Shown: one piece after another, positions 1-64,000 of the stretch | How positions within the stretch are numbered: position 1 is the stretch's first letter | How the letters are laid out: each line of letters starts with the position of its first letter | Virus record (IMG/VR): IMGVR_UViG_3300030085_004215 | Span: 1-64,000 of that record | Length of the DNA stretch: 64,000 nucleotides | Reading direction: 5' to 3' (one strand) | Source of the DNA: a virus | The notes under the pieces: model-generated | Told to the model about the DNA's origin: nothing | Seen by the model: the letters and a program-made list of their open reading frames with translations, nothing else | Databases searched by the model: none | Program-made: the position numbers and the translations under genes

Positions 1-113
1 ATCTCTGTACCATTTACCCACATCTGAATGTTTTCTTCTAATGGTTCTTCTACTCTATCATCTCCACAACTAAATAAAAATAGTAATGATAATAATAAAA
101 ACTTAATCTTCAT
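1..113 (-). CDS. Putative lipoprotein, N-terminal part (runs off the left edge)
   Basis: Manual translation from ATG at 113 gives MKIKFLLLSLLFLFSCGDDRVEE: basic N-terminus, hydrophobic core, lipobox-like LFSC. GGAG SD upstream. Confidence 0.65.
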   Translation of the reverse strand, partial: MKIKFLLLSLLFLFSCGDDRVEEPLEENIQMWVNGTE

Positions 114-123
114 TTTTTTTCTC

Positions 124-1422
124 CTACCACCCAACAAACTGATAGTTCATACCGAACTTAATATCATATGCTGGTCGTTCCCAATAATTTAAATATCTTC
201 CCTCTGTAAAAACACCTAAGTTATCTTTAATCTTTACACCAAAGATAGCACCGAAATCATAATCGTTCCAACCATGCCACATTGGTTCCATCATCATAAA
301 ATCATTTGGTTCACCACCCTCTTCTAAATGAGTTTGGTAATGAGCAGCGTTGTGATAAGCATAATCAGTATGACCATAATGATATGGTAACCAATTACCC
401 CAAGCATGTAACCACCAACTTTCATCGTAGTGATACCAATCTATTCCTAATACAATTGAAGTTTCACCTTGATATCCTAAATCTTTCTTTACACCACCAA
501 TATACTTTTCTAACATTCGTGGGAAGTGATATATAAAATATTCTCTATCTGTATATGCAAATATTTTACCATCTGCTCCTCTCCACAACCAATCGTGTCC
601 CCAATACTCACCACCTTCATTCCAAAATGGACCTGAGCCTTCTATTTCTCTCATCTCACCTGTTACAGGGTCTACTTCATAAAGTGTTCTACTATCCCAA
701 CCTGTCGGAGAATTAGGGTCAATCATAGTTGAATCAAACCACATATTGTCATCTATACCAAAAGCATCTTCAGCAAAATTCCACCATTGTCCTTTATACC
801 AAGTGGTATCCAATACCATAGCATCAAACCCATAGACAGGATGTTGTCTGTGTTTCAACCCTATACTAAAATGTAGTTTTTCATTTAAAACCTCTGGTGT
901 AAGATGTAATCTTAAATCTCCATGAACATAACTAATATCTTCAAGACCCAATTCTGTCTTACCGATTTTTACCATAGCCCATTCACCAATGTATCTCACC
1001 CAATATTCTTGATTGAGATATTCATTACCCCATTGACGACCTTCTGAAAATTTAATTAAATACTCCCAACCCTTTACAGGTCCGAATGTAGCACTTTCAT
1101 TAGCATTTTGTTCTGAACCATCATACCAAACACCACCTTTACCAGCAGACTTAACACCTCTCTTTGGTTCATATTGAAATCTTGCAATCTTACGAAGTCC
1201 AAATGATGTTTGAAAATCGGGTTCTAACTCCCTTTCTGTTCTTTCTACTTGTAGAATACCTGTAGATAATCCACCCACAATAGCAAATCTATCATCTTGA
1301 TATCGTGGTGCATTCAAACTAAAACTGCCATAAGCAGTTGAGTACTTTAAAAATTTCCATATCTCATTTTCACCAAATAGAGATGTAGTTAGTAATAAAC
1401 CTATTATAATTTTCTTTAACAT
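124..1422 (-). CDS. Secreted or outer-membrane beta-barrel-like protein
   Basis: Signal peptide MLKKIIIGLLLTTSLFG, aromatic-rich alternating strands, C-terminus YDIKFGMNYQFVGW resembling a beta-signal. Confidence 0.5.
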   Translation of the reverse strand: MLKKIIIGLLLTTSLFGENEIWKFLKYSTAYGSFSLNAPRYQDDRFAIVGGLSTGILQVERTERELEPDFQTSFGLRKIARFQYEPKRGVKSAGKGGVWYDGSEQNANESATFGPVKGWEYLIKFSEGRQWGNEYLNQEYWVRYIGEWAMVKIGKTELGLEDISYVHGDLRLHLTPEVLNEKLHFSIGLKHRQHPVYGFDAMVLDTTWYKGQWWNFAEDAFGIDDNMWFDSTMIDPNSPTGWDSRTLYEVDPVTGEMREIEGSGPFWNEGGEYWGHDWLWRGADGKIFAYTDREYFIYHFPRMLEKYIGGVKKDLGYQGETSIVLGIDWYHYDESWWLHAWGNWLPYHYGHTDYAYHNAAHYQTHLEEGGEPNDFMMMEPMWHGWNDYDFGAIFGVKIKDNLGVFTEGRYLNYWERPAYDIKFGMNYQFVGW

Positions 1423-1440
1423 CGTTTTCTCCCCAATGGG

Positions 1441-1491
1441 TTATTTATCACAACATCCACAATCACAATTACAATTTTCACAATTACACAT
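1441..1491 (-). CDS. 16-aa Cys-rich metallothionein-like peptide (MCNCENCNCDCGCCDK)
   Basis: ATG at 1491, TAA at 1441-1443, AGGAG SD at 1498-1502, 7 Cys in 16 residues. Too short for the ORF track. Confidence 0.6.
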   Translation of the reverse strand: MCNCENCNCDCGCCDK

Positions 1492-1542
1492 AATTATCTC
1501 CTATTTAAAATATTCTTTGACGGTAATAAATATAAGATAGTC

Positions 1543-2580
1543 TTAAATATCGAACCTGACAACAAACGCAGTTTCATTATCTTTTGATAATTTTAATGGT
1601 CTTGCCAGTTTACCCACAACCATTAATTCATTTTTTTCATTATATAAACCAATCGTTGTTACATATGGTCTAAATTCTGAATGTGTTACCTCACCTATAT
1701 ATGAATCGGTTGCATTATATGATGTTGCAAAACTACCAGTTCCACCTATAGTTGGATTATCTCCAGGTGGAAAAAATTCATGTATATTTTTACTACCCTC
1801 TGCAATAGTAATACTACCACTTAAATCGAGTGTAGATGAAATATTTTTTGTTATATTGAATTCATTGGGTTCTGACCTTACAAGATATTCATATTCATAA
1901 ATAGTTTTTGTTGCTTTATATTTTAAAGTATGGCCTTCTAACTCATCATCACTTTTTACACCAGCATTTATTAAAGAACCCGTATCTGTAATTACTATTA
2001 TACCATGTTCATAAAATATATTACCTACTTGAGAACCACTTCCAAGTGTTGCTGCAGTGGTTGAAATACCTTGTGTTCTATCAAATGAACTTGATTTATA
2101 TGCTGCAAAACTTGATGAGAAAGCAAAATCGTATATATTACCATCTCCATCATCTCGTAAATCATAAGTTACACCACCAGTAGTTACACTTAATTTTACT
2201 GATTCTGGTTTTACCTTTTCACCAAATAAATCTTGTGGAATAGAAAATATTCTAGCAGTATTATGAAGTTCTCTTTTTTGTACTTGTGTATTATTATTTC
2301 CAAATGTTCTATATGGTTCATCATTTTCGTAATACAAATGTTTGATACTAAAATAATTTGGAATATCATAAAATGTACCATTTGCAAATGTACCATTAGA
2401 ACCAGTATATGCACCAAATGACTGTGATGCAGCAGAACCAGTATTAAAGTTGTATATAGAAGAACTTACTGCTCTTAAAACGACATGTCCACTACCGCTA
2501 TCATTATTATTTAAAGTAAAATCTTTAAATGCCTGAAAGGGTTTGATTGACTTATCGGATGGGTCAATGTTCTTTAACAT
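1543..2580 (-). CDS. Virion structural protein (baseplate/tail-associated)
   Basis: C-terminal TTIGLYNEKNELMVVGKLARPLK motif of tail-collar/baseplate type; paralogous to the adjacent gene; structural context. Confidence 0.6.
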   Translation of the reverse strand: MLKNIDPSDKSIKPFQAFKDFTLNNNDSGSGHVVLRAVSSSIYNFNTGSAASQSFGAYTGSNGTFANGTFYDIPNYFSIKHLYYENDEPYRTFGNNNTQVQKRELHNTARIFSIPQDLFGEKVKPESVKLSVTTGGVTYDLRDDGDGNIYDFAFSSSFAAYKSSSFDRTQGISTTAATLGSGSQVGNIFYEHGIIVITDTGSLINAGVKSDDELEGHTLKYKATKTIYEYEYLVRSEPNEFNITKNISSTLDLSGSITIAEGSKNIHEFFPPGDNPTIGGTGSFATSYNATDSYIGEVTHSEFRPYVTTIGLYNEKNELMVVGKLARPLKLSKDNETAFVVRFDI

Positions 2581-2589
2581 TGCTCTCCC

Positions 2590-3618
2590 CTAAAAATCGA
2601 GTTTTACTTTTATAATAGCTTCTCTTGAGTATGATTTTAAAATAGGTTTACTTAACTTAGCAACTGCTAACAATTCATTTTCATCATTATATAGACCAAC
2701 TTGTGTTATAAAAGTTTTTGGGTCTTTAAAAAATGTTTGTTGAGTAAAAGCACCATCTGAACCCGTAAAGAATGTTGGATTAGCACTAAAGTTATAATTC
2801 TTATTTGTTACCCTACAAAAGAAGTTAGTAGAACTAATTTCTTCTTCTCTACGAACTTGGAATTTTTGACCACCTACCAGAGCATTAAATAATTTTTGAG
2901 GATTATTTGCAAATGCATCTGAATTTCTACCAGTAGCAAATGAACCCGTTATATCTAATATTTCTGGATGTAGTAAAATAATTCCCAAATCAGGATAAAA
3001 TAATCCATAACTACCACCAGGTTGATTAGCAGCAGTTGTATCAACCACACCAGTACCACTTGCAATTGAACCACTAACAACATTGAATACCCTACCACCC
3101 TCATTTACTGTTGCAACATTAGTTGCACCACTATCATCAATTAGGTGTATTTTGTGTGGTGTGCCTGCACTACTAGCACTTACTACAAGTTCCCAATTAC
3201 CTGGGTCTACCTTTTCTCTCATTCTTGCTCTATTAAATGCTATAAAATAAAATTCATCAGATGCACTTGGTGCACCAGTAAATGTAAATTTTTCAGTAGC
3301 AGGTGGAAGTAAAACATTTGCAAATTGTCTGTAATTTGCTGCACTTTCTCTTGCACCTATTGTGAGTTTAGTGGTATTTCCTTGTGAACCACTTCCATTA
3401 AAATGAGCATATCCGATATCAAATTGTACTTCAGATGTCGAATCTGTATCTGGATTTTTATGTCTTACTGCTAAAAAAGACCCAGTTGCAGCTTGAGTAG
3501 AACTTGTAAAAAATGAAGTTAGTGTTCCACTACCACCACTCCAAATACCACTTGATATTTTTACTCGTTGATTCTCTACTACATCATTTGCTCTATCGAA
3601 TCTTGTAAATACTGACAT
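2590..3618 (-). CDS. Virion structural protein, paralog of 1543..2580
   Basis: C-terminal ITQVGLYNDENELLAVAKLSKPILK shared with the neighbour; S/G/T-rich. Confidence 0.6.
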   Translation of the reverse strand: MSVFTRFDRANDVVENQRVKISSGIWSGGSGTLTSFFTSSTQAATGSFLAVRHKNPDTDSTSEVQFDIGYAHFNGSGSQGNTTKLTIGARESAANYRQFANVLLPPATEKFTFTGAPSASDEFYFIAFNRARMREKVDPGNWELVVSASSAGTPHKIHLIDDSGATNVATVNEGGRVFNVVSGSIASGTGVVDTTAANQPGGSYGLFYPDLGIILLHPEILDITGSFATGRNSDAFANNPQKLFNALVGGQKFQVRREEEISSTNFFCRVTNKNYNFSANPTFFTGSDGAFTQQTFFKDPKTFITQVGLYNDENELLAVAKLSKPILKSYSREAIIKVKLDF

Positions 3619-3628
3619 CTTCTACTCC

Positions 3629-4435
3629 TTATAATCTACTTGGGTCAGCTTTGACTGTAATTGCTACATTAAAAGTAGCACCTGTCGAAAGACCAGTAAC
3701 TGTTAAATTTGTTGAGGTATCTGCGGTAACTGAACGAGAAACAACTCTTATTGATTTACCCTCTAAAGTTATTGAACGCTTTCTTTCTTCTTCATTCAAA
3801 AATACAGGTGTAGTAGCACCAACATTAGTTTGGATATCTGATATTGCAGCTGCACCTGCAGATGCTGCAGCTAAATCTGCTGGAGTAAATCCTGGTGGGA
3901 AATTACCAGCAGCAAATCCTGCTCCACCTGCAATATTACCAAAATTTGCAGGCCCCCTTCCTCTACCTCTACCTCTTCTTCTTCTTCTTTTTCGTTTTCT
4001 ACGAATAATATTAGGTGTTAAGTTTGCAATAGTTGCATCATGTAATGTGAAACTATATCCTGCTTCTGCATCACTACCATTTCTTGTATTAGGAACTACT
4101 GTCTGTGTTATGCCAGGACCAGTAAATGCTAAATTAGGAGATGGTAACTCTAATATAGGTAACTTCGCAGTATTTTTTGGTAACGATACCAATTTAAATC
4201 TCATAATTTGATTCTCATCTACAAATGCTTCAAGTAAAGGCATGTTTTCAATTACTGCCCCATAATAATTAGAACCATTTGGATGAGTTACATCCCACAA
4301 ACGATAATCGATTTCATCATCTGCTAATGCAAATTTAGTTATATTGAATTCATCTTGACCTCTAGCTAATGCTTCTCTACCCTTTTTGGTGAGAACGGCA
4401 TCAACAGTGATACTTGTATTATTTAAAAATCCCAT
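3629..4435 (-). CDS. Virion structural protein with Arg-rich insertion
   Basis: N-terminal LTKKGREALARG...ITKFALADDEIDY resembles tail-collar N-termini; internal RRKRKRRRRRGRGRGRG segment. Confidence 0.55.
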   Translation of the reverse strand: MGFLNNTSITVDAVLTKKGREALARGQDEFNITKFALADDEIDYRLWDVTHPNGSNYYGAVIENMPLLEAFVDENQIMRFKLVSLPKNTAKLPILELPSPNLAFTGPGITQTVVPNTRNGSDAEAGYSFTLHDATIANLTPNIIRRKRKRRRRRGRGRGRGPANFGNIAGGAGFAAGNFPPGFTPADLAAASAGAAAISDIQTNVGATTPVFLNEEERKRSITLEGKSIRVVSRSVTADTSTNLTVTGLSTGATFNVAITVKADPSRL

Positions 4436-4501
4436 TTTTTACTCCTATTGATTTGAACAAAGATGGTGGTGTTCTTATATAAATATAACATCGTTTACTT
4501 T

Positions 4502-7500
4502 TTACTCCACTTTTAATGCGGATTCACCTGATTCCTTAACTACAAGTTTTGTAGGTGAGGTTATTGTTATTTCTACAGGGTCATTACCGTCTATAGTATT
4601 TTTCTTTGTTAATGTTATTGGTTTATAGTATACCCTAAACAAACTACTGTCATATGATACACTTTGAAATTCTGCTGGATGAAAAGATGCACTATAAGGA
4701 TTATCTATTGAAGCACTTAGTGATGAAGAATAAAATTTTTGTTTTATTTCATTATGTTCACTTATCCTTGAGGAACTAACAAATGTCATGACAGGGTCTG
4801 TTAAATCTGATGTTATACCACCAAAAGTAACACTTGCAGTTGCATATAATGTTCCATATTCAGATTTTGGATTTATTTCATCAAGAACGGTTAATGATGG
4901 TATACCCAAAAATCCAAGTGAACCACTTTCCAAACTATTTAAATTTAATTCACTTTCAAATGTTGGAAATTCTCCATCAATTCTAAAAGGATGTATAGAT
5001 TGACTTAATCTATTTGTTAATTGTACTCCATCTTGAAATTGATTAGCATTTTCAAAAAATGTGTTTTCAAATTCTGGTTGTTTACCAACAACTTCTTTAG
5101 CTCGTTCAAGTATATTAGGTTCTATAAGTATACCAAATGTTGTATTTGCTCTTGCAGGAACCATTGTTTTCAGTTGGTCCCAAATACTTTTATCGTAATA
5201 TTGTAGTATTCTCATATAATCCCAAAAATTATTTGCTCGAGCATACTTTTTCCAATACTCTCTTTGTGTTTTTTCTAATCCTCTATATTCATATTCATAT
5301 TGGTCTCTTGGGTCACCTATTTGGTCATCTATATCAAAATTAGCTAAACTATATATAATATCTTCATTTACTACATCTACAGGTGAAAAGTAAATACCTA
5401 ATTTATTTGAATCTGTAGGTGCGGTATCATATGCAGAAGCCTCTCTTCTTACATTTACAGATAAACCACCAACAAGATTTGTAGGTTCTACTCTTATCTT
5501 TGTTGCGTTTCTTCTACTTGGTCCAATATTAGGTATTTGTAATTCCTCTTTATCAACAACACTTCTAAATGGATTGTCTGCAAATAGAGTTGCATCTGAA
5601 CCAGTTGCATAAGATGTTCTAAATGATTTATCATCTATACCATTTGGAAATGTATCAAGGTTTACATTATCACCCATTGTTAATCTATATTCAAGATTAT
5701 CATACTGAGATGCAGTAGTATTACCATTATATGCCTGTGGTGCTCGAACATGATTATCAAAAACACTTTGTGATAATGGTTCACTCCACAATCTAAATTC
5801 CATCATAGAACCACTAAATAATACCCCTTTCATATGATTAGTATTACTTGCAGCTACTGAACCACTACCACCAATAAATAAATTACCATTTGTTATAAAT
5901 GCATCATTTAGTTTTTGTCCATTAGAAGTTGTACCATCAGTTGTTAAACTCGATGAATCTTGGTAAAGTATAGTTTCTCTCGTTGCATCGTATTGTTTAC
6001 AAGTAAGTTCATACTTAACAGAACTTTTTCTATCTTCATCAGCATTTAAATCAATACCACTACCACTAATACGAGTGAGCATAACACTCCAAAAATCACC
6101 ATTATAGACAGGTAATTCAGATGAAGTTATAAATGTGTCTGTACCAGAACCTGATATTGCAAATTCTAAGTGACCTTTGTTATCTGGTGCACCATTATCT
6201 CTTAAATTAATTGCCCAACTACCCTTTGAACCTGATGCTTGCATTATTTGTTGGTCTTTAGATGGAGTTAAACTTCTATATCTAAACTCTATTGTTTGTG
6301 GTTTTATTGCAGGAGAATCAGTATTAGACCATGGAGCAATCAATATATTATTAGATTTAAAATCTAATGCATAAGTAAATTTTCTTTTTATTTCTGGTGC
6401 AACTCTTTGACCAGGTAAATTTGGTCCACCATACTCACGAACTCTTAATATAGAACTCGGTATACCATAACAATTAATTAACCCCTTTAATGCCCTCACA
6501 GTCCCTTTTGTTTTTAAAAAGAATGGTAGGTTATCAAGTATTCTTTTCCATATTTCTTCTGTCAATGATTCAGATGGAGATTCATTAAGTGCACCACCAT
6601 CAATATCCTTTCCAAGTAGATATGTAGGCACAATTACTAAATCATTACCATTTGTAAATTTTATTCCAAATTGTTTACCAACTTCACGAACTATATCTTT
6701 TGATATTCCCTCAGATACTTTAGATGACCGTTCATTTACATCTGTAAAGTGTCTAACATATGACCATATTTCATCAAATTGTTGACCTATCATATCTGTA
6801 AAATTTAAAAATTCTATATTTGAAGTATCATTTCTTACAAATGCAGGTAATTGATTTACCAACCTATCATCATTTCTTTTATCATAATCTTGTGCGTAAC
6901 TTATTTGAGTATCATACCAACCTGTAAATACAGAATGACTAGTGTGATAAATTGAAGTACTACCTGCAGCACCCTCTTTAGGCCAAGATGAATCATAAAA
7001 TTCTCCAACAGAACTACTTATGTAACTTGATGATACTGTATACAAAAAGTTTTCATATGGGTCAAACGAATTTATTACTCGTCTCTTCAAAGTTTTTTGT
7101 CTATTAAGTGAAGATAAAGAACCAGTAACATTTGTTAAATCATTAATTTCTTTAGTATAATTTTGTATCAACTCTACTTTTTTCTTCATGTTCCTTAATC
7201 GTAATTCTGCACTACCAAACTGATTAAAATTACCGTATGCATAATCAGAAAAATCTATAAACTTTTCTGTTCTTTTTTGATAATCAACATTAACTTGTAC
7301 ATCTAATAAACTACTTGAAAATAATTTATCTGCAATTTCTTGTTGTGTAGTGGTATCTGTACCAACAATATTTTCCATTGTTTGAAAACCAGTACCTTGA
7401 AAATTTATTGGATTATCTTTAGAATTAAAATTTGGAACTCGTAAATATAATAGTTCTTCTAAATCTTCTTCAAATGGAATCATATCTATCGTATCCTCAT

Positions 7501-9445
7501 ATGGTTCCATTTTTTCTTCAACAAAATATACTTTAGAATTTACTTCTATTGTATCGGGTAATGGTTCATATAGTTTTATGTATCTTGCTTTTTTATCTGC
7601 TATATCATTTATTGGAAGTGTACCATCGTTAAGTGGTAACGATTGAGCAGGTGCATCTAAAATCATAATACATAAATGCATTCCATCATCTGATACCATA
7701 TAGTTATTTAATCTTCCTACATTATTTTTACGATAGTTTACATAAAATTCATCAAATACTTTTGTTGGTTGTTGTTCACCACTATGGTCAAATTTAGTTG
7801 CTGCAGCTTCATATGATAAATCCACTCTAACTTTATTGAAATCTAATACTTCAGTAATTGTTGCTACATAATCAATAGGAACTTTATCTGGTAATTCACC
7901 CTCTTCTTCTGCAACAGCCAAAACAACATCTCTTGTAGTTGGAATCATTGGTTCATCTACAATATATTCATTGCCTGGTTCTAATAATCCAGGTTTACCA
8001 AGTGGTGGCTCAAACTCATCTACTGATTCTCTATTATTTGGATTTTGTGCTGGTGGTAAAGCACTTCCACCACCACCTCCACTACTGCCTGGTGAATCCT
8101 CTTGGTCTTCTGCTAATCTTAACATATTGATTCTATTTTTTCTCATTGTTAAGAAATGGTCCATACTTTTCCACTTACCAAGAGTTGCAGAAACAACATT
8201 ATTTGCATAAACCGTATGGTGTTTATCAAGTATTAAATTATATACATCTAATGGTGGGTAATTAAATTGAGTACCTACCTCATCTGCTCTGTACCAACTA
8301 CCTTTATGTTTGATGGGGTGTCCTGCAGTAGTTATAAGATTACCATATTTTGCTAATCCATCACCATATGGTCTATTATCTTTTACTACTTTTTTAACTT
8401 TAGCAAAACCTTGATTGGTTTTTACTTTCATACCAGGTTTCATCATTTTAATAGGTATCATTCTATTATTACTCAATCTGATTTTTGTATCCCCTACAAA
8501 ACATGCACTACCATAATCATCAAATTCATCATAATCTTGATAATCATTATCTGGTGCAGGAGTATCTTGAACTTGTTCTGTTACTGGTATGGAAACTGCT
8601 TCTTTAATTGCTCGTTTTAATTTTCTTCTTATTTCTTTAGCAGCATCTAAAAATCTTCTTCTGGCTTCTTCTTTTGGTCTTGGTCTTTCATCATCTATCT
8701 CATCATCCTCATCATCTTCTACTACAGGTGGTGGGGGTGGTGGTTGAAACTCAAACATTTCTTTAATTACAATTTCTCCACCAACCATCGAATCGGTAAA
8801 TCCTCTTTCATTTGTACCTGGTTCGAATAGTAATACATTAGGGTCTGTTAAATCAAATCTTATTTTACCAGCACCAGGTGTGTTTGTTTTTGGTATATAA
8901 ACCATATCCTTATTGATAGATGCAAAATTTTTCTGATATGGTACATTTTGAATTTGTTGTACATCTACTTTGACTTCTCTTCTATTTGGAGATATTTCTT
9001 TTATAAGATATTTTAATTCTCTTTCAAATAATTCAGAAAGTGGAGTATCTTCACCACCCTTGTCACTAAAAAATCGAGGTCTACCATTAACAACTTGAGT
9101 TCTAACTTTACCCACATGAATAAAACCATCTTCATTAATCAAAACACTCTTTTTTTGTCCAGCTAATCTTCTGAGAAATAAATACTGAACTGTAAATCTA
9201 CCTTGAGAAAATTGACTACCAATACTTCTAAGATGTGTACCAACATCAATATCTATTGTCTGTTCATTAGAAAATGAAACATCTTGGGGTTTTAAAATTT
9301 CATCTCCGTATAAAATATCACCAGATTCATCATATATTAGTAATCGTATAAAATCATTATCATCTTTACCCCAACCACTATATACACTTTTTGGAACATC
9401 TAATTGTAGTTTATCTTCTTCACTTATACCATAGGTTATTGGCAT
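4502..9445 (-). CDS. Large baseplate wedge-like protein (1647 aa) with an embedded Hint (Vint-like) domain
   Basis: KTKGTVRALKGLINCYGIP (gpI/gp7-like motif), LamG-like region FSGSMMEFRLWSEPLS, internal ACFVGDTKI...YNLILDKHHTVYANNVVSATLG. Confidence 0.65.
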   Translation of the reverse strand: MPITYGISEEDKLQLDVPKSVYSGWGKDDNDFIRLLIYDESGDILYGDEILKPQDVSFSNEQTIDIDVGTHLRSIGSQFSQGRFTVQYLFLRRLAGQKKSVLINEDGFIHVGKVRTQVVNGRPRFFSDKGGEDTPLSELFERELKYLIKEISPNRREVKVDVQQIQNVPYQKNFASINKDMVYIPKTNTPGAGKIRFDLTDPNVLLFEPGTNERGFTDSMVGGEIVIKEMFEFQPPPPPPVVEDDEDDEIDDERPRPKEEARRRFLDAAKEIRRKLKRAIKEAVSIPVTEQVQDTPAPDNDYQDYDEFDDYGSACFVGDTKIRLSNNRMIPIKMMKPGMKVKTNQGFAKVKKVVKDNRPYGDGLAKYGNLITTAGHPIKHKGSWYRADEVGTQFNYPPLDVYNLILDKHHTVYANNVVSATLGKWKSMDHFLTMRKNRINMLRLAEDQEDSPGSSGGGGGSALPPAQNPNNRESVDEFEPPLGKPGLLEPGNEYIVDEPMIPTTRDVVLAVAEEEGELPDKVPIDYVATITEVLDFNKVRVDLSYEAAATKFDHSGEQQPTKVFDEFYVNYRKNNVGRLNNYMVSDDGMHLCIMILDAPAQSLPLNDGTLPINDIADKKARYIKLYEPLPDTIEVNSKVYFVEEKMEPYEDTIDMIPFEEDLEELLYLRVPNFNSKDNPINFQGTGFQTMENIVGTDTTTQQEIADKLFSSSLLDVQVNVDYQKRTEKFIDFSDYAYGNFNQFGSAELRLRNMKKKVELIQNYTKEINDLTNVTGSLSSLNRQKTLKRRVINSFDPYENFLYTVSSSYISSSVGEFYDSSWPKEGAAGSTSIYHTSHSVFTGWYDTQISYAQDYDKRNDDRLVNQLPAFVRNDTSNIEFLNFTDMIGQQFDEIWSYVRHFTDVNERSSKVSEGISKDIVREVGKQFGIKFTNGNDLVIVPTYLLGKDIDGGALNESPSESLTEEIWKRILDNLPFFLKTKGTVRALKGLINCYGIPSSILRVREYGGPNLPGQRVAPEIKRKFTYALDFKSNNILIAPWSNTDSPAIKPQTIEFRYRSLTPSKDQQIMQASGSKGSWAINLRDNGAPDNKGHLEFAISGSGTDTFITSSELPVYNGDFWSVMLTRISGSGIDLNADEDRKSSVKYELTCKQYDATRETILYQDSSSLTTDGTTSNGQKLNDAFITNGNLFIGGSGSVAASNTNHMKGVLFSGSMMEFRLWSEPLSQSVFDNHVRAPQAYNGNTTASQYDNLEYRLTMGDNVNLDTFPNGIDDKSFRTSYATGSDATLFADNPFRSVVDKEELQIPNIGPSRRNATKIRVEPTNLVGGLSVNVRREASAYDTAPTDSNKLGIYFSPVDVVNEDIIYSLANFDIDDQIGDPRDQYEYEYRGLEKTQREYWKKYARANNFWDYMRILQYYDKSIWDQLKTMVPARANTTFGILIEPNILERAKEVVGKQPEFENTFFENANQFQDGVQLTNRLSQSIHPFRIDGEFPTFESELNLNSLESGSLGFLGIPSLTVLDEINPKSEYGTLYATASVTFGGITSDLTDPVMTFVSSSRISEHNEIKQKFYSSSLSASIDNPYSASFHPAEFQSVSYDSSLFRVYYKPITLTKKNTIDGNDPVEITITSPTKLVVKESGESALKVE
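8171..8503 (-). other. Hint-superfamily autoproteolytic domain (Vint/BIL-like)
   Basis: Block A C-F-x-G-D-T, block B TAGHP, C-terminal VYNL...HTVYAN...ATLG without a terminal His-Asn. Confidence 0.65.
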
Positions 9446-10278
9446 TTTTCAAACCTCACATTAATATCATCATAATCCACTCTGTATAATCCAAGTAATT
9501 TATCAACTGCTTGTGGATTAGTTTTCATAACTTCTTGTGCCATAACACCTTTATATCTTTGTGTACCCCATATATATCTGAATTCATATGTGTTAAATCC
9601 ATTTTCTATACCAACTGGTACGATATCTCGTTTTAATCTTTCATCACTAAATATTTTCTTTAGTGCTTTACCGACTTTTTTAACTGTTTTCTTTACTGCT
9701 TTTACTGTACCACTTGGTTTTATTCTATCTAAAACCTTTTTACCAAGACTTTTTTTCTTGGGCGGTTTTGCATCTTGTGCTGCTTGGTCGGTTAAATCTG
9801 CTATAGTTTTATTCAATCTATTTATAGTATCGGTAAGACTTTGGTTCAATTCTTCCGTTGCGGCTTCTTGTTCTGCCAATGCTTCTTGTAACACTACTGT
9901 ATCTGCTTCATCAATACCTTCAGCTTCTAATTCATCGTCTATATCATCTACCTCGTTTGGAAATATTTCTAAAAATTGTAAATCATTACCAAACTTTTTT
10001 ATTACTAATTCTTGAGTACTCACTCTTTGATTTACAAGTAAACGAACATTTTGATGTGGTGCATCAATAGAATTCCCTAAATTATCTGGATCTTCAAATG
10101 ATTGTAAAACACCCTCACCATTTCTGATAGGAGTTACTGCATCTAATGCAGAACCACTAATTTGCATTCGTTTAAATGCATCTTCTGCAAGTTCTTTTTG
10201 GCGTTGTTTATCACCATCATTTACATTAGTGTAAAATTGATTGTTTTTAGATTTTAACTGTTCTGCAGTGTACGGCAT
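9436..10278 (-). CDS. Coiled-coil protein with C-terminal peptidase S74-type intramolecular chaperone domain
   Basis: FSDERLKRDI...YEFRY...GVMAQEV...P.AV...VDY motif, preceded by a Lys-rich amphipathic helix. Confidence 0.75.
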   Translation of the reverse strand: MPYTAEQLKSKNNQFYTNVNDGDKQRQKELAEDAFKRMQISGSALDAVTPIRNGEGVLQSFEDPDNLGNSIDAPHQNVRLLVNQRVSTQELVIKKFGNDLQFLEIFPNEVDDIDDELEAEGIDEADTVVLQEALAEQEAATEELNQSLTDTINRLNKTIADLTDQAAQDAKPPKKKSLGKKVLDRIKPSGTVKAVKKTVKKVGKALKKIFSDERLKRDIVPVGIENGFNTYEFRYIWGTQRYKGVMAQEVMKTNPQAVDKLLGLYRVDYDDINVRFEKCQ

Positions 10279-10279
10279 T

Positions 10280-11458
10280 TTATCTCACTACTTTAAATAT
10301 ATAATCATCATCATATATCATTGATGTTTGGTCAACACCACTTCCACTAACCACTTTAATTTCAAATCTATAAAATCTTTCTGGTTGAAAACTATTTAAC
10401 CAAACATTCATATAATTACCAGATGAATCACAACTTACAATTGAACCAGTACCAAATGGTATAATAACATCTTCGGTATATGCATCTTTAATAGAGTAAT
10501 ATGTACCATGTTCGAGTTCAACACTTCCACTTGGTAGATATTTTACTGTCAATGCTGCTGGTGTAGTATCAAAAGTTCTTGCAGGATATAATTCTCTACC
10601 TGCAAATCTAAATTTAACTTTAGAGTTTTCTTTGTACTCCTCTTTCATATTTTTAAAGTAAATAGTTAATCTATCTAAATCCGTAGGACTTAGTGCACTC
10701 AAACTACCAGTATTCCAACTTGAATCATCCCATTCAACTTCTAATTTAGGTGGAAATATAGTGTGTGTTTCTCTTGAGAAAAATAACAAATCACCAAGTG
10801 GTGTAGTATTATGTTCATCAGAACCTGTAGCAGTTGTTGGGTCATAAACACAAAATTCACTACCAGTAGTAGGTATATTTTCTCGTTTTAAGATAAATCC
10901 ATTATTAGGAAATATTGAACTTGAATAGATTTGATTTTTAACTAAATCAGTTACATCCATTCTTATGTCTGTAGTTTCGTAACTTAAATTAAAAGATGCC
11001 GATACATTATATTGACTATCTAAACTACTCGTGTACCATGTACCACCTATAGTATCACTTCCACTTACCCATTGTGTTTTTGTAGTAGCATTATCACGAT
11101 ACTTCCAACTAGCACCATTATCAATAGCTGGATTTGCATCTAACCTACCAGTTCCAGCACCCCAACTACCACTTACTATGTAGGCATGTAAAGATTGTGT
11201 TACTGCCAACTCATGTGAACCAGCATCATATAAATTTAAATAGTACTTAGCAGTACTTGGTATCAAACCACTTTGTATGGAAGATGAGATGTAACTATAA
11301 TCAAATTTAATAATTGCTCTTGAAACTGCAACTGTAGTTCCTGCAGTATTTACAAATTTTCTAATTTCAAGTATTTCATCAAGTGCTGTGTTTATTGAGG
11401 AAGATACATTTCCCTCATATAATGTTGTATCAGCAGTTGGGTATTCAAAATAATACAT
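10280..11458 (-). CDS. Virion structural protein (DNRLRE-like beta-rich domain)
   Basis: ADTTLYE...SRAIIKFD...NNGFILK...FFSRE...PKLEV pattern; located in the baseplate module. Confidence 0.5.
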   Translation of the reverse strand: MYYFEYPTADTTLYEGNVSSSINTALDEILEIRKFVNTAGTTVAVSRAIIKFDYSYISSSIQSGLIPSTAKYYLNLYDAGSHELAVTQSLHAYIVSGSWGAGTGRLDANPAIDNGASWKYRDNATTKTQWVSGSDTIGGTWYTSSLDSQYNVSASFNLSYETTDIRMDVTDLVKNQIYSSSIFPNNGFILKRENIPTTGSEFCVYDPTTATGSDEHNTTPLGDLLFFSRETHTIFPPKLEVEWDDSSWNTGSLSALSPTDLDRLTIYFKNMKEEYKENSKVKFRFAGRELYPARTFDTTPAALTVKYLPSGSVELEHGTYYSIKDAYTEDVIIPFGTGSIVSCDSSGNYMNVWLNSFQPERFYRFEIKVVSGSGVDQTSMIYDDDYIFKVVR

Positions 11459-13428
11459 TAAGAGTCTCCTACTACTCTACCTTGTATATCTGAAGCTGGA
11501 AACTTTAACTCAAATATACATGGGTCGAGTGATGGATAAACAATACCATCTTTGGTTGCAGTGTTTATATCATATACATTTCCACTATAACCATTACTAC
11601 TTCTGTACCTATTTTCAATCACAACCATTTGTTTACTTGGGTTATCATCTTCAGGTGGTACAATACTCTGAACACCATCGGTAAGAGATATTGCAAAAGA
11701 TATATCACTCAACACAATAGGTTGATTTATTTGCCACTTATCAATAATAAAGTGTTGTTTTACTTTATCAATACATTTTGCTAATACTTCTGGTTTATTA
11801 AAACCACTTTTTACAATTATAGAAAATCGAACTGCTATATTAACAATATATGCATCTTTAATATTTATTGCATCTGTAACTAAACGATACTGAGATAAGT
11901 ATATTCTTAAATTTTGTTTTACTGTTTCATTTAACAATGTTAATTTTTTAGTGGCATTAAACCCCAATACATAAAAATTCATTGCTAATGGATTTGGTAT
12001 TGGAGTTACATTTGGTTGTTTTACAATCCTACCCTCTCTAATAACAGTCTGTGTATTTTTTTCAAGTTGTTCATCTTGTATTATAAATACTTTTGCAATA
12101 GCACCATATTTTTGTGGTAATGAATATACACGAGTTACATAATCTTCTTTAGTAACTGCTCTATTTTGTGAATTAAAATATGCAATTGCGTTTAATCTAA
12201 CCTGTTCAGGTGATTCTGCTCCACCACCACCAACTGCAGGTTCAATATTATTTGCTACTAAAGATGCTCGTGTTGAATCGAGAGTATCTACATCTAACCC
12301 ATCATCATTTATTAAAAAATTTACATCACCAAGTTGTGTTATCTCACCACTTACCACATTATCTTCTATCTTACCACCATATGTATATGTTACATTTAAT
12401 GTAATGTTGCTTGGTGCAAGACCATATGTTTTAGTTTTTAAAAAATTACTTGGGTCAAAACTTGTATCAAGTTTAGATATACCAGTACCTAAAGATGAAC
12501 CTACATTATCTGGATTAGGAATCAATTCTTCATCAGCATTAGTACTAACACCAGCACCAAATCGTATTTCCGTTTTACCATCACTTCTAATATATGTTGT
12601 AAATCTACGAGCAGTTTTAACTAATTTAAGTAAAAATGGTGCACTTGTTTTGTTTGTAGACACATCAGGTGAGTTAGCAGCATTATTTTCTATATCATCA
12701 AATACTGTATCTTGTGCTAAAAAAGGAACTTGATACCATTTGTTACCATCATCATCAATACATGAAGTAATTTCAATAACATTTTTTTCGTTTAAAATTA
12801 TTTTATCAAACTTTTTTGCTGCACCAAATGTAAATGTATCAGTTCTTACTTCACCACTCTCAACCATAGCATTTTTATATAATGTATATTCTGTTGGGTC
12901 ATCACCACTAACACTACTTATTACTTCAGTTCGAGGGTCAAGACTTGATGAAAAAGCAAAATTTAAATCATCCATTAATCTAAATTGAGTACCTGAATTT
13001 GATAAAAGAGTACTATTTGCTCTTATAATTGGTGCATAATCTAAATCTGGTCGATAAGTTTCATTAACTTCTTCTGCAGGAACTGTAATACCAAATTCAA
13101 CTTTTGCAGTTGCAGGACTTGATAATTTTGGTTTATATCCAAATGATTGTGCAATCTTAAAAATGTTTTTCTTTTCTTCTGCAGAATGTAATAATGCTTC
13201 ACGATATTGATTATCAATGTAATATGATAATACATCTCCTACATATGAAGCCATTTCAATAAACATCATTCCAGGTGACGCTTCATTAAAATCATTATAT
13301 GCACTTGGATAGTAAGTTTTTGCAAACTCAATTAAATTTTGTCTGATGGATGGAAAATCTCTACCTATATAGGTAACTTCTTTTTTTTCTTTTTTTATAT
13401 TTGTTCCATATTCTACATCTGATGGCAT
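11458..13428 (-). CDS. Baseplate wedge subunit (T4 gp6 / gpJ-like)
   Basis: RDFPSIRQNLI...YNDFNEASPG...SYVGDVLSYYID and GGGAES...QNRAVTKEDY motifs. Confidence 0.85.
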   Translation of the reverse strand: MPSDVEYGTNIKKEKKEVTYIGRDFPSIRQNLIEFAKTYYPSAYNDFNEASPGMMFIEMASYVGDVLSYYIDNQYREALLHSAEEKKNIFKIAQSFGYKPKLSSPATAKVEFGITVPAEEVNETYRPDLDYAPIIRANSTLLSNSGTQFRLMDDLNFAFSSSLDPRTEVISSVSGDDPTEYTLYKNAMVESGEVRTDTFTFGAAKKFDKIILNEKNVIEITSCIDDDGNKWYQVPFLAQDTVFDDIENNAANSPDVSTNKTSAPFLLKLVKTARRFTTYIRSDGKTEIRFGAGVSTNADEELIPNPDNVGSSLGTGISKLDTSFDPSNFLKTKTYGLAPSNITLNVTYTYGGKIEDNVVSGEITQLGDVNFLINDDGLDVDTLDSTRASLVANNIEPAVGGGGAESPEQVRLNAIAYFNSQNRAVTKEDYVTRVYSLPQKYGAIAKVFIIQDEQLEKNTQTVIREGRIVKQPNVTPIPNPLAMNFYVLGFNATKKLTLLNETVKQNLRIYLSQYRLVTDAINIKDAYIVNIAVRFSIIVKSGFNKPEVLAKCIDKVKQHFIIDKWQINQPIVLSDISFAISLTDGVQSIVPPEDDNPSKQMVVIENRYRSSNGYSGNVYDINTATKDGIVYPSLDPCIFELKFPASDIQGRVVGDS

Positions 13429-13451
13429 TTTATCTCTCCTATTATAATGGA

Positions 13452-13970
13452 CTAAACTCCAGTCGTGGATGTTATTGTGACCGTTTCTATTGCTGTTGGG
13501 TCACTAACATCAACTGTAAAGGTTAATCTTACAATAATTCTGTTTTTATCAACTTCATCCATTACAGATTCAACCTCAATAAGCGTGATATAGGATAGTT
13601 GTTTACCTACTACTTCACGAATTTCTTCTTCTATTCTATTTGTTAAGTCTGGTGTTGCCTGTTCAAAAAGTAAATCAGTCAAATTACTACCAAAGTCAGG
13701 TAATCCTAGCCGTTCACCTTTTCTTGTTAATAACACATTTTTTAAATTTGATTTTGCTTGTTCTTTTAAGGTTCTAGCTCGAGGAAAAAAACCAGTAGCA
13801 CCAACTTCATATGTTAGTGGAAAGGTTAATCCAAAGAAAGATTTTTCATCTGCATTTAAATGATATATTGCAGGATTATCATACTCATCAGGATTTTCAG
13901 AAAATTCAATGAATCTTTGAATTTGTTCCTCGGTAGGATTATCAAAATCAAATAATATTGGGTCTGGCAC
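13452..13970 (-). CDS. Baseplate wedge / sheath initiator (gp25/gpW-like)
   Basis: NLKNVLLTRKGERLGLPDFGSNLTDLLFE motif. Confidence 0.85.
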   Translation of the reverse strand: MPDPILFDFDNPTEEQIQRFIEFSENPDEYDNPAIYHLNADEKSFFGLTFPLTYEVGATGFFPRARTLKEQAKSNLKNVLLTRKGERLGLPDFGSNLTDLLFEQATPDLTNRIEEEIREVVGKQLSYITLIEVESVMDEVDKNRIIVRLTFTVDVSDPTAIETVTITSTTGV

Positions 13971-13979
13971 TTACATTTC

Positions 13980-14468
13980 CTATTTCATTTTATCGTGTTT
14001 CATTAAATCACTATAATCGCGTGTTAAAGCGTTCATAACATCTTCTGGTATTTCATCGGTACTTTTACCCATTTCTTTAACAGTCTGTACTGCTCCTATT
14101 TCTCGTTGTACATTTTTATCACCACCAGCTCTTAAACTATTTCCATATCCTAAAAGTTCTGCAGCTCTTGAACTATCAAACGCTCCACCACCCATTGTTG
14201 GGTACTCATCCATTTCTTGAGAATTACTATTCAACCCAACTGTCTCATTTAATACTTCATTAAGTGCTGAATTTTTTGTGTATTCTACCATCTTTCTTTT
14301 CTTTTTAATCGGTTTTGGTTTTGATAACTTCTTAACTGGTTTTATACGATTCTTAAGAGAAGATTTTCCCTCGTTAATAAATATCTCATTAACTTGTTTT
14401 CGAACCTCTACTTCGACTGTTTTTTTTACTACTTCTCGTATTATCTTTACTAATTGTTTATTAGTCAT
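13980..14468 (-). CDS. Hypothetical phage protein
   Basis: 162-aa ORF with GGAGG SD, in the structural operon. Confidence 0.6.
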   Translation of the reverse strand: MTNKQLVKIIREVVKKTVEVEVRKQVNEIFINEGKSSLKNRIKPVKKLSKPKPIKKKRKMVEYTKNSALNEVLNETVGLNSNSQEMDEYPTMGGGAFDSSRAAELLGYGNSLRAGGDKNVQREIGAVQTVKEMGKSTDEIPEDVMNALTRDYSDLMKHDKMK

Positions 14469-14477
14469 GTTGACCTC

Positions 14478-14969
14478 CTAAAATACTTGAAACCCCATAC
14501 CCACTAATGGTGGTATTGGGGGTGTTGAAATGAATACTAATTGTGAATGATATGTTTCAAAAGCTGTGGTTAATTTATCTAAAAATTCATCTACACTTTG
14601 TGGTGCAATTGAAGCTGGTGTATCAATATATACTCCTGAAAATCCTGGTGTAGTTACAATTGGTGGTGCACCTGATGCTGCAACTGCACCAGCCCAATAA
14701 GAGGTTAAACCTAAATCAACTGCTCTACTCAATGGAAATCTACCATTACTTTTAAAACAAACTTTCATCATATTTGTTAAACCTGTTGGAAATAAAGACT
14801 TCATTGGAACTGGTGGCAATGGTGGTGCACCAACTGTATTTGCTTTAGTAAATCCAATTTTAATGGTGTTATCATATTCTTCACCAATTACTTCTGCCAT
14901 AGTTTCCCCACTTTCAAAGCCTTCATTATATCTTAACTTGTACCTAGCTTTAAATATACCAAACGCCAT
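14478..14969 (-). CDS. Hypothetical structural protein
   Basis: 163-aa Pro-rich ORF translationally coupled to the upstream gene. Confidence 0.55.
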   Translation of the reverse strand: MAFGIFKARYKLRYNEGFESGETMAEVIGEEYDNTIKIGFTKANTVGAPPLPPVPMKSLFPTGLTNMMKVCFKSNGRFPLSRAVDLGLTSYWAGAVAASGAPPIVTTPGFSGVYIDTPASIAPQSVDEFLDKLTTAFETYHSQLVFISTPPIPPLVGMGFQVF

Positions 14970-16171
14970 TATATCGTCTTATTTACACTAAGAATCCCAC
15001 CTTTACCAGATTCGATTCCTAAAATTTGTTTAATGTTTGATTGAAGTTTAATACCACCACTTGGATTTACTGCTACTGGACCTGTAGGTGCAATTAAACC
15101 CGTAGTGATTAACTTCATAATTTCTTCTAACAGAGTAATCAATTCTTCACCCAATACTAATGAAAATTTTGCATCAAATGCACCTAATTTTGTAACGGGT
15201 GTTTCAGTAACAACTTCTGCAACTGATGATAGTGATATATTATTGTTACTAAATAATCCGATATCTCCACTATTTTTTGTATTCAAAATAATTTTATCGG
15301 AGTTTATTAATACAGATTTACCATCATATGGTTCAGGAATTAATTTTGATACATGACCAGGTGTAAACTTTAATACTTGATTTGTAGTTAGATATACACT
15401 TGAACCATCTGTATCTAATTCTTCTTCGACAGGTTTTTTTGGGTCGTCTGCTGATAATCTTGTTTGTCCTACATTCAATAATATATTACCCGAGTTTTCT
15501 CCCTCGACACCAGTAACCTTTGTTATATCACTTCCTAATCGTATAGTATTTTCAAATCTTCCCTCTATTATTAAATCACCCTCATTTGGTAATAATCTAT
15601 TTGCAGGAGATTTTTGTGTTATATCTATACCCATTTCTTGACTTATATCATCATCATTAGAATATGAAAGTGTATCACTTAACGGATTACCCTTTTCATC
15701 AACCCCATCAGGTATCAATGTACCTTTAATATTACCACTACTAGCTCGATGCATTAAATTTTGTGATGGGTTTCCAAACAGATTTAAAGGACCAGGTGAT
15801 AGATAATAATATTCACCAAAATATTGTGTACCAATCAAAATCTCACCAATAGTGGGTATCATGTTTATATTTGGATTAAATGGTTTGAAATCAAAACATT
15901 CTGAAACATTTTGACCTGCTTGTGAGTGTACAAATCTAGCTCTAACTCCACCAATATAACTGAAATCTGTTTGACCATCTAAAGTTTTAGGAAATTCTGC
16001 AAACTCTGATACGATGTGTACTTCAAGAACTTCAATTGGTTCTAATTCAAAAAATAAAGAATCTCCATCAGAAATTTCATGGAGTAATTGCATCTGAGAT
16101 GTAGTAGTCTGCAGACGATTATTTATAGGACCAGTTTTATTGGTATTAGTTTTTTTTATTATTCTTGGCAT
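14969..16171 (-). CDS. Putative baseplate hub/spike protein (gp5/gpV-like)
   Basis: PTIGE OB-fold-like motif, EGDLIIEGRFENTIRLGS, short beta repeats, C-terminal LVLGEEL; upstream of the gp25-like gene. Confidence 0.5.
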   Translation of the reverse strand: MPRIIKKTNTNKTGPINNRLQTTTSQMQLLHEISDGDSLFFELEPIEVLEVHIVSEFAEFPKTLDGQTDFSYIGGVRARFVHSQAGQNVSECFDFKPFNPNINMIPTIGEILIGTQYFGEYYYLSPGPLNLFGNPSQNLMHRASSGNIKGTLIPDGVDEKGNPLSDTLSYSNDDDISQEMGIDITQKSPANRLLPNEGDLIIEGRFENTIRLGSDITKVTGVEGENSGNILLNVGQTRLSADDPKKPVEEELDTDGSSVYLTTNQVLKFTPGHVSKLIPEPYDGKSVLINSDKIILNTKNSGDIGLFSNNNISLSSVAEVVTETPVTKLGAFDAKFSLVLGEELITLLEEIMKLITTGLIAPTGPVAVNPSGGIKLQSNIKQILGIESGKGGILSVNKTI

Positions 16172-16548
16172 TAATTTAATTTAGCTGTAATGTTATCACT
16201 TTCATCTTGTAACTCTTCAACAGTACTATGAATATTATCCATTAATTGTTGTTTTTCTTTTTCAGTTAATCCAAACTCACCCTCAGATTCCCCTTTTACA
16301 GAACCTTGTGCTAATCGTTGTACGATTGTTGCAAGTTTAACTAACTGTTCATCATTCTTTACATTGATTTCTAAATACTCTTTCAACATAGGAATTATTT
16401 GAACTGCAGTATCACCATCTTTAATAAATGATGTTACCTCTTTCATTAACACTTCTAATTGTGTTTTATTTCGCTTTGAATTATCATATATATCTTTGAA
16501 TACATCTGATAGGGTTTTACCCTCAAAAATTTCATAATCTGCTGACAT
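16171..16548 (-). CDS. Hypothetical helical protein, first gene of the structural operon
   Basis: 125-aa ORF coupled to the next gene. Confidence 0.6.
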   Translation of the reverse strand: MSADYEIFEGKTLSDVFKDIYDNSKRNKTQLEVLMKEVTSFIKDGDTAVQIIPMLKEYLEINVKNDEQLVKLATIVQRLAQGSVKGESEGEFGLTEKEKQQLMDNIHSTVEELQDESDNITAKLN

Positions 16549-16704
16549 AATATACCTAAAGTGATTCTATAATAAATATAACACTTGTTAAAAATAACTT
16601 AATATATAAATATATATAAGAAAAGTTTATTTTATATATACAATAGTTATATAGGTCGGATAAATTCCGGCGTGTATTGATTAACTAACGGGAGAAAAAA
16701 CCAT

Positions 16705-16926
16705 ATGAAGGAAGTCATAACACTCGTCAAAGGATATATCGATGATATTGCTCATCTAATGCTATCCTTTGTTGCCATTGGAGCTATTGGAGAAGTAATT
16801 TTCGGTAGTGGAGTCTTTGGCGTAAATGTTATTGGTAACCTAACATCTATCATAAACACATTCGGCGAATCCGGTTTCGCTGGACTAGTCGCATTGTTGG
16901 TGTTGGTGGGTTTATTCCGTAAGTAG
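16705..16926 (+). CDS. Small membrane protein
   Basis: 73 aa, hydrophobic helices, GGAG SD, followed by a hairpin; one of only two convincing plus-strand genes. Confidence 0.7.
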   Translation: MKEVITLVKGYIDDIAHLMLSFVAIGAIGEVIFGSGVFGVNVIGNLTSIINTFGESGFAGLVALLVLVGLFRK

Positions 16927-16947
16927 TACTATATCGGAAAACACAAT

Positions 16948-16974
16948 AGGGGGAGTCTATCCGAGGCTCCCCCT
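16948..16974. terminator. Probable bidirectional intrinsic terminator
   Basis: AGGGGGAGTCT-ATCCG-AGGCTCCCCCT hairpin between convergent genes. Confidence 0.55.
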
Positions 16975-17790
16975 TATCAAATCCACAGTTTTTTGAGCAT
17001 TGAATCTTCCAGCTTTTGGCCAACCGTTTACAGCACCATCACTTTCACCTGGAGTTTTAATCCAAAGGTATGCATCACAATAATCTGAATTGGTTTTAGT
17101 AGTGGGCAATGGTCCAAGTTTCATGTTTGGAGGATTAAATGTTTCATCTACCTCATTACCATTACGAGAGGTATCAATCACATAACTACATCCAATGTTA
17201 TTTGCAATATAATCACCATAATTTATACATTTATCTGTAGTTACAAAATTACTTGTATTAAGACTAAATCCTTTTATAGATTCATTCATAAATATATTTA
17301 AATAATCTACTGCTTCCATCTTTTTTAACCAATATGGATGACCAATATCAAGATAAATCAAAGCATTTGATTGAGTTAATATTTTTAGTGATTCTATTAT
17401 AAGATATTTTCTATCCCTAAAATCTTGTGTACTCATGTTACTCATATGAGGAATTGCATCAGGTTCAAAAATTACTAAGGGTTGATAATCACCTATACCG
17501 TCTGTAACATTTCTTATATATTTTAGATAATCGTTTGGGTGTAATCCACCTTTAGAATGTCCACCCACATCCCTACCAGTAATCGAATATAAAACAATGG
17601 TAGGTTGTGTAGGAAACGCATGTTTACATAATCTATGTATTCTTGATGATAATCTCTTTATTGGTTTTTTTATATTCTTTTCTACATACCAAACTGCGTG
17701 AGGTTGAGATGTAATATAACCAAGTTCAGGATAATTTATTATGTTATGTTTTCTATAATTCCACGAATGTTGAAATAGTATCAAAACCAA
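16957..17790 (-). CDS. Glycoside hydrolase family 6 (endoglucanase-like)
   Basis: GH6 motifs GRD, IFEPDA, YLDIGH..WL, GFSLNTSNF, YVIDTSRNG, DAYLWIKTPGESDG. Confidence 0.85.
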   Translation of the reverse strand: MVLILFQHSWNYRKHNIINYPELGYITSQPHAVWYVEKNIKKPIKRLSSRIHRLCKHAFPTQPTIVLYSITGRDVGGHSKGGLHPNDYLKYIRNVTDGIGDYQPLVIFEPDAIPHMSNMSTQDFRDRKYLIIESLKILTQSNALIYLDIGHPYWLKKMEAVDYLNIFMNESIKGFSLNTSNFVTTDKCINYGDYIANNIGCSYVIDTSRNGNEVDETFNPPNMKLGPLPTTKTNSDYCDAYLWIKTPGESDGAVNGWPKAGRFNAQKTVDLIRGSLG

Positions 17791-18500
17791 CTACCAGTCA
17801 ATTTGGTATCTATTGAACCTGTACTAAGAAATCGTTTGTGTAGGTTTACATGATGTTTTTTCATCACATTAATCACACGAGTAATATGTTGTGTATTACT
17901 GCCAGTCATTTCTCTAATTAAAATGTACAAAGCTTTTTTGTTAAAGTTTTCAATGTTATGTCTCATATCAATCAATTCAACAACTGAATTAGCAACATCT
18001 AAATCTTTTTTTCTTTTGAAAACAGTAGTCATATTACTTTTCCAATATTGAGCTAGTGATTCAACATAATCAAATTTTTGAACTTTATTTTCACGAAATC
18101 TAGCTTCAGAGACAGGGTCTCGTTTGTAATCCGATGTTTCTTCAGAGGTGTGTTGTTTTAATCTTTTATAATTACCATTATTGTGAAGAATCAAATAATT
18201 CTTAGCAACAATACTAAAGTATGAGAATGCCTTTCCCTTACCCTCTGTAAATTTATGAATGTTCATATATAAAAAGGATACTACCTCGTGTTTTACATCT
18301 TCTGATGGGACATCAAAATAATAAAACTTAAATGTATGAATAATGTTTTCACACAACTTTTCAAACGGAACTCGTATATGTTCATTGTAAATCCGTTCTT
18401 TCATATAAGGTCTATCTTCTTTATTCAACCGAATAATCGCATTCTCAGTATCTTGGTTAAAATAATATCGTGGTGAACCTTTTTTTGCTTTTCTTGGCAT
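17781..18500 (-). CDS. Putative phage sigma-factor-like transcription protein
   Basis: EDVKHEVVSFLYMNIHKFTEGKGKAFSYFSIVAKNYL resembles sigma region 2. Confidence 0.5.
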   Translation of the reverse strand: MPRKAKKGSPRYYFNQDTENAIIRLNKEDRPYMKERIYNEHIRVPFEKLCENIIHTFKFYYFDVPSEDVKHEVVSFLYMNIHKFTEGKGKAFSYFSIVAKNYLILHNNGNYKRLKQHTSEETSDYKRDPVSEARFRENKVQKFDYVESLAQYWKSNMTTVFKRKKDLDVANSVVELIDMRHNIENFNKKALYILIREMTGSNTQHITRVINVMKKHHVNLHKRFLSTGSIDTKLTGSWF

Positions 18501-18751
18501 TATATATCCTTTTCTGTTATTTTTGTTAAATCATTTACGGTATCTTTGATACCCTCAAATACAGTACCGATTTCATCATCAGATTCGAACTTACCCTCTG
18601 AATCTAATTCATCGAGTATACTTTTAGTTTGTATTACTCTAGCAGAATATTCCTCAACCCAATCTTCTAATCTTTCTACTTTACGAAATAAATTAAAACT
18701 TGTATACATAAATGTTATTGTGGTTATTCCTAAAATTATTTCAATGACCAT
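18500..18751 (-). CDS. Small membrane-anchored protein
   Basis: N-terminal TM helix followed by a charged coil. Confidence 0.55.
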   Translation of the reverse strand: MVIEIILGITTITFMYTSFNLFRKVERLEDWVEEYSARVIQTKSILDELDSEGKFESDDEIGTVFEGIKDTVNDLTKITEKDI

Positions 18752-19524
18752 TATTTATCTCCAAATAGTTCAGTAAATAAATCTTTGGCATTTTCACCTC
18801 TAAGTTTAGTATCTACTTCAGTATTTACTGCTTTTTTAATATTAGTAACTGATTTAGCAACTCGTTTAGTTTCTTTTTTATCTCCACGAGTCCACTCATC
18901 TGCTTCTATAAAGGTTGCCATGACATCTGCTTGATGTAGAATACGAGCAATATTACTTCTAAGTGCAACCTCTTTGGAATATGTTTTTAAATACTTTTCA
19001 TTTGCTTGTTCATACAAACCATCTGTAAGTCTTAAACCAATATATTCATTTTCGGTCATTTTGATACCAAAATGTTGAAGTAACCAACATGCCCTATCCG
19101 TAACTGTCATGAATGTAGGTATAGGATTATGGTTATATATTTTACCTTGATTTTTTCTGTGCCAATCAGATTCATTAATTACATAATAATCATCTTCTAA
19201 ATCACCAACCTTACCTAAATCATGATGGAGTGCTGCAAAAATTAATTCCTCATCTGTAAAATTAATATCTGCACCATTTTGTTCCCATAATTTTTTTATT
19301 TGTTCTGAAAAATCAACAATATGTAATACATGCTCTACATAACCACCAACCATGGCATTATGATAATGTTCTCTACCACTTGCTGGTGCTACTACCATTC
19401 TATCCTCAAAATAATCATACATTGTATTTAACTTATCTAATCGTTCGCCTGAAAAGGTTTTACCGATTATATCTCTAAGTCTATTCCAATTATCTTGTAT
19501 TTGTTGTTCAGTAAGTTGTTTCAT
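18751..19524 (-). CDS. HD-domain phosphohydrolase
   Basis: APAS...HNA..GGYVEH, ALHHDLGK and LHQAD motifs. Confidence 0.8.
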   Translation of the reverse strand: MKQLTEQQIQDNWNRLRDIIGKTFSGERLDKLNTMYDYFEDRMVVAPASGREHYHNAMVGGYVEHVLHIVDFSEQIKKLWEQNGADINFTDEELIFAALHHDLGKVGDLEDDYYVINESDWHRKNQGKIYNHNPIPTFMTVTDRACWLLQHFGIKMTENEYIGLRLTDGLYEQANEKYLKTYSKEVALRSNIARILHQADVMATFIEADEWTRGDKKETKRVAKSVTNIKKAVNTEVDTKLRGENAKDLFTELFGDK

Positions 19525-19595
19525 AATGTTTGTATTTCTCCAATCTAAGATGTTATAATATATGGCTTTTTTACTATATAAGTCAAGTGTTTTTT

Positions 19596-20450
19596 TTATT
19601 TTTTTTCATTTATTGATTTTAGATAAGAACCACCGATATTCCAAAACAATGTCTTACCTTTTAATTTTTCTATATTCTGTTCTAACCAGTACCATTGTTT
19701 TTTATCCCAAAATTCATTACAATCAAATGGTACTTCATAATCATCCATCATATCATCAAATGCATAAGGTGATTTCTCAAGTATGATATTTTTTAAATCA
19801 CCCGCATGATTTTCATTTAAAATCTTTTTTGTTGATGAGAATGCACTCATCGTAATAGAGTAAACCTTTCGTGATACCGAATCCAACTTCCACCAATCAT
19901 CACCATACTCTAAAAATTCTTTTATCAATCCACTTGCAGTTACACCACTTCCGATACTCACTACAAGATTGTCATAATCCCTATCTTTTAATACTTCTTT
20001 CATCCTATCACCCATATAACTTATATATGCAGGATGATTAAACGCGTAAGGTAATTGTTGCCAACCATTTTCTTTTGCTTGAGTGTTTAGTTTGTTTTGC
20101 ATAAATGCCATCATATTAGGTCTCATGGGATGTAACTTACCACCATTACCCTCAACTCGTTCTAACAATATTTTTGGAAACCTATCAGTATTAGGATATG
20201 CAGAAATAAATTCTATATCATAGTCTTTACATAACTTACTTAATGTCCAACCTGTCCAACTACCATAAACTGATAAGTGTGTTAGTGGTTTTGATTTATC
20301 TATACTATCACTCTCTAAGATTTTTTTGATACCCTCAATCTTTGCCCATCGTGGAAATATATTACCATCTCCAACTAAATCATCTCTCTTGACATCAACA
20401 TCAATACCTTTAAGTGAATATGTTTCTACTGGTGTTTGTATTAAACCCAT
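19596..20450 (-). CDS. PLP-dependent enzyme, fold type II (ACC deaminase/D-cysteine desulfhydrase-like)
   Basis: TPVE...VKRDDL, AK (candidate Schiff-base Lys), VVSIGSGVTASG phosphate loop, LFWNIGG. Confidence 0.7.
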   Translation of the reverse strand: MGLIQTPVETYSLKGIDVDVKRDDLVGDGNIFPRWAKIEGIKKILESDSIDKSKPLTHLSVYGSWTGWTLSKLCKDYDIEFISAYPNTDRFPKILLERVEGNGGKLHPMRPNMMAFMQNKLNTQAKENGWQQLPYAFNHPAYISYMGDRMKEVLKDRDYDNLVVSIGSGVTASGLIKEFLEYGDDWWKLDSVSRKVYSITMSAFSSTKKILNENHAGDLKNIILEKSPYAFDDMMDDYEVPFDCNEFWDKKQWYWLEQNIEKLKGKTLFWNIGGSYLKSINEKK

Positions 20451-21964
20451 TTCCCAAATCCATTTTCAGTACCAGATAAGGTATCTCTCATACCCTTATG
20501 TTTAAAACCAAATATTCTTTCAAAGTTATCACCGATACAATGAAATAGTTTTTTTCTATTTCTAAAATTTATTTCTACATCATTTAAAATTACATCTTCA
20601 ATATACTCTTTGAAATTTGTTCCTTTCTGAAACGCTCTTTTCTCTTGGTCACATACCTCATCTGGTAAGTGTCCACGAAATGCTTCAGCAAGTGGTTTCT
20701 TCCATTGGTTTCCACTATTATCTAATACTGGTTGTGTAAGGTTAGTAGTGTAATCTAAAAAATCTAAATCAAAGAATGGACATCTTAATTCTATTGTTCC
20801 ATAATTCATAAAGATATTATTTCCGCGAAGTAAATTACCATAGTATTGTTTCTCAAATAATTTCTTTCGTACATCACTCCAATCTGGTTTCTTACTGAAC
20901 ATTCTGAATGTACCATATGAACCATACGATTCATCAGAACCCTCACCACTAAACGCAACCTTAACACCATCCTCTGCCATTCTCTCGGCAACATAACTTT
21001 GTAGAATACCAACTTCCATTTGGACTGTCGATGGATATTCTATAACCTTTATTGTTTCTAAAAATTTTCTTTTTAATTCTTCTGGGTCTCGTGGTATCTC
21101 TACCTCAACCAATGGTACATTGATATGTTCTGCAACCATTCTTGCAAACATTAAATCTCTTGAATCCTCATCAAACTTACAAGTGTATGAAACGATATCA
21201 GGTACTTTCTTACTTAACAAATAAGTAATCACACTTGAATCAATACCACCACTTAAACAAGTTGCAACCTTAACATCACTTAATAATCTTTTTTCTACAG
21301 CGTTATCTAATAACTCATATGTTTTTTTATTAACCTCATCTTGGTCAAACTCTTTATCTTCAAATGGTGTCCAAGTAAAATAATAATCTTCCTCAATATG
21401 TACTGAACCAGTAATTGTATTTATTTTAACTACTGAATTTTTTGGAACAAACTTACATTCTGCTTGTGGTAATATTTTTAATATTGATTTCATTTCTGAT
21501 GCAATCAAAATATTTGTATCATTGTTATAAATATATAATGGAATTTTACCAACCCAATCTCTTGATATAACTAATTCATTTGTTAATTCATCATGCAATA
21601 CAAAACTAAACATACCCTCTAATCTTTTTAATTCATTTTCTTTGTACAAATATAAAATTATTTCTGAATCACTATTACTAAAAAATGTATAACCTCGTTC
21701 TTCATATTCTTTTCTTAATTGTGGATAGTTCCAAATCTCACCATTAACAACAAGTGCATAATCATCAAATACAAATGGTTGGTTTCCTGCCTCACTTACA
21801 TCATTAATACTCAATCGATTATGTCCAAGATGTACATTACCACTTTCGTATATACCTCTATTATCTTTACCTCTATGTTCAATCTGTTGTAGCATATCAA
21901 CTACTACTTCATCACTATGATTGATAGTACTAACTATTCCACACACGAAGTAACTCCTTGACAT
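20441..21964 (-). CDS. asnB: Asparagine synthetase B-like glutamine amidotransferase
   Basis: CGI N-terminal nucleophile (true start probably the GTG just before it), HRG, LGHNRLSI, NGEIWN, SDSE, LSGGIDSS, SGEGSDE, ELRCPFFD. Confidence 0.85.
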   Translation of the reverse strand: MSRSYFVCGIVSTINHSDEVVVDMLQQIEHRGKDNRGIYESGNVHLGHNRLSINDVSEAGNQPFVFDDYALVVNGEIWNYPQLRKEYEERGYTFFSNSDSEIILYLYKENELKRLEGMFSFVLHDELTNELVISRDWVGKIPLYIYNNDTNILIASEMKSILKILPQAECKFVPKNSVVKINTITGSVHIEEDYYFTWTPFEDKEFDQDEVNKKTYELLDNAVEKRLLSDVKVATCLSGGIDSSVITYLLSKKVPDIVSYTCKFDEDSRDLMFARMVAEHINVPLVEVEIPRDPEELKRKFLETIKVIEYPSTVQMEVGILQSYVAERMAEDGVKVAFSGEGSDESYGSYGTFRMFSKKPDWSDVRKKLFEKQYYGNLLRGNNIFMNYGTIELRCPFFDLDFLDYTTNLTQPVLDNSGNQWKKPLAEAFRGHLPDEVCDQEKRAFQKGTNFKEYIEDVILNDVEINFRNRKKLFHCIGDNFERIFGFKHKGMRDTLSGTENGFGKWV

Positions 21965-22616
21965 TTTTCTTTTCGTTATTCATATCACCAAGATGAACTG
22001 AACCACCAATTGTTGTAACCCGTTTTAATTTTAAATCTGCTTGTTCACATAAGAACTTACCCATCTCACATAACGCCATCCAATCAGCATAACCACTTTT
22101 ACTAATTCTCATGCTACGAAAAAATGCAGTTAAATACAATCCCTCTTTACGAGGTTTCAAGTCAATTGATAATAAACAAGGCATTCCACTCATTGTTTTC
22201 CTACCATCTGATTTAGGGTCATAAATACTCATTGCAATTGTTTTACTATTCTTATGTTCTTTTAATCTCTTAATAGTTTGTTCTACTTGATTAAAACTAT
22301 TATCCCAATTAATCATTCTACCCCAATAAGTTTTGTTCCACTTTACTTTGGTATCATTTTGTTGAAATTGTAATTCATCCATAAATGGGTGTAGTTTTGG
22401 TTTTACAAATGTAACTGATGATGCATAATCTATCCTATCATCACCAAAGATATACCGAAAGGTAGAATCAAATTTTTTATCGATATCAAAGTTATCTTCT
22501 ATCTCTACGGACATATTAATACTTTCGTTCATCACATCTTTGTTACCATGTTCTAAAAGATACTCGTGTGATTTTATCCAAGCATCTGTCGGTGAATTTG
22601 CTTTAATTACTTTCAT
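21930..22616 (-). CDS. Thymidylate-synthase-fold nucleotide-modifying enzyme (dCMP-type)
   Basis: YWGRM, catalytic PC (MPCLL), FFRS; Asp (GYAD) at the position that is Asn in ThyA. Confidence 0.7.
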   Translation of the reverse strand: MKVIKANSPTDAWIKSHEYLLEHGNKDVMNESINMSVEIEDNFDIDKKFDSTFRYIFGDDRIDYASSVTFVKPKLHPFMDELQFQQNDTKVKWNKTYWGRMINWDNSFNQVEQTIKRLKEHKNSKTIAMSIYDPKSDGRKTMSGMPCLLSIDLKPRKEGLYLTAFFRSMRISKSGYADWMALCEMGKFLCEQADLKLKRVTTIGGSVHLGDMNNEKKNVKELLRVWNS

Positions 22617-24232
22617 TTCTTATGATACACAAATATAGGTTCGAATTTATACACATTATTATCATGTTCAACTGAATTTAATATTCCAGTCTTACTTGGG
22701 TCTAACCCAATCATTCTTGTCATTAACATTTTTAATTTACCTTTATATTCACATCCAAGTTCTTCTAATATTTTTCTACTATCACCCTCTAAATCATAAT
22801 AAGTATTTGCACCAATTTTGATACTAGCAATATTCCAAAGTATATATCTATCATCTTTAAGATACTCATATGCAGTTGTAAGAGTTGGTCTAAGAAAATT
22901 ATCAACCCAATCTTCATATTCTGAATATGCTTTAAAACTTTGATTCTCATCTTGTGAATATTGTTCACGATTAAAATACGGTGGTGAAGTAAACACCAAA
23001 TCTAATTTACCTTTATACTTTTGAAAATTTGGATTGTTACTTATTAATTCACTACCCTCTCTAAATACATCATATGTATTACTTTGCTTTTGTACTTCAA
23101 AAAATTGAGTAAATGTTTCAGAAAAATCATCTACACAATTTTCATTGTAAAAATTAGCAACTGCTTCATACCTACCAAAATTATCAGGATTAGGGTCGGT
23201 TCCTACATAATGTATTTTTTTACGAGAACTCATTGCTCCCAATATCCTACCACCCCAACCACTTGATGGGTCATATATATGAAATCTTTGGTCTTGATTT
23301 TCTATATGGTCTGTAAATTTTTCATATAGTAATTTTGCTGTAAGTGGTGGGAAGTTTACTGCAGGTTGTCCACATGCTAATCTAAATACTTGTAATATCT
23401 TTGGAAAAATTCCAACCGTTTTATCATAGTGTCTAATTAAATATAAAAATTTAGTTACTTTACCACTTTTACTTGTTTCTTCTGAAATTATATCTTCTAT
23501 GTTACTTAACATAGTATCATCTAATAACCCATTATCTTTACACTCTTGCACGTCTTTTGCAGTTAGGTATACATTACCATGGCCTTTGTATTCTTCATTC
23601 ATAGTACCATAGTTTCCGACTGTACTTTCCTTTACTCTTGCAAGTACAAATCTCACATCTTTATGTTTACCAATACAAACCTTACCATCATGGACATTCT
23701 TGATAAACTCTTTACCACTCTCTCCATTCCAAAATGGATTTTCATCTTTCTTGGTTACAATACTTCTTGACCATGAATACATGGAATCTCTTTTTACTGC
23801 CCTACGCATTATATGTACAAACTTTTCTTCCATGCTTGGGTCACCAAAATGGTCATAGATAGATAAACCATTATCAGCAGATTTACCAATACTGATTTTT
23901 GTTTTTAACATTGTTGGAAAAAACTGATTAACACCAGATGCATCTTTATTAAAATTCTTAATTATACCAAGTGATTCACTATCACCAGTATTATCCTCAA
24001 TCAAATAATCACAAGGATTACCTTTTAACTTTTTAAACTTTTTTATTAACCCATCTTCATCTTTACCAATGACAGGTGGTGTACCATAAACATCCCATTG
24101 TTCAGTAACTTCACTGCGAAGTAATCGTGCCCATTCTGTAAACTCGTCGGTAGACATTTGTAAAAGCTTATGATAGGTGGTGTTTGATTTAAACTCAGAG
24201 AATCGACTTCTCTCATAAAACCATTTTTTCAA
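22613..24232 (-). CDS. DNA amino-methyltransferase (N4-C/N6-A type)
   Basis: YDPSSGWGGR SAM-binding motif, YVGTDPN, DLVFTSPPYF catalytic motif. Confidence 0.8.
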   Translation of the reverse strand: MKKWFYERSRFSEFKSNTTYHKLLQMSTDEFTEWARLLRSEVTEQWDVYGTPPVIGKDEDGLIKKFKKLKGNPCDYLIEDNTGDSESLGIIKNFNKDASGVNQFFPTMLKTKISIGKSADNGLSIYDHFGDPSMEEKFVHIMRRAVKRDSMYSWSRSIVTKKDENPFWNGESGKEFIKNVHDGKVCIGKHKDVRFVLARVKESTVGNYGTMNEEYKGHGNVYLTAKDVQECKDNGLLDDTMLSNIEDIISEETSKSGKVTKFLYLIRHYDKTVGIFPKILQVFRLACGQPAVNFPPLTAKLLYEKFTDHIENQDQRFHIYDPSSGWGGRILGAMSSRKKIHYVGTDPNPDNFGRYEAVANFYNENCVDDFSETFTQFFEVQKQSNTYDVFREGSELISNNPNFQKYKGKLDLVFTSPPYFNREQYSQDENQSFKAYSEYEDWVDNFLRPTLTTAYEYLKDDRYILWNIASIKIGANTYYDLEGDSRKILEELGCEYKGKLKMLMTRMIGLDPSKTGILNSVEHDNNVYKFEPIFVYHKK

Positions 24233-24243
24233 ATATAACCTCT

Positions 24244-24762
24244 TTAATTTAAGTGTGTAACCAAATCCAAATTAGTTCTCATAATTTGAGCAGAATCAAA
24301 TCTATATGGTTTGGTTCCAGGCGTTTCTAAGATATCAATACGATTAACCCATCTTGGATTCATTGTATCTTTAACCTGATAAACACCGTCCTTTCCATTA
24401 GTTCCTTTTAACAAAATAAAATCGCCATAATCTAACCACCCACCCCATCGTGTCAAAAGGTTTCTACTAACCGCTATGAATCGGTACTCGCTAGCTTTGT
24501 GTACCCTTATGCGCGTTCCATCCGCGAGAATGTTCGGTGTAGAATCAGTTTGATACGGAACTGGGTGATACATTGTTACGGTAACTTCTAGTCCCTCAAG
24601 TTTATGTTCTGAAACTAACTTGTTAAGTCTATAGTTTTCCGATTTCAAATCATTCACATTATCCATGTAAAAACTTTGGTAATTGTCAAAAATAACTGTC
24701 CAAATGTACCCATTTGCAATAAGTACACTTAGAAACGATAAATATGTTTTCCAATGCTTCAT
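24244..24762 (-). CDS. Membrane-anchored 3D-domain (lytic transglycosylase-like) protein
   Basis: VTVTMY...TDSTP...ADG, IAVSR, VKDTM, RIDI. The track start at 24879 lies inside the tmRNA, so the start is probably 24762 or 24795. Confidence 0.65.
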   Translation of the reverse strand: MKHWKTYLSFLSVLIANGYIWTVIFDNYQSFYMDNVNDLKSENYRLNKLVSEHKLEGLEVTVTMYHPVPYQTDSTPNILADGTRIRVHKASEYRFIAVSRNLLTRWGGWLDYGDFILLKGTNGKDGVYQVKDTMNPRWVNRIDILETPGTKPYRFDSAQIMRTNLDLVTHLN

Positions 24763-24845
24763 AATAGTATTATAAAGTACTTCATTCACACTCATAAATA
24801 AATATCTCCATTTCTTTTTAAAATACAACATTTTTTTATTTTTTG

Positions 24846-25248
24846 TGGAGCTGGGGGGATTCGAACCCCCGTCCTGCATATATTTTATAAATAGTCATTC
24901 ACAGCTTAGTTTGGTTCCAAATCGGTAGTCACCAACAACCCACCATGTCTCACTTTACTCAGAGTGGTTTAACTGATGAAATTTTATACTCTATCACACG
25001 AGTGGATGTCTAACTTATTTTATGACCGAGTGTTAGACAACTCAGTATCTTAAGCCGCGTAGGCGTAAGATGGTTGGGAATCACCGATTGGTAATTCTGA
25101 GTAATCATACTCAGTCAAATGCCAATCTATCACCAACCCGTCTAGCGATTGTTCGCCAATTGAGTTTCGTTGAGTTTTATTTAAGAGTCTACTCAAACTC
25201 TGCTGCACTAACTTACAAAACGATACCAGTCGATTTCCAGTCAGCCCC
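24846..25248 (-). ncRNA. ssrA: tmRNA (transfer-messenger RNA)
   Basis: 5' GGGGCTGACTGGAAATCGAC and 3' GGACGGGGGTTCGAATCCCCCCAGCTCCA form an Ala acceptor stem with G3-U70; internal tag frame ends YAYAA-TAA at 25050-25052; CCA not encoded. Confidence 0.93.
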
Positions 25249-25405
25249 ATATTAATCAATTTCATCATGACCATCTTCATCGTGCCACGGATATAATTCA
25301 CCATCGACATTTGAATCTACAGTGTATTGTAAATCCTCAATTAATTGTTCAATAATACTCCAATCTTCTTCATTGTATGCATCTTCTAACAATTTAATTA
25401 TTTCA

Positions 25406-25999
25406 TCATAATTCATATTCAAATCCAATCTTAGCTTTATAAAATTCTTTACCTTGTAATTTAGAAATTTCTCCTAAATTATATATCCTAAACTTTTTAG
25501 TAAGTTGATATGATACTTTAAATTTATCTTCAAACTCAAATGTATCCCTACCATCTTCTTCGCTTGGTGGAAAGTATCCATCAAATGTAACTTCTACTTC
25601 TACTTTGTCATTACGATATTTCTTCTTTTTACTCATACCAAAAGATACGAATGTTACAAAGTTTTTACTAAACACATTTTCATCTGTGTTACGACTCGTG
25701 AAACCAAATGACCAATCATTCCAACTTCGTCTTGAGTCAATCTTTAAATATCTAACATCACGACTTTCTTTGTTCATATATTCTGGTTTGAAGTAAATAC
25801 CATTATCAAACTTATACCAAAACAAATCATCAATATAAAAAGAACCTAACTCTCTTTCCCATTGTCTGTTAGCAAAAAAGTTATCTTTACTTATTCCAAT
25901 ACTAACTTCGTAATCATCTGGATTAGGTTGTACATTTGGTGTTCTTGCAGCAAATGATGTAAACAACATTACACCTGCTAATAAACTATCTAATACCAT
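25406..25999 (-). CDS. Secreted, possibly beta-barrel protein
   Basis: Signal peptide ending SFA; alternating beta pattern; C-terminus KAKIGFEYEL. Confidence 0.5.
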   Translation of the reverse strand: MVLDSLLAGVMLFTSFAARTPNVQPNPDDYEVSIGISKDNFFANRQWERELGSFYIDDLFWYKFDNGIYFKPEYMNKESRDVRYLKIDSRRSWNDWSFGFTSRNTDENVFSKNFVTFVSFGMSKKKKYRNDKVEVEVTFDGYFPPSEEDGRDTFEFEDKFKVSYQLTKKFRIYNLGEISKLQGKEFYKAKIGFEYEL

Positions 26000-26348
26000 T
26001 ACTTATCTCCAACTCCAAAGTATTCTAATATACCCCATATTACTACTAAACTAACCACAACGAAAATTATAAAATTCACTTTAATCTCCTATTGAAAAAC
26101 TCGTCTATGAAACCTTTACCAGCATACATTACTGCTAACCACAATGATATTTCAATCACCTCTCCATATCCAAGATAATTTAAAGTCTCAATATCCATTA
26201 CTTTCTCCTATCTGAGCTTTTACCAGCTACTCTTTTTTCGTACTTACGCTTTCGTGGTTTCTTTTTTCTTCTATCTTCACCACTGCGTTTTTCAACTACT
26301 GATTTACCTAAAATGGTAATTATCACATCATCCATCACTTTTAAGAAC

Positions 26349-26558
26349 TTATTCATTAATCACTCCCACAATCTTTGATTCTTTTGCCACTTTTACTTCA
26401 AATGGGTAGGGTGAATCTTTTAAGTGTTCGTTTACTTTTGCTTCTGCAACACTCACAGAATCACATTCCACTAAAAAACTTCTACGAGTTCTCTTTTCTT
26501 TCGTACCATTTTTAGTTGGAATCTCCTCTGTAAATATAACTTGTGCTTCAAAATACAT
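26349..26558 (-). CDS. DUF4494-like small protein
   Basis: MYFEAQV...FLVECDSVSVAEAKV...FEV...ESKI pattern. Confidence 0.55.
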   Translation of the reverse strand: MYFEAQVIFTEEIPTKNGTKEKRTRRSFLVECDSVSVAEAKVNEHLKDSPYPFEVKVAKESKIVGVINE

Positions 26559-26584
26559 AACTATTTCTCCTATTTGTTATTAAA

Positions 26585-27565
26585 TTATAAATATGCTCTT
26601 GGTGATGGTAAATCACTATAGTGGTCTTTGAAGTGAATTGATTTATATTTATCAACAGCCAATTCCTTGTGTTTTGCCTCTACCATAATATCTACATCAT
26701 TACCATAAGTATTAATGAAATCATAAACATAATCAGAATGTGCTTGTGGTCTTATCTTATCATCTTCTTGTTCAATACTCCTACTCTCAGAGTAATGAAC
26801 AACTGGCACAATACCCTTAGGCCATGTAGACATAGCCATCTCCAATGCTTCTTGTTCTGATAAATCACCAGTACAAAATTTGTGATGATGATAATCGAAT
26901 ACAATAGGTACACCAACTTTTTTGTATATACCCTCATATAAATCTTTTACACTATACATAGAGGCTTTATCATCATTTTCTAATGTCAATCTACTACTAA
27001 CACTTTCTGGTAACTTGTAAAAATTCTTACAGAATCTATCCATGGCAGATTCTTTATCTCCATACACACCACCAAGATGAATGTTAATCTTGTTGTATGG
27101 TGTTCTTGATAATCCCATCATATCCATAACATCACCATGTATTGTTAAGTCCTTTACACAATTATCAACAACATGGTCGTGTGGTGATACCAATACATTG
27201 AATGGGCCTGGATGCGTTGTTAATCTAAGTTTATGTGTGTTTGCCATAATACCTGCTGAACGGAGATATGTTTTTATCTCATCGATATCTTTCATATCAT
27301 CCCATTCATATTCGGTTTTCCACGGTACAATATCACTACTCATTCGATAAAACTCATATCCATTTAAGATATTCCACTGTACGATTGAGTTCAAATCTTT
27401 TACATTTTGAAGTGTTAGTTCACTAGCGTAATCAACACCCTTCTCATCAAATGTTCTGCGAATCATACTACGATTTGTAGTGATTGGTTTTGTGCCTTTT
27501 GGTTTATCACCATACTTTGTTGGATAACTAAGTTTCATACTAATACATGCGTAACCTAAATTCAT
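26585..27565 (-). CDS. uvsE: UV-damage endonuclease (UvsE/UVDE)
   Basis: LGYACI, FYRMSSD, HPGPF, LENDD, VFDYHHH, HYSE, AHSDY, DIMVEAKHKELA. Confidence 0.92.
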   Translation of the reverse strand: MNLGYACISMKLSYPTKYGDKPKGTKPITTNRSMIRRTFDEKGVDYASELTLQNVKDLNSIVQWNILNGYEFYRMSSDIVPWKTEYEWDDMKDIDEIKTYLRSAGIMANTHKLRLTTHPGPFNVLVSPHDHVVDNCVKDLTIHGDVMDMMGLSRTPYNKINIHLGGVYGDKESAMDRFCKNFYKLPESVSSRLTLENDDKASMYSVKDLYEGIYKKVGVPIVFDYHHHKFCTGDLSEQEALEMAMSTWPKGIVPVVHYSESRSIEQEDDKIRPQAHSDYVYDFINTYGNDVDIMVEAKHKELAVDKYKSIHFKDHYSDLPSPRAYL

Positions 27566-27854
27566 TCTCTACCTTTTATATAATTGTGAAAGTTTAAATT
27601 CTTTAATTTGTTTTTTCTTAGTTCTAACATAATTTCTGACTGCTTCTCCAAGCATCATATCATTAGGATATTTATCAACCAACTCTTCTATTTTTTTATA
27701 ATCAGTTTTCATTACCATTCCTCATTTCTACCGAAATTGTTTTTTTCGATTCGTTTTTTTAGATGTCTTTTATACATCCAAATAAATACTATATTCTTAA
27801 ATAGTGATATAATATCCCCAAACCACCAAAAAACTTTCAGTATAAAATAAGGAA

Positions 27855-28229
27855 TTACCATTCATATCCTTGAAATGGTACACGAACTAAAAAATATGCC
27901 TTGTCATCTATATAAAACATTTCATTAATAGCCCAAGGATTAGTATGTTCAAAAACAATTCTATCTATAACAATCTCTTTTGTTTCTTCTCTTTGCATCT
28001 TAGGTATGTTGTTCCAAGCAAATGCTTCCACTATTTGTATTTCAAAGTGACAATACATATCCTTACCAGGTACTAACTGATATGCTATAATTTCAGGTCT
28101 ATCAACTCCTTGAACTTGGTCTTGTAACAGAATTGGGTCAGGTATCATATATCCTTGACCTTTTAAAATTGCCATAAACATAAATGTTAATAGTGCAAGT
28201 AACAAATGTATTTTACTAAACTTAGACAT
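27855..28229 (-). CDS. Hypothetical secreted/membrane protein
   Basis: N-terminal hydrophobic helix; early-type promoter upstream. Confidence 0.55.
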   Translation of the reverse strand: MSKFSKIHLLLALLTFMFMAILKGQGYMIPDPILLQDQVQGVDRPEIIAYQLVPGKDMYCHFEIQIVEAFAWNNIPKMQREETKEIVIDRIVFEHTNPWAINEMFYIDDKAYFLVRVPFQGYEW

Positions 28230-28405
28230 ATTATTATCCTTTATTGTTGTGCTTTAATATAAGGCCAAAAACATATACGAGTCAAGTACTTTTTTCATTA
28301 GATTTTAAAGAAGTCCTCAATATCTGACCAATATAAAACCATTGTCAATACAAATACTACAGCAAATGTTGAAAGACCTATATATATTTCCATCATAATT
28401 AACTC

Positions 28406-28726
28406 CTATTTTAATTGTAAATCTTGTACCCACTTAGGTACATTTTTTTCCATGTAATGTTGTATCACAAATGCTTCTGCTATATGTGAGAAGAACCAAA
28501 AGAATGTTAGTATTGGTACAAATATCCTATAGTCCAATTCCATTACAGAAACACCCAACCAGGTAAAAAATATCATTCCCATAGATTTAGTCAAAAAACT
28601 TATTCCACTAAATCCAAGACTTAATATATTACCTCTTGCCACTACAATGTATATATTTAACACCAAGTGTATCAAGTTTAAAAACGAGGGAGCAATAACT
28701 CCCATTAAAAAATATTCTGCTATCAT
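28406..28726 (-). CDS. Membrane protein
   Basis: About three hydrophobic segments. Confidence 0.55.
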   Translation of the reverse strand: MIAEYFLMGVIAPSFLNLIHLVLNIYIVVARGNILSLGFSGISFLTKSMGMIFFTWLGVSVMELDYRIFVPILTFFWFFSHIAEAFVIQHYMEKNVPKWVQDLQLK

Positions 28727-29001
28727 TTAAATATATCCCTTTCTAATTCTTTAGCTAAATTATAAAATGTATATGCAAATATTACATATAGTAATACTTC
28801 AATCATCTTTTTTATCCAACTCATTCATATCATAGTAATATGGTCCACCATCTTTGTCAATTTTATTGTTATCACTACTCCATATTTTTCTTATATTATC
28901 TTTTTTACCAAAAATTTTTTCCCAATTTTCATCATACTTCTTTTTATCTGATACTCGGTTCTTATCACCTTTACCAGCATCAGAGTATTTTATTGATTGT
29001 T

Positions 29002-29292
29002 TCATTTTAACAAATTACTCCACTTCATCAACTTCATCTTTTTCAACTGAACTCTATTGTTCAAATCTCTACTGCTTAACATCCCACTATTTTTCATCAG
29101 TTCTATCATACATAGTACATCGCCTACTTCCTCTATAAGCCTATCGTTGTCCTTGTAGTCCTCACAACGGATGGCTTTAGAACACGCCTCAATCATTTCA
29201 CCACACTCTTCCATAGTGATAACTAACAATTCAGTTTCGTAATCTAACTTTTTATTTATTGTATTTTGTTTTTCCATTATTCTAATATCCAA
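29002..29292 (-). CDS. MazG-like NTP pyrophosphohydrolase
   Basis: EECGE...K...EEVGDV motif. Confidence 0.7.
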   Translation of the reverse strand: MDIRIMEKQNTINKKLDYETELLVITMEECGEMIEACSKAIRCEDYKDNDRLIEEVGDVLCMIELMKNSGMLSSRDLNNRVQLKKMKLMKWSNLLK

Positions 29293-29900
29293 TTATCGTT
29301 TAAAAACTTTTGTGCTTTTTTGTATTTTAAAACTTTTACCGCATCACCTTTTTTAATTGTGACCAATTCATTACGACCAATTTTCTTTTCTGCTTTATAT
29401 GTAGTATCCACTTTTCTATCCATACACACCAAACCATTTAAATGGTCTATTTCGTGTTGTACACAAACTGCTTCTAACAATCTTAAATCTCTGTTATCTT
29501 TATCATCCTTTTCCCAAGTACCTTTACCACTACTCGTCTCAACACCACTAAATATCCAACCACTATCTGATTGTGCAGTTTCAACATGAATTGTTTCGTA
29601 TCGTTCTGTATTTACCCCTTTGCCTGGATAAGAGAGACAACCCTCATAATAAGGTATTTTATTTTCCTTTGATACAATCTTCGGGTTGATGAGTACCAAA
29701 GGTTCACGAACATTGACAACGGCCACAGATGCATCAATTCCCACTTGATTCGCTGCCAACCCAATACCGTCCCCTCTTTTGTTAAGTATCTGAAATAGTT
29801 CCGTTGCGATAGCCATTCCCTCTTCAACTGAGACCTCCTTAAGTTTTTTATTAATTAATGGATTGTGATTTTTATTACAATTAATCACTTTTCTTGACAT
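29277..29900 (-). CDS. def: Peptide deformylase
   Basis: GIGLAANQ, EGCLS and QHEIDHLNG motifs. Confidence 0.95.
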   Translation of the reverse strand: MSRKVINCNKNHNPLINKKLKEVSVEEGMAIATELFQILNKRGDGIGLAANQVGIDASVAVVNVREPLVLINPKIVSKENKIPYYEGCLSYPGKGVNTERYETIHVETAQSDSGWIFSGVETSSGKGTWEKDDKDNRDLRLLEAVCVQHEIDHLNGLVCMDRKVDTTYKAEKKIGRNELVTIKKGDAVKVLKYKKAQKFLNDNWILE

Positions 29901-30393
29901 AGTATCCCTTTAGATAATCTTTAACAAAACCATTTTCAACTCTCTGTCTTAGTTTGTAATCATCATAAGATTCACCCTCTAACCTCTTAGGGCCTTTTAA
30001 CAATTCACTAACTTTAGTTCTTGGGTCTTTACCCTTTTTAAGTTGTTTAGGTATTATATAAATATCACTCATTATTCACCTACCTTTTGTTTGTAAAGTT
30101 TAGCATCTTTTTCATCACGAGCGATGAATTTAGTACCATCTTTTAAAGTGAACACCTTGTAGTCTTTCCATTGACCTGTTTTACTTTTCTTTGGCATTAT
30201 GTAACTCCTCTTGTTTTAAAATCCATTCTTCATAAACATCATCTATTTGACTATCTGTCAAATTTCTTTTTTCAAATGCCTTTTCTCTTGTCATCATAGT
30301 TAAAGGCACATCTGCTAAACTTGGTGGTCTACCCCACTCATCAACCATAATCTTTTCTTGTAGCCAAGTCGGTCTATATTCTCGATATGTCAT

Positions 30394-30837
30394 CTAATCT
30401 CCAAATTTATGATTGATAAAATCTTTTTGTTTTTGAACTGCTTTTTTCAAAGCTGCTTTCTTCTCTTTTTGTCTATCCAATAACATCTGTTCTTTAGACC
30501 TACGCTTTACTTTTTTTCTTTTAACAGGTTTAATTTTAGTAGGTTTAAGAGTACCTTTCAACTTAGGTTGTTCCACACCCTTATGAAACACATTTCCATC
30601 TTTATCTACAAACTCATTCATAAAATGCCATCCAGCAGGTCTACCCGTAGGTGTGTATGCTGGTTTTGATGTTTCAGGAAACTTCTCGTGAAGTAAACCC
30701 ATTACGGCGTGACTTCCAATAACAGATACAGAATCCGTACTGACATTCTTTACAGGTTCACCTGTGATTTTACAATCCATGTATGCTATTCCATCTATGA
30801 AATAACCACCATTTTTTTTAAATGTACTATTTGACAT
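30394..30837 (-). CDS. Hypothetical basic protein
   Basis: GRPAGWHF...FVDKDGNVFHKG motif, Lys-rich tail, AGGAG SD. Confidence 0.55.
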   Translation of the reverse strand: MSNSTFKKNGGYFIDGIAYMDCKITGEPVKNVSTDSVSVIGSHAVMGLLHEKFPETSKPAYTPTGRPAGWHFMNEFVDKDGNVFHKGVEQPKLKGTLKPTKIKPVKRKKVKRRSKEQMLLDRQKEKKAALKKAVQKQKDFINHKFGD

Positions 30838-31096
30838 TTACTACTCCTTTTTTTTTATTATGCTTCTCCGATAGAACCAGATGCTATTCCGTCTTCGAAC
30901 AACATCTCTAACATTCCATCACTTACTTCTTTAGAGAATTTTTTATATTTAACATTATTTTCCATATCAAACTTAATTACATCATCTATAAGTTTTGATA
31001 TAAGTGGTAATGATTTACCTTTTGCTACTTTTTCTATTTCTTCTAATCTGTTTACTAATGTCATAATATCCATTGCTTTTTCCTAATTAAATTTTG

Positions 31097-31170
31097 AGTG
31101 CTGGACAGGATTCGAACCTGCGAATAATGGATTTGCAATCCACCCCATTAAACCACTCTGGCACCAGCAC
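31097..31170 (-). tRNA. tRNA-Cys(GCA)
   Basis: GTGCTGG/CCAGCAC acceptor stem, U discriminator, anticodon arm GTGGA-TTGCAAA-TCCAT, GGTTCGAATCC T-arm. Confidence 0.93.
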
Positions 31171-31420
31171 GGCCCTCTGCATTTGCCACTCGTTGGTTTA
31201 ATTTTCTATCTTGTACTTCAAGTATATGTTTACAATATTTTCTTTTGTGTCTCCTACGAAATTTAAACGCCATGCAATCACAGGCCCATTCAATACGAGA
31301 TGGGTCAAAGCGAATATCATATTCTTTACCATCTACTTTGTAGTGTTCCCATCCATAATCATCAATGAGAACACCATCAAATTTTTCTATTATCAAATCT
31401 ATTAATTTTTGATTATTCAT
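31148..31420 (-). CDS. SWIM-type zinc-finger protein
   Basis: WACDC...CKH motif; the 3' end overlaps tRNA-Cys. Confidence 0.65.
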   Translation of the reverse strand: MNNQKLIDLIIEKFDGVLIDDYGWEHYKVDGKEYDIRFDPSRIEWACDCMAFKFRRRHKRKYCKHILEVQDRKLNQRVANAEGRAGARVV

Positions 31421-31865
31421 ATGCCCTTAATATAAGTATAAAACATAATACAAGTCAAGTATTATTTTTAACTATTTTTATATGGATTAGTTTTTGTTAA
31501 ATCTGCTCCAACCCAACCTTTAGATTCAGAGTAAACCATTTTAAACCTACGACCTAAACCACTAACATCCTTAGATACTCTAACGACCTTGTAATTTTTA
31601 TTCCATTTACTACTAAACATTCTTTTCATAACAGAAGTAATATACCAAGTTTTACTTGTATCGTTAATATTAACATGGTCTGTAAAACTCATAGTTTTAC
31701 CATTGATTTTATTTCTCATTAAAAACCTAAATGATGTCATTTCACTTTTCCAATTCATTATTTTTTCCTTATTTTTGTTACTTAAATATAAGGCTTTTTT
31801 ACTATACAAGTCAAGTGTTTTTTTCATTTTTTTTTAATTGGGGAGAAATTAATCTCCCCAATCGA

Positions 31866-32696
31866 TTAGTTTTTCTCCCAATATCCCAATTTAGGTGCTA
31901 TATAAGTGGGTCTGTCTAACCACTTACTTAAAGTAACTTCTGCTTCCACTTCGGGTGAAATATCAAAGTCATTATATCTATGTAGTAAATCTGCAACTAT
32001 AGGATGTCTAACAACATCTCCTAAATCAAATCTACAAAAACCACATCCATAAACACCAGTAAATCTCTTAACACTATCCTCCAAACCATTATCCGTTTTG
32101 GTTCGTAAATCACTCTGTTGCAAATCTCCACTAACGATATATTTAGAACCCAAGCCAATTCTCGTTAGAAAAGTTTTGATTTGTGATGGTGTAGAGTTTT
32201 GTGCCTCATCTAACATTACAATTTTATTCTGTAGTGTTAAACCTCTCATGTATGCAAGTGGAATAACTTTTATTATTCCAGCTTTTCTCAATACATCCAA
32301 TCTCTGCTTACCGATTATCTGTTCCATATTATAATATACTGATTGCATAAATGGTTCAGTTTTCTCATCAATATCACCAGGTAAATATCCTATCCTTTCA
32401 CCGTCTACCTCAACCATAGGTTTGGTGACAATAATACCGTCAAAGTTAGAATTTTTATCTGCAATACTCTGTAATGCCCAATATGTTGCAACATATGTCT
32501 TACCACAACCTGCAGGCCCAACACAAAATGTAATAGTATTGGTATCAATATTATCCCAAAACTTTTGTTGATTTCGTGTTTTTGCTTTAAAATCCCATTT
32601 GATTCTTTTCATTTGAGACAGTGCTTGTCGATGGTTTGCACATTCTTGATTACTTACAACCTTTGTAATAGTTTCAACTTTTCGTTTTCTACTCAT
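31866..32696 (-). CDS. phoH: PhoH-family ATPase
   Basis: GPAGCGKT, GYLPGD, YMRGLTL, DEAQN, LTRIG, GDLQQSD, VRHP. Confidence 0.95.
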   Translation of the reverse strand: MSRKRKVETITKVVSNQECANHRQALSQMKRIKWDFKAKTRNQQKFWDNIDTNTITFCVGPAGCGKTYVATYWALQSIADKNSNFDGIIVTKPMVEVDGERIGYLPGDIDEKTEPFMQSVYYNMEQIIGKQRLDVLRKAGIIKVIPLAYMRGLTLQNKIVMLDEAQNSTPSQIKTFLTRIGLGSKYIVSGDLQQSDLRTKTDNGLEDSVKRFTGVYGCGFCRFDLGDVVRHPIVADLLHRYNDFDISPEVEAEVTLSKWLDRPTYIAPKLGYWEKN

Positions 32697-32765
32697 AATA
32701 ACATCCCCTTTGAGTTAATTAGTTGTAAACCTGGGTTCAATTATAAATAGAATATATATTGTTGT

Positions 32766-33707
32766 TTACTTTATTTTTATACCACCTTTTAATGGATTTC
32801 TTATTTTTTTCTCTGAAGTTTTTTCTTCTATTTTCAGCTCACTATCACTATCACGATTTTCGACAATGTCAAGTTTTTTTTCAATTTTTTCTCGTTTTAA
32901 TATATTATCTTTTTTCTCACCATATACTTCCCACCACTTTTTTATTTTTTTATTTTTTTTCAAAAAAGGCTTCGAAGCTGCTCCAGTTTTTCCAGAATCT
33001 TCTTTTTCTTTAAGTAACAGTGCTTGGTTAAATGCTATCACCAACATTACAGCCAATGGGTCAAAGACGAATATTAAGACGAATATAAAAAAACTAACTA
33101 CAGTATCCACATCGGTGTTAAAAGTTCTAGCTAAATAAATTGCAGGTCCTACATCAACTCCAGTCTCAACGAGTGCAATTTTTAAATCACCTATCTCTTG
33201 TTTAAGACTCATCATAGTTGTATTAACTTCATTTATTTTAGGTTGATACTCTTCCCTAAGTTTTCTTTTGGCAGTTCTGTAATTATCAGGTAGTTCAGAT
33301 ACTGCGGCTTCTAACTCTTCTTTTAAAAACTTTTTATCCTCTGATAATTGTTTTAATCTATCTTCTTTATATAATAGTGCTGTTGATTCTTTTTCAAAAG
33401 TTACTGTTGCACCTTGATAGGCATTGGATAAATATCCAAATATTCCAGCAGAGGTTATTAATATCAATACCACAGTTGCTATTGATAAATAAACTTTTTG
33501 TAGGTAATTTATTTTATCCCAATATCTGTATAGAAATGCAGCAGTAACCAACTTACCAAATTCTAATGAACCTGCCATGATGATTACTGATAATGTTGCA
33601 CCACTAAATAATTTACTCAATCCAAATACTGAATAAAAACCTGCACTACCAGCAATTAGTAATGCAGCAATCCCCAAAAATATATGAAAATTCTTGGAGC
33701 GTTCCAT
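32766..33707 (-). CDS. Multi-pass membrane protein with coiled coil
   Basis: Three N-terminal TM helices, a coiled coil, a fourth TM (FVFDPLA), Lys-rich tail. Confidence 0.6.
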   Translation of the reverse strand: MERSKNFHIFLGIAALLIAGSAGFYSVFGLSKLFSGATLSVIIMAGSLEFGKLVTAAFLYRYWDKINYLQKVYLSIATVVLILITSAGIFGYLSNAYQGATVTFEKESTALLYKEDRLKQLSEDKKFLKEELEAAVSELPDNYRTAKRKLREEYQPKINEVNTTMMSLKQEIGDLKIALVETGVDVGPAIYLARTFNTDVDTVVSFFIFVLIFVFDPLAVMLVIAFNQALLLKEKEDSGKTGAASKPFLKKNKKIKKWWEVYGEKKDNILKREKIEKKLDIVENRDSDSELKIEEKTSEKKIRNPLKGGIKIK

Positions 33708-33927
33708 AGTTTTCTCCTATTTATTCTTCTTCAAGTTCTATTAGATTTTGTAGGTGTTCTAATTGCTTTTCAACTCCAATTATCATCCTTAACCACTGTT
33801 CAAATCGTGGGTCGGTATCAGTTGGAATACGGTCTTTTAATCTACCTAATTCAGCTTCGATGTAAGACACCCTGTCTAATACTTCATTTTTTCTACGCAT
33901 AATTAACCTCTATTATTATATAAATAT

Positions 33928-34650
33928 CTAAATTATCTCTAAGTTGTTATAAAATTCATTTTTTATGTATTTTTGTATATGTTCTGCTGCGATTTTATCT
34001 GCCTCTGAACTTGGGTGGTGGTCTAAAACTCCTGTATTTGGTGGGTGTATATCATCTTCAACATACACAGATGGTAGGTCCCAATCGCGACCACAAAAAT
34101 ATTGTTCAGCCATCTTTCTTTGTCTCTCATTAGTAATATCAGTTTCGGTTTTACACATACCCTTTTGACCAGTTAAATTTAAATGTGTATATCTCAAACC
34201 AGAATCTTTCCACCATTGTAACATTCGTTCCTCAAAATCATCAATCCCATGATATTCCATGTTGTAGGGATGTCTGTACGGCCACCCACCTGTAGAATAT
34301 ATAAAGTACACTAAGTTTTGTTGTTCTTCGTAATAACTCGTCAACACACCACAATAGTATTCAAGGAACTCATCTAAGAACTTTGGATTATCTTTAAATG
34401 TTTTATAAAACTCTGTACACCAGTGTTGTGTATTTCTTCTATCTGTTTTTGAGTAGCGGTCATACATAAACTGAATAGACCGAACCATGCCAGGTATCGT
34501 GAATACGGTGATGTCCGCATTTTGCCTTGCCTTAGCAGATTTACTCCAAATCGTCTCAACCCCACCTCCATAATATTTCATCTCACCTAACTTATTGTCT
34601 ATCCATTTTGGAAATGTATTCCAACTATCTCCTATATAATATACTTTCAT
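33928..34650 (-). CDS. SGNH/GDSL-like hydrolase
   Basis: N-terminal IGDSW and C-terminal DHHPS motifs. Confidence 0.45.
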   Translation of the reverse strand: MKVYYIGDSWNTFPKWIDNKLGEMKYYGGGVETIWSKSAKARQNADITVFTIPGMVRSIQFMYDRYSKTDRRNTQHWCTEFYKTFKDNPKFLDEFLEYYCGVLTSYYEEQQNLVYFIYSTGGWPYRHPYNMEYHGIDDFEERMLQWWKDSGLRYTHLNLTGQKGMCKTETDITNERQRKMAEQYFCGRDWDLPSVYVEDDIHPPNTGVLDHHPSSEADKIAAEHIQKYIKNEFYNNLEII

Positions 34651-34652
34651 GT

Positions 34653-35186
34653 CTATATCATACCTAATTGATGTAAAATATATTCTTTTAATGGTTCTTT
34701 ATTATCTGCTGGAGTATGCACCCATGTCCACGCCATTGTTGTTTTCATAGTTTCTATATTACCTACGATTGCAGTTATTTGTTTTTTAAACTCACTAATC
34801 ATTTTATCATCTAATAATATTTCTGCACCAACCTCATCTGCAATATCCAATAACTTACCTAAATCTTTTTTCTTATTTGCTTCATTTGCTTCTTTAAATT
34901 TTTCATCATCACCACCTTTATCAGGATGTGTTTTTCCAGCAACTTTTCGATACAATTGTTTAAAGGTATCATCCTCAACTTCAGTATCAATTATTAAATT
35001 ATTATCATCCTCTACTTGCTGTGGTGATTCTTTTAATTCTTGTGGATTTTGCATAAACTTACGAAAATCGGTATTGAATTGTTCTACACTTCTTTTATAT
35101 ATTACACGAGTTTCTTCAAGTTCTAATTGTAAAAATCGAAGTTGTTGTCGAATTTTCTTTTGGTGTAACTGTTGCTGGATATCCAT
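34653..35186 (-). CDS. J-domain (DnaJ-like) protein
   Basis: KQLYRKVAGKTHPDKGGDDEKFKEANEA. Confidence 0.8.
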   Translation of the reverse strand: MDIQQQLHQKKIRQQLRFLQLELEETRVIYKRSVEQFNTDFRKFMQNPQELKESPQQVEDDNNLIIDTEVEDDTFKQLYRKVAGKTHPDKGGDDEKFKEANEANKKKDLGKLLDIADEVGAEILLDDKMISEFKKQITAIVGNIETMKTTMAWTWVHTPADNKEPLKEYILHQLGMI

Positions 35187-35372
35187 TTAAATAACTATGG
35201 AATATCTTCGAATTCTGCATCAATTACCTTATAACATATATAATATTTATTGCCCTTTCTTAGGACAGCTTCTGCAAATGAATATTGTTTTTTTAATTCT
35301 TCAATGTTGAAACCACAATCTACATCCACTATCCCAAGAAGAGCAAATAAATCATTCTGTACTTTGATTAAT

Positions 35373-35846
35373 TTAGGAAATCTTGACAGAATGCTTTTTT
35401 GGTTTTTCGGGTTCTATTTTAGGTATATCAATAGAAAGAACACCATCAACAAATGATGCGTTTATATTCTCACCATCAAGTAATTCACCTAATTCAAAAG
35501 AACGCTTGAATGAAGAGTGTTTGAGTTCTCTACGGATGACCTTTGCTTTAACATCATCAAAAAAACCACCCTTGTTACCAGAAATTGTAAGGACACCGTC
35601 CTCAACATCTATTGATAAATCCTTTTTGGATAAACCAGGTATTTCTGCTATAACACCAACCTTATCATCATACTCATATACATTTACTTTTGGATATGCA
35701 GTACCTTGATATGGTTTTACTCCAACTTGTTTTTCAATCTCTGGAAATTGTTGTGAGACCATTTGGTCAAACAATCTATCGAATGGTGTTAGAAAATTAT
35801 CCCTGTCGATTATAGGGAATGGATTACGGACAACTACTTTAGTCAT
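35373..35846 (-). CDS. Small heat-shock protein Hsp20
   Basis: YPKVNV...AEIPG...GVLTISG...F.RSF.L...A...DGVLSI.IPK; start moved to ATG 35846 behind an AGGAG SD. Confidence 0.92.
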   Translation of the reverse strand: MTKVVVRNPFPIIDRDNFLTPFDRLFDQMVSQQFPEIEKQVGVKPYQGTAYPKVNVYEYDDKVGVIAEIPGLSKKDLSIDVEDGVLTISGNKGGFFDDVKAKVIRRELKHSSFKRSFELGELLDGENINASFVDGVLSIDIPKIEPEKPKKHSVKIS

Positions 35847-35881
35847 TTTACTTCTCCTGTTTTGTTTACTTTTAGCCAAAC

Positions 35882-35939
35882 TTATATCCTCACTTGAGCG
35901 ATATAATTATTATAGTAATCAATCTCATACGAGCATTGA
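35882..35939 (-). promoter_or_regulatory. Tandem bulged-G hairpins in the hsp20 5' UTR
   Basis: UCAAU-G-CUC-GUAU-GAG-AUUGA and UUAUAUC-G-CUC-AAGU-GAG-GAUAUAA. Confidence 0.5.
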
Positions 35940-36128
35940 ATTTTTACTACATATATAAATATATGTTGTCAAACTTTTATTAAAATTTTTTTTGGTATAT
36001 TCCAAATTCTACCCATGCTATCCTTGACTCGAACCTCACTTACTTTAGATGAATCATCCCAAAAGTTTACTATTTCATCTTTGTATAAAACACCATCAGG
36101 TGTTGGGTAATCTGATAATACTTTATAT

Positions 36129-36455
36129 CTATTCTTCTTCATCCTCACCCTCAATAGATTCATCTTGAGCAAAATCTTCTTCTTCTAAATCTATTGGATA
36201 GTAAAGTTGAAATTTAGATATTAGCAACTCTGGGTCTTGTACTCCAACCATAGTTTCTAATACTTTACCATCAGAAACTATTTTAATAGTAGGAACACTT
36301 TTTACTCGATAACTCTCAGCAAGTACAGGGTCTTCATCTATATCTTCAATGTAAAGGGGATAACCTAAACTATCTAATTTTTCTATTATGGGCTTAAATG
36401 TTGTACATGGCCCACACCATTTTGCACTAAAATAATAAAACCTAATATCATCCAT
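36129..36455 (-). CDS. Thioredoxin
   Basis: FSAKWCGPC and SVPT. Confidence 0.88.
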   Translation of the reverse strand: MDDIRFYYFSAKWCGPCTTFKPIIEKLDSLGYPLYIEDIDEDPVLAESYRVKSVPTIKIVSDGKVLETMVGVQDPELLISKFQLYYPIDLEEEDFAQDESIEGEDEEE

Positions 36456-36528
36456 TATTCACTCCACTCTATATATTTGTAACTTTGTGTAGTAGTTTTG
36501 GTAGCGTAATCTACAACTATTTCATATA

Positions 36529-36777
36529 TCATTTTCCAATAGACTCCAATATTTTACTTCGTGGTTGAGCACCAATAAATCTACTGATTTCATTACCATT
36601 TTCTTCTATTACAGTTGTGGGTACACTACGAACATTATATTGTCTTGCCATATCCTCTTGCGAGTCAATATCTATAAATTCGATATTATGACCCTCTGAT
36701 GATAATTGTTCCATAATTGGTTTATATGATTGACAAGGCCCACACCAAGTTGCACTAAAATATTTTATCGATTTCAT
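36529..36777 (-). CDS. Thioredoxin
   Basis: FSATWCGPC and SVPT. Confidence 0.88.
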   Translation of the reverse strand: MKSIKYFSATWCGPCQSYKPIMEQLSSEGHNIEFIDIDSQEDMARQYNVRSVPTTVIEENGNEISRFIGAQPRSKILESIGK

Positions 36778-36843
36778 CGCTTTTTCCTAAATAGTATAGT
36801 TGGTGGTCCAACTCGTTTTTTCTTATCTAACAAAGATTCCTCT

Positions 36844-37230
36844 TTAACTTCCGAAGATTTTTTTCTTTTCACCGTGGTACTCGTAGGCATGACCATTTTC
36901 CTTAAGCAATTCATTTACGGATTTCTCGTGCCCCTTAACAAATATCTCTCCAAGTACACGACCATATTTACCACGACCATGAGATATAATACTGAACTTA
37001 CCATCGTCTGAATTTTCTAAAAGGTCTTTTACATATTCTTTTGCTGCCAAACCTTTTTTCTTTTCTTCCAAATCTCTTGTTCTACTTTCCCATGTATCAA
37101 CACCATAAAATCTAATTCTTGATTTTACCCATACATCAAAACCTAAATCAATCATAGCATCACAGGTATCACCATCAACAACCCTATCTAACTTACAACT
37201 ATAACCATGTTTTTTTACTTGTTTTCCCAT
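36844..37230 (-). CDS. Thermonuclease (SNase-like)
   Basis: RVVDGDT, RIRFYGVDTWE, GKYGRVLG, VNELLKENGHA. Confidence 0.85.
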   Translation of the reverse strand: MGKQVKKHGYSCKLDRVVDGDTCDAMIDLGFDVWVKSRIRFYGVDTWESRTRDLEEKKKGLAAKEYVKDLLENSDDGKFSIISHGRGKYGRVLGEIFVKGHEKSVNELLKENGHAYEYHGEKKKIFGS

Positions 37231-37846
37231 AATATTTTCCTATTAAAGCCTTCTAATTCCAAATTGGTGGCCTATCTTTTTTAGACAGACAGCACTATTA
37301 TTAAATATACCATCGTTAATAGATTCGACAGCATTTTCTAAATCTGCAAAATCAAAAGGGATTTCAAATATCTGGTTATTATATTCATATGTGGTATTTT
37401 TCTTTTTGTAAATCAATTCACATTGTTCGAATACCTCTCTAAAATTTTGATACGCAGCATAGTCTCCAGCAAAACCTGCTACTTTATCTGATAAAATTAA
37501 ATATTTGTTATAATCAATCATCATTTATTTACCTGCTTCCAATTCACAACTTAGATGGTTAGTTCCACTACCTATATAATCATAATCAACTTCTGAAGTA
37601 TCTTCATCGCAGTATTCACAAATCCATTCGTTTACTATTCCTTCTGCTAAATGATTAGCATGAAAGCGTATACCTGATGAAGTATTTAAATTATCTGATT
37701 TAATATTTTGTTCAATCTCAGATGCTAACTTAGTTCTGAACGCATCAGAACTAATATTAGCTTGTGAATCTTTATGTTTATCAATAGTGTATTTTATTAC
37801 TTTATACATAACTAAAAATAAATATCAAGTTCCTTTCTCAAAATGT

Positions 37847-37897
37847 AAAAAAAATGGCGGGATGGAAAAGAAAGGAAAATAAAAAAACCACCCCGCC
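37847..37897 (-). terminator. Intrinsic terminator after the AAA+ gene
   Basis: GGCGGGGTGG...CCATCCCGCC stem followed by a T-run on the minus strand. Confidence 0.55.
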
Positions 37898-37906
37898 TGG
37901 TCAACA

Positions 37907-39064
37907 TTAGCTGACCGAATCTGTATCTGCTTCGTTAAACAAATCGTCAGAAGAACCATCAGAAATATATTTCTGAACTAATTGTTTTACAAAAGTTCTC
38001 TCGGAATCAATCCCACCTTCATCAGCAAATTGAGGATAGATACTAACCTCTGCAGCTTCATCAAGTCCAAAACCATCATAAATTAAACCAGTCATTTCAA
38101 CTGATGTTCTTGTAGATACACCATTTGAAACTTTACCAGTATCAGATTTGGATTCCATACGAGTAGTATGAGCAATTTCTGAAACTGCTTTTAGTAAATC
38201 TGGTTCTACATTAGGAAACATATAACTTAGTAAACCTAATTCTTGCTCATCATCAAGAACATCCATCTCAACGATAGTGAATCTATCCATAAGAGCTTTA
38301 TCCATAACACGAGTAGAAGTATACTCGTTACCAATGTTAGCAGTTGCTACAAAGGTAACACCCTCAGCGACTGGGATAGTTTCCTGTCCACTAGCCTCAT
38401 CAAGCCTTAGGTATCTTTGACCTTGGTCAAGAACTGTCATCAAAATATTCCAAGCATCTGGATGAGCTCTTGATAACTCATCAAGAAGAATCACAGCGTT
38501 AGGTGTTTGAATAGCCTTTACAAAAAGTGATTCTGAAAAGTAAGTACCTTTCTTCTTATCAAAGTGAACATTACCAATCAAGGTAGCTCTTGGGTCTTGA
38601 GTAGAACCCATATTGAAATAAAAGTCAGGCCTATCAAGAGAATTAACCAATGATTTAGAAGCCATGGTTTTACCACAACCAGCCGGGCCAGTCATCAAAA
38701 TATTCTTACCACGAACAGCAGAACGGATAAGGTACTTCCACTTAAGTTCACTCATAACCAAACCTTTAGGTTTTAGGTTATATGAAGAGTGAATAAAATT
38801 TAAGATTTCAGCGTGTTCACTTGGAACCTCAACTGAAGATAAATCAATTGTAGGAGCCGAAGTTTTTTCGAACTCACTCATTGGTACAACCCACCAATAG
38901 GTTTTACCAGATTTATTAACTCTCTGTTCAAGAGCCATACCCTTTTCAAAAGCTCGTTTACGAGCTGATATTGAAATTGATGAGGTATGTTTGTTTCCAT
39001 CGGCATCCCATGCGTTGAAACGATTACCAGATTTTTCTACTTTTACGATTAGTGATTTATTCAT
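37907..39064 (-). CDS. MoxR/CbbQ/CobS-like AAA+ ATPase
   Basis: GPAGCGKT, ILLDELSRA, FVATAN, ALMDRF, STR. Confidence 0.88.
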   Translation of the reverse strand: MNKSLIVKVEKSGNRFNAWDADGNKHTSSISISARKRAFEKGMALEQRVNKSGKTYWWVVPMSEFEKTSAPTIDLSSVEVPSEHAEILNFIHSSYNLKPKGLVMSELKWKYLIRSAVRGKNILMTGPAGCGKTMASKSLVNSLDRPDFYFNMGSTQDPRATLIGNVHFDKKKGTYFSESLFVKAIQTPNAVILLDELSRAHPDAWNILMTVLDQGQRYLRLDEASGQETIPVAEGVTFVATANIGNEYTSTRVMDKALMDRFTIVEMDVLDDEQELGLLSYMFPNVEPDLLKAVSEIAHTTRMESKSDTGKVSNGVSTRTSVEMTGLIYDGFGLDEAAEVSIYPQFADEGGIDSERTFVKQLVQKYISDGSSDDLFNEADTDSVS

Positions 39065-39615
39065 ATTTATTTTCCTTTTGTTTTCTTTATTTTTTCTTTA
39101 TTTTCGATACCTTAATATAAGGCTTTTTGCCTATACGAGTCAAGTGTTTTTTTCACTTTTTTTAAATTATTTTTAAACATTAACTAATACCATCCAAAAA
39201 TAAAATGTAGCAAATATTAAACTACAAGTTAAAAACTCTGCTATTCTATAACCAATTAATTTCCAATTCATAATTATTTTTCCTCTATTGTTAATTCTGA
39301 GTTTTCTAAAGTATCTTTTAAAGAGTATAAACTATCTAATGCAGAATCTATTGATACACGAGCATCTGAATTTGCGTTGTACTCTGGCATCTGAATGATA
39401 GCATCATCGAGTTCTGCTTCAATTATTTCTAATTCTACTAATATTTCTTTTTTAGTCATTACTTTTTCTCCTTATTTGGGTAAACTATTTTATCCATTTC
39501 AGCAAAAAATTCATCCATATCTTTTTGTATTTCTTCAAAAATTGTTTTCACTTTCAAATCCTTTATTTTTTTCTCATTTTTCATACCTTAATATACGGCT
39601 TTTTTACTATATAAG

Positions 39616-40335
39616 TCAAGTGTTTTTTTCATTTTTTTTAAAAAAAGTCGTAAAATTAGGCCCATAATCGTGGTTATTACCATATTTTTTCTTAAAATAT
39701 TGAGTATAATACTCCCTTACACCTGGTCTACCATCAATAGATAAATCAAAATCCCTACCTACATAATCAGCTAATATCTTATAATTACCTGTCGTTCCCA
39801 TTGTATCTGTTTTCCAAGAAGTGGTCAACATCACACCATCAGGCCCATCAAAGAATTTTCCTGGCCCATCTATGATAACTAAATCTACATTCTTGTGTTT
39901 TTCTAAATCATGTTTATATATAACTGAATTCCAATCAGGTTCTGTTTTATCATCAGTATAACATTCTACATATTCCATACAATTATCTGGGTCAAATCCA
40001 AGTTCTTTCAATCTATCATAATATACTTTAATATTTTCATAAGAGTAGTATTCAAAATTCCAATCTACTGTATGCTTAATCTTATGAAGTAACAATGTAG
40101 TAAATCCCGCACCATACTCAATAACATGCTGTAGTTTTTGTTCTAAAATTTTCTTAACTTGTGAATGATAAAACTTAAAATGTGCACCGACTGGATTTGG
40201 GCCATGATAATCTAAATGACCATATTGTTCATGTATATCCAACATATATTGACAGTATAGTGGATATTCTGACATGAATAACTCCGTGCCACCACTTTTA
40301 TTATTTTCCGTTTCTCTATATTCTTTTATATTCAT
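39616..40335 (-). CDS. Class I SAM-dependent methyltransferase-like protein
   Basis: VIEYGAGFTT and DLVIIDGP motifs. Confidence 0.55.
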   Translation of the reverse strand: MNIKEYRETENNKSGGTELFMSEYPLYCQYMLDIHEQYGHLDYHGPNPVGAHFKFYHSQVKKILEQKLQHVIEYGAGFTTLLLHKIKHTVDWNFEYYSYENIKVYYDRLKELGFDPDNCMEYVECYTDDKTEPDWNSVIYKHDLEKHKNVDLVIIDGPGKFFDGPDGVMLTTSWKTDTMGTTGNYKILADYVGRDFDLSIDGRPGVREYYTQYFKKKYGNNHDYGPNFTTFFKKNEKNT

Positions 40336-40345
40336 TTTTTAGGAG

Positions 40346-40418
40346 TGGAGCTGACAGGGTTCGAACCTGCGACCCCCACAGTGCAAGTGTGGTGCTCTCC
40401 CAACTGAGCTACAGCCCC
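40346..40418 (-). tRNA. tRNA-Ala(UGC)
   Basis: GGGGCTG/CAGCTCC-A acceptor with G3-U70, TAGCTCAGTTGGGAGAGC D-arm, TTGCA anticodon loop, GGTTCGAACCC T-arm. Confidence 0.95.
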
Positions 40419-40618
40419 ATGTTATTATATATTTAATTAATTACTTTTCTGCCACCAATGAAGTTTACCTTTGTCATCTTCAAAGCATTCCCAATCACAA
40501 TATACCCAAACACATTTCCAAGAATAAATAATATATTGGTTTTCATCTTTTGGTTTCATACTCCAGCCACAAGGACAGACTGGAGTATTTCCGAACCATT
40601 TTTTTAATAACCACTTTA

Positions 40619-42703
40619 TCACTTTTCCAAGAACTTTTTGTTCATTGTTTTAGCAACTTGTAAAACATTTTGAACATCAATATATTGAGCATCATTACCA
40701 TACATTTTCTTAAAGTTTGATTTCTCGCTATCAGAACTGTAGCTTGAATCACTAACAAAGTAAGATAAAACCTTAACACCCATTTTACGAATAGCTTTAA
40801 CTTGTTTGTTAGTATGAATTAATGCCTGGCCATGATTGTAACTAATTTCATTGTTATTAAACATTGGCATTCCATCTGAAAAATTTAAGAAGTATGAATC
40901 ACGATTTCTTGATGTAGGAACAATATCTTTCAGTATTGCTTCAAAACATAAACCTTCTGGTGTTGTTCCGCCAGGGTGAATATTTTTAAACATATTTCTA
41001 ACTTTCATAAAACTATCAGTACGAGAATCATAACCAATTAAAATTAAAGGAAGCGTATCTGAATTTCTACCATAACTACGATTTGTATTGTGAGTACTTC
41101 TAAAACTAACAACCACATCCACATTTGAAATCATGTCAACTGCCTTACAAATAGCAACAACTGATACCATTGTATTGAACCATTTATCCCCACCCATAGA
41201 ACCACTAGCATCAACTGAGATATGTAAGAACGCATCTGAATAAGATTCAACAAATGTTTGTTGAAAAACTCTATCATTACCAAAACCTAATTCAGCAATT
41301 AATCTCTTATCAATACGACCAGAATCTAATCTGTTCCATTTTAAATCACGAGATTCTCCACGAACTTGTAACTTACGACCTAACTTACTACCAAGTTTAA
41401 CACCCTTAATAATAGCATCTTCATAACCTCTTGTCCAAGTAGTTAGTACTGATGGGAACATATTTTCATCAATCATAGTTTGAGTAAGTTTTTTTACATA
41501 GATACAAGCAACACCTTTACCTGCAACATATCTACCTTGTTTATTATCCCAAACTTCACCAACACCCTCACCTGTATTAACTTTTTCAACACCAGCTTCT
41601 TCCATAGTTTTAACAATTTGATTATCTTTTTTAGTGAGAGTACCTTGTTTTTTAGTATCACCATTTACAAAATCTTTTTGTTTTGAAAATTGTTTACTAA
41701 GTTGTCTTTTTTGATTATTAGTAAGTTCTTCAACCTTACCTGGAATTTGTTCACCATCTTCATTACCACCCTCAGAACCTTCACCAGAACCCTCAAGTTG
41801 TGGATTATCACCAGTAACAGGTTGATTTTTTGTATCACCGAATTCATCAGTAACCTCTTTACCATCAGCCAAACAATCAAGAATAAGTTTGTATACTTGA
41901 GTTGCAACTTTATATGCTTCTTCAGTAGAATTCATTTTCTTGATATTACTAAAAATTAGTCTGTATATTTTATCAAGACCAGGTAGTACATCTAATCTAC
42001 GATTTTCATTAGTTAGATTTAAGATTCTGAAAATGTATGAATCCCAATCTAAATCAGTATACTCATTTGTTTTAAGTGCTTTATCAACAACTTTAGAGTG
42101 AAAATACTTATCATACATTGAATGATAATAACCTTTATAACCAGGTGAATTTGAGAACACATAATAATCAATTCTTCTATCTTCTACATAGTTCAATAAA
42201 TTTTTAAGATGTCCAAGAATATCAAATCTATCAAAACCTTTCTTCTCACCTAATACAAAAAGTTCTTCAGGTGTATTTTGTTCAAGATTTCTTAAGAAAT
42301 CAAAATCTGAAAGTTTAATATGAGAACCCTCATGAAGTGCTAACCCAACAACTGGGTCAAAGTTTTTCTCATCAATCTTGGAACCTATAACAACTGTTTT
42401 ACCATCTGTATATGAATCACCACGAGTTTGAAATTTAACATTTATATCAGAACGACTTGTTACAATAGTAACAAAGTTAGATATTGCTCTACGATAAGAT
42501 GCCAATTGTACATGGTCAGCACCTTTCTTGACTGGTTCATCATCAATGAACTCACTTCTACGAGTATCCCACTCAGTATCAGCCCAAAAAGAACTGAAAG
42601 GGTTTGTATTTTTAGATAGGTTTTTAGCACTATATTTTTCACGAAGTGCCATTGGGTTAAAATGTTTTAGTTTTGAATCCATTATTTTTTCCTTATTTTT
42701 CAT
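40619..42703 (-). CDS. CobT-like protein: N-terminal metallopeptidase-like domain plus C-terminal VWA domain
   Basis: HEGSH and NYVEDRRI; SGRID; MIDAS DASGSM, GTTPE, FSDG. Likely partner of the AAA+ ATPase. The SD-led start is probably the second Met. Confidence 0.8.
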   Translation of the reverse strand: MKNKEKIMDSKLKHFNPMALREKYSAKNLSKNTNPFSSFWADTEWDTRRSEFIDDEPVKKGADHVQLASYRRAISNFVTIVTSRSDINVKFQTRGDSYTDGKTVVIGSKIDEKNFDPVVGLALHEGSHIKLSDFDFLRNLEQNTPEELFVLGEKKGFDRFDILGHLKNLLNYVEDRRIDYYVFSNSPGYKGYYHSMYDKYFHSKVVDKALKTNEYTDLDWDSYIFRILNLTNENRRLDVLPGLDKIYRLIFSNIKKMNSTEEAYKVATQVYKLILDCLADGKEVTDEFGDTKNQPVTGDNPQLEGSGEGSEGGNEDGEQIPGKVEELTNNQKRQLSKQFSKQKDFVNGDTKKQGTLTKKDNQIVKTMEEAGVEKVNTGEGVGEVWDNKQGRYVAGKGVACIYVKKLTQTMIDENMFPSVLTTWTRGYEDAIIKGVKLGSKLGRKLQVRGESRDLKWNRLDSGRIDKRLIAELGFGNDRVFQQTFVESYSDAFLHISVDASGSMGGDKWFNTMVSVVAICKAVDMISNVDVVVSFRSTHNTNRSYGRNSDTLPLILIGYDSRTDSFMKVRNMFKNIHPGGTTPEGLCFEAILKDIVPTSRNRDSYFLNFSDGMPMFNNNEISYNHGQALIHTNKQVKAIRKMGVKVLSYFVSDSSYSSDSEKSNFKKMYGNDAQYIDVQNVLQVAKTMNKKFLEK

Positions 42704-42756
42704 ACCTTAATATACGGCTTTTTTTATATATAAGTCAAGTGTTTTTTTTACTTTTT

Positions 42757-43281
42757 TTAATTTATTTTTTGTACCCATTTTCGTAATCTCTTTGGTAACA
42801 TCTGTTGGTCGGTAATCATATTGGTAAGTTGATTCTTCATAACCATAGATATCTTATCATCTAAATACAACTCTTTACAATAATCTAATGTTGGCTGATA
42901 TCCCCAATCATTATAATACTGTTTAACCATTGATTCAGATTCACTCATGCTAAGGTAATTGACAGTTGGTGTTTTCCACACAACCTTTCGTTTAGGTTTG
43001 GGGTTGTTCTTACTTTCCTCATATTGTTTCAACCACCTGTCCCAACTTTTATCGGAAACAATTCCTTTTGCAACTCTACCACTACCCGTAGAACGCCTAT
43101 CCATTCTTTGTAAATTCTTTTTAGTATCTGATTTGACTGGTTGAACATAACCACCTGTTTTATGTGGGTAAACTTGATGTGCAGAATATTTCTCTGTTTC
43201 AGAACATTCTATACATTCAGTATATCCAAGATGGATTCGGTGGGTATCCATCTCAATTCCACATTTTTTACATTCATTCAT
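42757..43281 (-). CDS. Zinc-finger-containing hypothetical protein, probably leaderless
   Basis: CKKC...CIEC; the ATG at 43281 sits at the predicted start site of the promoter at 43288-43317. Confidence 0.55.
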   Translation of the reverse strand: MNECKKCGIEMDTHRIHLGYTECIECSETEKYSAHQVYPHKTGGYVQPVKSDTKKNLQRMDRRSTGSGRVAKGIVSDKSWDRWLKQYEESKNNPKPKRKVVWKTPTVNYLSMSESESMVKQYYNDWGYQPTLDYCKELYLDDKISMVMKNQLTNMITDQQMLPKRLRKWVQKIN

Positions 43282-43320
43282 ACTTGCAATATAAGTATAA
43301 AATATAATACAAGTCAAGTA

Positions 43321-43878
43321 TTATTTTGTATAATCGTAAATAATAAAATCTTTTTCAAATAGATTATAAACAAGTTCATATGTTTTATCTGTATAATACT
43401 TTTGATATGGTTCATGTCTCGATAAATTCCACATTGGTAATTGATATTTATCTATATTAATCTTTTCACAAAACAAATCAAAACTATCTTGTAGGGATTC
43501 GTAACGACCTATCAAATCAATTTTTTCATTTAAATATTCAGATTGTAGTTTTGTTAAATTAGAATCTAACCCTTCATATAACCAAGTGGTAAAATCCATT
43601 TTCTGTGCAGTTGCTTTAAATTGATATTGTGGAGATTTGTGAAAGTGATAATAACTAACCATCCTATCATATGGATTTCTTACTACTGCAAATTTAAAAA
43701 ACGAATTCCAAACACTATCACGGCAATATCGTTTTATTACATTGCAACTATCGTGAGGATATCTTTTTCGGACTACCTTTTTATCATATCCTTGTGTATC
43801 AAAAGAATTACGAATACTCGTTCCAGCATTTTTTGGTATATGAATAAATATAAATTTATACTCGTGATTTATAAACAT
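43321..43878 (-). CDS. Sulfotransferase family 2 protein
   Basis: FIHIPKNAGTS (5'-PSB), VRNPYDRMVSYY (3'-PB), GRYESL. Confidence 0.85.
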   Translation of the reverse strand: MFINHEYKFIFIHIPKNAGTSIRNSFDTQGYDKKVVRKRYPHDSCNVIKRYCRDSVWNSFFKFAVVRNPYDRMVSYYHFHKSPQYQFKATAQKMDFTTWLYEGLDSNLTKLQSEYLNEKIDLIGRYESLQDSFDLFCEKINIDKYQLPMWNLSRHEPYQKYYTDKTYELVYNLFEKDFIIYDYTK

Positions 43879-44100
43879 TAATTTAAATCAGGTTTTACTT
43901 CGTAATCATCCAACACCCTAAATGTTAATATAACCTTTTCATCTTCCCATGGCTCATAACTTTCCAACAAACAATTATCAGTAGTCATTTTCTCTACTAC
44001 TTTTTTTTGCTGAGATTCCTTATGACAGATAATATAAATTAAATCACCATCTGTCCTAACCATTACACTATTATCAGGTTTATTATATATTACATCATCT

Positions 44101-44796
44101 TTAAGTTTCATTTAATTTATCAAGAACTAATGTTTTAAATTCAACAATACCTTTACTTACATTTTCATCCCAATCAGTACCCGCATCTCCATCTGCACCA
44201 TCTGATATATACTTAAAAGATATAAAAGGAATATCATATAAATAACAAACCTTTGCTAAAGCATATGCTTCCATATCTACAACCTCACCATAATAATTAG
44301 TCTTATCCTCTACAAAACTATCTCCACTACCACAAGTTGCATTTTTACCTATAGGATTGAACTCTATATGTTGTGGTTGAATAATAACTGGTGGGTCTTG
44401 TTCGAATGGAGTTTCACCTTTTAAAAATCCAAGACCAGTAACATCCATATCTCTCTGTACAAACTTTGTACAATCCACTAACTCACCTTGTTTATATTTA
44501 CGACTTCCAGCAGTTCCATAGTTGATTACTAAATCGTATGGAATATAACTACCAAACTTACCAAACTTCTGTGTAAGTGCAAATGTGGCATTGACCTTAC
44601 CAACACCAGTATATAATATATTATATGGTTCTAATTGTCCTTGTGTTTCTACTTCAAGTGCAGATACAAAAAGAATGTTTTCTATTTTACCCATAAGTTT
44701 AGTATTACCCTTTATATGTTTAGGTTCGTATGGACACATCAAACATCCGTGTCCACAACAATAACCTCGTTCTGTTAAAAACTCTCGTGATAACAT
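44101..44796 (-). CDS. MTA/SAH nucleosidase-like protein with N-terminal Cys-rich (DUF5522-like) segment
   Basis: TGVGKVNA, INYGTAG, GSGDSF, VDMEAYA, KYISDGAD; N-terminal RGYCCGHGCLMCPY. Confidence 0.8.
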   Translation of the reverse strand: MLSREFLTERGYCCGHGCLMCPYEPKHIKGNTKLMGKIENILFVSALEVETQGQLEPYNILYTGVGKVNATFALTQKFGKFGSYIPYDLVINYGTAGSRKYKQGELVDCTKFVQRDMDVTGLGFLKGETPFEQDPPVIIQPQHIEFNPIGKNATCGSGDSFVEDKTNYYGEVVDMEAYALAKVCYLYDIPFISFKYISDGADGDAGTDWDENVSKGIVEFKTLVLDKLNET

Positions 44797-45296
44797 TAGT
44801 CATATTTTAATACTGATTTTACTTTATCACTATTCAAAAAACTTAAATTGATTAAATAGACTTCATCCACTACATCGTATCCAGCTTCTTGACATAATTC
44901 TCGTGTGGCTTTTGCAGTACCACCTGTCGCATATACATCATCCACAATTACTACCGAACCCTCACCAGGTTTAATCTCTAATGTATCAGTACCATATTCT
45001 AATTCATAATCTTTACTGATTACTGGTGGTGGAAGTTTACCTTTTTTCCTAACTGGTACAAAACCTACTCCCATTCTCTTTGCAAGATAGGCACCAAATA
45101 TAAACCCTCTTGCTTCACATCCTACAATGTAAGTTGGATTATGTTCTAATAATCCCCTCATGAGTAAAGTGGAATGATTGAGTGCATTTGCATTTGCCAA
45201 TAGTGGGGTAATATCTTTAAATGTAACACCTTCTTTTGGCCAATCTGGCACATCTATTATATAATCGTTTAAGTTCATGTTATTCTCCAATGACAT
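44796..45296 (-). CDS. apt: Adenine phosphoribosyltransferase
   Basis: PDWPKEGVTFKDITPLL, EARGFIFG, VRKKGKLP, YELEYG, VVIVDDVYATGGT. Confidence 0.93.
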   Translation of the reverse strand: MSLENNMNLNDYIIDVPDWPKEGVTFKDITPLLANANALNHSTLLMRGLLEHNPTYIVGCEARGFIFGAYLAKRMGVGFVPVRKKGKLPPPVISKDYELEYGTDTLEIKPGEGSVVIVDDVYATGGTAKATRELCQEAGYDVVDEVYLINLSFLNSDKVKSVLKYD

Positions 45297-45639
45297 TAGT
45301 TACCTGTATTAATATAATTGATAATGCTAACAATAAACATATGATGGTTTTAACCGTAGGAATCTCTCGTAAAAATAAATAGGACATAATACCAAAAACA
45401 ACTGTTCCTATACCAAATCCTATCATTCTAATATTCCAAGTAAATCCAAAATATTCATAACTTAATCGTGTTGCTAAAAAAAATAAATAACCTATTGGTA
45501 TACCGAATATGGCCATCCACTCTGGTGAACTCCAAAACCAATGACCCTTAAATCTATTAGTGAACTGAGCATTTAGTTGCCACCATGCGAATATGTTACT
45601 AATAAATAATAGTGCAATTGCACTAACTAATTTATTCAC
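45280..45639 (-). CDS. Small multi-pass membrane protein
   Basis: About four hydrophobic helices. Confidence 0.55.
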   Translation of the reverse strand: MNKLVSAIALLFISNIFAWWQLNAQFTNRFKGHWFWSSPEWMAIFGIPIGYLFFLATRLSYEYFGFTWNIRMIGFGIGTVVFGIMSYLFLREIPTVKTIICLLLALSIILIQVTNVIGE

Positions 45640-45856
45640 TTAATACTCTTCTCCATAAAGTGAGTACTTCTTAATAGTAGGTGGTTTCTCTTTACCATCC
45701 TCTACATGAACTTCACCCTTTTGTGCATCAATATAGAATTCAGTCATTTGAGTTTCCATAAAGATAGCATTTAAAACTTCAGTAAGTGATGCATAAATTT
45801 TATCATCACCACCACTAACAATACTCCACCTATCACCAGGTGGTACACGAGTTGCT

Positions 45857-46102
45857 TTAAGTTCCTTCATTTATAAGTTCCTTTTTTGGATATTCCATGA
45901 AAAAGTATTTATCCAATATTTCTAACTTATCATCATATTCAGCCATAATCTCTAACTCTTTTTCTATCGTTTCCATAATATCAGGATGTTCAGCAACACC
46001 TACAGTATTCTGTAATAAGTTCTCTACATTGATTCGATGTTTTTCAATATGTGCTTTAAAATGCAATCTACTTGCTTTTAATATTTGTTTTCTTATTGCC
46101 AT
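45857..46102 (-). CDS. Hypothetical phage protein
   Basis: 81-aa ORF in a coupled operon (VGVAEHPDI motif). Confidence 0.55.
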   Translation of the reverse strand: MAIRKQILKASRLHFKAHIEKHRINVENLLQNTVGVAEHPDIMETIEKELEIMAEYDDKLEILDKYFFMEYPKKELINEGT

Positions 46103-46584
46103 TGTTTTGTTCCTTTAAAATTAAGTTTTCGTTTCTTCTTAAGATGAACCTCTGAGTTAGTTTTTTTTCTATGACAAGGTTTACATAATGTCTGTAGATT
46201 CTCTAACTTATAATAACTCCAATCTAAATCTTTTGCCTTTACTCCCTTTTGTTCTACTAATGGTCTGATATGGTCACAATCCCATCTTCTTGTTATCACA
46301 CCACAATGATTACATTTCCCTCTATCTCGTTTTCTCAAATGTGCTCTTTGTTCTCTTGAATGATATATTATCATATACTCCGTAGCACAATCTTCATGCC
46401 AACTCTTTCTCTCATTGATGGTTCCATCTTCTTTGATAATCATCTTACCACACCATCTACACATTCCTTTTATTTTCGTATAATAACTATCAGGTTTTGG
46501 TGGTTTTCTAAAATCACCATCCCACTCCTCTTTTTCTTTTCCAAATGTTCTCTCGTGTCTCCTACCAAATCTACTTAATGGCAT
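46093..46584 (-). CDS. HNH endonuclease
   Basis: RDRGKCNHCG...DHIRP...NLQTLCKPCHRKKT. Confidence 0.85.
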   Translation of the reverse strand: MPLSRFGRRHERTFGKEKEEWDGDFRKPPKPDSYYTKIKGMCRWCGKMIIKEDGTINERKSWHEDCATEYMIIYHSREQRAHLRKRDRGKCNHCGVITRRWDCDHIRPLVEQKGVKAKDLDWSYYKLENLQTLCKPCHRKKTNSEVHLKKKRKLNFKGTKQWQ

Positions 46585-46822
46585 TCAAACCTCTTCTCCA
46601 TCTGAATCATCCCAATAATTATTGAATGGGTCATTAATCTTAGTTTCCCAAATATCATCAGCACATTCCAACCCATCTTCATCTATACCAATATTGAAAT
46701 ATTCCCAAACATATCTCTGTAAATCTTTTGGTTGTATGTATAACCCATTTGTATTTCTTGGTCTTGTTTTCCTAAAGTTATCTTGGTCTCTACAAATTCG
46801 TTTAAATAAATATTCACCTAAC

Positions 46823-47407
46823 TTATTTACCATTAATAATATTCATTGCCTCTTCTATACCATTTACCCTATTTGGGGTCTCGATATCTTGATTCCATGC
46901 TTGATTAATCAACATATAACCCTTATCATCTTTTCTATTCTTTTTCCAAAAATGATAGTTTGCAGGTGAATCATCAATTAAAAAATCACATTGTACAGTC
47001 CACTTAAATCTCCCTCTTCTAAAATAAACTGTTTCAAAGTTCAATCCCCTATCACCTAACCATTTCAATGTCCAATACCTACATATTGGTGCCTGAGATG
47101 TAATACAAACAAACTTATGTTCTCCTAATTCTATTTGTTCTCTAAGATAATCCACCTCTGATTTAAATTCAGTTCCATTACCCAAGATAGTTTCGGCGTG
47201 CTCTTCTCGGTATATCTTTTGTATCTCTTCATTAGTACCTTGATAACAATGTTCTAAATCCCAATGAACTGAGGTTTCCTCAACGGAGTAAACTCCATCA
47301 GAACCTTTGCGTATAAATTTGGGGTAATTCTTTTCTATAACTTTGTAGAGGTCTAATGAGAAATCTCTCAATACTCCATCTACATCTACACCTATTATGT
47401 ATGACAT
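46823..47407 (-). CDS. HAD-family 5'(3')-deoxyribonucleotidase-like protein
   Basis: IGVDVDGVLRDF, ITS, LIDDSP, WN motifs. Confidence 0.8.
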   Translation of the reverse strand: MSYIIGVDVDGVLRDFSLDLYKVIEKNYPKFIRKGSDGVYSVEETSVHWDLEHCYQGTNEEIQKIYREEHAETILGNGTEFKSEVDYLREQIELGEHKFVCITSQAPICRYWTLKWLGDRGLNFETVYFRRGRFKWTVQCDFLIDDSPANYHFWKKNRKDDKGYMLINQAWNQDIETPNRVNGIEEAMNIINGK

Positions 47408-47550
47408 ATTATTTTCTCTTGAAATAGTTTAACATCCAAATCCAATAGATAACACCTACCAGTAATATTAGTATCTCTCCCATGATGATTCATACAAACC
47501 ATCATAACACTCAAGTATAAATATCGGATAAAAGTGCGAAACTTAATTAT

Positions 47551-49074
47551 TTATAAAACTTTAATTCCATATCGTTTTTCAAATCCAATACCATCATTAT
47601 GGGTATTCACAATTGGCATACCCTTTATATTAAGTGAGGTATTGAGTAACATCGGGCAACCTGTCTTCTTGTAAAATTCATTAATGAGATTATAAAAGTT
47701 CGGGTTATCATCCTTACTAACAGTCTGTACTCGTGATGTGTTATCAACATGACATATAGCAGGATATAAATCAGGTTGTTTACATTTAGCAACGAACTGC
47801 ATATACTGAGACTTCCTAACTGGCATATCGAATATTTCGTGTGCGTGTTCCTCAAGTACTGCAGGTGCAAAAGGTCTGAACTCCTGTCGTTTCTTAATCT
47901 TATTAACTCTATCTTTGATATCATCACCACGCGGGTCTGCCAACAAAGAACGATTACCTAACGCTCGAGGACCAAACTCCGCTCGACCACTCGCCACACC
48001 AACGATATCACCTTTAAGAAGCTTTTTCAAAGTTTGCTTAATTGGATATTCTCCTTGTATATCATAACCCAAGAAAGTATTCTTCCAATCGAGATGTTTA
48101 CCCAATACATATGCAGCACATCCCAACGATGAACCACCATCACCGGGATTTGGAATAATCCATATATTGGGATATCTTCTCGCCAATAAGGAATTCGCTA
48201 CACAATTTAATGCAACTCCACCACCATATACAAAGTTATCTATATTGGGTAACATGGATTGTGCTAACTCAAATACTTTAAGTATCTCTTCTTCACATAT
48301 TGCTTGTACATTTGCTGCTATATCAAACTTCCACTTATCACTTCCATCATCTGGATAACACTTAGGATTCCAATCCATACATCCTCGGTGTAGGTTTTGT
48401 TTAAACTCTACAATACCCTCATTGAAGAATTCATCGCGTATCTCTTTTTGTAATGTGGTATCTAATGTTCCCCATCCTGCCATACCCATAAGTATGTATT
48501 CATCTTCTTGAGGTTTTAAACCCAACCTCTGTGTCATAGCACTATACCATAACCCTAATGAATGTGGATATTGACGATTCCACAACTTTTTAAATTGGGT
48601 TTCCCCATTGTGGTTTGTTCTGATATGCCATATAGTGGTGGTATCCCATTCTCCTATTGCATCAATCATCACACCAATACTCTCTCTATAGGGAGAGGTA
48701 AAATATGCTGCACTCGCGTGTGATAAATGATGAGATATGTAATGGTTGGGTTTAAGATTAAATTGTTTTAAATACTTACTTGGTAGGTTCTGAAGAGTAA
48801 AGGTATCTTGAGTTTGACCTGCCCATAGTTGTCGTGATTTCTTTAACCAAGGCTGTTCAAACCACACGACTGTATCCCAATCCCCATAACGGCGTAATTG
48901 AGATAGTAGTTGTGGATTTAATAACTCATCATTTTTTATTTCTGAGTTTCGTTCACTATGGCCTGCAAACCTTATATCGGTATCGTGTATAAGTGCAGCA
49001 GTAGCATCATGATTTAAACCAGTTAATCCAAGTATTCTTTTGTTTTGATTGGGTTTGGTTATGTAACATTTCAT
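47551..49074 (-). CDS. Carbamoyltransferase (NodU/CmcH family)
   Basis: HDATAA, HHLSHA, DAIGE, EYILMGMA, GGVALNC, GDGGSSLG, EFGPRALGNRSLL, FRPFAP, HVDNTSRVQTV, LNTSLN. Confidence 0.93.
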   Translation of the reverse strand: MKCYITKPNQNKRILGLTGLNHDATAALIHDTDIRFAGHSERNSEIKNDELLNPQLLSQLRRYGDWDTVVWFEQPWLKKSRQLWAGQTQDTFTLQNLPSKYLKQFNLKPNHYISHHLSHASAAYFTSPYRESIGVMIDAIGEWDTTTIWHIRTNHNGETQFKKLWNRQYPHSLGLWYSAMTQRLGLKPQEDEYILMGMAGWGTLDTTLQKEIRDEFFNEGIVEFKQNLHRGCMDWNPKCYPDDGSDKWKFDIAANVQAICEEEILKVFELAQSMLPNIDNFVYGGGVALNCVANSLLARRYPNIWIIPNPGDGGSSLGCAAYVLGKHLDWKNTFLGYDIQGEYPIKQTLKKLLKGDIVGVASGRAEFGPRALGNRSLLADPRGDDIKDRVNKIKKRQEFRPFAPAVLEEHAHEIFDMPVRKSQYMQFVAKCKQPDLYPAICHVDNTSRVQTVSKDDNPNFYNLINEFYKKTGCPMLLNTSLNIKGMPIVNTHNDGIGFEKRYGIKVL

Positions 49075-49570
49075 ATTAATATATATTAAGTTACATGAGG
49101 AAAATGTAATATTTTTTTACCTCGAAAGCGAGGTAAAAATAAAAGTGTTAATACTATGTTTACCTCATAGGTAGGGGGTGATAATAACTCGCTTAGGTAA
49201 AAAAAGCCACGCCAATATAAGCACGAGTTTGGCATTCTGACATATTGTCATACATTCACCGATTCACGATTAATAGCCCGGCGTGGCCATGTTCGGGTGT
49301 TGGGGTCATACCTGAACTACCTGATTGACCTAATGTTACACTTTTATTTTTTACTAACCCGTATTTCGTCATAACTGACTTTTTGTCATGATTGGTATTT
49401 TATTTTTTGTAAGGGTGACGAACTCCAAATCTGGAGTCACTTAAAGTATTACTTGAAGCCCACAGTTAAAGTAGTACTTGAGGTCTGACAATGTGTCATT
49501 ATATTTAATGTGGTTGGGTAAGTAATCCAAGTCAATTTCCCCAAAATGGACAAATAATAATAGACATAGC
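49075..49570. repeat. Non-coding junction with palindromic and direct repeats
   Basis: TGAC-N5-GTCA three times (49238, 49376, 49486), TTAAAGTA(T/G)TACTTGA twice (49441, 49466), hairpin at 49114-49139. Confidence 0.6.
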
Positions 49571-49619
49571 CACCTTAATTTACGAAAAAAATACTATACG
49601 AGTCAAGTGTTTTTTTTAA

Positions 49620-50288
49620 TTATTCTAAAGTTTTTTGAAATTCTTCGAATGGTATATACTCGACTTCAAGTTCTTCTTTAACCTCTACTTCAAGTGGTAC
49701 TTTAAGTGTTTCCTGAATATTGACATTCTCGTCATTCTTTATATGGATATCACGAGGTATGTGGTCATCAATCACACTCACTAATGGTACATCTCTGTGT
49801 CTATACCAACCTTTCATAGTGGTTTGTAGTTCATATACACAATTCAAACAAAGGACTCGTAGGTTCTCTAACTTGGTATTTAGGTGGTCTTTGTCTATAA
49901 AATCCAATAGTAAAGGGTAGGTATCATCAGTTATGTGTGTGAAATCACACGGACAATTACTACACTTTTGTTCTAAATAACCCTCTTTAAAACATTTTTT
50001 CAGTAACACGGTCTCCCTATAGGGTGAGGGATTTTCACCTTGTAATATTTTTTTTAGGTCATAAGGTGATATACGAGTACTATTCCGTTTCCTAATCCCC
50101 TTACTGGAGGGTAGTGGGTTCCATAACCCGTATTCCTTACAATATTTTTTAAAGGTAATATAACTCATATTTAGGTATTCACTGGCCATTCTCATAGATT
50201 GGGTGGACTCTATGGCCCACTTTATCTTGTTTTCGGTGGGTCTTTTACTCGGACGACCAACATTACTATTTTTTATACTAATACCCAT
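49620..50288 (-). CDS. HTH plus degenerate HNH-like protein
   Basis: N-terminal HTH-like SMRMASEYLNMSYITFKKY; CSNC...LDFIDKDHLN..LENLRVLCLNC. Confidence 0.55.
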   Translation of the reverse strand: MGISIKNSNVGRPSKRPTENKIKWAIESTQSMRMASEYLNMSYITFKKYCKEYGLWNPLPSSKGIRKRNSTRISPYDLKKILQGENPSPYRETVLLKKCFKEGYLEQKCSNCPCDFTHITDDTYPLLLDFIDKDHLNTKLENLRVLCLNCVYELQTTMKGWYRHRDVPLVSVIDDHIPRDIHIKNDENVNIQETLKVPLEVEVKEELEVEYIPFEEFQKTLE

Positions 50289-50581
50289 GATAAAAATCCT
50301 TAAAATAATACTTGACTTTTAGATATAAATGGACAATATATTTTCATATTTATATCATCTTTATTATTATACCTATCTATGATAATAACTATCCCGATAG
50401 GGTAAAAAGTGGGTAGAAGTGGTTAATAATGTATAAGAAATTCGGTACACTACCATTTTCAGAATATTTCCACGAAGTGGTCCTTCAGGAAAAGTTCATG
50501 TATTATATTTATTTATAAGTGGAAACTTCTTCAGTATCGGAACCGTATAATCTATATATTCATAATCATTAAAGGAAAAAA

Positions 50582-50914
50582 ATGGAAACAATTAAAGAAT
50601 TTATAAACGAATACTCTTGGTTATTAGTGACAGGAGTAGGGTTATTATTGTTTCAAAACACCATAACTGAGATAGTTGAGGGAATTATGATATTCTTAGG
50701 TAATGATTATAATGAGGATGATGTTGTCGAAGTGGATGGTTCTCCTGGTCGTATAGTACGAGTGGGAATGTGGAAAACCGTATTCTTTATATATCATATC
50801 GTAGATGGTAAAGTAGTAGGTGGTAGTAAATTAGTTGTCGTGAATTCTAAACTAAAGGATTTAAAAATAGAGAAACCCCTACCCAACTTGGATTTATCTA
50901 AGTATCAAAAATGA
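50582..50914 (+). CDS. Minimal MscS-like membrane protein
   Basis: TM helix followed by YNEDDVVEVDGSPGRIVRVGMWKT, resembling the MscS beta-domain. Confidence 0.5.
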   Translation: METIKEFINEYSWLLVTGVGLLLFQNTITEIVEGIMIFLGNDYNEDDVVEVDGSPGRIVRVGMWKTVFFIYHIVDGKVVGGSKLVVVNSKLKDLKIEKPLPNLDLSKYQK

Positions 50915-51254
50915 GGTCTTTCCTATACAAGATATTGTTTTATGAGATTAACTTGTTTAAACATAAGAACAAAACCCTTGATTATTTAAACTCCAGAAAA
51001 CCACTTCGTATTCGTATACAAGAATATAATCAACTCCATAATAAATAAAGATACCCCAATCCAATCAATATCAAAATCACCATTTTAAAATACTCATAAT
51101 ACTCGTCTTGTTTTGAAAATTGAACTGGTCGTTTCTTCTTCTCTACCTTATCCCAATCACCTAATCTACCCATAAAACCACCACATTGCAATTATCCAAC
51201 CTAATGGTATACCTATTGAGATACCCATTAAAATATACTCTATTCCATTATCAT

Positions 51255-51599
51255 TCATTTTCTTTTCACCTCTACATCCAACATTCGACATAAATCCATT
51301 GTGAGATTATTGTATTCGGGATATTTCACTAAGGTTTCTAACAACTTATCAACATACTCAATTGGGATTGTATCGAGTTCGGGATACTCTATCAACATCA
51401 TACTCACTTGTAGAAATGTATGGATGGCCTCCTCTACCTCTTTTGGATGGCCTGGTTGAACTCCCTTTTTACCCGATTGATAATCCTTCATTAATCGTTC
51501 AAAATGTTCACGAAGTTCTTTTTCGTTGGGTTTATCGTTACTCAACTTCTTCCTTATCCGTTGAGGTATCGTGAGTATTCCAATGATATTCACTTTCAT
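51255..51599 (-). CDS. Hypothetical protein
   Basis: ORF in the GpC-free zone; start uncertain. Confidence 0.45.
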   Translation of the reverse strand: MKVNIIGILTIPQRIRKKLSNDKPNEKELREHFERLMKDYQSGKKGVQPGHPKEVEEAIHTFLQVSMMLIEYPELDTIPIEYVDKLLETLVKYPEYNNLTMDLCRMLDVEVKRK

Positions 51600-51962
51600 A
51601 TTGAGGTGTTGAATTATATTCTTGTATTAATTGACCTCTCACTATACTTTCATCTTGTTCATTTAATTTAATATCTAAAAAATCCCAATCTATTGTGATA
51701 TTATCTTTAAGGTAGTCACGAATCATTTCGTATTTTTCTTTTAACTCTTCACTCATTATCTTTCCTATAACTTGGATTAACTCTTTTATTGAAATCCAAA
51801 GTGTGTTTATATTACTCTCTCTCAAGGTACTCTCCTTTCACGATTGACGATATTGATTTGGGTTGGTTCGTTAGAACCAATCCCATTAACTTATCGAGTC
51901 GTAACTTTGTTGGGTGATTCCACCTCTTATATATACATATATTTGTTTTGAAAAAATAGTCG

Positions 51963-53690
51963 TTACTTTGTTGTCAAATCGAATACTTTCATATTTTTCC
52001 ACCCATTTACTTTGGTGAGGTCTTTCTTATCAATAACCACTATTCTTTCCACACCTCTTACTTTGTAATGTGTATTACCATAATCTCTGATATTGGTTTT
52101 GAGTTTATTAAAATGGTTATCATTTTCTCCACCATGTACCCAAACCATAGTTCTGAAAGGTTTCATGTGGTCTGGAGTTTCCATCTGAATCCTGGCCAGA
52201 AATTCAGTATAGTGGTAATCATCCATTACATCTATCTGAAACTCTAACAAATCATATTTATCATTTTCATCCACTTGGTGAACCAAATCCAAATTATGTG
52301 GATACACTTTCTGTAAATCCTCTTTCCAACTACTATCTAATGTATCAACATTCCTGTCAAGTACTCTACCCATATTCAATAGTGTATTACTATGTAGTGG
52401 ATGAGTATCATCTTGTAGAATTTTTACAATTTCGGATACCTCATTCTTCTCTTGTGATGAATGTACGGTTCCTTTAGTTTTATGTTCCCAACCCATATCC
52501 AATACGAGTTTTCTCAAAAATGTTTTAATTTTCTCTTGAAATTTGGTATCACTAATCTTGGTCTTATCACGACCAGAGGGATTATCTGGAGATGAGGGTA
52601 GTATTTGGATAACTAATTTACGATAGTTATATCTTGAATCCCATGTACGAGTATGTTCACTATATAACCCAATTTCAAATAATCTAACCCTATTCGGTCC
52701 AAGTACATCAATGGTTGGGAAAGACCTATCTCCACCTTTGGAATCCCATAGAAATACATTATCCTCACCAACCCTATTCTTAAAATCCTCGAACTCGGCC
52801 GAGTTTTCAGGTGGTATCACATCCGTGTAATAAACTGATATATGATACTCCTTATCACCATCTTTAATTTTATGGAAATTACCTAAAACATCGTCCTCTT
52901 GGTTTACTGAGGGTATCATATCCTCAATAGTGGTAACAAGATTATCACCAAATACTGGTAAGTATAGTTTATTATTAGAACCAGTATTATCACCAATTTT
53001 GAAGTTTATACTAACATCAGTATTGTTGAATCTTCTACGAGTAAATTTTCTAATCTTGTAAAAATCAAAATTAAGACCTAAATCACTATATAGATTTATC
53101 TTATCGAAGAAACCAGTATATTCTCCACCTTGACCATGTAGTTTAAGAAAATCAACAAGACCAACAGAATAGAAATCTACTGAGATTCCTACACAATGAT
53201 TCATAAATTGTCTTTTAGAAATATTATGAATATCATCCTCTAAAAAATTCTGATTATCGAATTCATAATTAAATTTACCAATGATATAAGTATCACCAGA
53301 AATTTTGAAACCAACATAATCTCTAATCCCAATTTGATACATCCCTAATGAACCACCAATTCCGGCCAGGTCAATAGAGTAATCACTTGGTTTTTTCTTT
53401 TTACCAGTTTTTCTTCTGATAAAGTTACTTATCACAAAATTCATTCCAGAGTTTTCATCAACCACCTCTGGTCGTTTTGTTAATCCAACACCATTATCCG
53501 AATGGATAAATATATTATTATCAATATGGTTAAGAATCTTTCTTGATTCATAATCAAATGAGTTATCGTCTTGTTCGGCCGAGATATTCTCATCGGTGAA
53601 ATCGTTCTCCAATGGTTGGACAGTAATCCAACTATGTAAATCTTCACCAATATCATAACTACCGATTTTGTTTAATTTTGAAAAATCCAT
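51963..53690 (-). CDS. Hypothetical 575-aa protein, possible N-terminal GHKL-type ATPase
   Basis: QPLEN, SDNGVG and AGIGG resemble the GHKL N/G1/G2 boxes; own early-type promoter. Confidence 0.45.
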   Translation of the reverse strand: MDFSKLNKIGSYDIGEDLHSWITVQPLENDFTDENISAEQDDNSFDYESRKILNHIDNNIFIHSDNGVGLTKRPEVVDENSGMNFVISNFIRRKTGKKKKPSDYSIDLAGIGGSLGMYQIGIRDYVGFKISGDTYIIGKFNYEFDNQNFLEDDIHNISKRQFMNHCVGISVDFYSVGLVDFLKLHGQGGEYTGFFDKINLYSDLGLNFDFYKIRKFTRRRFNNTDVSINFKIGDNTGSNNKLYLPVFGDNLVTTIEDMIPSVNQEDDVLGNFHKIKDGDKEYHISVYYTDVIPPENSAEFEDFKNRVGEDNVFLWDSKGGDRSFPTIDVLGPNRVRLFEIGLYSEHTRTWDSRYNYRKLVIQILPSSPDNPSGRDKTKISDTKFQEKIKTFLRKLVLDMGWEHKTKGTVHSSQEKNEVSEIVKILQDDTHPLHSNTLLNMGRVLDRNVDTLDSSWKEDLQKVYPHNLDLVHQVDENDKYDLLEFQIDVMDDYHYTEFLARIQMETPDHMKPFRTMVWVHGGENDNHFNKLKTNIRDYGNTHYKVRGVERIVVIDKKDLTKVNGWKNMKVFDLTTK

Positions 53691-53754
53691 TTCTTAATTC
53701 CTTGTATTTTCTTTATTTATTATACCTAAATATACGAACAAAAACATATATGTG

Positions 53755-54210
53755 TCAAGAGTTTTTTTCATAAATTTTTATTTTATGGTACATTTTATTT
53801 AAGGCCTCTTTTTGTTTCGGTGTAACCCGACCATATCGTTTTACCCCTTTTAGAACACTAGTCAAAAAGGATAAACTACTATCTTTCCATTTATCAGTAC
53901 CATCGGCCTCTTTTACTAAAAACATCAACTTAGTTATTTTTTCTTCTATACTCTGTATCTTCTCAACTCGTTTTGGGTCGTCATTTTCTTTTCTCCATTT
54001 CACATAACCATCTATAATTTTTTGGATTGCCGATTCCATCTTAGGTGTTATAGTTCTACCACCACTAATTGCATTAGTCATACTATGGACAAATTCCTTG
54101 TAACCGTCATTCATATAGTAATCACCGTCTGAGATGATGTAACTCAGTTGTTGGTGTTGTTTTTTGAATTTGTCCATATTATCGACAATCCTATGAGGGA
54201 CTTTACTCAC
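53755..54210 (-). CDS. Hypothetical protein with two internal repeats
   Basis: FVHSM...GRTITPKM and FLTSV...GRVTPKQ repeats. Confidence 0.55.
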   Translation of the reverse strand: MSKVPHRIVDNMDKFKKQHQQLSYIISDGDYYMNDGYKEFVHSMTNAISGGRTITPKMESAIQKIIDGYVKWRKENDDPKRVEKIQSIEEKITKLMFLVKEADGTDKWKDSSLSFLTSVLKGVKRYGRVTPKQKEALNKMYHKIKIYEKNS

Positions 54211-54214
54211 TTAC

Positions 54215-54415
54215 TTAGAAATCCTCCAGGAGTTCATCAAGTTCACTATCCATTCCATCAAAATCATTGATGAATCCATCATTCAATGTATCGAACATCA
54301 CATTATCCATCTTCATATCGTCAAGTGACATTTTTTTGGTTCCATATCCAACATCTTTAGTAGATGTATGTTTTTTGAGTTTTTTTGGTTTATTGACCAT
54401 TTTGTTTTTCTTCAT
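54215..54415 (-). CDS. Small hypothetical protein (basic N-terminus, acidic C-terminus)
   Basis: Start moved to 54415, behind an AAGGA SD and the promoter at 54442-54471. Confidence 0.55.
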   Translation of the reverse strand: MKKNKMVNKPKKLKKHTSTKDVGYGTKKMSLDDMKMDNVMFDTLNDGFINDFDGMDSELDELLEDF

Positions 54416-54504
54416 TGTTTTTCCTTTATTTATCATGGTTAAATATACAAAACTTTTACTATATGTGTCAAGTGTTTTTTTCACTTTTTTAATTTTTTTT
54501 TTCG

Positions 54505-55023
54505 TAAGGAGTTGGTGGGAAGTACTCCGCCCTCCCACCATATGAGAATCAGAACTAACTACCGATATTAATTTCGCCACCTCGGTAGAGGGTGACCTTA
54601 AATCTTTCGATTGATGTCCGATGTGCTCTTCCGTTCCACCTCGGTAAAACATTTTCTACAAAGGGTCTGTGTTCCCTATAGAAGTAATCAAACCATGTAC
54701 CATCAATCTAAATCTTAGTGTTGGACTGGTTCTCCTCTTTATTCGCGAGTTCAAGGATATTCCGAGTTGTCCGTAGACTTTCATTTTAAGGTTCTCACAC
54801 CACTCAATCCCTACTCCTCTTTCGTGAACTGAGCCAACAAAATCTTTGGTGGTCTTTGTCTATGAGTTCCACCTTCTCTCATCTGCCTCATTATTCTTGA
54901 TTCTACCGAGGACTTTAGTAGAACCCCACATTCTTCTTACCCTATCCCGTCTTTACCCAATGTGGTAGGTGGGATTCAACAGGTTTTCATTAGTTCATCG
55001 GTTTATTTTCTCCTCATTTATCA
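54505..55023 (-). ncRNA. Candidate large structured non-coding RNA (~500 nt)
   Basis: Own promoter (55030-55059), no credible ORF, GC-richer than flanks, several helices and 5'/3' complementarity. Confidence 0.55.
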
Positions 55024-55225
55024 TACCTAAATATACGGCTTTTTTACTATATAAGTCAAGTACTTTTTTCATTTTTTTTCAATTTTTTTTTATCATTAAT
55101 ATCTAAATCTATTACACACCCTAAACAAATTTCTGGATAAAAAATCATTTTACCATCTAATGGACCAGAACAAACCTTACAAGTAATTTCTTCCAGTCCG
55201 ATAGTCATTAATGGTTTTTTCATTT

Positions 55226-55591
55226 TTAAAACAATTCTCCATTTACTTGGATTAAATCTTGTGTTAATGTACTTGGTTCATCAAAAGATGAAGTGATAAA
55301 TGGACCATCTTCATCTACATCTACATCCCATCCACACCCAACTCTGGCCATTACTTCGTCTACGATTTTATCCTCACCAAATGCAAGTTTATCAAACCAG
55401 TCGTACTTCATATCTAATACTGAAGTAGGATTACTGAAATCAATATCACCATTTTCTAAAATTTTAAAGACATTACCATTAATGGTATCAATTACAGAAT
55501 GGACTTGAAATAAAACTTTTATTTCACTTGTGTCACGATTGTTGTTTTCTAAATATGTTTCTAAGTTCATTATTTTTCCTTTATTTTTCAT
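55226..55591 (-). CDS. Hypothetical early protein
   Basis: Own early-type promoter and shared leader. Confidence 0.6.
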   Translation of the reverse strand: MKNKGKIMNLETYLENNNRDTSEIKVLFQVHSVIDTINGNVFKILENGDIDFSNPTSVLDMKYDWFDKLAFGEDKIVDEVMARVGCGWDVDVDEDGPFITSSFDEPSTLTQDLIQVNGELF

Positions 55592-55635
55592 ACCTTAATA
55601 TACAAAAGAAATACTATATAAGTCAAGTACTTTTT

Positions 55636-56016
55636 TTAATTTTTTTCAGAAAGTTTTGAAAAATATTCATCCTTACTGATACCCAGTCTACCATTAGTTT
55701 TTCTACCCCAAGTAAACTCACTCTTTAGTTTTTTGTTAGACAATACATTAACAAAAAACTCATTAGTTGGATTCTCACAAACAAACTCATAGTTTTTTAA
55801 GAATCTATCCACACCATTCATATCACTACTTTTTGTGAAATACATTCTTTCATATGGTAAATTTACAGTACTCATAGACAATTTGAAATTCTTGAAATAC
55901 TTATTGTACTCAACTCCGACATGTTGGATAGTACCACTTCTTTTATTTACCCAATAAGTGTAAGTACCTTCTTTTAGATGTTTTCTTGTATTCATTATTT
56001 TTTCCTTATTTTTCAT
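55636..56016 (-). CDS. Hypothetical early protein
   Basis: Own early-type promoter and shared leader. Confidence 0.6.
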   Translation of the reverse strand: MKNKEKIMNTRKHLKEGTYTYWVNKRSGTIQHVGVEYNKYFKNFKLSMSTVNLPYERMYFTKSSDMNGVDRFLKNYEFVCENPTNEFFVNVLSNKKLKSEFTWGRKTNGRLGISKDEYFSKLSEKN

Positions 56017-56068
56017 ACCTTAATATACTAAAGAAATAGTATATGTGTCAAGTGTTTTTTTCATTTTT

Positions 56069-56413
56069 TTATAAATAATTTGGACCCGTCCAACTATAAT
56101 AATCTTGGTTCTTATCAAAGATATTACCACGAGTATGTTTTGCTGCTGCATTATATCCTGCGGCCTTGAATACATCACCACACTTCATAGGTAGACCTTT
56201 ATGTTGTCCATCTACTTTTGCAACAAATCCCCAAACACGATTCCTCTCTACAATCTTGTCGAACTTACGACCTGGTTTTATGTCTAATTCTAAATCTCTG
56301 GCATGAGTATGTTTAGACCAGTTGTGATAACTCGTTTGAATACCTTTCAATAGGTTTTCAACACCTGTTTTGTAATCGTTTTTTGGTGGTAATGGTTTAA
56401 TTCCGTTAATCAT
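56069..56413 (-). CDS. Hypothetical early phage protein
   Basis: GRKFDKI...VWGFV...GDVFKAA...RGNI motif; own promoter and AGGAG SD. Confidence 0.65.
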   Translation of the reverse strand: MINGIKPLPPKNDYKTGVENLLKGIQTSYHNWSKHTHARDLELDIKPGRKFDKIVERNRVWGFVAKVDGQHKGLPMKCGDVFKAAGYNAAAKHTRGNIFDKNQDYYSWTGPNYL

Positions 56414-56517
56414 TATTTTCTCCTTATTTTTGATACCTTAATATACGAAGAAAATATAATACGAGTCAAGTACTTTTTTTATATTTTTTGAAGTTTTTTA
56501 ATGAATGGAATAAAACT

Positions 56518-56802
56518 TTATTTGTATAACATTTCCCATAGGTTTTTCAGAAAAAGTGATAGAAAACCAACTCCGATGACACCTCTCCATTTTGTCGTAT
56601 TTTCTCTGAATTGAGTATTCTGTTTTGTCTCTGCCCATAATCCCTCGTGTGGATTAAATAGATTCTCCTTCAAAAACCTTAATGATTCATCTGTCCTACC
56701 ATGTGCCATGGACATTTCGTGTTTCAACTCATCAAGTTTTTTTTCAATTGAATCAATCTTATTATGGACTAAATCAAATTCTTTTCTATCGGCTTGGTTC
56801 AC
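56518..56802 (-). CDS. Coiled-coil protein with C-terminal TM helix
   Basis: Heptad pattern and a hydrophobic C-terminus. Confidence 0.5.
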   Translation of the reverse strand: MNQADRKEFDLVHNKIDSIEKKLDELKHEMSMAHGRTDESLRFLKENLFNPHEGLWAETKQNTQFRENTTKWRGVIGVGFLSLFLKNLWEMLYK

Positions 56803-57603
56803 CTTAACATACCCCTATGTTTAGTTGATAATAAATACTGTATATATTAATTTCTGTACTTTCTTGGAGTTGGTTTTTTTGGTTTATATCCACTTTCTAA
56901 AACTTTTTTATCTTCAATCAAGTTATCAATCAATCTGTTCTTTCTTTCCATAGATTTTATAGTGAATAAACCCATTGACAAACCACCCATTATTACTCCA
57001 ATAATAATACCACAAAAAAATGCCAACCAAATAGGATTAATCATTTTGTCTTTGATGTTCGTATAACACTAATACATACATTAAAACACATCCCATTGCG
57101 ATTAGTCCTACTGGAACCACATTAAGATATATTATTAAAATTGCCTCACTAATCGTCATCTGTTTCCTCGTTGGTTAAATACTCAGAATCTTGATGTACC
57201 ACAATGACACTTCCACTTTCTTCACTTGGATTATCTTCATAATCTTTACGAAGTTCTATGGCCTCTTTTTCAATCTCTATCGAAAGGTTTTCAAGTTCTT
57301 TTAATTGTTCTTGTGTTAAAATTGGTTCTTTACTCATCCTAATAACCTATCTTCATCATCAACTATATCTTTATCTTCTTTCCACCATTCTACCTGTCTA
57401 TTCTGTAATGATGACCTCAATCCTAAATCAAAATCATTTTCAGTCTGTACTTTCCATAATTTATCAAATTCACTTTCATCTATCTGTTTTCGTTTAACAA
57501 AATAGGTTTTTGCACCCGATATACCAACATCATCCGATAAATCAACTTTATCAATTATCTCATCAAATTTATTAACTAATAAATACTTCAACTCAAACTC
57601 CTT

Positions 57604-58140
57604 TTATTCAAGGACGATACCAATCATATCCCAACTCTCTCTATTGTATTGTGCACCGACCCATAGTGTATCACCAATCATATTTTGGACTGGTGCAATC
57701 ATATTTACAACCTCACCATCATCACTATAACTGGCATAATTACTCGTTCTAACTTCATGACCAACAAAATGTGTTATATAAGTGGTATCATAACCGACCC
57801 ATTGTACTTCATCACTTAACCCACCATGAACATAATAACCCATAGTATCACCAACATGCCAATATAGATTACTTTCGAAATACACTTTCCATCTATCAAC
57901 TGCCCCATCTTGGTCTGTTAAGAACCCCTCTAACCTATGTAATGTTTGCCATTTAAATCTATTGATTGTAAGATGATATAATCCGTTATCATCTTGTGGT
58001 AAACCCACTGTCCAAACAAATTCAAATTCTCGTTCCTCCTCATAGTGTTTATCTTCACACCCTATGAATATGAATAGACTAACGAGAACTATTCTTTTTA
58101 TTAATCTTGAATGTCTTTGAATCTTTTTTACTAAATTCAT
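57604..58140 (-). CDS. Putative lipoprotein
   Basis: IVLVSLFIFIGC lipobox-like signal. Confidence 0.55.
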   Translation of the reverse strand: MNLVKKIQRHSRLIKRIVLVSLFIFIGCEDKHYEEEREFEFVWTVGLPQDDNGLYHLTINRFKWQTLHRLEGFLTDQDGAVDRWKVYFESNLYWHVGDTMGYYVHGGLSDEVQWVGYDTTYITHFVGHEVRTSNYASYSDDGEVVNMIAPVQNMIGDTLWVGAQYNRESWDMIGIVLE

Positions 58141-58498
58141 TGTAACTCTTCCTTTTCTTTTTTGGTTTTTTCTTTGTTTGGATTGTTTCTCTGAAGGCCT
58201 CTTCTTCGAGTTCTTCCCAATCCAAATTGTTATGAAATTTACTCATTTACAACTCCTTAATATAACACCAAAAATACATACGAGTCAACGCTTTTTTACT
58301 CTTAATTTCTCTATGAAACTTAAAAACTCTTCTATACTATAAGTAGTACCCTGGTCATCGAAAATACTAAAATTTTCTAATGATTCTGGTTGGTTGTGAA
58401 TCAGATTGTGTAGTGCAAGCATACCATCTCCTGCATACCAAGTTCCTAAACTCTCTTCACCTAAAATATTAGAATCAAACATTAAATTTTCTTTAGAT

Positions 58499-59764
58499 TC
58501 ATTTTTCCCTAATATGAAAAACGTCATTTACCATCCCCTCTTCAAGTGGTTTCACTCTTCTAATTTCAACATCAAATATATCTATCTCAAATCTTCCTTC
58601 TTCACCCGAATCAGAGAGTATATTTGATAAATTTTCAATAATATCTCTACTATAGTTCGTTATTCTATCACAATCAAATCTTAAAATAATATCATTATCT
58701 ACTTCCGAATGATGTGTCTTGATTTTTTTTGATAAATCGTACAATGTATTCTGTTGTTCTGAACTTATGTATTTATTTACACCATAACCTTTATGTCCAA
58801 CCCAATCTCCATAAATTGTGGTACACCACGGTTCTAAATATTCTAAATTCTGTAAATTACAATTCTCTACCACAAAACCTATATCATATACTTTAGGTAT
58901 GACTGGATGTAACCATTCATCATGAGTTATTATTGCACCCCATTTTCTAATAAAGTTTCGTGTACTCCGTTGGTTCTGAGCCAACCACTCCGATGATTCT
59001 CTACCCTTCATAAAAACTTGACCTGCAGGATTTCTAATTGCACCATCTTTGAATCTACTACCTCTACAAGTCATATGATACACAAACCCTTTCCAAGTCT
59101 GTATCAACTCGTATCCTGCCAAAAGAAATCTGTTGAATATATCAGAGTCCTCTTTGGATTGTGGTGCAAATAGTGGGTCATGTCCACCAACAAAATCCCA
59201 ATCCTTTTTCATTATGGCCCATGGTGCAAATATTCCTTTTGAAATCTCTTGATTGAGAGATAATGGCCCGTATAACAAACCATCCTTACCAGTTTGGATA
59301 TCATCAACAAACTTTAATAATTCAGTTTCTTTAAACTCCTCTGGTTCTATTCCGAAATCTTCTAATATTTTTTCTTTACCATCTGGATGTAATGGTGGTT
59401 CTATTCTTGTTAGTGATACGACAGTTCCATCTTTAATAAGTTTATCTATCTGTACATCTGAATTAGGACAGAGATACATATCTGCATGAAATATCATAAC
59501 TATATCATTACTTGAATACTCATTTATTAATGTATCATATAGAATAGTATGTCCTAATCTTTCTGGACCTGGATTGACATGTAATCTAACCTTTTTATCA
59601 GTTTTCATAATTTCCTCAACCCACTCAACTGTCCCATCTGTACTTGCATCACTTGCAATACAAATCTCGTGTTCTATAGATTGGTTCCTACGAATACTAT
59701 TATATGCCTGTTTTAAATATTTTAAGTTATTCCTACTTGGTAATATAAAACTTATAGGTCTCAT
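58499..59764 (-). CDS. Glycosyltransferase family 2
   Basis: ISFILPSRN, DASTDGT, HAD (DxD-like), EDSDIF.R, VYH. Confidence 0.85.
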   Translation of the reverse strand: MRPISFILPSRNNLKYLKQAYNSIRRNQSIEHEICIASDASTDGTVEWVEEIMKTDKKVRLHVNPGPERLGHTILYDTLINEYSSNDIVMIFHADMYLCPNSDVQIDKLIKDGTVVSLTRIEPPLHPDGKEKILEDFGIEPEEFKETELLKFVDDIQTGKDGLLYGPLSLNQEISKGIFAPWAIMKKDWDFVGGHDPLFAPQSKEDSDIFNRFLLAGYELIQTWKGFVYHMTCRGSRFKDGAIRNPAGQVFMKGRESSEWLAQNQRSTRNFIRKWGAIITHDEWLHPVIPKVYDIGFVVENCNLQNLEYLEPWCTTIYGDWVGHKGYGVNKYISSEQQNTLYDLSKKIKTHHSEVDNDIILRFDCDRITNYSRDIIENLSNILSDSGEEGRFEIDIFDVEIRRVKPLEEGMVNDVFHIREK

Positions 59765-60672
59765 TTATTTGTCAACTCCCAATGTTCTTTCCATTTTTCT
59801 TCTGTATAGTTTTGTTCAAATCTCTTAAGTGTCGTATCACTACACAAATCCCAAAATTTTTGTGACCTTAGTTTTCTTGCAACTTCTTTGGCCCCTTCTA
59901 AATCACCAACCTCGACTGTAGTTAGTGGATGTAATATTTCTTGTGTATCCAATCCTTTGTATCCAATACAAGGTGTTCCATGAAACCCACAGTTCATGGC
60001 AAATGTACCAGCAGCATGTGTCCTCATCAGATGAACACCTATACTAAAACCACCTAATGTATCTAACCAATCTCTCCAATTCATATAAGGTAGGTAATCT
60101 ATATCCTCAATGGCATCTTCTTGGTCTTGTTTTCTACCCATCGAGGGTGCCGACATAGGATATCCTATCTCTCTTGCCACTATGTAAGAATCAAAACCAC
60201 CATACCAACTAACAAAGTTACCACCAATCATTATACTGTTACTCCATCCAAACTCTCTTCTATTAAATCCATCAGTAATCATCAAACTTCTCATCACTCT
60301 TACATCCTTACAACCTAAACCAAGATAGTAATTCACATCACTTTCATTGTGACAATATACCCAATCTGCATCTGTTATCGTATTATAGTATTTGAATTGA
60401 TTTTCAATGGTGTAATCTTGAAAATACCAATGTGGTCCTTCCTGCATTACTGCAACTTTATCACAACATTCTCTGTATGTATTTAAATCTACATTAGGAT
60501 TTGTTTTTGGTATTATAACAATACCCAAATCAAACTTTTCACTCGGTATGTTGTTTATATTATAATGTGGTGCATCTAATGCCATCATCCAACCATATTC
60601 AGTTCTGGCATTGGGAAAATCTCTTGGTATTTTACCTTCTATTTGACTTTCTGAAAAAAATACAACCTTCAT
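59761..60672 (-). CDS. Glycosyltransferase-like protein (GT-B C-terminal domain)
   Basis: YLPYMNW...GTFAMNCGFHGTPCIG pattern; located in the glycan locus. Confidence 0.5.
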   Translation of the reverse strand: MKVVFFSESQIEGKIPRDFPNARTEYGWMMALDAPHYNINNIPSEKFDLGIVIIPKTNPNVDLNTYRECCDKVAVMQEGPHWYFQDYTIENQFKYYNTITDADWVYCHNESDVNYYLGLGCKDVRVMRSLMITDGFNRREFGWSNSIMIGGNFVSWYGGFDSYIVAREIGYPMSAPSMGRKQDQEDAIEDIDYLPYMNWRDWLDTLGGFSIGVHLMRTHAAGTFAMNCGFHGTPCIGYKGLDTQEILHPLTTVEVGDLEGAKEVARKLRSQKFWDLCSDTTLKRFEQNYTEEKWKEHWELTNK

Positions 60673-61340
60673 TTTATCTCTGATATTGTAACAAAATTTA
60701 ATTTATATTGTGATAATAAATATTCTAAAACCTGTTCAAAATGTAGAAAATTTTCTTCATTCCACACATTTTGATTGTGTGTTCCATTGATATGTGATTG
60801 AAACATAAATGTATTTCCATATAAACTTAATGAATCTGGTTCATTAATACCATCACACCCCTCAAAAAAATTACATCCCCATTTTATTCCTTGATTTATT
60901 TCACTATGTCCTGCAACCCACTCAAAATTACCACTAATTGCATCTGCACTTTGTTGGTTCACTCCCCAACCTGGTGCCCTAAATCCATTTGGTTTGTAAC
61001 CACACTTCTCCCACAAGTTTAAACTTTCTTGAACCCGTTCCATTGCAAGACCATAACTTAATTCGTAAAACTCCATCTCACCCAAGTTTTCGGTTTTACA
61101 TGCATGATAATGACCATGATTACTCATTTCAATCCAATCATATTGTTTCCAAAAATCCACAAACTCTTTTGTGATTGGATACTTACCATGATAATTACTC
61201 GGAATAAATAAATTAAATTTTACTCCATAATTGTGGTGTAGATTTTCAAGATATTGTATTTGGACATCACCCTCAACACCCCACTCTTTTTCTGGATGTA
61301 CATCATCAATTGCCACAACTACATTTGTTTCCATTACCAA
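60669..61340 (-). CDS. Polysaccharide deacetylase-like protein (NodB fold)
   Basis: IDDVHP, NHGHYH, GFRAPGW. Confidence 0.75.
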   Translation of the reverse strand: MVMETNVVVAIDDVHPEKEWGVEGDVQIQYLENLHHNYGVKFNLFIPSNYHGKYPITKEFVDFWKQYDWIEMSNHGHYHACKTENLGEMEFYELSYGLAMERVQESLNLWEKCGYKPNGFRAPGWGVNQQSADAISGNFEWVAGHSEINQGIKWGCNFFEGCDGINEPDSLSLYGNTFMFQSHINGTHNQNVWNEENFLHFEQVLEYLLSQYKLNFVTISEIK

Positions 61341-61732
61341 CTCACTTCCCAGTCCTCAAATTCAGCAGCAATACAATCTATCTTGTAGTCCTTACGTCCT
61401 TCTCCAACCTGGTCTTGTATCACATTCTTTGCAGTATTTCTAATACCATTTAATCCGTGAGTTAAACCAAGATTACCATCACCTTCCCCTGCTCGATATG
61501 AAGACTCATTATACCATATATGTGTATTCATCTGTGCCAATACTATAATTGCCCTAATCATCTCACCTGTAGGTTTTTCCCAATTCAGTAACATATCTAA
61601 ATCATGAACTATATCCTTGATTTCTTTTGCATACTCTTCTTTATGTTCTGGTATCTTTACCTCTTTTAATTGTATTATTGATAACCTGTCAATTAACTCT
61701 GAAATCGTTGGTAAATATTTTCTATCTGCCAT
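61334..61732 (-). CDS. Hypothetical helical protein of the glycan locus
   Basis: ISELIDRLSIIQLK...NTHIW..E..R motif. Confidence 0.55.
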   Translation of the reverse strand: MADRKYLPTISELIDRLSIIQLKEVKIPEHKEEYAKEIKDIVHDLDMLLNWEKPTGEMIRAIIVLAQMNTHIWYNESSYRAGEGDGNLGLTHGLNGIRNTAKNVIQDQVGEGRKDYKIDCIAAEFEDWEVSW

Positions 61733-62534
61733 CTAATTGTTCCTTATATTTTTTAATACCTATTAATGGGTCTGTTGGTGTCCAATTAGGTAAAAAAGTA
61801 TGTGTTGCAGCACAAGTATAATCTTGATACCCAATTGGTTTTTGATTCACATTTGTAAAATGATATGGTACATCTAACACATCACATATATCATTATATG
61901 ATGTTGGTTTACCAGTACCTACATCGTAAATACCACTTATATTACCATTAATTGTTGTATATTCTTTCATTGCAAGTATACATGCATCAACTACATCCTC
62001 AACCCAAATAAAATCTCTTTGTGGTGATTTATGTTCATTACCATCTTGTGGAAATATTCCAAAATTATCTGATTTATATATTTGATATGGTATTGATGAC
62101 ATTAAACCTTTATGTTCCTCTCCGATTCCATATGTATTGAAAAATCTCAATGATATAAATTTATCACCTAATAATGACATACCAAGTTTTTCTGCACAAT
62201 ATTTTGACCAAGAATATGAATTAGTAGGACCAGAACTCCTTACAAGAGAACCACCATATCCATAAATTGCAGAACTACTTGCAAACACCACCCTCTTATC
62301 GTATTTTTTTGCAAATTCAAACACCACTCTACTACGAACAAAATTATGATAAAACATATTATTAATATCGGGTTCTCTTAAATCTGCACAGGCACCTATA
62401 TGAAAAATACCATCACACTCCTTGAAGGCATTTTCATCATAATTATCATCAATACCAAACCCAATATATTCATCGAACCTATTTGCAAGATTTTTTCCTA
62501 TGAACCCTTTGTGACCAGTAATTATGTAACTCAT
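61722..62534 (-). CDS. NAD-dependent sugar epimerase (HldD/RfaD-like)
   Basis: ITGHKGFIG, IFHIGA, ASSSAIYG, YSWSK, LRFFNTYG, RDFIWVED, YQDYTCA. Confidence 0.85.
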   Translation of the reverse strand: MSYIITGHKGFIGKNLANRFDEYIGFGIDDNYDENAFKECDGIFHIGACADLREPDINNMFYHNFVRSRVVFEFAKKYDKRVVFASSSAIYGYGGSLVRSSGPTNSYSWSKYCAEKLGMSLLGDKFISLRFFNTYGIGEEHKGLMSSIPYQIYKSDNFGIFPQDGNEHKSPQRDFIWVEDVVDACILAMKEYTTINGNISGIYDVGTGKPTSYNDICDVLDVPYHFTNVNQKPIGYQDYTCAATHTFLPNWTPTDPLIGIKKYKEQLDGR

Positions 62535-63526
62535 TTTTTTGCCTCTTTTAGAAAATCTTCATAAGTAAAAAATTTAGATTGATTGTTGAGTAACTTTGCC
62601 TCATTGTGTTTAGACATCTGAGATATAATATCCCACCAATTTCCCTTTTTATCAACATAACCTCGTTGATTAGTTTCATCCTTAATATATAATCGTTTTC
62701 TTGGGTGTCGTCTGTTGTGTACTCTCAAAATATTTTTAACAACAAATTGTACATAAGAATCACCAAGAACTAATTTTGCCATTCTACCAAAACTTGTATC
62801 CTCTGCACACATCAATAACGAATGTGGTATATTAACACCAGATTTTATAACATCCGATTTAATTACAAGACAACTACCATCAAACTTTGGGTAATCTATA
62901 ATTTTAATATCTAACTCATCACCCATCTCATTAATTTCGTTCATCCTATCAATAGTCATATAGGCTTTTTCTGATGCCTCATGGTTATCTGTCCACTCTT
63001 GTTTATCCACATACTCAACATCTTCAAAATATGGATGTTCTAAAACTTTCCAAGAATCATCCCAATTTTTTCTGTATCCGAATGTAAGTACATATCTGTT
63101 GATATTGTTTTGTTTAGCATACTCATCAACACTTTCTATGGTCGTTAGTGTTTCTTTTGGGAATAGACTATCTGTCTCACCCCATAAAACAAAATCAACA
63201 TCCTCACAATAATTGTGATTCAAATCTCTTCTGTAACCTGGTATGTTATAGATTGGGTCATCGTTGGTTTTTGTAGTTACATTTACTTTATATCCTGCAC
63301 TTTCCAACCGTCTTGTCTTGTTAAAAAAACTTACAAATATTTTCTTTTCATCACCATCTATTCTTTCTAAATATTCAGAGATATTCCAAGTGAAATCAAA
63401 TATAATGTTTTCCTTATTTTCTACTCCATCACAAAAATTTAAACATGATTGAATATATTCATCAACCATTTCTATTTCGTAAAACATTACATGACAACCA
63501 ACCACATATTTATTTTTCAATAACAT
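62531..63526 (-). CDS. Glycosyltransferase-like protein (GT-A)
   Basis: WGETD (DxD-like) and EDTSF motifs; located in the glycan locus. Confidence 0.5.
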   Translation of the reverse strand: MLLKNKYVVGCHVMFYEIEMVDEYIQSCLNFCDGVENKENIIFDFTWNISEYLERIDGDEKKIFVSFFNKTRRLESAGYKVNVTTKTNDDPIYNIPGYRRDLNHNYCEDVDFVLWGETDSLFPKETLTTIESVDEYAKQNNINRYVLTFGYRKNWDDSWKVLEHPYFEDVEYVDKQEWTDNHEASEKAYMTIDRMNEINEMGDELDIKIIDYPKFDGSCLVIKSDVIKSGVNIPHSLLMCAEDTSFGRMAKLVLGDSYVQFVVKNILRVHNRRHPRKRLYIKDETNQRGYVDKKGNWWDIISQMSKHNEAKLLNNQSKFFTYEDFLKEAKK

Positions 63527-64000
63527 AATTATCCTTTATTGTATTCCACACATTTTTCATCAAATCATTTCTTTGTGTTTTATCAAACCCATTAAAATGC
63601 CAAACCCAACCTGTCTCAAAAAGTAGGTTTCCTTGTAGTACACCTCTCATATGTAGTTGTGAGAGATTGAACTTATCACTTAAAAATTTCAATTCATAAT
63701 CACTTGCACGAATCATATAATTTATAGGAGTTTGGTCTGAACCCTTTTTCAATGTATTATGTTGTCGGTTTCTGAGTTCATCTTCATTCTCGTAATAGAA
63801 ATCAGTAACAGTTTTACAAAACTCCTTATGTTTTTTATTCATAACAATGAACCCACAATTAAAATATGTAGTCCAATCAAATTTTACATCGGGCCAGAAA
63901 TCTTGATAACCTTTTATACTATTATGACTCCATTCTATGAAAAATTTATCTTGAACTGCACCAAACTCACCACCTGCCTCATCAAAGAAATTAGGACAAT
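63510..64000 (-). CDS. Glycosyltransferase family 8-like protein, C-terminal part (starts beyond the right edge)
   Basis: The frame stays open to the edge: YFNCGFIVMN...DQTPINY...WHFNG. Confidence 0.7.
   Translation of the reverse strand, partial: CPNFFDEAGGEFGAVQDKFFIEWSHNSIKGYQDFWPDVKFDWTTYFNCGFIVMNKKHKEFCKTVTDFYYENEDELRNRQHNTLKKGSDQTPINYMIRASDYELKFLSDKFNLSQLHMRGVLQGNLLFETGWVWHFNGFDKTQRNDLMKNVWNTIKDNYVIEK

Follow-up and report, generated by a model that had tools for sequence, protein, structure and literature searches.

Hypermodification of thymidine in Pseudomonas phage M6 and Salmonella phage ViI was reportedly described by Lee et al. in 2018. The available text of a later study of these phages (Lee et al. 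2021, PMC8989533) places tailoring on DNA, where the M6 PLP enzyme gp52, for which residue K36 is named, decarboxylates C-alpha-glycinyl-thymine. For cytosine, the accessible sections of Yang et al. (2025, PMC12783734) describe CmoA, CmoX and CmoY of Synechococcus phage S-B43, which are associated with 5-carboxymethylcytosine and its glycine amide. CmoY, an asparagine-synthetase homologue, forms amides in an ATP-dependent manner on the cytosine-borne carboxylate in DNA, joining glycine to 5-carboxymethylcytosine; CmoX is a C5-methyltransferase homologue with an SPPC motif that is found beside CmoY, with CmoA; and a sister cluster bearing a GATase domain is predicted to use ammonia. Relatives of thymidylate synthase (TS) act on dCMP in other phages. 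The available portions of Lee et al. (2026, PMC13326640) present HY126 AfhB (PDB 9iqu, 9iqc), RB69 gp48 and DLP3 gp80 as flavin-dependent 5-hydroxy-dCMP synthases, with hydroxymethylases carrying Asp at position 169, hydroxylases Asn (D169N), and both an acidic residue at the Leu143 position (L143E in hydroxylases). In the accessible part of the MetaGPA study (PMC8670742), Asp177-type TS homologues such as T4 gp42 supply modified dCMP, and pyrophosphohydrolases are linked with Asp177 TS homologues in cytosine-modified contigs.

The locus compared here with these systems comes from an uncultured large phage (IMG/VR record IMGVR_UViG_3300030085_004215), and the window, that is the whole stretch of DNA analysed, comprises positions 1-64,000 of that record. 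Four ORFs on the minus strand follow one another in the order MT-like protein, TS relative, AsnB-like amidotransferase and PLP enzyme (Table 1), with overlaps of 4, 35 and 10 nt as listed. A preliminary description had reported four overlapping genes at this site, and the ORF coordinates and family matches show that they are real. It appears reasonably probable that these genes constitute a mobile phage cassette for DNA hypermodification, with cytosine as the likeliest target and a route unlike every published one; all assignments of function rest on homology at 21-31% identity.

Table 1. Features of the window considered in the text, with the matches on which each assignment is based.
Feature	Coordinates	Strand	Basis
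HD-type phosphohydrolase, putative nucleotide-pool enzyme	18751..19524	-	phrog_28876 E 2.8e-11
Fold-type-II-like PLP enzyme, 284 aa, M6 gp52 homologue	19596..20450	-	phrog_7093, BLASTP
AsnB/CmoY-type glutamine-hydrolysing amidotransferase (putative)	20441..21946	-	PF00733, GATase_7, TIGR01536; ORF listed from ATG 21964 (20441-21964, 507 aa)
Short thymidylate-synthase relative, 228 aa	21930..22616	-	PF00303 29.6 bits, model, alignments
MT-like protein, long paralogue, 539 aa	22613..24232	-	PF01555, motifs I and IV, model
MazG-like NTP pyrophosphohydrolase ORF, 96 aa	29002..29292	-	PF03819 27 bits (cut-off 22)
NodU/TobZ-type carbamoyltransferase, 507 aa	47551..49074	-	phrog_1601 E 1.4e-100

Conservation of the arrangement was assessed in locus sets gathered by conserved peptide patterns, so that locus totals are lower bounds. 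The TS-anchored set held at least 84 loci, of which 77 had the TS gene whole and 46 had at least 4 kb on both sides; it was reduced to 16 clusters at 90% identity with one representative each. Within 8 kb of the anchor, an MT-like gene was present in 16/16 clusters, an AsnB-type gene in 15 (10 encoding a GATase domain and 5 of the short form), a PLP gene in 13 and a radical SAM gene in 3. The 16 PLP-anchored clusters, which have contigs in common with the first set and are not independent of it, contained MT and AsnB-type genes without exception and the TS relative in 12. In most lineages the TS, AsnB and PLP genes are contiguous and overlapping, frequently with translational coupling. Their surroundings vary by lineage: the cassette lies between T4-type gp44 and gp62 in L015 and L016, adjoins RNR, PolB, DnaB and RecA in jumbo contigs, and adjoins the HD protein and a GH6-family gene in the window. 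The cassette stays together in many unrelated phages and is probably mobile, and the synteny counts place the gene arrangement far beyond chance. The neighbourhood survey that the preliminary description had proposed found the genes syntenic in relatives, in both the TS-anchored and the PLP-anchored clusters, and homology and synteny support the four genes as a conserved functional module.

The TS relative scored above the PF00303 cut-off of 24.3 bits and was modelled with a TS fold (pLDDT 92.6). Its signature consists of P146-C147 (MPC), RSMR at 167-170 and D178, with R170 at the position of ThyA Asp169, G144 at that of Leu143 and D178 at that of Asn177. P146-C147, R167-S168 and D178 are invariant across a 25-sequence alignment of the family, whose members carry Arg or Ala at position 170 and Gly or Lys at that of Leu143. 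The preliminary description had read the same residues (catalytic PC and RS kept, RSMR for RSxD, Asp for Asn177), as the translation confirms, and homology bears out a cytosine-type Asp together with loss of the folate-binding Asp. D178 is the 12th residue counted ungapped from the RS motif, as is N177 in E. coli ThyA. In ungapped alignments it falls opposite the Asp of MilA and of 9iqu (HMMER) and, in the methanogen-type TS of virus PhiF1 (RSHD...N; hhalign), opposite the Asn. When hhalign was given E. coli ThyA as a single sequence, a 3-residue gap put N177 opposite G175 (probability 86.6%), which leaves the position ambiguous in that alignment.

AfhB (9iqu) was the top match of the TS relative in sequence-profile and in structural comparisons alike. 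In VIA comparisons of the model, 9iqu scored Z 20.2 (rmsd 2.7, 198 residues aligned), MilA Z 19.4 and classical TS at most Z 17.7 (L. casei TS, Z 17.7); the profile E values were 3.2e-8 for AfhB and 5.2e-8 for MilA. Like AfhB, the cassette protein is a short TS-fold enzyme that keeps the catalytic Cys and has Asp for Asn177, but it differs from the AfhB/RB69 gp48 class in having Arg/Ala for the diagnostic D169N and Gly/Lys for L143E, and the ORFs scanned beside the cassette in the window and sister loci included none for the transfer of arabinose or other glycosyl groups. Three further classes were considered. ThyA, which converts dUMP to dTMP, shares the Cys and Arg/Ser, but the cassette protein reads RSMR...D for RSxD...N; methanogen-type TS (TIGR03283) gave 81.6 bits, below the cut-off of 174.55, and its PhiF1 member reads RSHD...N; and T4 gp42-type dCMP hydroxymethylase shares Asp at 177, but the family lacks the folate Asp (Arg/Ala for Asp169), has Gly/Lys at the Leu143 position, and gave no significant hhalign alignment with T4 gp42 (probability 0.9%). 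At the two positions that define the product, the TS relative fits none of the tested classes. Ten records at least 90% complete hold it, and a canonical dTMP synthase is also present in 8 of them (Asn177/RSxD ThyA in 5, ThyX in 3); no other TS or ThyX was found in the phage's own 120-kb contig, which is estimated to be 66% complete. The separate ThyA/ThyX, the invariant D178 where methanogen-type TS and the M6 dUMP hydroxymethylase have Asn, and a dCMP hydroxylase as the nearest structure indicate that the TS relative is not the dTMP synthase.

For the AsnB-like gene the likeliest start is GTG 21946, 7 nt past the Shine-Dalgarno sequence AAGGAG, rather than ATG 21964. This start would give Met-Cys-Gly-Ile and 501 aa, the length of most relatives, and would leave the gene overlapping the TS gene by only 17 nt. 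So read, the protein has the features of AsnB, namely an N-terminal Cys nucleophile, a class II GATase domain (GATase_7, E 6.5e-34) and a PP-loop SGGIDS (PF00733, E 1.9e-42). It passed TIGR01536 (296.2 vs 267.1 bits), over profile positions 1-383 of 517 only, but not the AsnB model NF006949 (265.2 bits, below 499). It aligned over its full length with gp124 of Streptomyces phage TurkishDelight, a GATase-bearing protein (31% identity, E 7e-74), and its residues 233-479 aligned with S-B43 CmoY 19-260 (E 2e-7); the short GATase-less AsnB variants of sister loci share the CmoY architecture. Homology therefore supports placing the AsnB-like amidotransferase of the preliminary description closest to phage amide ligases and amidotransferases of the CmoY kind, predicted to act on modified cytosine in DNA. 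A CmoY-type amide-ligase system as such was rejected: CmoA was found in 0/27 cassette records and not in the phage's own contig, and the MT family gave an hhalign probability of 0.2% with both TurkishDelight methyltransferases, so that no CmoX of the C5-methyltransferase type was present. CmoY systems differ in turn by having neither TS relative nor PLP enzyme, neither being mentioned in the available text of PMC12783734.

On another reading, the cassette is a set of four unrelated auxiliary genes adjacent by chance, with the names that public annotations use: thymidylate synthase, asparagine synthetase, threonine dehydratase and orphan DNA methylase. The TIGR01536 result and the single TS gene of the 120-kb contig are consistent with such names, but the synteny persists across lineages and contexts, most near-complete genomes carry a second, canonical dTMP synthase, the TS relative lacks both Asn177 and Asp169, and the AsnB-like protein fails NF006949 and aligns throughout with a phage CmoY-type protein, all of which makes a chance assembly highly improbable.

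The PLP enzyme had no match in Pfam or NCBIfam and matched phrog_7093, 'threonine dehydratase', with E 5.5e-24. BLASTP aligned its residues 6-273 with M6 gp52 (28% identity, E 5e-26), and its predicted PLP lysine, K37, is kept in 13/13 sequences, opposite K36 of gp52. The M6-type PLP link made in the preliminary description thus holds, and the alignments show genuine, full-length homology to gp52, the hypermodification decarboxylase of M6, whose class also includes ViI gp226. With tblastn, 65 phage records were matched, 52 of them Pseudomonas phages; among the matches listed were M6 and YuA, and homologues in cultured phages were annotated there as threonine dehydratase, PLP-dependent enzyme or hypothetical. 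The likeness to M6 and ViI extends to the use of a TS-family enzyme in the nucleotide pool followed by later tailoring (on DNA in M6 and ViI), and some variant loci also hold a radical SAM enzyme, as M6 does, from a family with no BLASTP similarity to M6 gp53. The occurrence of PLP-enzyme homologues in M6, YuA and other, mostly Pseudomonas, phages would suit a thymine or uracil target, with new tailoring enzymes acting in a pathway based on 5-hydroxymethyl-dUMP. However, D178 is invariant, and dUMP enzymes, including the M6 dUMP hydroxymethylase gp58 by sequence comparison, have Asn at this pyrimidine-choice position. Nor was a 5-hmdU DNA kinase, aGPT-Pplase2 or the M6 radical-SAM isomerase (gp53) found in the phage's own contig at E up to 1 (chance matches, E ≥0.78) or in the 84 TS-anchored loci at E up to 1e-3; in place of kinase, transferase and isomerase, the cassette has SPPY-type MT-like proteins and an AsnB-type amidotransferase. 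A thymine or uracil target is accordingly quite improbable.

The MT-like protein is folded as a class I SAM methyltransferase. Its motif I reads D321-x-S-x-G-W-G-x-R and its motif IV F-T-S-P-P-Y-F (416-420), and S416-P-P-Y419 and D321/G325/G327 are invariant in 20/20 sequences. SPPY is a motif typical for methyltransferases that act on exocyclic amines. Together with motif I and a PF01555 score of 33.5 bits (cut-off 26.7), obtained over profile positions 2-106 of 221 in the C-terminal part only, it agrees with the N6/N4 amino-DNA methyltransferases, and the Atlas neighbours are viral N6_N4 MTase clusters throughout. The first ~280 residues correspond to no known fold, and the model is confident from about residue 300 onward only. 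N4/N6 methylation had been cast as a side activity in the preliminary description; this does not agree with the MT-like protein being the most constant partner (16/16 clusters from either anchor) and occurring as 1 to 6 paralogues.

In structure, the MT domain comes closest to tRNA m2G methyltransferases (VIA: TrmN Z 16.3, Trm11 Z 15.8; generic MTases 13-15), which makes RNA or another base a possible substrate. Genes for two tRNAs and a tmRNA lie in the window, and MilA, which makes hydroxymethyl-CMP for an antibiotic, nearly equals AfhB as a match to the TS relative; the products might then be modified RNA, such as the phage tRNAs or tmRNA, or a free modified nucleotide or nucleoside. Against this, other phages hold the cassette inside DNA replication and nucleotide-metabolism modules, and DNA is the substrate of gp52 and CmoY, the two homologues whose activity was tested, in the available text of PMC8989533 and PMC12783734. 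An RNA or free-nucleotide product is for these reasons considered improbable.

The likeliest product of the cassette is a cytosine in viral DNA that bears an amine or amide and has not been described chemically. As its fold and residues suggest, the TS relative would take dCMP from the pool, with Cys147 attacking C6, and install a hydroxyl, hydroxymethyl or other handle at C5, not a methyl group for dTMP; flavin-dependent 5-hydroxy-dCMP synthesis by close TS relatives means that one-carbon transfer to C5 is not the sole option. After replication, the SPPY-motif SAM enzymes may act on the base in DNA, by N-methylation or, more boldly, by transfer of an amino-acid-bearing alkyl group from SAM. 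By homology, the CmoY-like AsnB protein would adenylate a side-chain carboxylate and amidate it with ammonia from glutamine, and the gp52-like PLP enzyme would decarboxylate or otherwise trim a free alpha-amino-acid moiety borne by the base. These steps would yield a base with an amine, an amide or both, able to block host nucleases. Points against this scheme are the residues of the TS relative at the two product-defining positions, the likeness of the MT domain to tRNA methyltransferases, and the fact that, with only a single amino-acid group present, amidation and decarboxylation would have to share its one carboxylate. The preliminary description had likewise proposed an amino-acid-derived or amidated group on a pyrimidine, through a gene combination it did not recognise. 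That proposal is partly supported: its conserved module, cytosine-type Asp and homologies stand, and the combination is matched by no published pathway because the M6-type kinase, the M6-type transferase and CmoA are all absent; the side role given to methylation and the link to the HD hydrolase are not supported.

The constant core of the cassette is MT, AsnB and PLP, and the TS relative is a frequent front end. In G027, a genome estimated to be complete, MT, PLP and AsnB genes are present and the TS relative is absent; it is thus dispensable for the core, and the target need not be C5-modified cytosine. This genome and the 4 of 16 PLP-anchored clusters without a TS relative would also fit two systems, in which the TS relative, with MazG and here the carbamoyltransferase, serves replacement of cytosine by a 5-hydroxymethyl- or 5-hydroxy-derived form, like systems already known, and MT, AsnB and PLP carry out an independent DNA modification, for example at adenine N6 or cytosine N4, as the SPPY motif might suggest. 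The window has a carbamoyltransferase as well as a MazG-like pyrophosphohydrolase ORF, a combination that the accessible part of PMC8670742 links with 5-carbamoyloxymethylcytosine. The carbamoyltransferase is, however, 25 kb away in the window and Carbam_trans_N occurs in only 5/27 cassette-bearing records (3/11 near-complete ones), and the TS, AsnB and PLP genes are contiguous and overlapping in most lineages and often translationally coupled. Two separate systems are therefore judged unlikely, and a single cytosine-directed cassette is preferred. Within such a cassette the MazG-like ORF could possibly clear dCTP, should it belong to the system, and the carbamoyltransferase, not a constant partner, is a possible second user of hydroxylated cytosine.

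The HD protein, which the preliminary description had linked to nucleotide pools, showed no similarity to the HD protein gp59 of M6, and its Pfam HD score of 16.9 bits is below the cut-off of 22. Its family is present in 20/85 clustered sources (84 loci and the window), as expected of a lineage-specific neighbour only. The closest baseplate-wedge gene in the window lies ~6 kb past the 3′ end of the cassette.

Four minus-strand ORFs with mutual overlaps of 4, 35 and 10 nt make up the cassette, and ORF calls together with family matches confirmed the four overlapping, coupled genes claimed in the preliminary description. The 120-kb record whose first 64 kb constitute the window is estimated to be 66% complete; the window has a G+C content of ~32%, and its minus strand carries nearly all genes. 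In the window the cassette lies beside an HD protein and a GH6-family gene, and the nearest baseplate-wedge gene lies ~6 kb past its 3′ end. Promoter-like sites in a promoter and terminator scan were not in excess over shuffled sequence (36 against a shuffle mean of 45.5). When the cassette region and 25 kb of the window were searched as DNA against cultured phages, the most that emerged was a single 156-nt match with Flavobacterium phages, within the HD gene. Immediately upstream of the cassette is a tmRNA gene into which the 5′ end of a 211-aa ORF extends, so the true start of this ORF is probably further downstream.

Features of the window, of the whole record (G000) and of related IMG/VR loci (L numbers)
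Feature	Sequence	Position	Strand	Description
Cassette	window	19596-24232	-	four ORFs
MT-like gene	window		-	first in transcription; 539 aa; C-terminal part PF01555 N6_N4_Mtase, 33.5 bits (cut-off 26.7)
TS relative	window		-	second; 228 aa; PF00303, 29.6 bits (cut-off 24.3)
Amidotransferase	window		-	third; 507-aa ORF; class II glutamine amidotransferase and asparagine synthase domains
PLP enzyme	window		-	fourth; 284 aa; PHROG 7093 'threonine dehydratase', E 5.5e-24; no Pfam or NCBIfam match
tmRNA gene	window	24843-25248	-	full-length; tag peptide GDSQPSYAYAA (ARAGORN); Rfam RF00023, 88.3 bits (gathering score 47)
211-aa ORF	window	24244-24879		5′ end overlapped by tmRNA
Glycoside hydrolase family 6 (cellulase-type) domain protein	window	16957-17790	-	PF01341, E 3.4e-37; kept in close relatives, identity about 61-63%
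UvdE-type UV damage endonuclease	window	26585-27565	-	PF03851, E 6.2e-63
AAA ATPase and large partner protein	window	37907-39064 and 40619-42703	-	match phrog_249 'porphyrin biosynthesis' and phrog_5298 'cobalamin biosynthesis protein'
NodU/TobZ-type carbamoyltransferase	window	47551-49074	-	phrog_1601, E 1.4e-100
Further MT-like paralogues	G000, outside window	99120-101504		one intact, 406 aa, E 4.6e-121 (family HMM)
Second paralogue, apparently split	G000	99120-99731 and 99784-100305		two ORFs
Six MT-like paralogues	L024	18-11587		around TS / short AsnB-type / PLP trio; 376-kb jumbo phage contig
Radical SAM fusion	L077	4486-6891		801 aa; radical SAM domain and N6_N4 methylase domain
TS/AsnB-type joined ORF	L078	8001-10133		single 710-aa ORF; TS relative joined to AsnB-type from residue 21 on
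TS-less cassette	L153	6545-16119		gp45, gp44, MT-like, PLP, 70-aa ORF, D-2-hydroxyacid dehydrogenase-like, MT-like, phrog_2558/ParB-like, AsnB-type, two classical PF01555 methylases

The TS relative scored highest with the TIGR03283-type (methanogen-type TS) model, at 81.6 bits against a far higher cut-off of 174.55. Among 5.8 billion proteins 123 relatives were found, all of metagenome origin and many on contigs of 40-240 kb; the sole homologue in cultured phages was an archaeal-virus TS (21% identity), and T4 gp42 gave no significant alignment with the family. Ten residues (P146, C147, R167, S168, K173, G175, Y176, D178, S206 and H208) are invariant across 25 aligned sequences, and these include the catalytic PC and RS and the Asp at the Asn177 place of ThyA that had been described from the window protein. 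Counted ungapped from Arg-Ser, D178 occupies the place of E. coli ThyA Asn177. HMMER pairs it, without gaps, with the Asp found in both MilA and PDB 9iqu, and hhalign pairs it with the Asn found in the M6 dUMP hydroxymethylase and in the TS of virus PhiF1, which is of the methanogen type (RSHD...N). The hhalign run against the single E. coli ThyA sequence introduced a gap of 3 residues, leaving that alignment ambiguous at this place. The reading of RSMR instead of RSxD also held, with Arg at the folate-binding Asp169 place in the window protein and Arg or Ala in the family, and the Leu143 place is Gly or Lys. A confident AlphaFold model (pLDDT 92.6) had as its top structural match the phage HY126 dCMP hydroxylase AfhB (9iqu; Z 20.2, rmsd 2.7 over 198 aligned residues, 21% identity), followed by MilA (Z 19.4), with classical TS at 17.7 or below. 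According to the passages of Lee et al. (2026, PMC13326640) that deal with these residues, 5-hydroxy-dCMP synthases combine N177D and L143E with a diagnostic D169N, and hydroxymethylases retain Asp169 and are acidic at position 143. Compared with the synthases as characterized in those passages, the window family has N177D but neither D169N nor L143E. Judged by these residues, the TS relative is a cytosine-type enzyme with a third active-site signature (Asp177 with Arg/Ala169), joining a family in which each known signature stands for a different chemistry.

The TS relative is not the phage's thymidylate synthase. Searches covered 27 whole cassette-bearing records, 11 of them estimated to be at least 90% complete, and ten of these near-complete genomes carry the short TS relative. 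A full-length second TS was present in five of the ten, all reading RSxD...FN, the normal ThyA signature; ThyX was present in three, one had only a 72-aa TS fragment with a stop, and the one closest to the window (G003) had neither a second TS nor ThyX. In the window's own 120-kb contig, estimated to be 66% complete, no second TS, ThyX or dCMP deaminase was found.

A tblastn search with the PLP enzyme against 50,697 phage records matched 65, 52 of them from Pseudomonas and nine from Bordetella phages, with M6 and YuA among the 40 matches listed; a PDB sequence search gave no match. M6 gp52 aligns over nearly the whole length (28% identity, E 5e-26). Lys37, invariant in 13 of 13 aligned sequences, is the partner of gp52 Lys36, the likely PLP lysine of an enzyme that, in the sections of Lee et al. 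(2021, PMC8989533) devoted to it, turns Cα-glycinyl-thymine in DNA into 5-aminoethyl-uracil by decarboxylation. Although the PLP enzyme is common to both systems, no homologue of the M6 aGPT-Pplase2 (gp51), radical SAM protein (gp53) or kinase (gp54) was found in the 120-kb contig (E up to 1, chance-level matches only) or in the 84 TS-relative loci (E up to 1e-3). The HD protein of the window is unrelated to M6 gp59, and the radical SAM family associated with the cassette is unrelated to gp53 by BLASTP; both were rejected as counterparts.

The start of the amidotransferase is most likely the GTG at 21946, 7 nt past AAGGAG, giving Met-Cys-Gly-Ile; this amidotransferase class requires an N-terminal cysteine, and relatives are mostly 501 aa long, in agreement with this start. 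The protein lies above the cut-off of the general asparagine-synthase model TIGR01536 (296 versus 267 bits), with a match confined to the first three quarters of the profile, and below that of the AsnB model (265 versus 499 bits). Its best cultured-phage match, gp124 of Streptomyces phage TurkishDelight (31% identity, Met-Cys start to end, E 7e-74), is encoded between two methyltransferase genes with ParB-like genes adjoining; the cassette MT family, in contrast, is unrelated to either of these methyltransferases. CmoY of Synechococcus phage S-B43 aligned over its whole length with the synthetase domain of the window's amidotransferase (22% identity, E 2e-7). In the portions of Yang et al. (2025, PMC12783734) concerned with it, CmoY is an asparagine-synthetase homologue that joins glycine to 5-carboxymethylcytosine in DNA, and for a sister cluster with a glutamine-hydrolysing domain ammonia addition is predicted only. 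TurkishDelight gp124 may be A0A7T0Q3R0 of that study, the corresponding portions of which do not give the phage name. The cassette thus shares a CmoY-like enzyme with the CmoA/CmoX/CmoY system but differs from it in CmoA, which was found in none of the 27 cassette records nor in the window's own contig.

Twenty aligned MT-like proteins have, invariant or nearly so, D-x-S-x-G-W-G-x-R (motif I), D-P-N, F-T-S-P-P-Y-F, E-R-Y, Q-S-W and N-I. The structural model was confident only in the C-terminal 240 residues and poor in the N-terminal half. Foldseek returned only generic class I methyltransferases, and VIA-align placed the tRNA m2G enzymes TrmN (Z 16.3) and Trm11 (Z 15.8) at the top, with a lead over many others of only 1-3 units. 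All Atlas neighbours are viral N6_N4 methylase clusters, and a PDB search with the family profile gave one weak match (2zie, E 0.28). Up to six MT-like genes surround the cassette in other phages.

The gene-neighbourhood survey named in the preliminary description found co-occurrence. IMG/VR pattern scans gave 84 TS-relative loci, and 79 PLP loci from the best 80 of 159 confirmed relatives; ORFs were called and scored with HMMs built from our own alignments. Only loci with a complete anchor gene and at least 4 kb on both sides were retained, and one representative was kept per 90%-identity cluster. From the 84 TS loci, 77 had a whole anchor and 46 at least 4 kb on both sides, forming 16 clusters; within 8 kb, MT-like genes occurred in all 16, AsnB-type in 15 (10 long, 5 short without GATase), PLP in 13 and radical SAM in three. 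The PLP loci (74 of 79 with a whole anchor, 34 with at least 4 kb on both sides) also formed 16 clusters, with MT-like (within 8 kb) and AsnB-type genes in all and TS in 12; the two anchor sets have contigs in common and do not count as independent. Among large uncultured phages from aquatic sources the cassette is widespread, with contigs of up to 376 kb and T4-like genomes, and its surroundings vary from lineage to lineage: the T4-type clamp-loader genes gp44 and gp62 flank it in two loci (L015 and L016), and RNR, PolB, DnaB, FEN and RecA in jumbo contigs. The radical SAM fusion of L077, on a contig that also carries a TS relative and a short AsnB-type gene, suggests that radical SAM and MT-like proteins cooperate. 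The joined ORF of L078, which lacks the AsnB N-terminal Cys, may be either a genuine fusion or an artefact of assembly or frameshift. T4-like contigs carry a TS-less form of the cassette with a 2-hydroxyacid dehydrogenase-like gene in the TS place. The record of one such locus (L153), T4-like and estimated complete, had no TS-family profile match, the same search having found one copy in each of four control genomes. The possibility that its 348-aa gene encodes an overlooked TS was rejected (hhalign probability 0.1%); the matches of this gene are phrog_2558 and a weakly scoring ParB-like family.

The MT-like, AsnB-type and gp52-like PLP genes form the constant core of the cassette, which usually has the cytosine-type TS relative as a front end. 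Since the core includes two enzymes whose homologues have been shown to tailor side chains of DNA pyrimidines, and the module lies in replication and nucleotide-metabolism regions, the cassette is most likely a DNA hypermodification module with cytosine as the target. With both the kinase/aGPT-Pplase and the CmoA/CmoX routes absent, some other enzyme would have to install the carboxylate- or amino-acid-bearing handle, for which the MT-like proteins are the obvious candidates. Amidation and decarboxylation are incompatible on one carboxylate, which calls for two acid groups, alternative steps or another role for the PLP enzyme. A bolder proposal, which we consider rather unlikely, is that the SPPY-type proteins move the amino-carboxypropyl group of SAM (or a related carboxy-alkyl group), that the TS relative makes a novel C5 group and that the product is a doubly modified cytosine. 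The TS relative, with Arg/Ala in place of the folate/flavin-class residue and its water-gate position occupied by a small one, would then add a C5 group made by neither hydroxymethylases nor hydroxylases. Such alkyl transfer would account for the constant company of a CmoY-like amidotransferase and a gp52-like decarboxylase, and would make a kinase or aGPT-Pplase unnecessary. If true, the SPPY-type proteins would not be methylases but the first DNA enzymes to move the SAM amino-carboxypropyl onto a base, and an amine/amide-bearing, doubly modified cytosine would be a chemical type new to DNA.

The proposed cytosine hypermodification module, by whichever route, combines parts of three published pathways without their handle-installing enzymes, so that at least one new side-chain attachment, and probably also a new base, still awaits discovery. 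Which restriction, CRISPR and glycosylase defences are effective against a phage is determined by its DNA hypermodifications, and such modifications have been a source of enzymes for epigenetic sequencing and DNA labelling. The earlier remark that this gene combination is not known from any characterized pathway was borne out by full-text literature searching, which found no description of it and whose reach ends short of supplementary contig maps; excerpts of PMC8989533 mention only that amidoligase and glutaminotransferase genes, which go unnamed, occur close to clusters of the kinase/aGPT-Pplase kind.

The window also contains a MazG-like ORF and a carbamoyltransferase, enzyme kinds that the relevant section of PMC8670742 ties by MetaGPA to Asp177 TS homologues and 5-carbamoyloxymethylcytosine. 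The carbamoyltransferase is present in only five of the 27 cassette records and three of the 11 near-complete ones. Enzymes of the NodU/TobZ-type class carbamoylate 5-hydroxymethylcytosine in phage DNA. Three jumbo genomes have the carbamoyltransferase gene at a distance of 4-5 kb from the gene for an ordinary Asn177 ThyA.

What the first reader, a model, noticed from the sequence alone, without database searches (positions are those of the whole stretch)
49571..54028. 4.5-kb zone almost free of GpC except GGCC, with near-Ala-free proteins
Seen (manual scan): in this interval I found GpC only about 11 times, 10 in GGCC and one in TGCA (~51188), whereas base composition would give on the order of 100. 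CpG remains common. The proteins reflect this: 0 Ala in the 110-aa ORF, 2 in 222 aa and 4 in 575 aa, each coded within GGCC. The depletion covers genes on both strands and intergenic DNA, and starts sharply at the junction; the carbamoyltransferase just to the left is GpC-rich. Inference: this is the first-injected end, purged of GC-core sites because a host system targeting GpC-containing motifs acts before phage protection is expressed, while GGCC is tolerated because it is already modified. Selection strong enough to remove an amino acid suggests an unusual defence/counter-defence system, possibly tied to the modification operon at 19.6-24.2 kb.
Basis: partly seen in the sequence, partly recalled or inferred. 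Interest (0 to 1): 0.9.

Follow-up and report, generated by a model that had tools for sequence, protein, structure and literature searches.

The report
Phage DNA segment cleared of GC-words
A marine phage has removed almost every G-C step not followed by C from 4.5 kb of its DNA, at the cost of nearly all alanine in the proteins encoded there, which suggests that an unidentified enzyme reads a three-letter DNA word on this part of the genome.

Summary
Window 49571-54028 holds 11 GpC against 112 expected: 10 in GGCC and 1 in TGCA.

The rule is better described as a word of three bases. GCD/HGC (GCA, GCG, GCT) is absent on both strands, in all reading frames, in intergenic DNA and in promoter spacers. 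GGCC is the only NGCN word that carries no GCD on either strand, so no special GGCC methylation is needed to explain why it survives.

The zone is the extreme end of a one-sided gradient. AGC/GCT is normal to the left, falls to 0 at 49.57 kb, and climbs back over about 70 kb to the right (Spearman 0.89).

Orthologues in two related phage contigs are not cleared, or less so. They show Ala changed to Ser, Val, Gly or Asp, and the conserved Ala recoded to G|GCC. This is selection in place, not deamination, a mis-join or foreign DNA.

A 44-kb related phage contig obeys the same word rule (GCT and GCG only) over 33.7 kb that end in the same syntenic region.

Best reading (about 0.4): avoidance of a nuclease-like reader of a short word on the genome segment that is exposed first.

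This scan has noted similar GAC/GTC-free blocks in freshwater phages (unchecked AI notes).

The parts
49571..54028 (.). Core zone: no GCA, GCG or GCT (= TGC, CGC, AGC) on either strand except one TGCA at 51187-51190. It holds 10 GGCC against 2.8 expected.
54029..64000 (.). Outer segment, which runs on beyond the window's end to about 67.7 kb of the contig. GCT/AGC and GCG/CGC are still avoided (27 vs 134.7 and 9 vs 32.3 over 54029-68000, at the rate of the rest of the genome). GCA/TGC recovers by about 58 kb and GCC/GGC is normal. AGCT is absent from 48021 to 67690 of the contig.
49075..49576 (.). Non-coding, repeat-rich block directly left of the sharp edge. Its GpC is ordinary (11 vs 15.4 in 49075-49570). 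It is the candidate anchor: packaging start, DNA end, origin, or a promoter-driven RNA.
49577..49617 (-). Copy of the phage's sigma-70-like early promoter (TTGACT, 18-nt spacer, TAAATT). It fires leftward into the non-coding block. The last GCD word to the left (49568/49569) lies just downstream of it.
49620..50288 (-). HNH (homing-type) endonuclease, 222 aa, 2 Ala. The orthologue in the related contig (63% identical) has 7 Ala and 17 GpC.
50312..50340 (+). Promoter-like site on the + strand upstream of the only + strand gene.
   Evidence: (I3); read by eye, weak
50582..50914 (+). 110-aa protein with 0 Ala and a weak match to the MS-channel beta domain. No other + strand gene appeared in the ORF lists of the 120-kb contig (>=250 aa for the whole contig; >=100 aa in 17-28 kb; >=50 aa in 47-57 kb).
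51255..51825 (-). Two small overlapping ORFs (114 aa and 95 aa) with no family match. This stretch is replaced in a variant strain.
51963..53690 (-). 575-aa protein with the GHKL ATPase fold (Hsp90/MORC/GyrB/MutL-like), 4 Ala. The orthologue in L004 (73% identical) has 19 Ala.
53729..53768 (-). Early promoter copy whose spacer has lost the AGCC that most copies left of the zone carry.
53755..54210 (-). 151-aa protein (phrog_4046) that straddles the right edge of the zone. The first GCA returns at 54028/54029.

Best explanation
The zone is the most strongly cleared part of a genome segment from which selection has removed the double-stranded DNA word G-C-(not C). The strength of avoidance is graded: GCT about equal to GCG, then GCA, with GCC spared. 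I read this as avoidance of a nuclease-like activity that recognises only three bases, each site being costly enough to be removed even at the price of changing proteins. The activity matters only for a segment anchored at the non-coding block at 49.1-49.57 kb, most likely because this is the DNA that lies unprotected in the cell first. That would be either a fixed leading end or the region next to a packaging start, from which successive headfuls place virion ends progressively further to the right. The small genes with early promoters in and beside the zone would then supply the protection for the rest of the genome.

Shown here: the word rule, its symmetry on both strands, the one-sided gradient, its origin in place by selection, and its presence in a relative.

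Inferred: The phage carries a thymidylate-synthase-fold gene and a carbamoyltransferase, a pair described for 5-carbamoyloxymethyl-cytosine DNA. If every C is modified, 'not followed by C' simply means 'not followed by another modified base'. This guess is untested.
For: Word rule. In the zone AGC/GCT is 0 vs 43.0, CGC/GCG 0 vs 10.3 and GCA/TGC 2 vs 82.4 (the 2 being the single TGCA counted on both strands), but GCC/GGC is 20 vs 23.2, all expected at the rate of the rest of the genome. No k-mer class without GC comes close to the 0.07-0.40 ratios of the GC-containing words; the lowest is CACG/CGTG at 0.60. At 58-64 kb every NGCN class that holds GCT or GCG on either strand has o/e 0-0.25, while GGCA/TGCC is 1.33, GGCC 1.51 and TGCA 2.19.

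DNA level, both strands. On the sense strand GCT is 0 vs 21.3 and AGC 0 vs 21.6; in the outer segment they are 13 vs 66.9 and 14 vs 67.8. Sense [ACT]GCC is 0 vs 5.9. Intergenic GpC is 1 vs 16.7. Codon-boundary G|C is 0 vs 27.2. AGCC or GGCC stands in the spacer of 6 of 9 early-promoter copies left of the zone, but in only 1 of 7 copies between 49.58 and 56.44 kb (one doubtful regex hit at 24429 left out).

Selection in place. The L004 orthologue of the 575-aa gene (75.5% nt identity) has 19 Ala and 21 GpC. In the window these GpC became TC 7, GC 4, GT 3, GA 2, GG 2 and others 3, and the 4 Ala that were kept are all GCC. The HNH orthologue has 17 GpC and 7 Ala against 2 and 2 in the window.

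Polarity. AGC/GCT o/e in 2-kb bins rises from 0 to 0.97 over 70 kb to the right (Spearman 0.89, P 9e-13, 35 bins). There is no trend to the left (0.28, P 0.18). Ala content runs 0.9% in the zone, then 2.0, 3.5, 3.5 and 4.8% further right, against 4.5% left of the edge.

Relative. In contig G001:C3 a 33.7-kb block that ends in the same syntenic region has AGC/GCT 55 vs 529 (0.10). All classes with GCT or GCG are at 0.02-0.29, GGCA/TGCC 1.11, GGCC 1.14 and TGCA 1.84.

Setting. Six early promoters lie between 53.7 and 56.5 kb, each driving small genes, and the island is hypervariable among relatives.

Precedents. Restriction motifs matter only in the leading injected region of Murciavirus phages (PMC12455610, abstract read). 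In T5, EcoRI sites count only in first-step-transfer DNA (bioRxiv 10.1101/866236, passages read). A TS homologue together with a carbamoyltransferase gives 5cmdC (PMC8670742, sections 11 and 12 read).
Against: No DNA end was mapped. All 4 runs laid were contigs, and no place where molecules begin or end was reported. Contig depth in run X3 is even across the edge (7.2-10.9), so the zone is not part of a long terminal repeat.

The large terminase of Mel-JY01, the nearest cultured relative, is closest to T4-type gp17 (25-31% identity). Phages of that type usually package by headful with permuted ends (recalled). In Mel-JY01 the terminase gene lies more than 100 kb from the syntenic HNH region, unlike classic pac sites.

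Genes left of the edge (19-49 kb) have the same early promoter class but are not cleared, so early transcription alone is not the cause.

In the relative the cleared block has two sharp edges rather than a gradient, and it covers core replication genes. The edge in the relative falls before its HNH gene, not after it.

No nuclease with this specificity is identified in phage or host. Cytosine modification is only inferred: the TS-fold protein is very divergent, and the paper reports that only 17 of 62 carbamoyltransferases lay on modified contigs.

Earlier notes of this scan describe several word-free blocks in a single phage, which cannot all be leading ends (unchecked).
Confidence: 0.4

Rival explanations
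1. Priming-free segment. GCD is the start word of the phage's (or the host's) primase, and the segment is kept free of lagging-strand primer starts on both strands, for example to leave long single-stranded DNA for recombination-dependent replication or for exchange.
For: Primase start sites are three-base words with a loosely read 3' base: T7 uses GTC, T4 uses GTT and GCT (recalled, from no call). The graded third base (T, G > A >> C) and the symmetry on both strands fit this. Earlier notes of this scan report GAC/GTC-free blocks in T4-like phages (unchecked). The phage has RecA, gp32-like and DnaB-like genes.
Against: No benefit is known that would justify removing every site and an amino acid. 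No primase gene is present in this incomplete contig. The phage needs priming sites somewhere, yet the relative clears 33.7 kb that include its polymerase gene.
Confidence: 0.12
2. Exchange filter. The island is a cassette that moves between related phages, and DNA lacking the word survives the recipient's or a competitor's nuclease during co-infection. Word-free alleles therefore spread.
For: In three runs from three studies a variant strain carries the 575-aa gene with 6-8 differences in 1839 bp, while its flanks differ by 4-18% and 50.9-51.85 kb is replaced (table 8). An HNH homing-type gene sits at the edge. The island is hypervariable among relatives.
Against: The clearing extends over core, syntenic genes (sugar genes here; polymerase and clamp loader in the relative). 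It also covers the conserved HNH gene and a promoter copy, so it follows position and not the origin of the gene.
Confidence: 0.12
3. Self-avoidance. The phage's own early nuclease, made to destroy host DNA, cuts at GCD, and the DNA present in the cell while it acts must lack the word. This is the hypothesis proposed for the A1 protein of T5.
For: A preprint on T5 argues that first-step-transfer DNA lacks the sites of the phage's own host-degrading nuclease (10.1101/866236, passages read). Chlorella viruses use enzymes that read 2-4 bases to degrade host DNA (recalled). An HNH nuclease gene lies inside the zone. The clearing is specific to this lineage.
Against: The HNH protein matches homing-endonuclease families, which read long sites. 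The relative has the same HNH family but does not clear GCA. This reading still needs stepwise entry or some other reason for the regional limit.
Confidence: 0.1
4. PAM clearing. GCD is the protospacer-adjacent motif of a host CRISPR system, and the segment that is targetable early is kept free of usable protospacers.
For: PAMs are 2-3 bases, are read on double-stranded DNA on either strand, and have graded tolerance (recalled). In T5 only the first-step-transfer region is sensitive to CRISPR (10.1101/866236, passage read).
Against: Selection per site would be weak, so complete removal at the cost of Ala is hard to explain. No such PAM is known to me and no host spacers were examined.
Confidence: 0.04
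5. RNA level. An mRNA endoribonuclease that cuts at GCU/GCA (MqsR type) selects against the word in early transcripts.
For: The order GCU first, then GCA, recalls what is reported for MqsR (recalled, from no call).
Against: The antisense words are avoided equally: sense AGC is 0 vs 21.6, sense [ACT]GCC 0 vs 5.9, and the outer segment gives 13 vs 66.9 and 14 vs 67.8. Intergenic DNA and promoter spacers are cleared too.
Confidence: 0.02
6. Mutational bias (a cytosine deaminase acting at GpC), or an artefact such as a mis-joined contig or an insert from a GpC-poor donor.
For: The edge is sharp and the composition unusual.
Against: Only 3 GT and 1 AC were found among the 21 aligned GpC of the 575-aa gene, of which 17 were lost, and 3 GT and 1 AC among the 17 aligned GpC of HNH, of which 15 were lost. 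The main change is G to T (Ala to Ser). The junction is bridged by contigs of independent studies: X16 record 13, X12 record 9 and X3 record 18. 20 runs from 10 studies hold the stretch. The zone's genes are syntenic with uncleared orthologues.
Confidence: 0.03

Closest known systems
First-step-transfer (pre-early) DNA of phage T5/BF23
   Same: A contiguous segment with host-type promoters and small takeover genes. Restriction sites count inside the segment but not in the rest of the genome (bioRxiv 10.1101/866236, passages read). Next to it lies a repeat-rich non-coding region.
   Different: In T5 the avoided sites are ordinary 6-bp words, the segment is a mapped end inside a long terminal repeat, and proteins are not depleted of an amino acid. 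Here the word has 3 bases, no end is mapped, depth shows no repeat, and the effect fades over tens of kb.
Leading (first-injected) region of Murciavirus (Autographiviridae) and type I R-M
   Same: Absence of a motif from the leading region alone decides escape, and that region is variable and rich in anti-defence genes (PMC12455610, abstract read).
   Different: That is a bipartite type I motif with a few sites. This is a 3-base word with about 100 expected sites removed.
Virus enzymes that read very short words (chlorella virus Nt.CviPII at CCD, CviJI at RGCY, M.CviPI at GpC)
   Same: Recognition of 2-4 bases with a degenerate 3' base (D) and graded site preference (recalled, from no call).
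   Different: No homologue was looked for or found here. Those enzymes belong to algal viruses, and their own DNA is protected by methylation rather than by loss of sites.
Modification-dependent (type IV) restriction such as McrBC (R-mC)
   Same: A recognition element of two bases that includes a modified cytosine. It attacks phages that replace C (recalled). The phage has a TS-fold gene and a carbamoyltransferase, the pair described for 5cmdC (PMC8670742, sections 11 and 12 read).
   Different: Neither modification of this phage's DNA nor such an enzyme in its host has been shown. ApC is not avoided (AC o/e 0.98), so it is not the R-mC rule.
Word-free gene blocks noted earlier in this scan (GAC/GTC-free blocks in large freshwater T4-like phages)
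   Same: A three-base word cleared from a block of small genes on both strands at a cost to proteins, and shared by relatives (AI notes, unchecked).
   Different: A different word (GWC), other phages and habitat. Some of those genomes are said to have several blocks.

Membership tests
Restriction-motif avoidance confined to the first-entering DNA (T5 FST, Murciavirus leading region) | The motif is absent from one contiguous segment but present in the rest of the genome | tested here: met
   0 AGC/GCT between 49569 and 54624, against about 10 per kb at 1-48 kb and 92-120 kb.
Restriction-motif avoidance confined to the first-entering DNA (T5 FST, Murciavirus leading region) | The segment is the physical end that enters the cell first | not testable with these tools
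   Only Logan contigs were available, and no pile-up of starts or ends was reported. The contig is incomplete. The T4-type terminase in a relative argues against fixed ends.
Restriction-motif avoidance confined to the first-entering DNA (T5 FST, Murciavirus leading region) | The segment holds early promoters and small takeover or anti-defence genes | tested here: inconclusive
   Promoters are present and the genes are small with no known family. No anti-defence function is shown, and the same promoters also occur outside the segment.
Restriction-motif avoidance confined to the first-entering DNA (T5 FST, Murciavirus leading region) | The avoided motif is the site of a known R-M system of the host | not testable with these tools
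   The host is uncultured (probably Marinimicrobia), and a 3-base word fits no R-M type known to me.
Type IV (modification-dependent) restriction target | The virion DNA carries modified cytosine | not testable with these tools
   Inferred only from the TS-fold gene and the carbamoyltransferase, together with PMC8670742. No PDB or phage match was found from which the substrate residue could be read.
Cytosine-deaminase or mutational depletion | Lost GpC became GpT or ApC | tested here: not met
   3 GT and 1 AC among 21 aligned GpC, of which 17 were lost; 3 GT and 1 AC among 17 aligned GpC, of which 15 were lost.
mRNA-interferase (MqsR-like) site avoidance | Avoidance on the transcribed strand only | tested here: not met
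   the sense and antisense words are equally absent.
Primase start-site word | A three-base word with a loosely read 3' base, used by the phage primase | not testable with these tools
   The pattern is compatible, but there is no primase gene in the contig and no biochemistry.
GHKL ATPases (Hsp90/MORC/MutL/GyrB), for the 575-aa protein | Bergerat ATP-binding fold followed by a transducer-like domain | tested here: met
   The model has pLDDT 80.3. Foldseek against the PDB gives Hsp90 at E 1e-10 and MORC3 with rmsd 6.7 over 456 columns. N35, E39, D42, N43, G112 and S114 are invariant in 9 homologues; the motif names are recalled.
GHKL ATPases (Hsp90/MORC/MutL/GyrB), for the 575-aa protein | Match to a curated HATPase family profile | tested here: not met
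   0 families in Pfam, PHROGs, PADLOC and NCBIfam and 0 PDB sequence matches.

The most novel reading that the evidence does not exclude
An undescribed DNA-reading activity with a specificity of only three bases (G-C-not C), perhaps one that senses hypermodified cytosine, acts on a defined 5-55-kb segment of large marine phages. Judging by this scan's unchecked notes on GAC/GTC-free blocks, it may have counterparts with other words in freshwater T4-like phages. Phages answer by deleting the word from that segment, down to removing alanine from the proteins encoded there.
Probability: 0.35. Interest if true: 0.9.

Novelty: new variant of a known kind. Interest (0 to 1): 0.8.

Why it matters
Site avoidance in phages is known for restriction sites of 4-8 bp. 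A word of three bases occurs about every 25-40 bp in this genome, so removing it forces changes in proteins: Ala falls from 4.5% to 0.9%. That implies strong, lasting selection for each site.

It might read modified cytosine.

If the anchor is a packaging start or a DNA end, the gradient would offer a way to read entry polarity directly from sequence in uncultured phages.

The phage is common in marine metagenomes (20 runs from 10 studies hold the stretch) and probably infects Marinimicrobia (SAR406). I know of no cultured phage for that group (recalled; not searched).

Tried and rejected
Relatives of the zone. The zone DNA and the 575-aa protein found nothing useful in the phage collection. 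IMG/VR held no close relative of the 575-aa, HNH or 151-aa proteins, and a family alignment was too divergent to scan with. One metagenome scan gave one locus, L004. Among 33 IMG/VR loci with a carbamoyltransferase homologue, none has a GCD-free run longer than 652 bp. The core zone is therefore unique among the sequences I could reach.

Mel-JY01 (190 kb) has no such zone. Its AGC/GCT is evenly low (o/e 0.29-0.69) across the genome.

Contig ends as a hint of a DNA end. 17 of 33 IMG/VR contigs stop inside the carbamoyltransferase gene or within 2.8 kb upstream of it, and 0 of 33 stop within 3 kb downstream (my count). However, the stops fall in the hypervariable island and not at the non-coding block, so strain diversity explains them just as well. 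I do not count them as evidence.

In one search the joint 49624>55053 and the 'goes back' joint have sides of only 27-31 letters and lie on the repeated promoter element. I read them as repeat effects. The loose ends at 49571 have the same cause.

Rfam found only the tmRNA and two tRNAs in the window. The structure of the 49.1-49.57 kb block was not studied.

The substrate residue of the TS-fold protein could not be read: there was no PDB match and only one distant phage match.

Literature searches for a GpC or three-base-word clearing in phages found nothing relevant, and no paper on Mel-JY01 was found. Supplementary files of the papers were not opened.

A translation-level cause (shortage of tRNA-Ala; the phage carries tRNA-Ala and tRNA-Cys) is rejected, because out-of-frame and intergenic GpC are cleared as well.

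Full report
OBSERVATION

Window 49571-54028 (4458 bp) has 11 GpC where base composition predicts 112.4. Ten are in GGCC and one is in TGCA at 51188. CpG is 82 (o/e 0.73). In 1-kb windows GpC o/e is 0.04-0.19 inside the zone; it is 0.34-1.2 left of the zone and beyond 59 kb, and stays low (0.17-0.52) at 54-59 kb. The window is the first 64 kb of a single 120,405-bp virus contig. Over that whole contig the two longest runs without a non-GGCC GpC are 2841 and 1619 bp. They are adjacent and together form the zone; the next longest is 759 bp and lies just to the right. The carbamoyltransferase to the left is ordinary in GpC, not rich.

WHAT THE RULE IS

Counting all k-mers, with a word and its reverse complement pooled, against the rate in the rest of the genome, the classes with ratios of 0.07-0.40 all hold GC; the lowest class without GC, CACG/CGTG, is at 0.60.
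- Zone: AGC/GCT 0 vs 43.0, CGC/GCG 0 vs 10.3, GCA/TGC 2 vs 82.4 (the single TGCA counted on both strands), but GCC/GGC 20 vs 23.2.

The avoided word is therefore GC followed by A, G or T (equivalently, GC preceded by A, C or T on the other strand). GGCC is the only NGCN tetramer that carries this word on neither strand.

To the right the rule relaxes according to the third base. At 58-64 kb every NGCN class that holds GCT or GCG on either strand has o/e 0-0.25, while GGCA/TGCC is 1.33, GGCC 1.51 and TGCA 2.19. A methylated-GGCC explanation does not predict that TGCA and GGCA/TGCC are tolerated there. A three-base rule with graded strength (T about equal to G, then A, with C spared) does.

IT ACTS ON DOUBLE-STRANDED DNA
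- On the sense strand GCT is 0 vs 21.3 and AGC 0 vs 21.6. In the outer segment they are 13 vs 66.9 and 14 vs 67.8.
- Sense [ACT]GCC, which carries the word only on the antisense strand, is 0 vs 5.9.
- The 834 bp of intergenic DNA in the zone have 1 GpC vs 16.7.
- Codon boundaries G|C are 0 vs 27.2. AGC, TGC and CGC codons are 0, and GGC is used once in 69 Gly codons.
- The phage's early promoter element (TTGAC, about 18 nt, TATATT, on the - strand) carries AGCC or GGCC in its spacer in 6 of 9 copies left of the zone, but in only 1 of 7 copies between 49.58 and 56.44 kb (one doubtful regex hit at 24429 left out).

IT AROSE IN PLACE BY SELECTION

A metagenome contig (L004, 3624 bp) carries an orthologue of the 575-aa gene (73% aa, 75.5% nt identity) in the same order behind the orthologue of the 151-aa gene. 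Its GpC o/e is 0.57. It has 19 Ala against 4 in the window. Of its 21 aligned GpC, the window has TC 7, GC 4, GT 3, GA 2, GG 2, CT 1, AC 1 and AT 1. The four Ala that were kept are all written GCC, three of them recoded from GCT or GCA.

The HNH gene shows the same pattern against its orthologue (63% aa identity) in a related phage contig: 17 GpC and 7 Ala against 2 and 2.

Transitions of the deamination type are a minority, so a mutational cause is rejected. Other members of the 575-aa family have 1.7-5.0% Ala against 0.7% here.

IT IS NOT AN ASSEMBLY ARTEFACT

20 runs from 10 studies hold the stretch or part of it. In the 4 runs laid, from 4 studies, contigs bridge the left edge: X16 record 13, X12 record 9 and X3 record 18. 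Depth in X3 is even across the edge (7.2-10.9), so the zone is not part of a long terminal repeat.

ONE-SIDED GRADIENT

AGC/GCT sites number about 10 per kb up to 49568. There are none until 54625, then about 1.6 per kb to 67.6 kb, about 5 per kb to 92 kb and about 10 per kb beyond. In 2-kb bins normalised for composition, o/e rises from 0 to 0.97 over 70 kb to the right (Spearman 0.89, P 9e-13, 35 bins). There is no trend to the left. GCA/TGC recovers by about 58 kb. AGCT is absent from 48021 to 67690.

Ala content follows the same course: 4.5% (1-49.5 kb), 0.9% (zone), 2.0% (54-58 kb), 3.5% (58-92 kb), 4.8% (92-120 kb). GCT makes up 29%, 0%, 0%, 10%, 18% and 37% of Ala codons in 1-49.5 kb, the zone, 54-58, 58-68, 68-92 and 92-120 kb.

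The sharp edge lies at the transcription start of a promoter copy (49577-49617) that fires into a 500-bp non-coding, repeat-rich block.

RELATIVES

The phage is a distant relative of Microcystis phage Mel-JY01 and Flavobacterium phage immuto (40-48% aa identity) and is syntenic with Mel-JY01. The contig lacks terminase, capsid, sheath and primase homologues and is therefore incomplete. Mel-JY01 has no such zone.

A 44,136-bp contig binned in a 'Flavobacteriales' MAG (G001:C3) is in fact a closer related phage. It is syntenic from the ribonucleotide reductase to the tRNA beyond the carbamoyltransferase. In it a 33.7-kb block, running from the promoter in front of the polymerase gene to the island before HNH, has AGC/GCT 55 vs 529 (0.10) and CGC/GCG 0.18. 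The tetramers split in the same way: classes with GCT or GCG at 0.02-0.29, GGCA/TGCC 1.11, GGCC 1.14, TGCA 1.84. Its flanks have AGC/GCT at 0.61. It does not clear GCA, it lacks the 575-aa gene, and its HNH gene lies outside the cleared block.

Among 33 IMG/VR loci with carbamoyltransferase homologues, AGC/GCT o/e ranges from 0.20 to 1.17. One lineage (L100-L102) shows a step at the same junction (0.45 upstream, 1.13 downstream), and none has a GCD-free run longer than 652 bp. The word rule is thus a trait of a phage group, with strength and extent that vary by lineage. The window's phage shows the extreme form.

GENES
- The zone holds an HNH homing-type endonuclease.
- It holds the one + strand gene I found (110 aa).
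- It holds two small ORFs with no family match.
- It holds a 575-aa protein whose model (pLDDT 80.3) has the GHKL ATPase fold (Hsp90, MORC3, GyrB, MutL), although no profile library recognises it.
- In a variant strain seen in three studies, this gene differs at 6-8 of 1839 positions while its flanks differ by 4-18%. That suggests recent exchange.
- Left of the edge lie a carbamoyltransferase and an NT5C-type nucleotidase.
- At 19.6-24.2 kb lie a TS-fold protein, an AsnB-like amidotransferase and a protein with a partial N6/N4 methylase domain.
- Yang et al. (PMC8670742, sections 11 and 12 read) showed that a phage carbamoyltransferase paired with a TS homologue makes 5-carbamoyloxymethyl-cytosine, with no sequence preference.

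INTERPRETATION

Complete removal of about 100 expected sites, at a cost to proteins, calls for a strong penalty per site. That points to cutting rather than to a mild effect on expression. The restriction to one segment with a sharp anchor and a one-sided decay points to a positional cause.

The known analogues are T5 first-step-transfer DNA (10.1101/866236, passages read) and the leading region of Murciavirus phages (PMC12455610, abstract read). A packaging start at the non-coding block, followed by a rightward series of headfuls, would also give a sharp edge and a slow decay, and would fit a T4-type terminase.

Against this: no end is mapped; the terminase of a relative is of the T4 type and lies far from the syntenic region; the relative's block has two sharp edges; and genes with the same early promoters left of the edge are not cleared.

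I therefore hold the exposure-order reading at about 0.4. The rivals are a priming-free segment, an exchange filter, self-avoidance of a phage nuclease, and PAM clearing.

My preferred guess, untested, is an enzyme that depends on modified cytosine. In fully C-modified DNA, 'not followed by C' means 'not followed by another modified base'.

CONTEXT IN THIS SCAN

Earlier AI notes report GAC/GTC-free blocks of small genes in large freshwater T4-like phages. I did not check them. They suggest that word-free blocks are a wider phenomenon, and that explanations other than a single leading end must be kept open.

Noticed in passing
G000:C1 105267-108056 (locus L003 1267-4056, - strand): The phage carries a 929-aa TonB-dependent receptor gene (Plug plus CarboxypepD_reg domains). 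Of the 80 best loci in bacterial genomes, 56 carry Marinimicrobia, Neomarinimicrobiota or Fidelibacterota titles (51-66% identity; my count from the listing). The host is therefore probably SAR406/Marinimicrobia.
   Followed up: partly
G001:C3 (loci L091-L093), 44,136 bp: A contig binned in a 'Flavobacteriales' MAG is a related phage. It is syntenic with the window's genome from about 109 kb down to about 40 kb and carries its own 33.7-kb GCT/GCG-poor block.
   Followed up: yes
window 49075-49617: An early promoter copy fires into a 500-bp repeat-rich block that has no ORF. It could be a non-coding RNA, an R-loop type origin or a packaging site. Rfam finds nothing there at gathering thresholds.
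   Followed up: partly
window 51853-53691: In a variant strain seen in runs from three studies, the GHKL-fold gene is about 99.6% identical while its flanks differ by 4-18% and 50.9-51.85 kb is replaced. This suggests a recent exchange or sweep of this gene.
   Followed up: partly
window 24845-25248, 31096-31170, 40345-40418: The phage has a tmRNA (tag GDSQPSYAYAA by ARAGORN) and exactly two tRNAs, Ala(TGC) and Cys(GCA). Both read codons that contain GC.
   Followed up: no
window 19557 to 56480, plus 85832 and 105167 in the contig: A highly conserved early promoter element (A-run, CTTGAC, about 18 nt, TATATT, then an AAGGA leader) occurs 17 times on the - strand. Nearly all genes of the 120-kb contig are on that strand.
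   Followed up: partly
PP395634.1 (loci L005-L008): Microcystis phage Mel-JY01 has AGC/GCT evenly low (o/e 0.29-0.69) and CGC/GCG mostly high (about 1.5) over its whole genome, with no regional block.
   Followed up: partly
L111 (IMGVR_UViG_3300029448_006778): This relative has AGC/GCT at o/e 0.2 and CGC/GCG at 0.05-0.17 on both sides of its carbamoyltransferase gene. It may avoid the word genome-wide.
   Followed up: no
loci L094-L126: 17 of 33 IMG/VR contigs end inside the carbamoyltransferase gene or within 2.8 kb upstream of it, and none ends within 3 kb downstream. Assemblies tend to break at the hypervariable island.
   Followed up: partly
window 16957-17790 and 26585-27565: The phage encodes a glycosyl hydrolase family 6 protein and a UvdE UV-endonuclease.
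   Followed up: no

Follow-up and report, generated by a model that had tools for sequence, protein, structure and literature searches.

A probable modular structured RNA behind an early promoter of an uncultured marine phage

A non-coding unit with an early promoter

What does a phage produce from an early promoter and leader that are followed by no real gene? This question is raised by the interval 54505-55059 on the minus strand of an uncultured marine phage (coordinates refer to the window, i.e., the whole stretch of 64,000 nucleotides that was analyzed). The original prediction was a large promoter-driven structured non-coding RNA, either similar in size to ROOL- or GOLLD-class RNAs or of a new class. 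Our results make it very probable that a structured non-coding RNA built of modules is real. We also consider it fairly likely that the non-coding unit of about 520 nt is expressed from its early promoter as a chain of independently folding modules, and not as one large fold. The structured RNA and its novelty are thus borne out, the former by covariation and the latter by the lack of any match in Rfam 15, whereas the single large fold has given way to separate modules.

The early promoter (TTGACT-18-TATATT, with an 18-nt spacer; minus strand, 55059-55030) is preceded by an A-tract that extends upstream to about 55090. Together with the leader, it is one of at least nine near-identical cassettes, eight others of which precede neighboring genes, and nine further copies of the promoter part were matched within the 120-kb record. 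At the position where the sister cassettes begin their genes, the unit contains a two-codon mini-ORF, ATG-AAC-TAA (minus strand, 54998-54990), the counterparts of which in relatives are AUG-AAU-UGA (locus L175) and AUG-AAU-UAG (locus L159). As predicted, the stretch of about 520 nt 3′ of this mini-ORF has no conserved reading frame. Four sense-strand ORFs of at least 20 aa lie wholly within the interval, ranging from 22 to 42 aa (the longest at 54656-54784), and a 145-aa frame (54215-54652) overlaps the 3′ part, from which it continues across both the terminal hairpin and the following promoter to reach a downstream 66-aa gene. This gene (54215-54415) is served by the next copy of the early promoter (minus strand, 54471-54442), which bounds the non-coding unit on its 3′ side. 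The terminal hairpin, GGUGGGA/UCCCACC (minus strand, 54540-54513), is present and lacks a U-tract, as had been claimed, and no terminator-like sites were found in 53500-56500.

The G+C content of the unit is 42%, compared with about 28-31% in the flanks, and it is raised here only. A return of the dinucleotide GpC, taken earlier as a sign of structural constraint, is not seen: there are 6 GpC in 526 nt, with an observed/expected ratio of 0.27 in the unit versus 0.22 and 0.17 in the flanks. GpC therefore remains depleted, and its raw increase is mostly explained by the higher G+C content. The folding energy of the whole unit is unremarkable (z = −2.1). Contigs from two metatranscriptome runs span 54610-54732, 54719-54883 and 54797-54847, all possibly derived from DNA and given without strand, ends or level; a relative's version of 54880-55028 is also found in metatranscriptome contigs, again strandless and possibly derived from DNA. 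The unit matches no Rfam family, even at E values up to 10, and neither ARAGORN nor the Rfam tRNA and tmRNA models detected anything at the interval. Resemblances to RNase P, tmRNA and SRP seen by eye were dropped for want of any Rfam support. In the window as a whole, ARAGORN and Rfam identified a tmRNA (24845-25248), a tRNA-Cys and a tRNA-Ala, and nothing else of this kind.

Conserved modules and their relatives

The core module (minus strand, 54719-54839) belongs to an uncatalogued family of marine-phage RNAs. It consists of a closing helix (P1), the hairpins P2-P4 and a P5-P6 arm. P2 is a long hairpin, P3 is a 3-bp hairpin with a GUGAGA loop, UUAAAAUG forms a joiner and P4 is a variable hairpin. 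The loop at the tip of P2, GAAAGAGGAGUA (minus strand, 54812-54823), resembles a ribosome-binding site and is found in 8 of the 17 distinct cores. The first relatives, L116 (94% identity over 145 nt) and L143, were found by nhmmer and BLAST, and model R1 then added L148. Matches to a motif pattern proved to be true cores in 6 of 6 cases among viral contigs, 21 of 39 among metagenome contigs and 1 of 14 among genome contigs. Models R1 and R2 match 28 cores in marine phage contigs, including 17 distinct ones. R1 gives independent members 66.7-186 bits; the window sequence at 54695-54852, which was itself a seed sequence, receives 187.6 bits from R1 and 164.5 from R2.

It is evident that the core helices have been kept by compensatory change. 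In the alignment of the 17 distinct cores, which was fitted to the model, 90.8% of the cells at 31 pairs are paired, compared with 40.5-47.6% when the partners are slid; both sides have changed in 25 of the 31 pairs, and none of 500 shuffles reached the pairing level of the core. Many of the pairs are G-U (e.g., UG at pair 157-174 in six sequences), which points to an RNA of this strand and not to a DNA structure. The conserved nucleotides concentrate in the multi-helix junction, and the outer stems are variable. The invariance of GTGAG, TTAAARTG and GAANCAGNCC is partly built in, as these were fixed by the search pattern that supplied 24 of the 28 rows; the core stems and the P6 loop lie outside that pattern. 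Minimum-energy folding did not recover the covarying structure of the core (z = −0.05).

The core family is patchily distributed, being present in 4 of 35 related records and in none of the 7 near-complete ones. In five loci tRNAs are found 1.4-8.5 kb from the core. Model R2 found no core in Flavobacterium phage immuto. By one glycosyltransferase (43% identity), immuto is the nearest cultured relative of the phage. A full-text literature search, covering main texts, returned no account of the core or unit RNA.

Module A (minus strand, 54886-54984) is pseudoknotted and was aligned from four homologs (alignment A4). Its outer helix is formed by 54984-54981 and 54942-54939, its stem by 54975-54967 and 54958-54944, and its pseudoknot helix, CCACAUU/AAUGUGG, by 54965-54959 and 54932-54926. 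The hairpin UUCUAC/GUAGAA (54923-54901), with the conserved loop UAAAGUCCUCG, is followed by an invariant UGAGG (54890-54886). Among the 36 pairs of module A, 95.1% of the cells are paired, compared with 34.7-44.4% in slid controls, in the same four sequences from which the structure was derived; both sides have changed in 18 of the 36 pairs, four of these being in the pseudoknot helix. Both elements that had been predicted here, the UUCUAC hairpin and the helix CCACAUU/AAUGUGG, are present and covary among the four homologs above chance. The CCUC loop of this hairpin adjoins its UGAGG partner, which is invariant in 4 of 4 homologs, and the helix between them has no pair changed on both sides. 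Model R3, built for module A, found no members beyond the known four, and its weak matches in L143, L169, L182 and L193 are the linker-hairpin regions of these loci. This linker hairpin, GGUGG/CCACC (minus strand, 54848-54873), has a conserved 16-nt loop, AACUCAUAGACAAAGA, and its helix covaries to GUCGG/CCGAC in L159 and L176, the same form being carried by L143 and L193.

Several other searches gave no further relatives. When the whole unit was compared by BLAST with 50,697 phage records, only a chance-like 8% match was returned, the 575-aa neighbor gene gave no loci in viral contigs, and the 66-aa downstream gene family (alignment A6) gave no viral locus. A marker gene (20441-21964) gave 66 loci; when 29 whole records of the marker-gene relatives were searched at the DNA level, nothing was found, and the two closest contigs stop before the region. 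Among sequence patterns, two copies of TACCGAGGTGG were found in four loci; in L077, L078 and L080 the copies belong to tandem repeats of unrelated coding regions. The pattern TTGTTG...CGAAAGAGGAGTAGG led back to the L116 and L143 contigs alone, and the CUACCGAGGUGG hairpin pattern returned one unrelated contig.

Module joints and competing explanations

The heptamer AAGAUUU marks the joints between modules. It occurs three times in the 526 nt, compared with 0.50 per kb on the remaining strand (about 11-fold), once within the joint AAAGAUUUU (minus strand, 54839-54847) and again at 54710-54716 and 54600-54606 (minus strand). It is also found at a fixed place in the family, 5′ of the core in 10 of the 17 distinct homologs and 3′ of the core in 5 of the 17. 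Contig pieces from both DNA and RNA runs end at the joints (54607/54610, 54718/54719 and 54847), and pieces spanning 54557/54558-54607 reappear in other contigs of three runs. Only two internal modules of the unit, module A and the core (conserved modules being 100-170 nt in size), together with the linker hairpin, are conserved, and relatives show them apart or reordered. L116 has promoter, core, hairpin and a U-tract terminator; in L175, a core and tail resembling those of L116 are joined to a window-like module A; in L176, an insertion of about 125 nt separates module A from the core; and L143, L193 and L200 carry instead a module with a tRNA-like T arm.

The 3′ part (54505-54712) has no homolog in any searched locus, including an nhmmer search over all loci, and as a whole it folds with z = −1.5. 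It contains two lineage-specific modules on the minus strand. C1 (54605-54712) has a 12-nt closing complement (54712-54701/54616-54605) that encloses two hairpins, and C2 (54505-54599) has the hairpin CUACCGA...UCGGUAG followed by the terminal hairpin. C1 (z = −2.80, with 0 of 200 shuffles folding as well) is alone in the 3′ part in beating shuffles, as C2 has z = −1.34. An 11-nt duplication, with exact TACCGAGGTGG copies at 54577-54587 and 54636-54646 of the plus strand, is a marginal feature, since 21 of 500 dinucleotide shuffles hold a direct repeat as long.

If the transcript were instead one RNA of about 500 nt, its 5′ and 3′ ends would close on each other and the CCUCG loop would switch between the UACCGAGGUGG copies (minus strand; copy 1 at 54646-54636 in C1, copy 2 at 54587-54577 in C2) or bridge two molecules. 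The complements proposed for the closure, ACCGAU/AUCGGU and GAACUAA/UUAGUUC, do exist, as does a perfect 10-nt complement between CCUCGGUAGA in module A and UCUACCGAGG in the 3′ part; the 11-nt duplication is somewhat unusual, and GAACUAAU/AGUUAGUUC forms the outer helix in the minimum-energy fold of the whole unit. However, the complements are within chance: one of at least 7 nt linking the 5′-most 60 nt to the 3′-most 110 nt arises in 243 of 1000 shuffles, two separate ones of at least 6 nt arise in 292 of 1000, and the 10-nt complement is equaled in 70 of 500. The CCUCG/CGAGG pairing with the duplicated element is also at chance level, and the CCUC loop already lies beside its UGAGG. Furthermore, the modules are found apart, and relatives retain module A and the 5′ leader with no trace of the 3′ part. 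These results make a single large RNA quite unlikely. Kissing of the P2 loop with CCUC-type loops was dropped as well: between 50 and 291 of 300 shuffles equal the best complement (5-6 nt), and the loops do not co-vary, the P2 loop being altered in L159 and L176 and the module A loop unchanged there. A decayed or unconventional protein gene, made of the small ORFs or of a frame reading through TAG, is scarcely credible and close to refuted. With TAG as an amino acid there is a 238-aa frame (54215-54931), and one sense frame is free of TAA and TGA for 119 codons, but the 238-aa frame crosses the next promoter, the core length differences are non-multiples of 3, and the examined relatives, including cores of 95% identity, carry stops in all three frames. 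Pfam gave no match (best E = 0.15), the window has no suppressor tRNA among its tRNA-Cys, tRNA-Ala and tmRNA, and its remaining genes are open under the standard code. Readings of TAG as Q and of TGA as W were both dropped.

Two explanations that accept the conserved modules remain to be weighed. In a cis-acting leader or riboswitch-like sensor, the downstream gene would be controlled through binding of a ligand or protein to the core junction. The conserved junction nucleotides and variable outer stems would suit such a role, in L174 and L179 an ORF with a GGAG-type ribosome-binding site begins 20-30 nt after the core, and manA was likewise first classed as cis-regulatory. On the other hand, in the window, L148, L158 and L200 the unit is directly followed by a separate promoter copy for the next gene, and the units of L116, L159 and L193 close with a hairpin and U-tract well before the next gene. 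No alternative pairing of the closing helix with a terminator or ribosome-binding site was seen, the terminators of relatives lie tens of nucleotides from P1 with no overlap of the kind expected of an expression platform, and the downstream genes vary among loci. We thus regard cis control as unlikely. A DNA-level element, such as an early-region recombination cassette or a set of protein-binding palindromes with AAGATTT repeats as exchange sites, appears very improbable. It is true that palindromes and direct repeats also make sense at the DNA level, that modules are swapped between phages with contig pieces ending at the joints, that promoter cassettes are repeated throughout, and that a homing-type HNH endonuclease gene adjoins the unit in L148 and L208. 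Nevertheless, compensatory changes maintain six helices, in which many G-U pairs would be C-A mismatches on the opposite strand, the window has a promoter and some relatives have terminators, and G+C is elevated solely at the unit.

A palindromic loop and known phage RNA assemblies

The tip of P6 carries the palindrome UCGCGA (minus strand, 54748-54743). A perfect palindrome of 6-10 nt is found at this tip in all 17 distinct cores, in six versions (TCGCGA, ATCGAT, ATCGGCCGAT, GTTCGAAC, ATTGCGCAAT and ATTTCGAAAT); the alignment scan scored it in 16 of the 17 rows because the ATCGAT of L143 is displaced by the alignment. In 14 of the 17 cores it sits in a loop of 15-16 nt. Shuffled loops gave palindromes as long as the 10-mers in 2-16 cases per 2000, and the P2 and P4 loops have nothing comparable. 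Each palindrome can also be read as an intramolecular stem of 1-3 bp with a 4-nt loop, but this reading is disfavored because the central four letters are palindromic in all six versions. A palindrome in every P6 loop, with lineage-specific sequence, suggests loop-loop self-pairing of the kind reported for manA, ROOL and GOLLD RNAs. P6 also has the features looked for in kissing-loop RNA oligomers of the manA, ROOL, GOLLD and OLE type, namely exposed self-complementary loops whose complementarity is kept in evolution. From sequence, it is a plausible but tentative prediction that the core self-pairs through the P6 palindrome. Multimerization, as proposed in the original prediction, is therefore still plausible through this loop, but not through the duplicated element, the pairing of which is at chance level.

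Kissing loops are reported to hold manA RNAs together as 8-, 10- and 60-mers (bioRxiv 10.64898/2026.07.01.735769), and the same mechanism is reported for the cages formed by ROOL and GOLLD, two phage RNAs that lie near tRNA islands (bioRxiv 10.1101/2024.12.08.627333). The same phage encodes a manA RNA (G000:114995-115195; 73 bits, cut-off 55.2), and in L193 a manA RNA lies about 425 nt downstream of the core in the same non-coding cluster. Like the core, manA (RF01745), which is about 190 nt long, is a structured RNA found in marine phages and metagenomes that occurs alone or before genes, but its helices and conserved motifs are different, and its model found no match in 54300-55250, even at E values up to 10. 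ROOL and GOLLD likewise come from phages, lack ORFs, are highly structured, often lie near tRNA genes and have no known protein partner. They differ in having a single conserved fold of 580-800 nt, whereas the unit has conserved pieces of 100-140 nt that are shuffled among phages; their Rfam models had no match at gathering score in the whole window, nor at E values up to 10 in 54300-55250.

The small stable RNAs annotated in the T4 record, species 1 and 2 (rnaC and rnaD), are also phage-encoded and about 120-140 nt long, and lie in a tRNA/early-type region that adjoins a homing endonuclease gene. T4 rnaC ends in a tRNA-like T arm, as does the extra module of L143, L193 and L200. Model R2 found nothing in the rnaC/rnaD region (its best score was 11 bits elsewhere, with 3.7 bits at rnaD), and the resemblance is by analogy only. 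We know of no function assigned to the T4 species 1 and 2 RNAs. Outside phages, the DIS hairpin of HIV-1 has a perfect palindrome in a purine-flanked loop, and its sequence varies by lineage and stays self-complementary. The palindromic loop is the point of likeness to P6; the biological setting differs, and the P6 dimer is a sequence-based prediction.

A mode of action can be proposed for the modular RNA. It would act in trans, as a stable RNA produced early in infection, and two copies of the core would form a loop-loop ("kissing") dimer through the P6 palindrome. Dimers joined with other exposed loops could then assemble larger RNA-only particles similar to those of manA, ROOL and GOLLD, and the AAGAUUU joints may be cut sites that release modules, points of module exchange, or both. 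A candidate role is to hold or decoy a host component early in infection. In its fullest form, which we consider speculative and on the whole unlikely, the transcript would be a kit for an RNA-only particle, in which dimers would, early in infection, join up as rings, cages or filaments. Joining would be done by the P2 loop that resembles a ribosome-binding site, together with module A's CCUC loop and the 16-nt loop of the linker, and the particle would work beside the phage's own manA RNA to trap or organize a host component such as ribosomal subunits or tRNAs.

Phage genomes keep giving folded RNAs, and ROOL, GOLLD and, according to a 2026 preprint, manA are reported to be building blocks of RNA-only cages. 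If the particle reading is true, the unit would represent a new class of phage RNAs that are modular and self-assemble. As its modules are small (100-170 nt) and naturally shuffled among phages, each can be tested singly, and the palindromic loop of the core offers a simple prediction backed by evolution; should the dimer prediction fail, the core would still be a solid new RNA family for Rfam-type catalogs. The unit has a strong early promoter and lies in a variable host-takeover region, and the phage also carries a manA RNA, a tmRNA and tRNAs. These observations hint that early structured RNAs may be a regular means by which these marine phages handle the translation or RNA machinery of their hosts.

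A promoter-driven unit and its relatives

The minus-strand interval 54505-55059 opens with an early promoter (TTGACT-18-TATATT, preceded by an A-tract; 55059-55030, minus) and a leader, which together form a cassette near-identical by alignment to eight other copies in the window; nine further copies of the promoter part were matched in the 120-kb virus record. At least nine near-identical cassettes, with TATATT(T/A)AGG as their -10 region, lie at window positions 53729-56469 and 31758-42738. Most other copies lead directly into a gene start; in the unit the ATG is displaced by four bases relative to the sister cassettes and is followed by AAC-TAA (54998-54990, minus). This Met-Asn-stop ORF of two codons is kept with three different stops, UAA in the window, UGA in L175 and UAG in L159 (L numbers denote marine phage contig loci compared with the unit), and its counterpart in the L176 leader is AUG-AUA-UGA. 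So short an ORF at the head of a non-coding RNA may matter, for example in ribosome loading, or may be left over from the cassette. The next promoter copy (54471-54442, minus) precedes a 66-aa gene, in whose homologues public gene calls begin within the promoter and render it as an N-terminal MKKTLDLYNKSFVY. Only four sense ORFs of at least 20 aa, the longest of 42 aa, lie entirely within the interval between the two promoters, and no terminator-like site was found near the unit. G+C is 42% in the unit compared with about 28-31% in its surroundings. GpC, which had been said to reappear here, remains scarce within the unit, with an observed/expected ratio of 0.27 where the flanks have 0.22 and 0.17. 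No Rfam family matches the unit: Rfam 15 at gathering score found in the whole window only a tmRNA (24845-25248, minus; ARAGORN tag GDSQPSYAYAA) and two tRNAs (tRNA-Cys(GCA), 31096-31170, and tRNA-Ala(UGC), 40345-40418, both minus), all outside the unit, and at E values up to 10 positions 54300-55250 gave noise only.

Phage records, the 575-aa neighbour gene and a distant marker gene provided no syntenic sequence; loci around the glycosyltransferase 3.5 kb upstream gave syntenic relatives. By nhmmer and BLAST, L116 was 94% identical over 145 nt in the unit's middle part and L143 matched weakly, and a three-sequence covariance model of the core (R1) found L148. Searching with a pattern built from three conserved motifs extended the family: 6 of 6 hits in viral contigs were true members, as were 21 of 39 in metagenome contigs and 1 of 14 in genome contigs, the last on a phage-like contig from a MAG bin. 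The core matches total 28, of which 17 are distinct (alignment A3). The family is patchy, occurring in 4 of the 35 related records and in none of the 7 near-complete ones, and is absent from the closest cultured phage. L208, a contig of a MAG labelled Planctomycetaceae, carries an L148-type core unit, a phage promoter cassette and an HNH gene; it probably comes from a phage and was binned with a bacterial genome. In L148 (19600-19860) and in L208, the HNH endonuclease gene immediately precedes the promoter of the core and has 47% identity over 81 aa to window ORF 46093-46584.

Covariation in the core, module A and linker

In the model of the core (54719-54839, minus), helix P1 closes the structure. 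The other elements are the long hairpin P2, a GUGAGA-looped hairpin of 3 bp, the joiner UUAAAAUG, the hairpin P4, which is variable, and an arm made up of P5 and P6. In the alignment, which was fitted to this model, 90.8% of pair cells among the 17 distinct sequences are standard, compared with 40.5-47.6% in controls with the pairing partners shifted by 1-3 columns. Both sides have changed in 25 of the 31 pairs, and the covariation values were reached by 0/500 shuffles. The pattern that gathered 24 of the 28 rows fixes GTGAG, TTAAARTG and GAANCAGNCC, which partly accounts for the invariance of these motifs; it specifies neither stems nor loops. Because G-U pairs are frequent, the structure belongs to the minus strand, that is, to the RNA. 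Folding-energy z-scores are -2.1 for the unit, -1.5 for its 3′ part and -0.05 for the core alone, and they decide nothing here, since the core scores only -0.05 although covariation proves its structure. The P2 loop is a ribosome-binding-site-like GAAAGAGGAGUA in 8/17 cores; its pairing with CCUC-type loops was rejected, being not above chance and showing no co-variation.

Upstream of the core lie the linker hairpin (54848-54873) and module A (54886-54984). Homologues of the 170 nt upstream of the core were found in L176, in L159/L180 (75% identity) and in L175, where identity over module A plus core is 81%, and a search with R3, the covariance model of module A, added no members beyond four. 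The structure written for the four homologues combines the UUCUAC and linker hairpins with an outer helix, a stem in two parts and a pseudoknot helix in which CCACAUU pairs with AAUGUGG. In these four sequences, 95.1% of the pair cells of module A and linker are paired, against 34.7-44.4% in slid controls, and 18/36 pairs have changed on both sides. The pseudoknot helix becomes CUUAAUU/AAUUAAG and CUCAG/CUGAG in relatives, and the linker helix GGUGG/CCACC becomes GUCGG/CCGAC. All sequence elements of the original prediction exist at the unit, and two of them, the UUCUAC/GUAGAA hairpin and the CCACAUU/AAUGUGG helix, show compensatory change in relatives. The module A hairpin loop is conserved as (U/A)AAA(G/A)UCCUC(G/A). 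An invariant UGAGG, 15 nt downstream of it, is a candidate for a nearer, conserved partner than the window-specific CGAGG copies; no pair of the loop/UGAGG helix has changed on both sides among the four homologues. The 10-nt perfect complement between this hairpin and the second TACCGAGGTGG copy was equalled by 70/500 shuffles, and the 11-nt duplication by 21/500.

Module combinations and the 3′ part

Homologues of the 3′ part (54505-54712) were not found via nhmmer, patterns or the downstream gene. Another AAAGAUUU divides it into C1, which is closed by a 12-nt complement and beats 200/200 shuffles in folding (z -2.8), and C2 (z -1.3). Each of the two TACCGAGGTGG copies supplies the 5′ arm of a hairpin and the beginning of its loop, the two hairpins being similar. 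Pieces covering 54557/54558-54607 recur in three runs, on other contigs and with one base missing from the loop; at least this C2 hairpin is therefore shared with other phages.

The modules occur in various combinations. L116 consists of promoter, core, tail hairpin and U-tract terminator; L148 and L158 have promoter, core and next promoter; in L175, module A of the window type is fused to an L116-type core and tail; and in L176 about 125 nt are inserted between module A and core. Upstream of the linker hairpin, which is the same, L143, L193 and L200 have another module, one bearing a tRNA-like T arm (GGGGGGUUCGAAUCCCCCC). This T-arm module (~200 nt; L143:18720-18930, L193:1-200, ~330 nt before the core in L200) is conserved 5′ of linker hairpin and core. 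ARAGORN found nothing in the module of L143, the one scanned, nor did an Rfam gathering search of L143; at E up to 1, all that Rfam recognised in L193 and L200 was the T arm, which it matched to part of tmRNA. A comparable T arm forms the end of T4 rnaC; T4 rnaC/rnaD resemble the unit by analogy only. Three AAGAUUU copies fall at the joints within 526 nt, to be compared with 0.50 per kb elsewhere on the strand; among the 17 distinct homologues the motif has a fixed position 5′ of P1 in 10 and 3′ of P1 in 5. Contig pieces of DNA and RNA runs end at 54607/54610, 54718/54719 and 54847. We read the AAGAUUU joints as module borders. By analogy with RNase E, they would be RNase cutting sites of the RN-WUU type, and they may also serve as exchange points.

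Alternative readings and possible self-pairing

The stretch is present in fourteen DNA runs (0.43-0.99 of sampled words). Contigs in two metatranscriptome runs cover 54610-54732 (4 differences), 54719-54883 and 54797-54847, and others cover a relative's module A, such contigs being not proof of transcription; a C54644 to U difference in one keeps its pair as G-U. A protein-coding reading draws on one sense frame free of TAA and TGA over 119 codons and on a 238-aa frame (54215-54931, minus) that opens if TAG encodes an amino acid. The latter passes through core and 3′ part, crosses the following promoter and continues into the 66-aa gene. This reading is rejected, as the frame runs across a promoter, stops occur in all frames of the relatives examined, and there is neither a Pfam hit nor a suppressor tRNA. 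Relatives do not keep the TAG frame open, and we put it down to chance, the strand being rich in purines. A leader or riboswitch would suit L174 and L179, where an ORF directly follows the core, but is at odds with the window and with terminator-ended units. An element acting at the DNA level would leave the G-U-rich covariation unexplained. The single large fold of the original prediction lacks support, since its 5′/3′ complements are ordinary: complements of at least 7 nt between the ends arose in 243/1000 dinucleotide shuffles, and 292/1000 had two of at least 6 nt. The overall call of the original prediction, a phage non-coding RNA unit, was right but its architecture was not, and sequence comparison argues for a real, uncatalogued, modular unit.

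GGAG, GAGG or AGGA stands at -20 to -5 of 28/60 gene starts (all minus-strand window ORFs of at least 100 aa), against 10% at random positions; Shine-Dalgarno-type sites are thus used by the phage. Judged by one glycosyltransferase (43% identity), a Flavobacterium phage is its closest cultured relative; the host group of that phage makes little use of such sites. Five loci have tRNA genes at a distance of 1.4-8.5 kb from the core. A manA RNA (RF01745; 73 bits, cut-off 55.2) lies 60 kb away in the phage record (G000:C1:114995-115195, minus; locus L222, outside the window), and in L193 manA follows the core by ~425 nt. About 200 non-coding bases upstream of the record's manA are also conserved upstream of that of L193 (about 590-790) and may be a further structured RNA or a manA extension. 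According to one preprint, manA RNAs form 8-, 10- and 60-mers via kissing loops (bioRxiv 10.64898/2026.07.01.735769); another reports that ROOL and GOLLD, which are phage RNAs located close to tRNA islands, follow this principle too (bioRxiv 10.1101/2024.12.08.627333).

The P6 tip loop contains a perfect palindrome in 17/17 distinct cores, in six versions: UCGCGA (window and L116 group), AUCGAU, AUCGGCCGAU, GUUCGAAC, AUUGCGCAAU and AUUUCGAAAU. The scoring counts 16/17 rows, the alignment displacing ATCGAT in L143. Of 2000 loop shuffles, 617 reached the palindrome length of AUCGAU and 163-239 that of UCGCGA, 79-90 that of the 8-mer and 2-16 that of the 10-mers. Neither P2 nor P4 has anything comparable in its loop. 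The palindrome could be a tiny intramolecular stem with a four-base loop, but this would leave the central four bases free to vary, and yet they are palindromic in all six versions. A loop-loop dimer would require that any two copies of the loop stay complementary to each other, as those of P6 do, and a putative P6 dimer is our best mechanistic lead. Multimerisation, proposed originally through the duplicated element, is plausible through a different one, P6.
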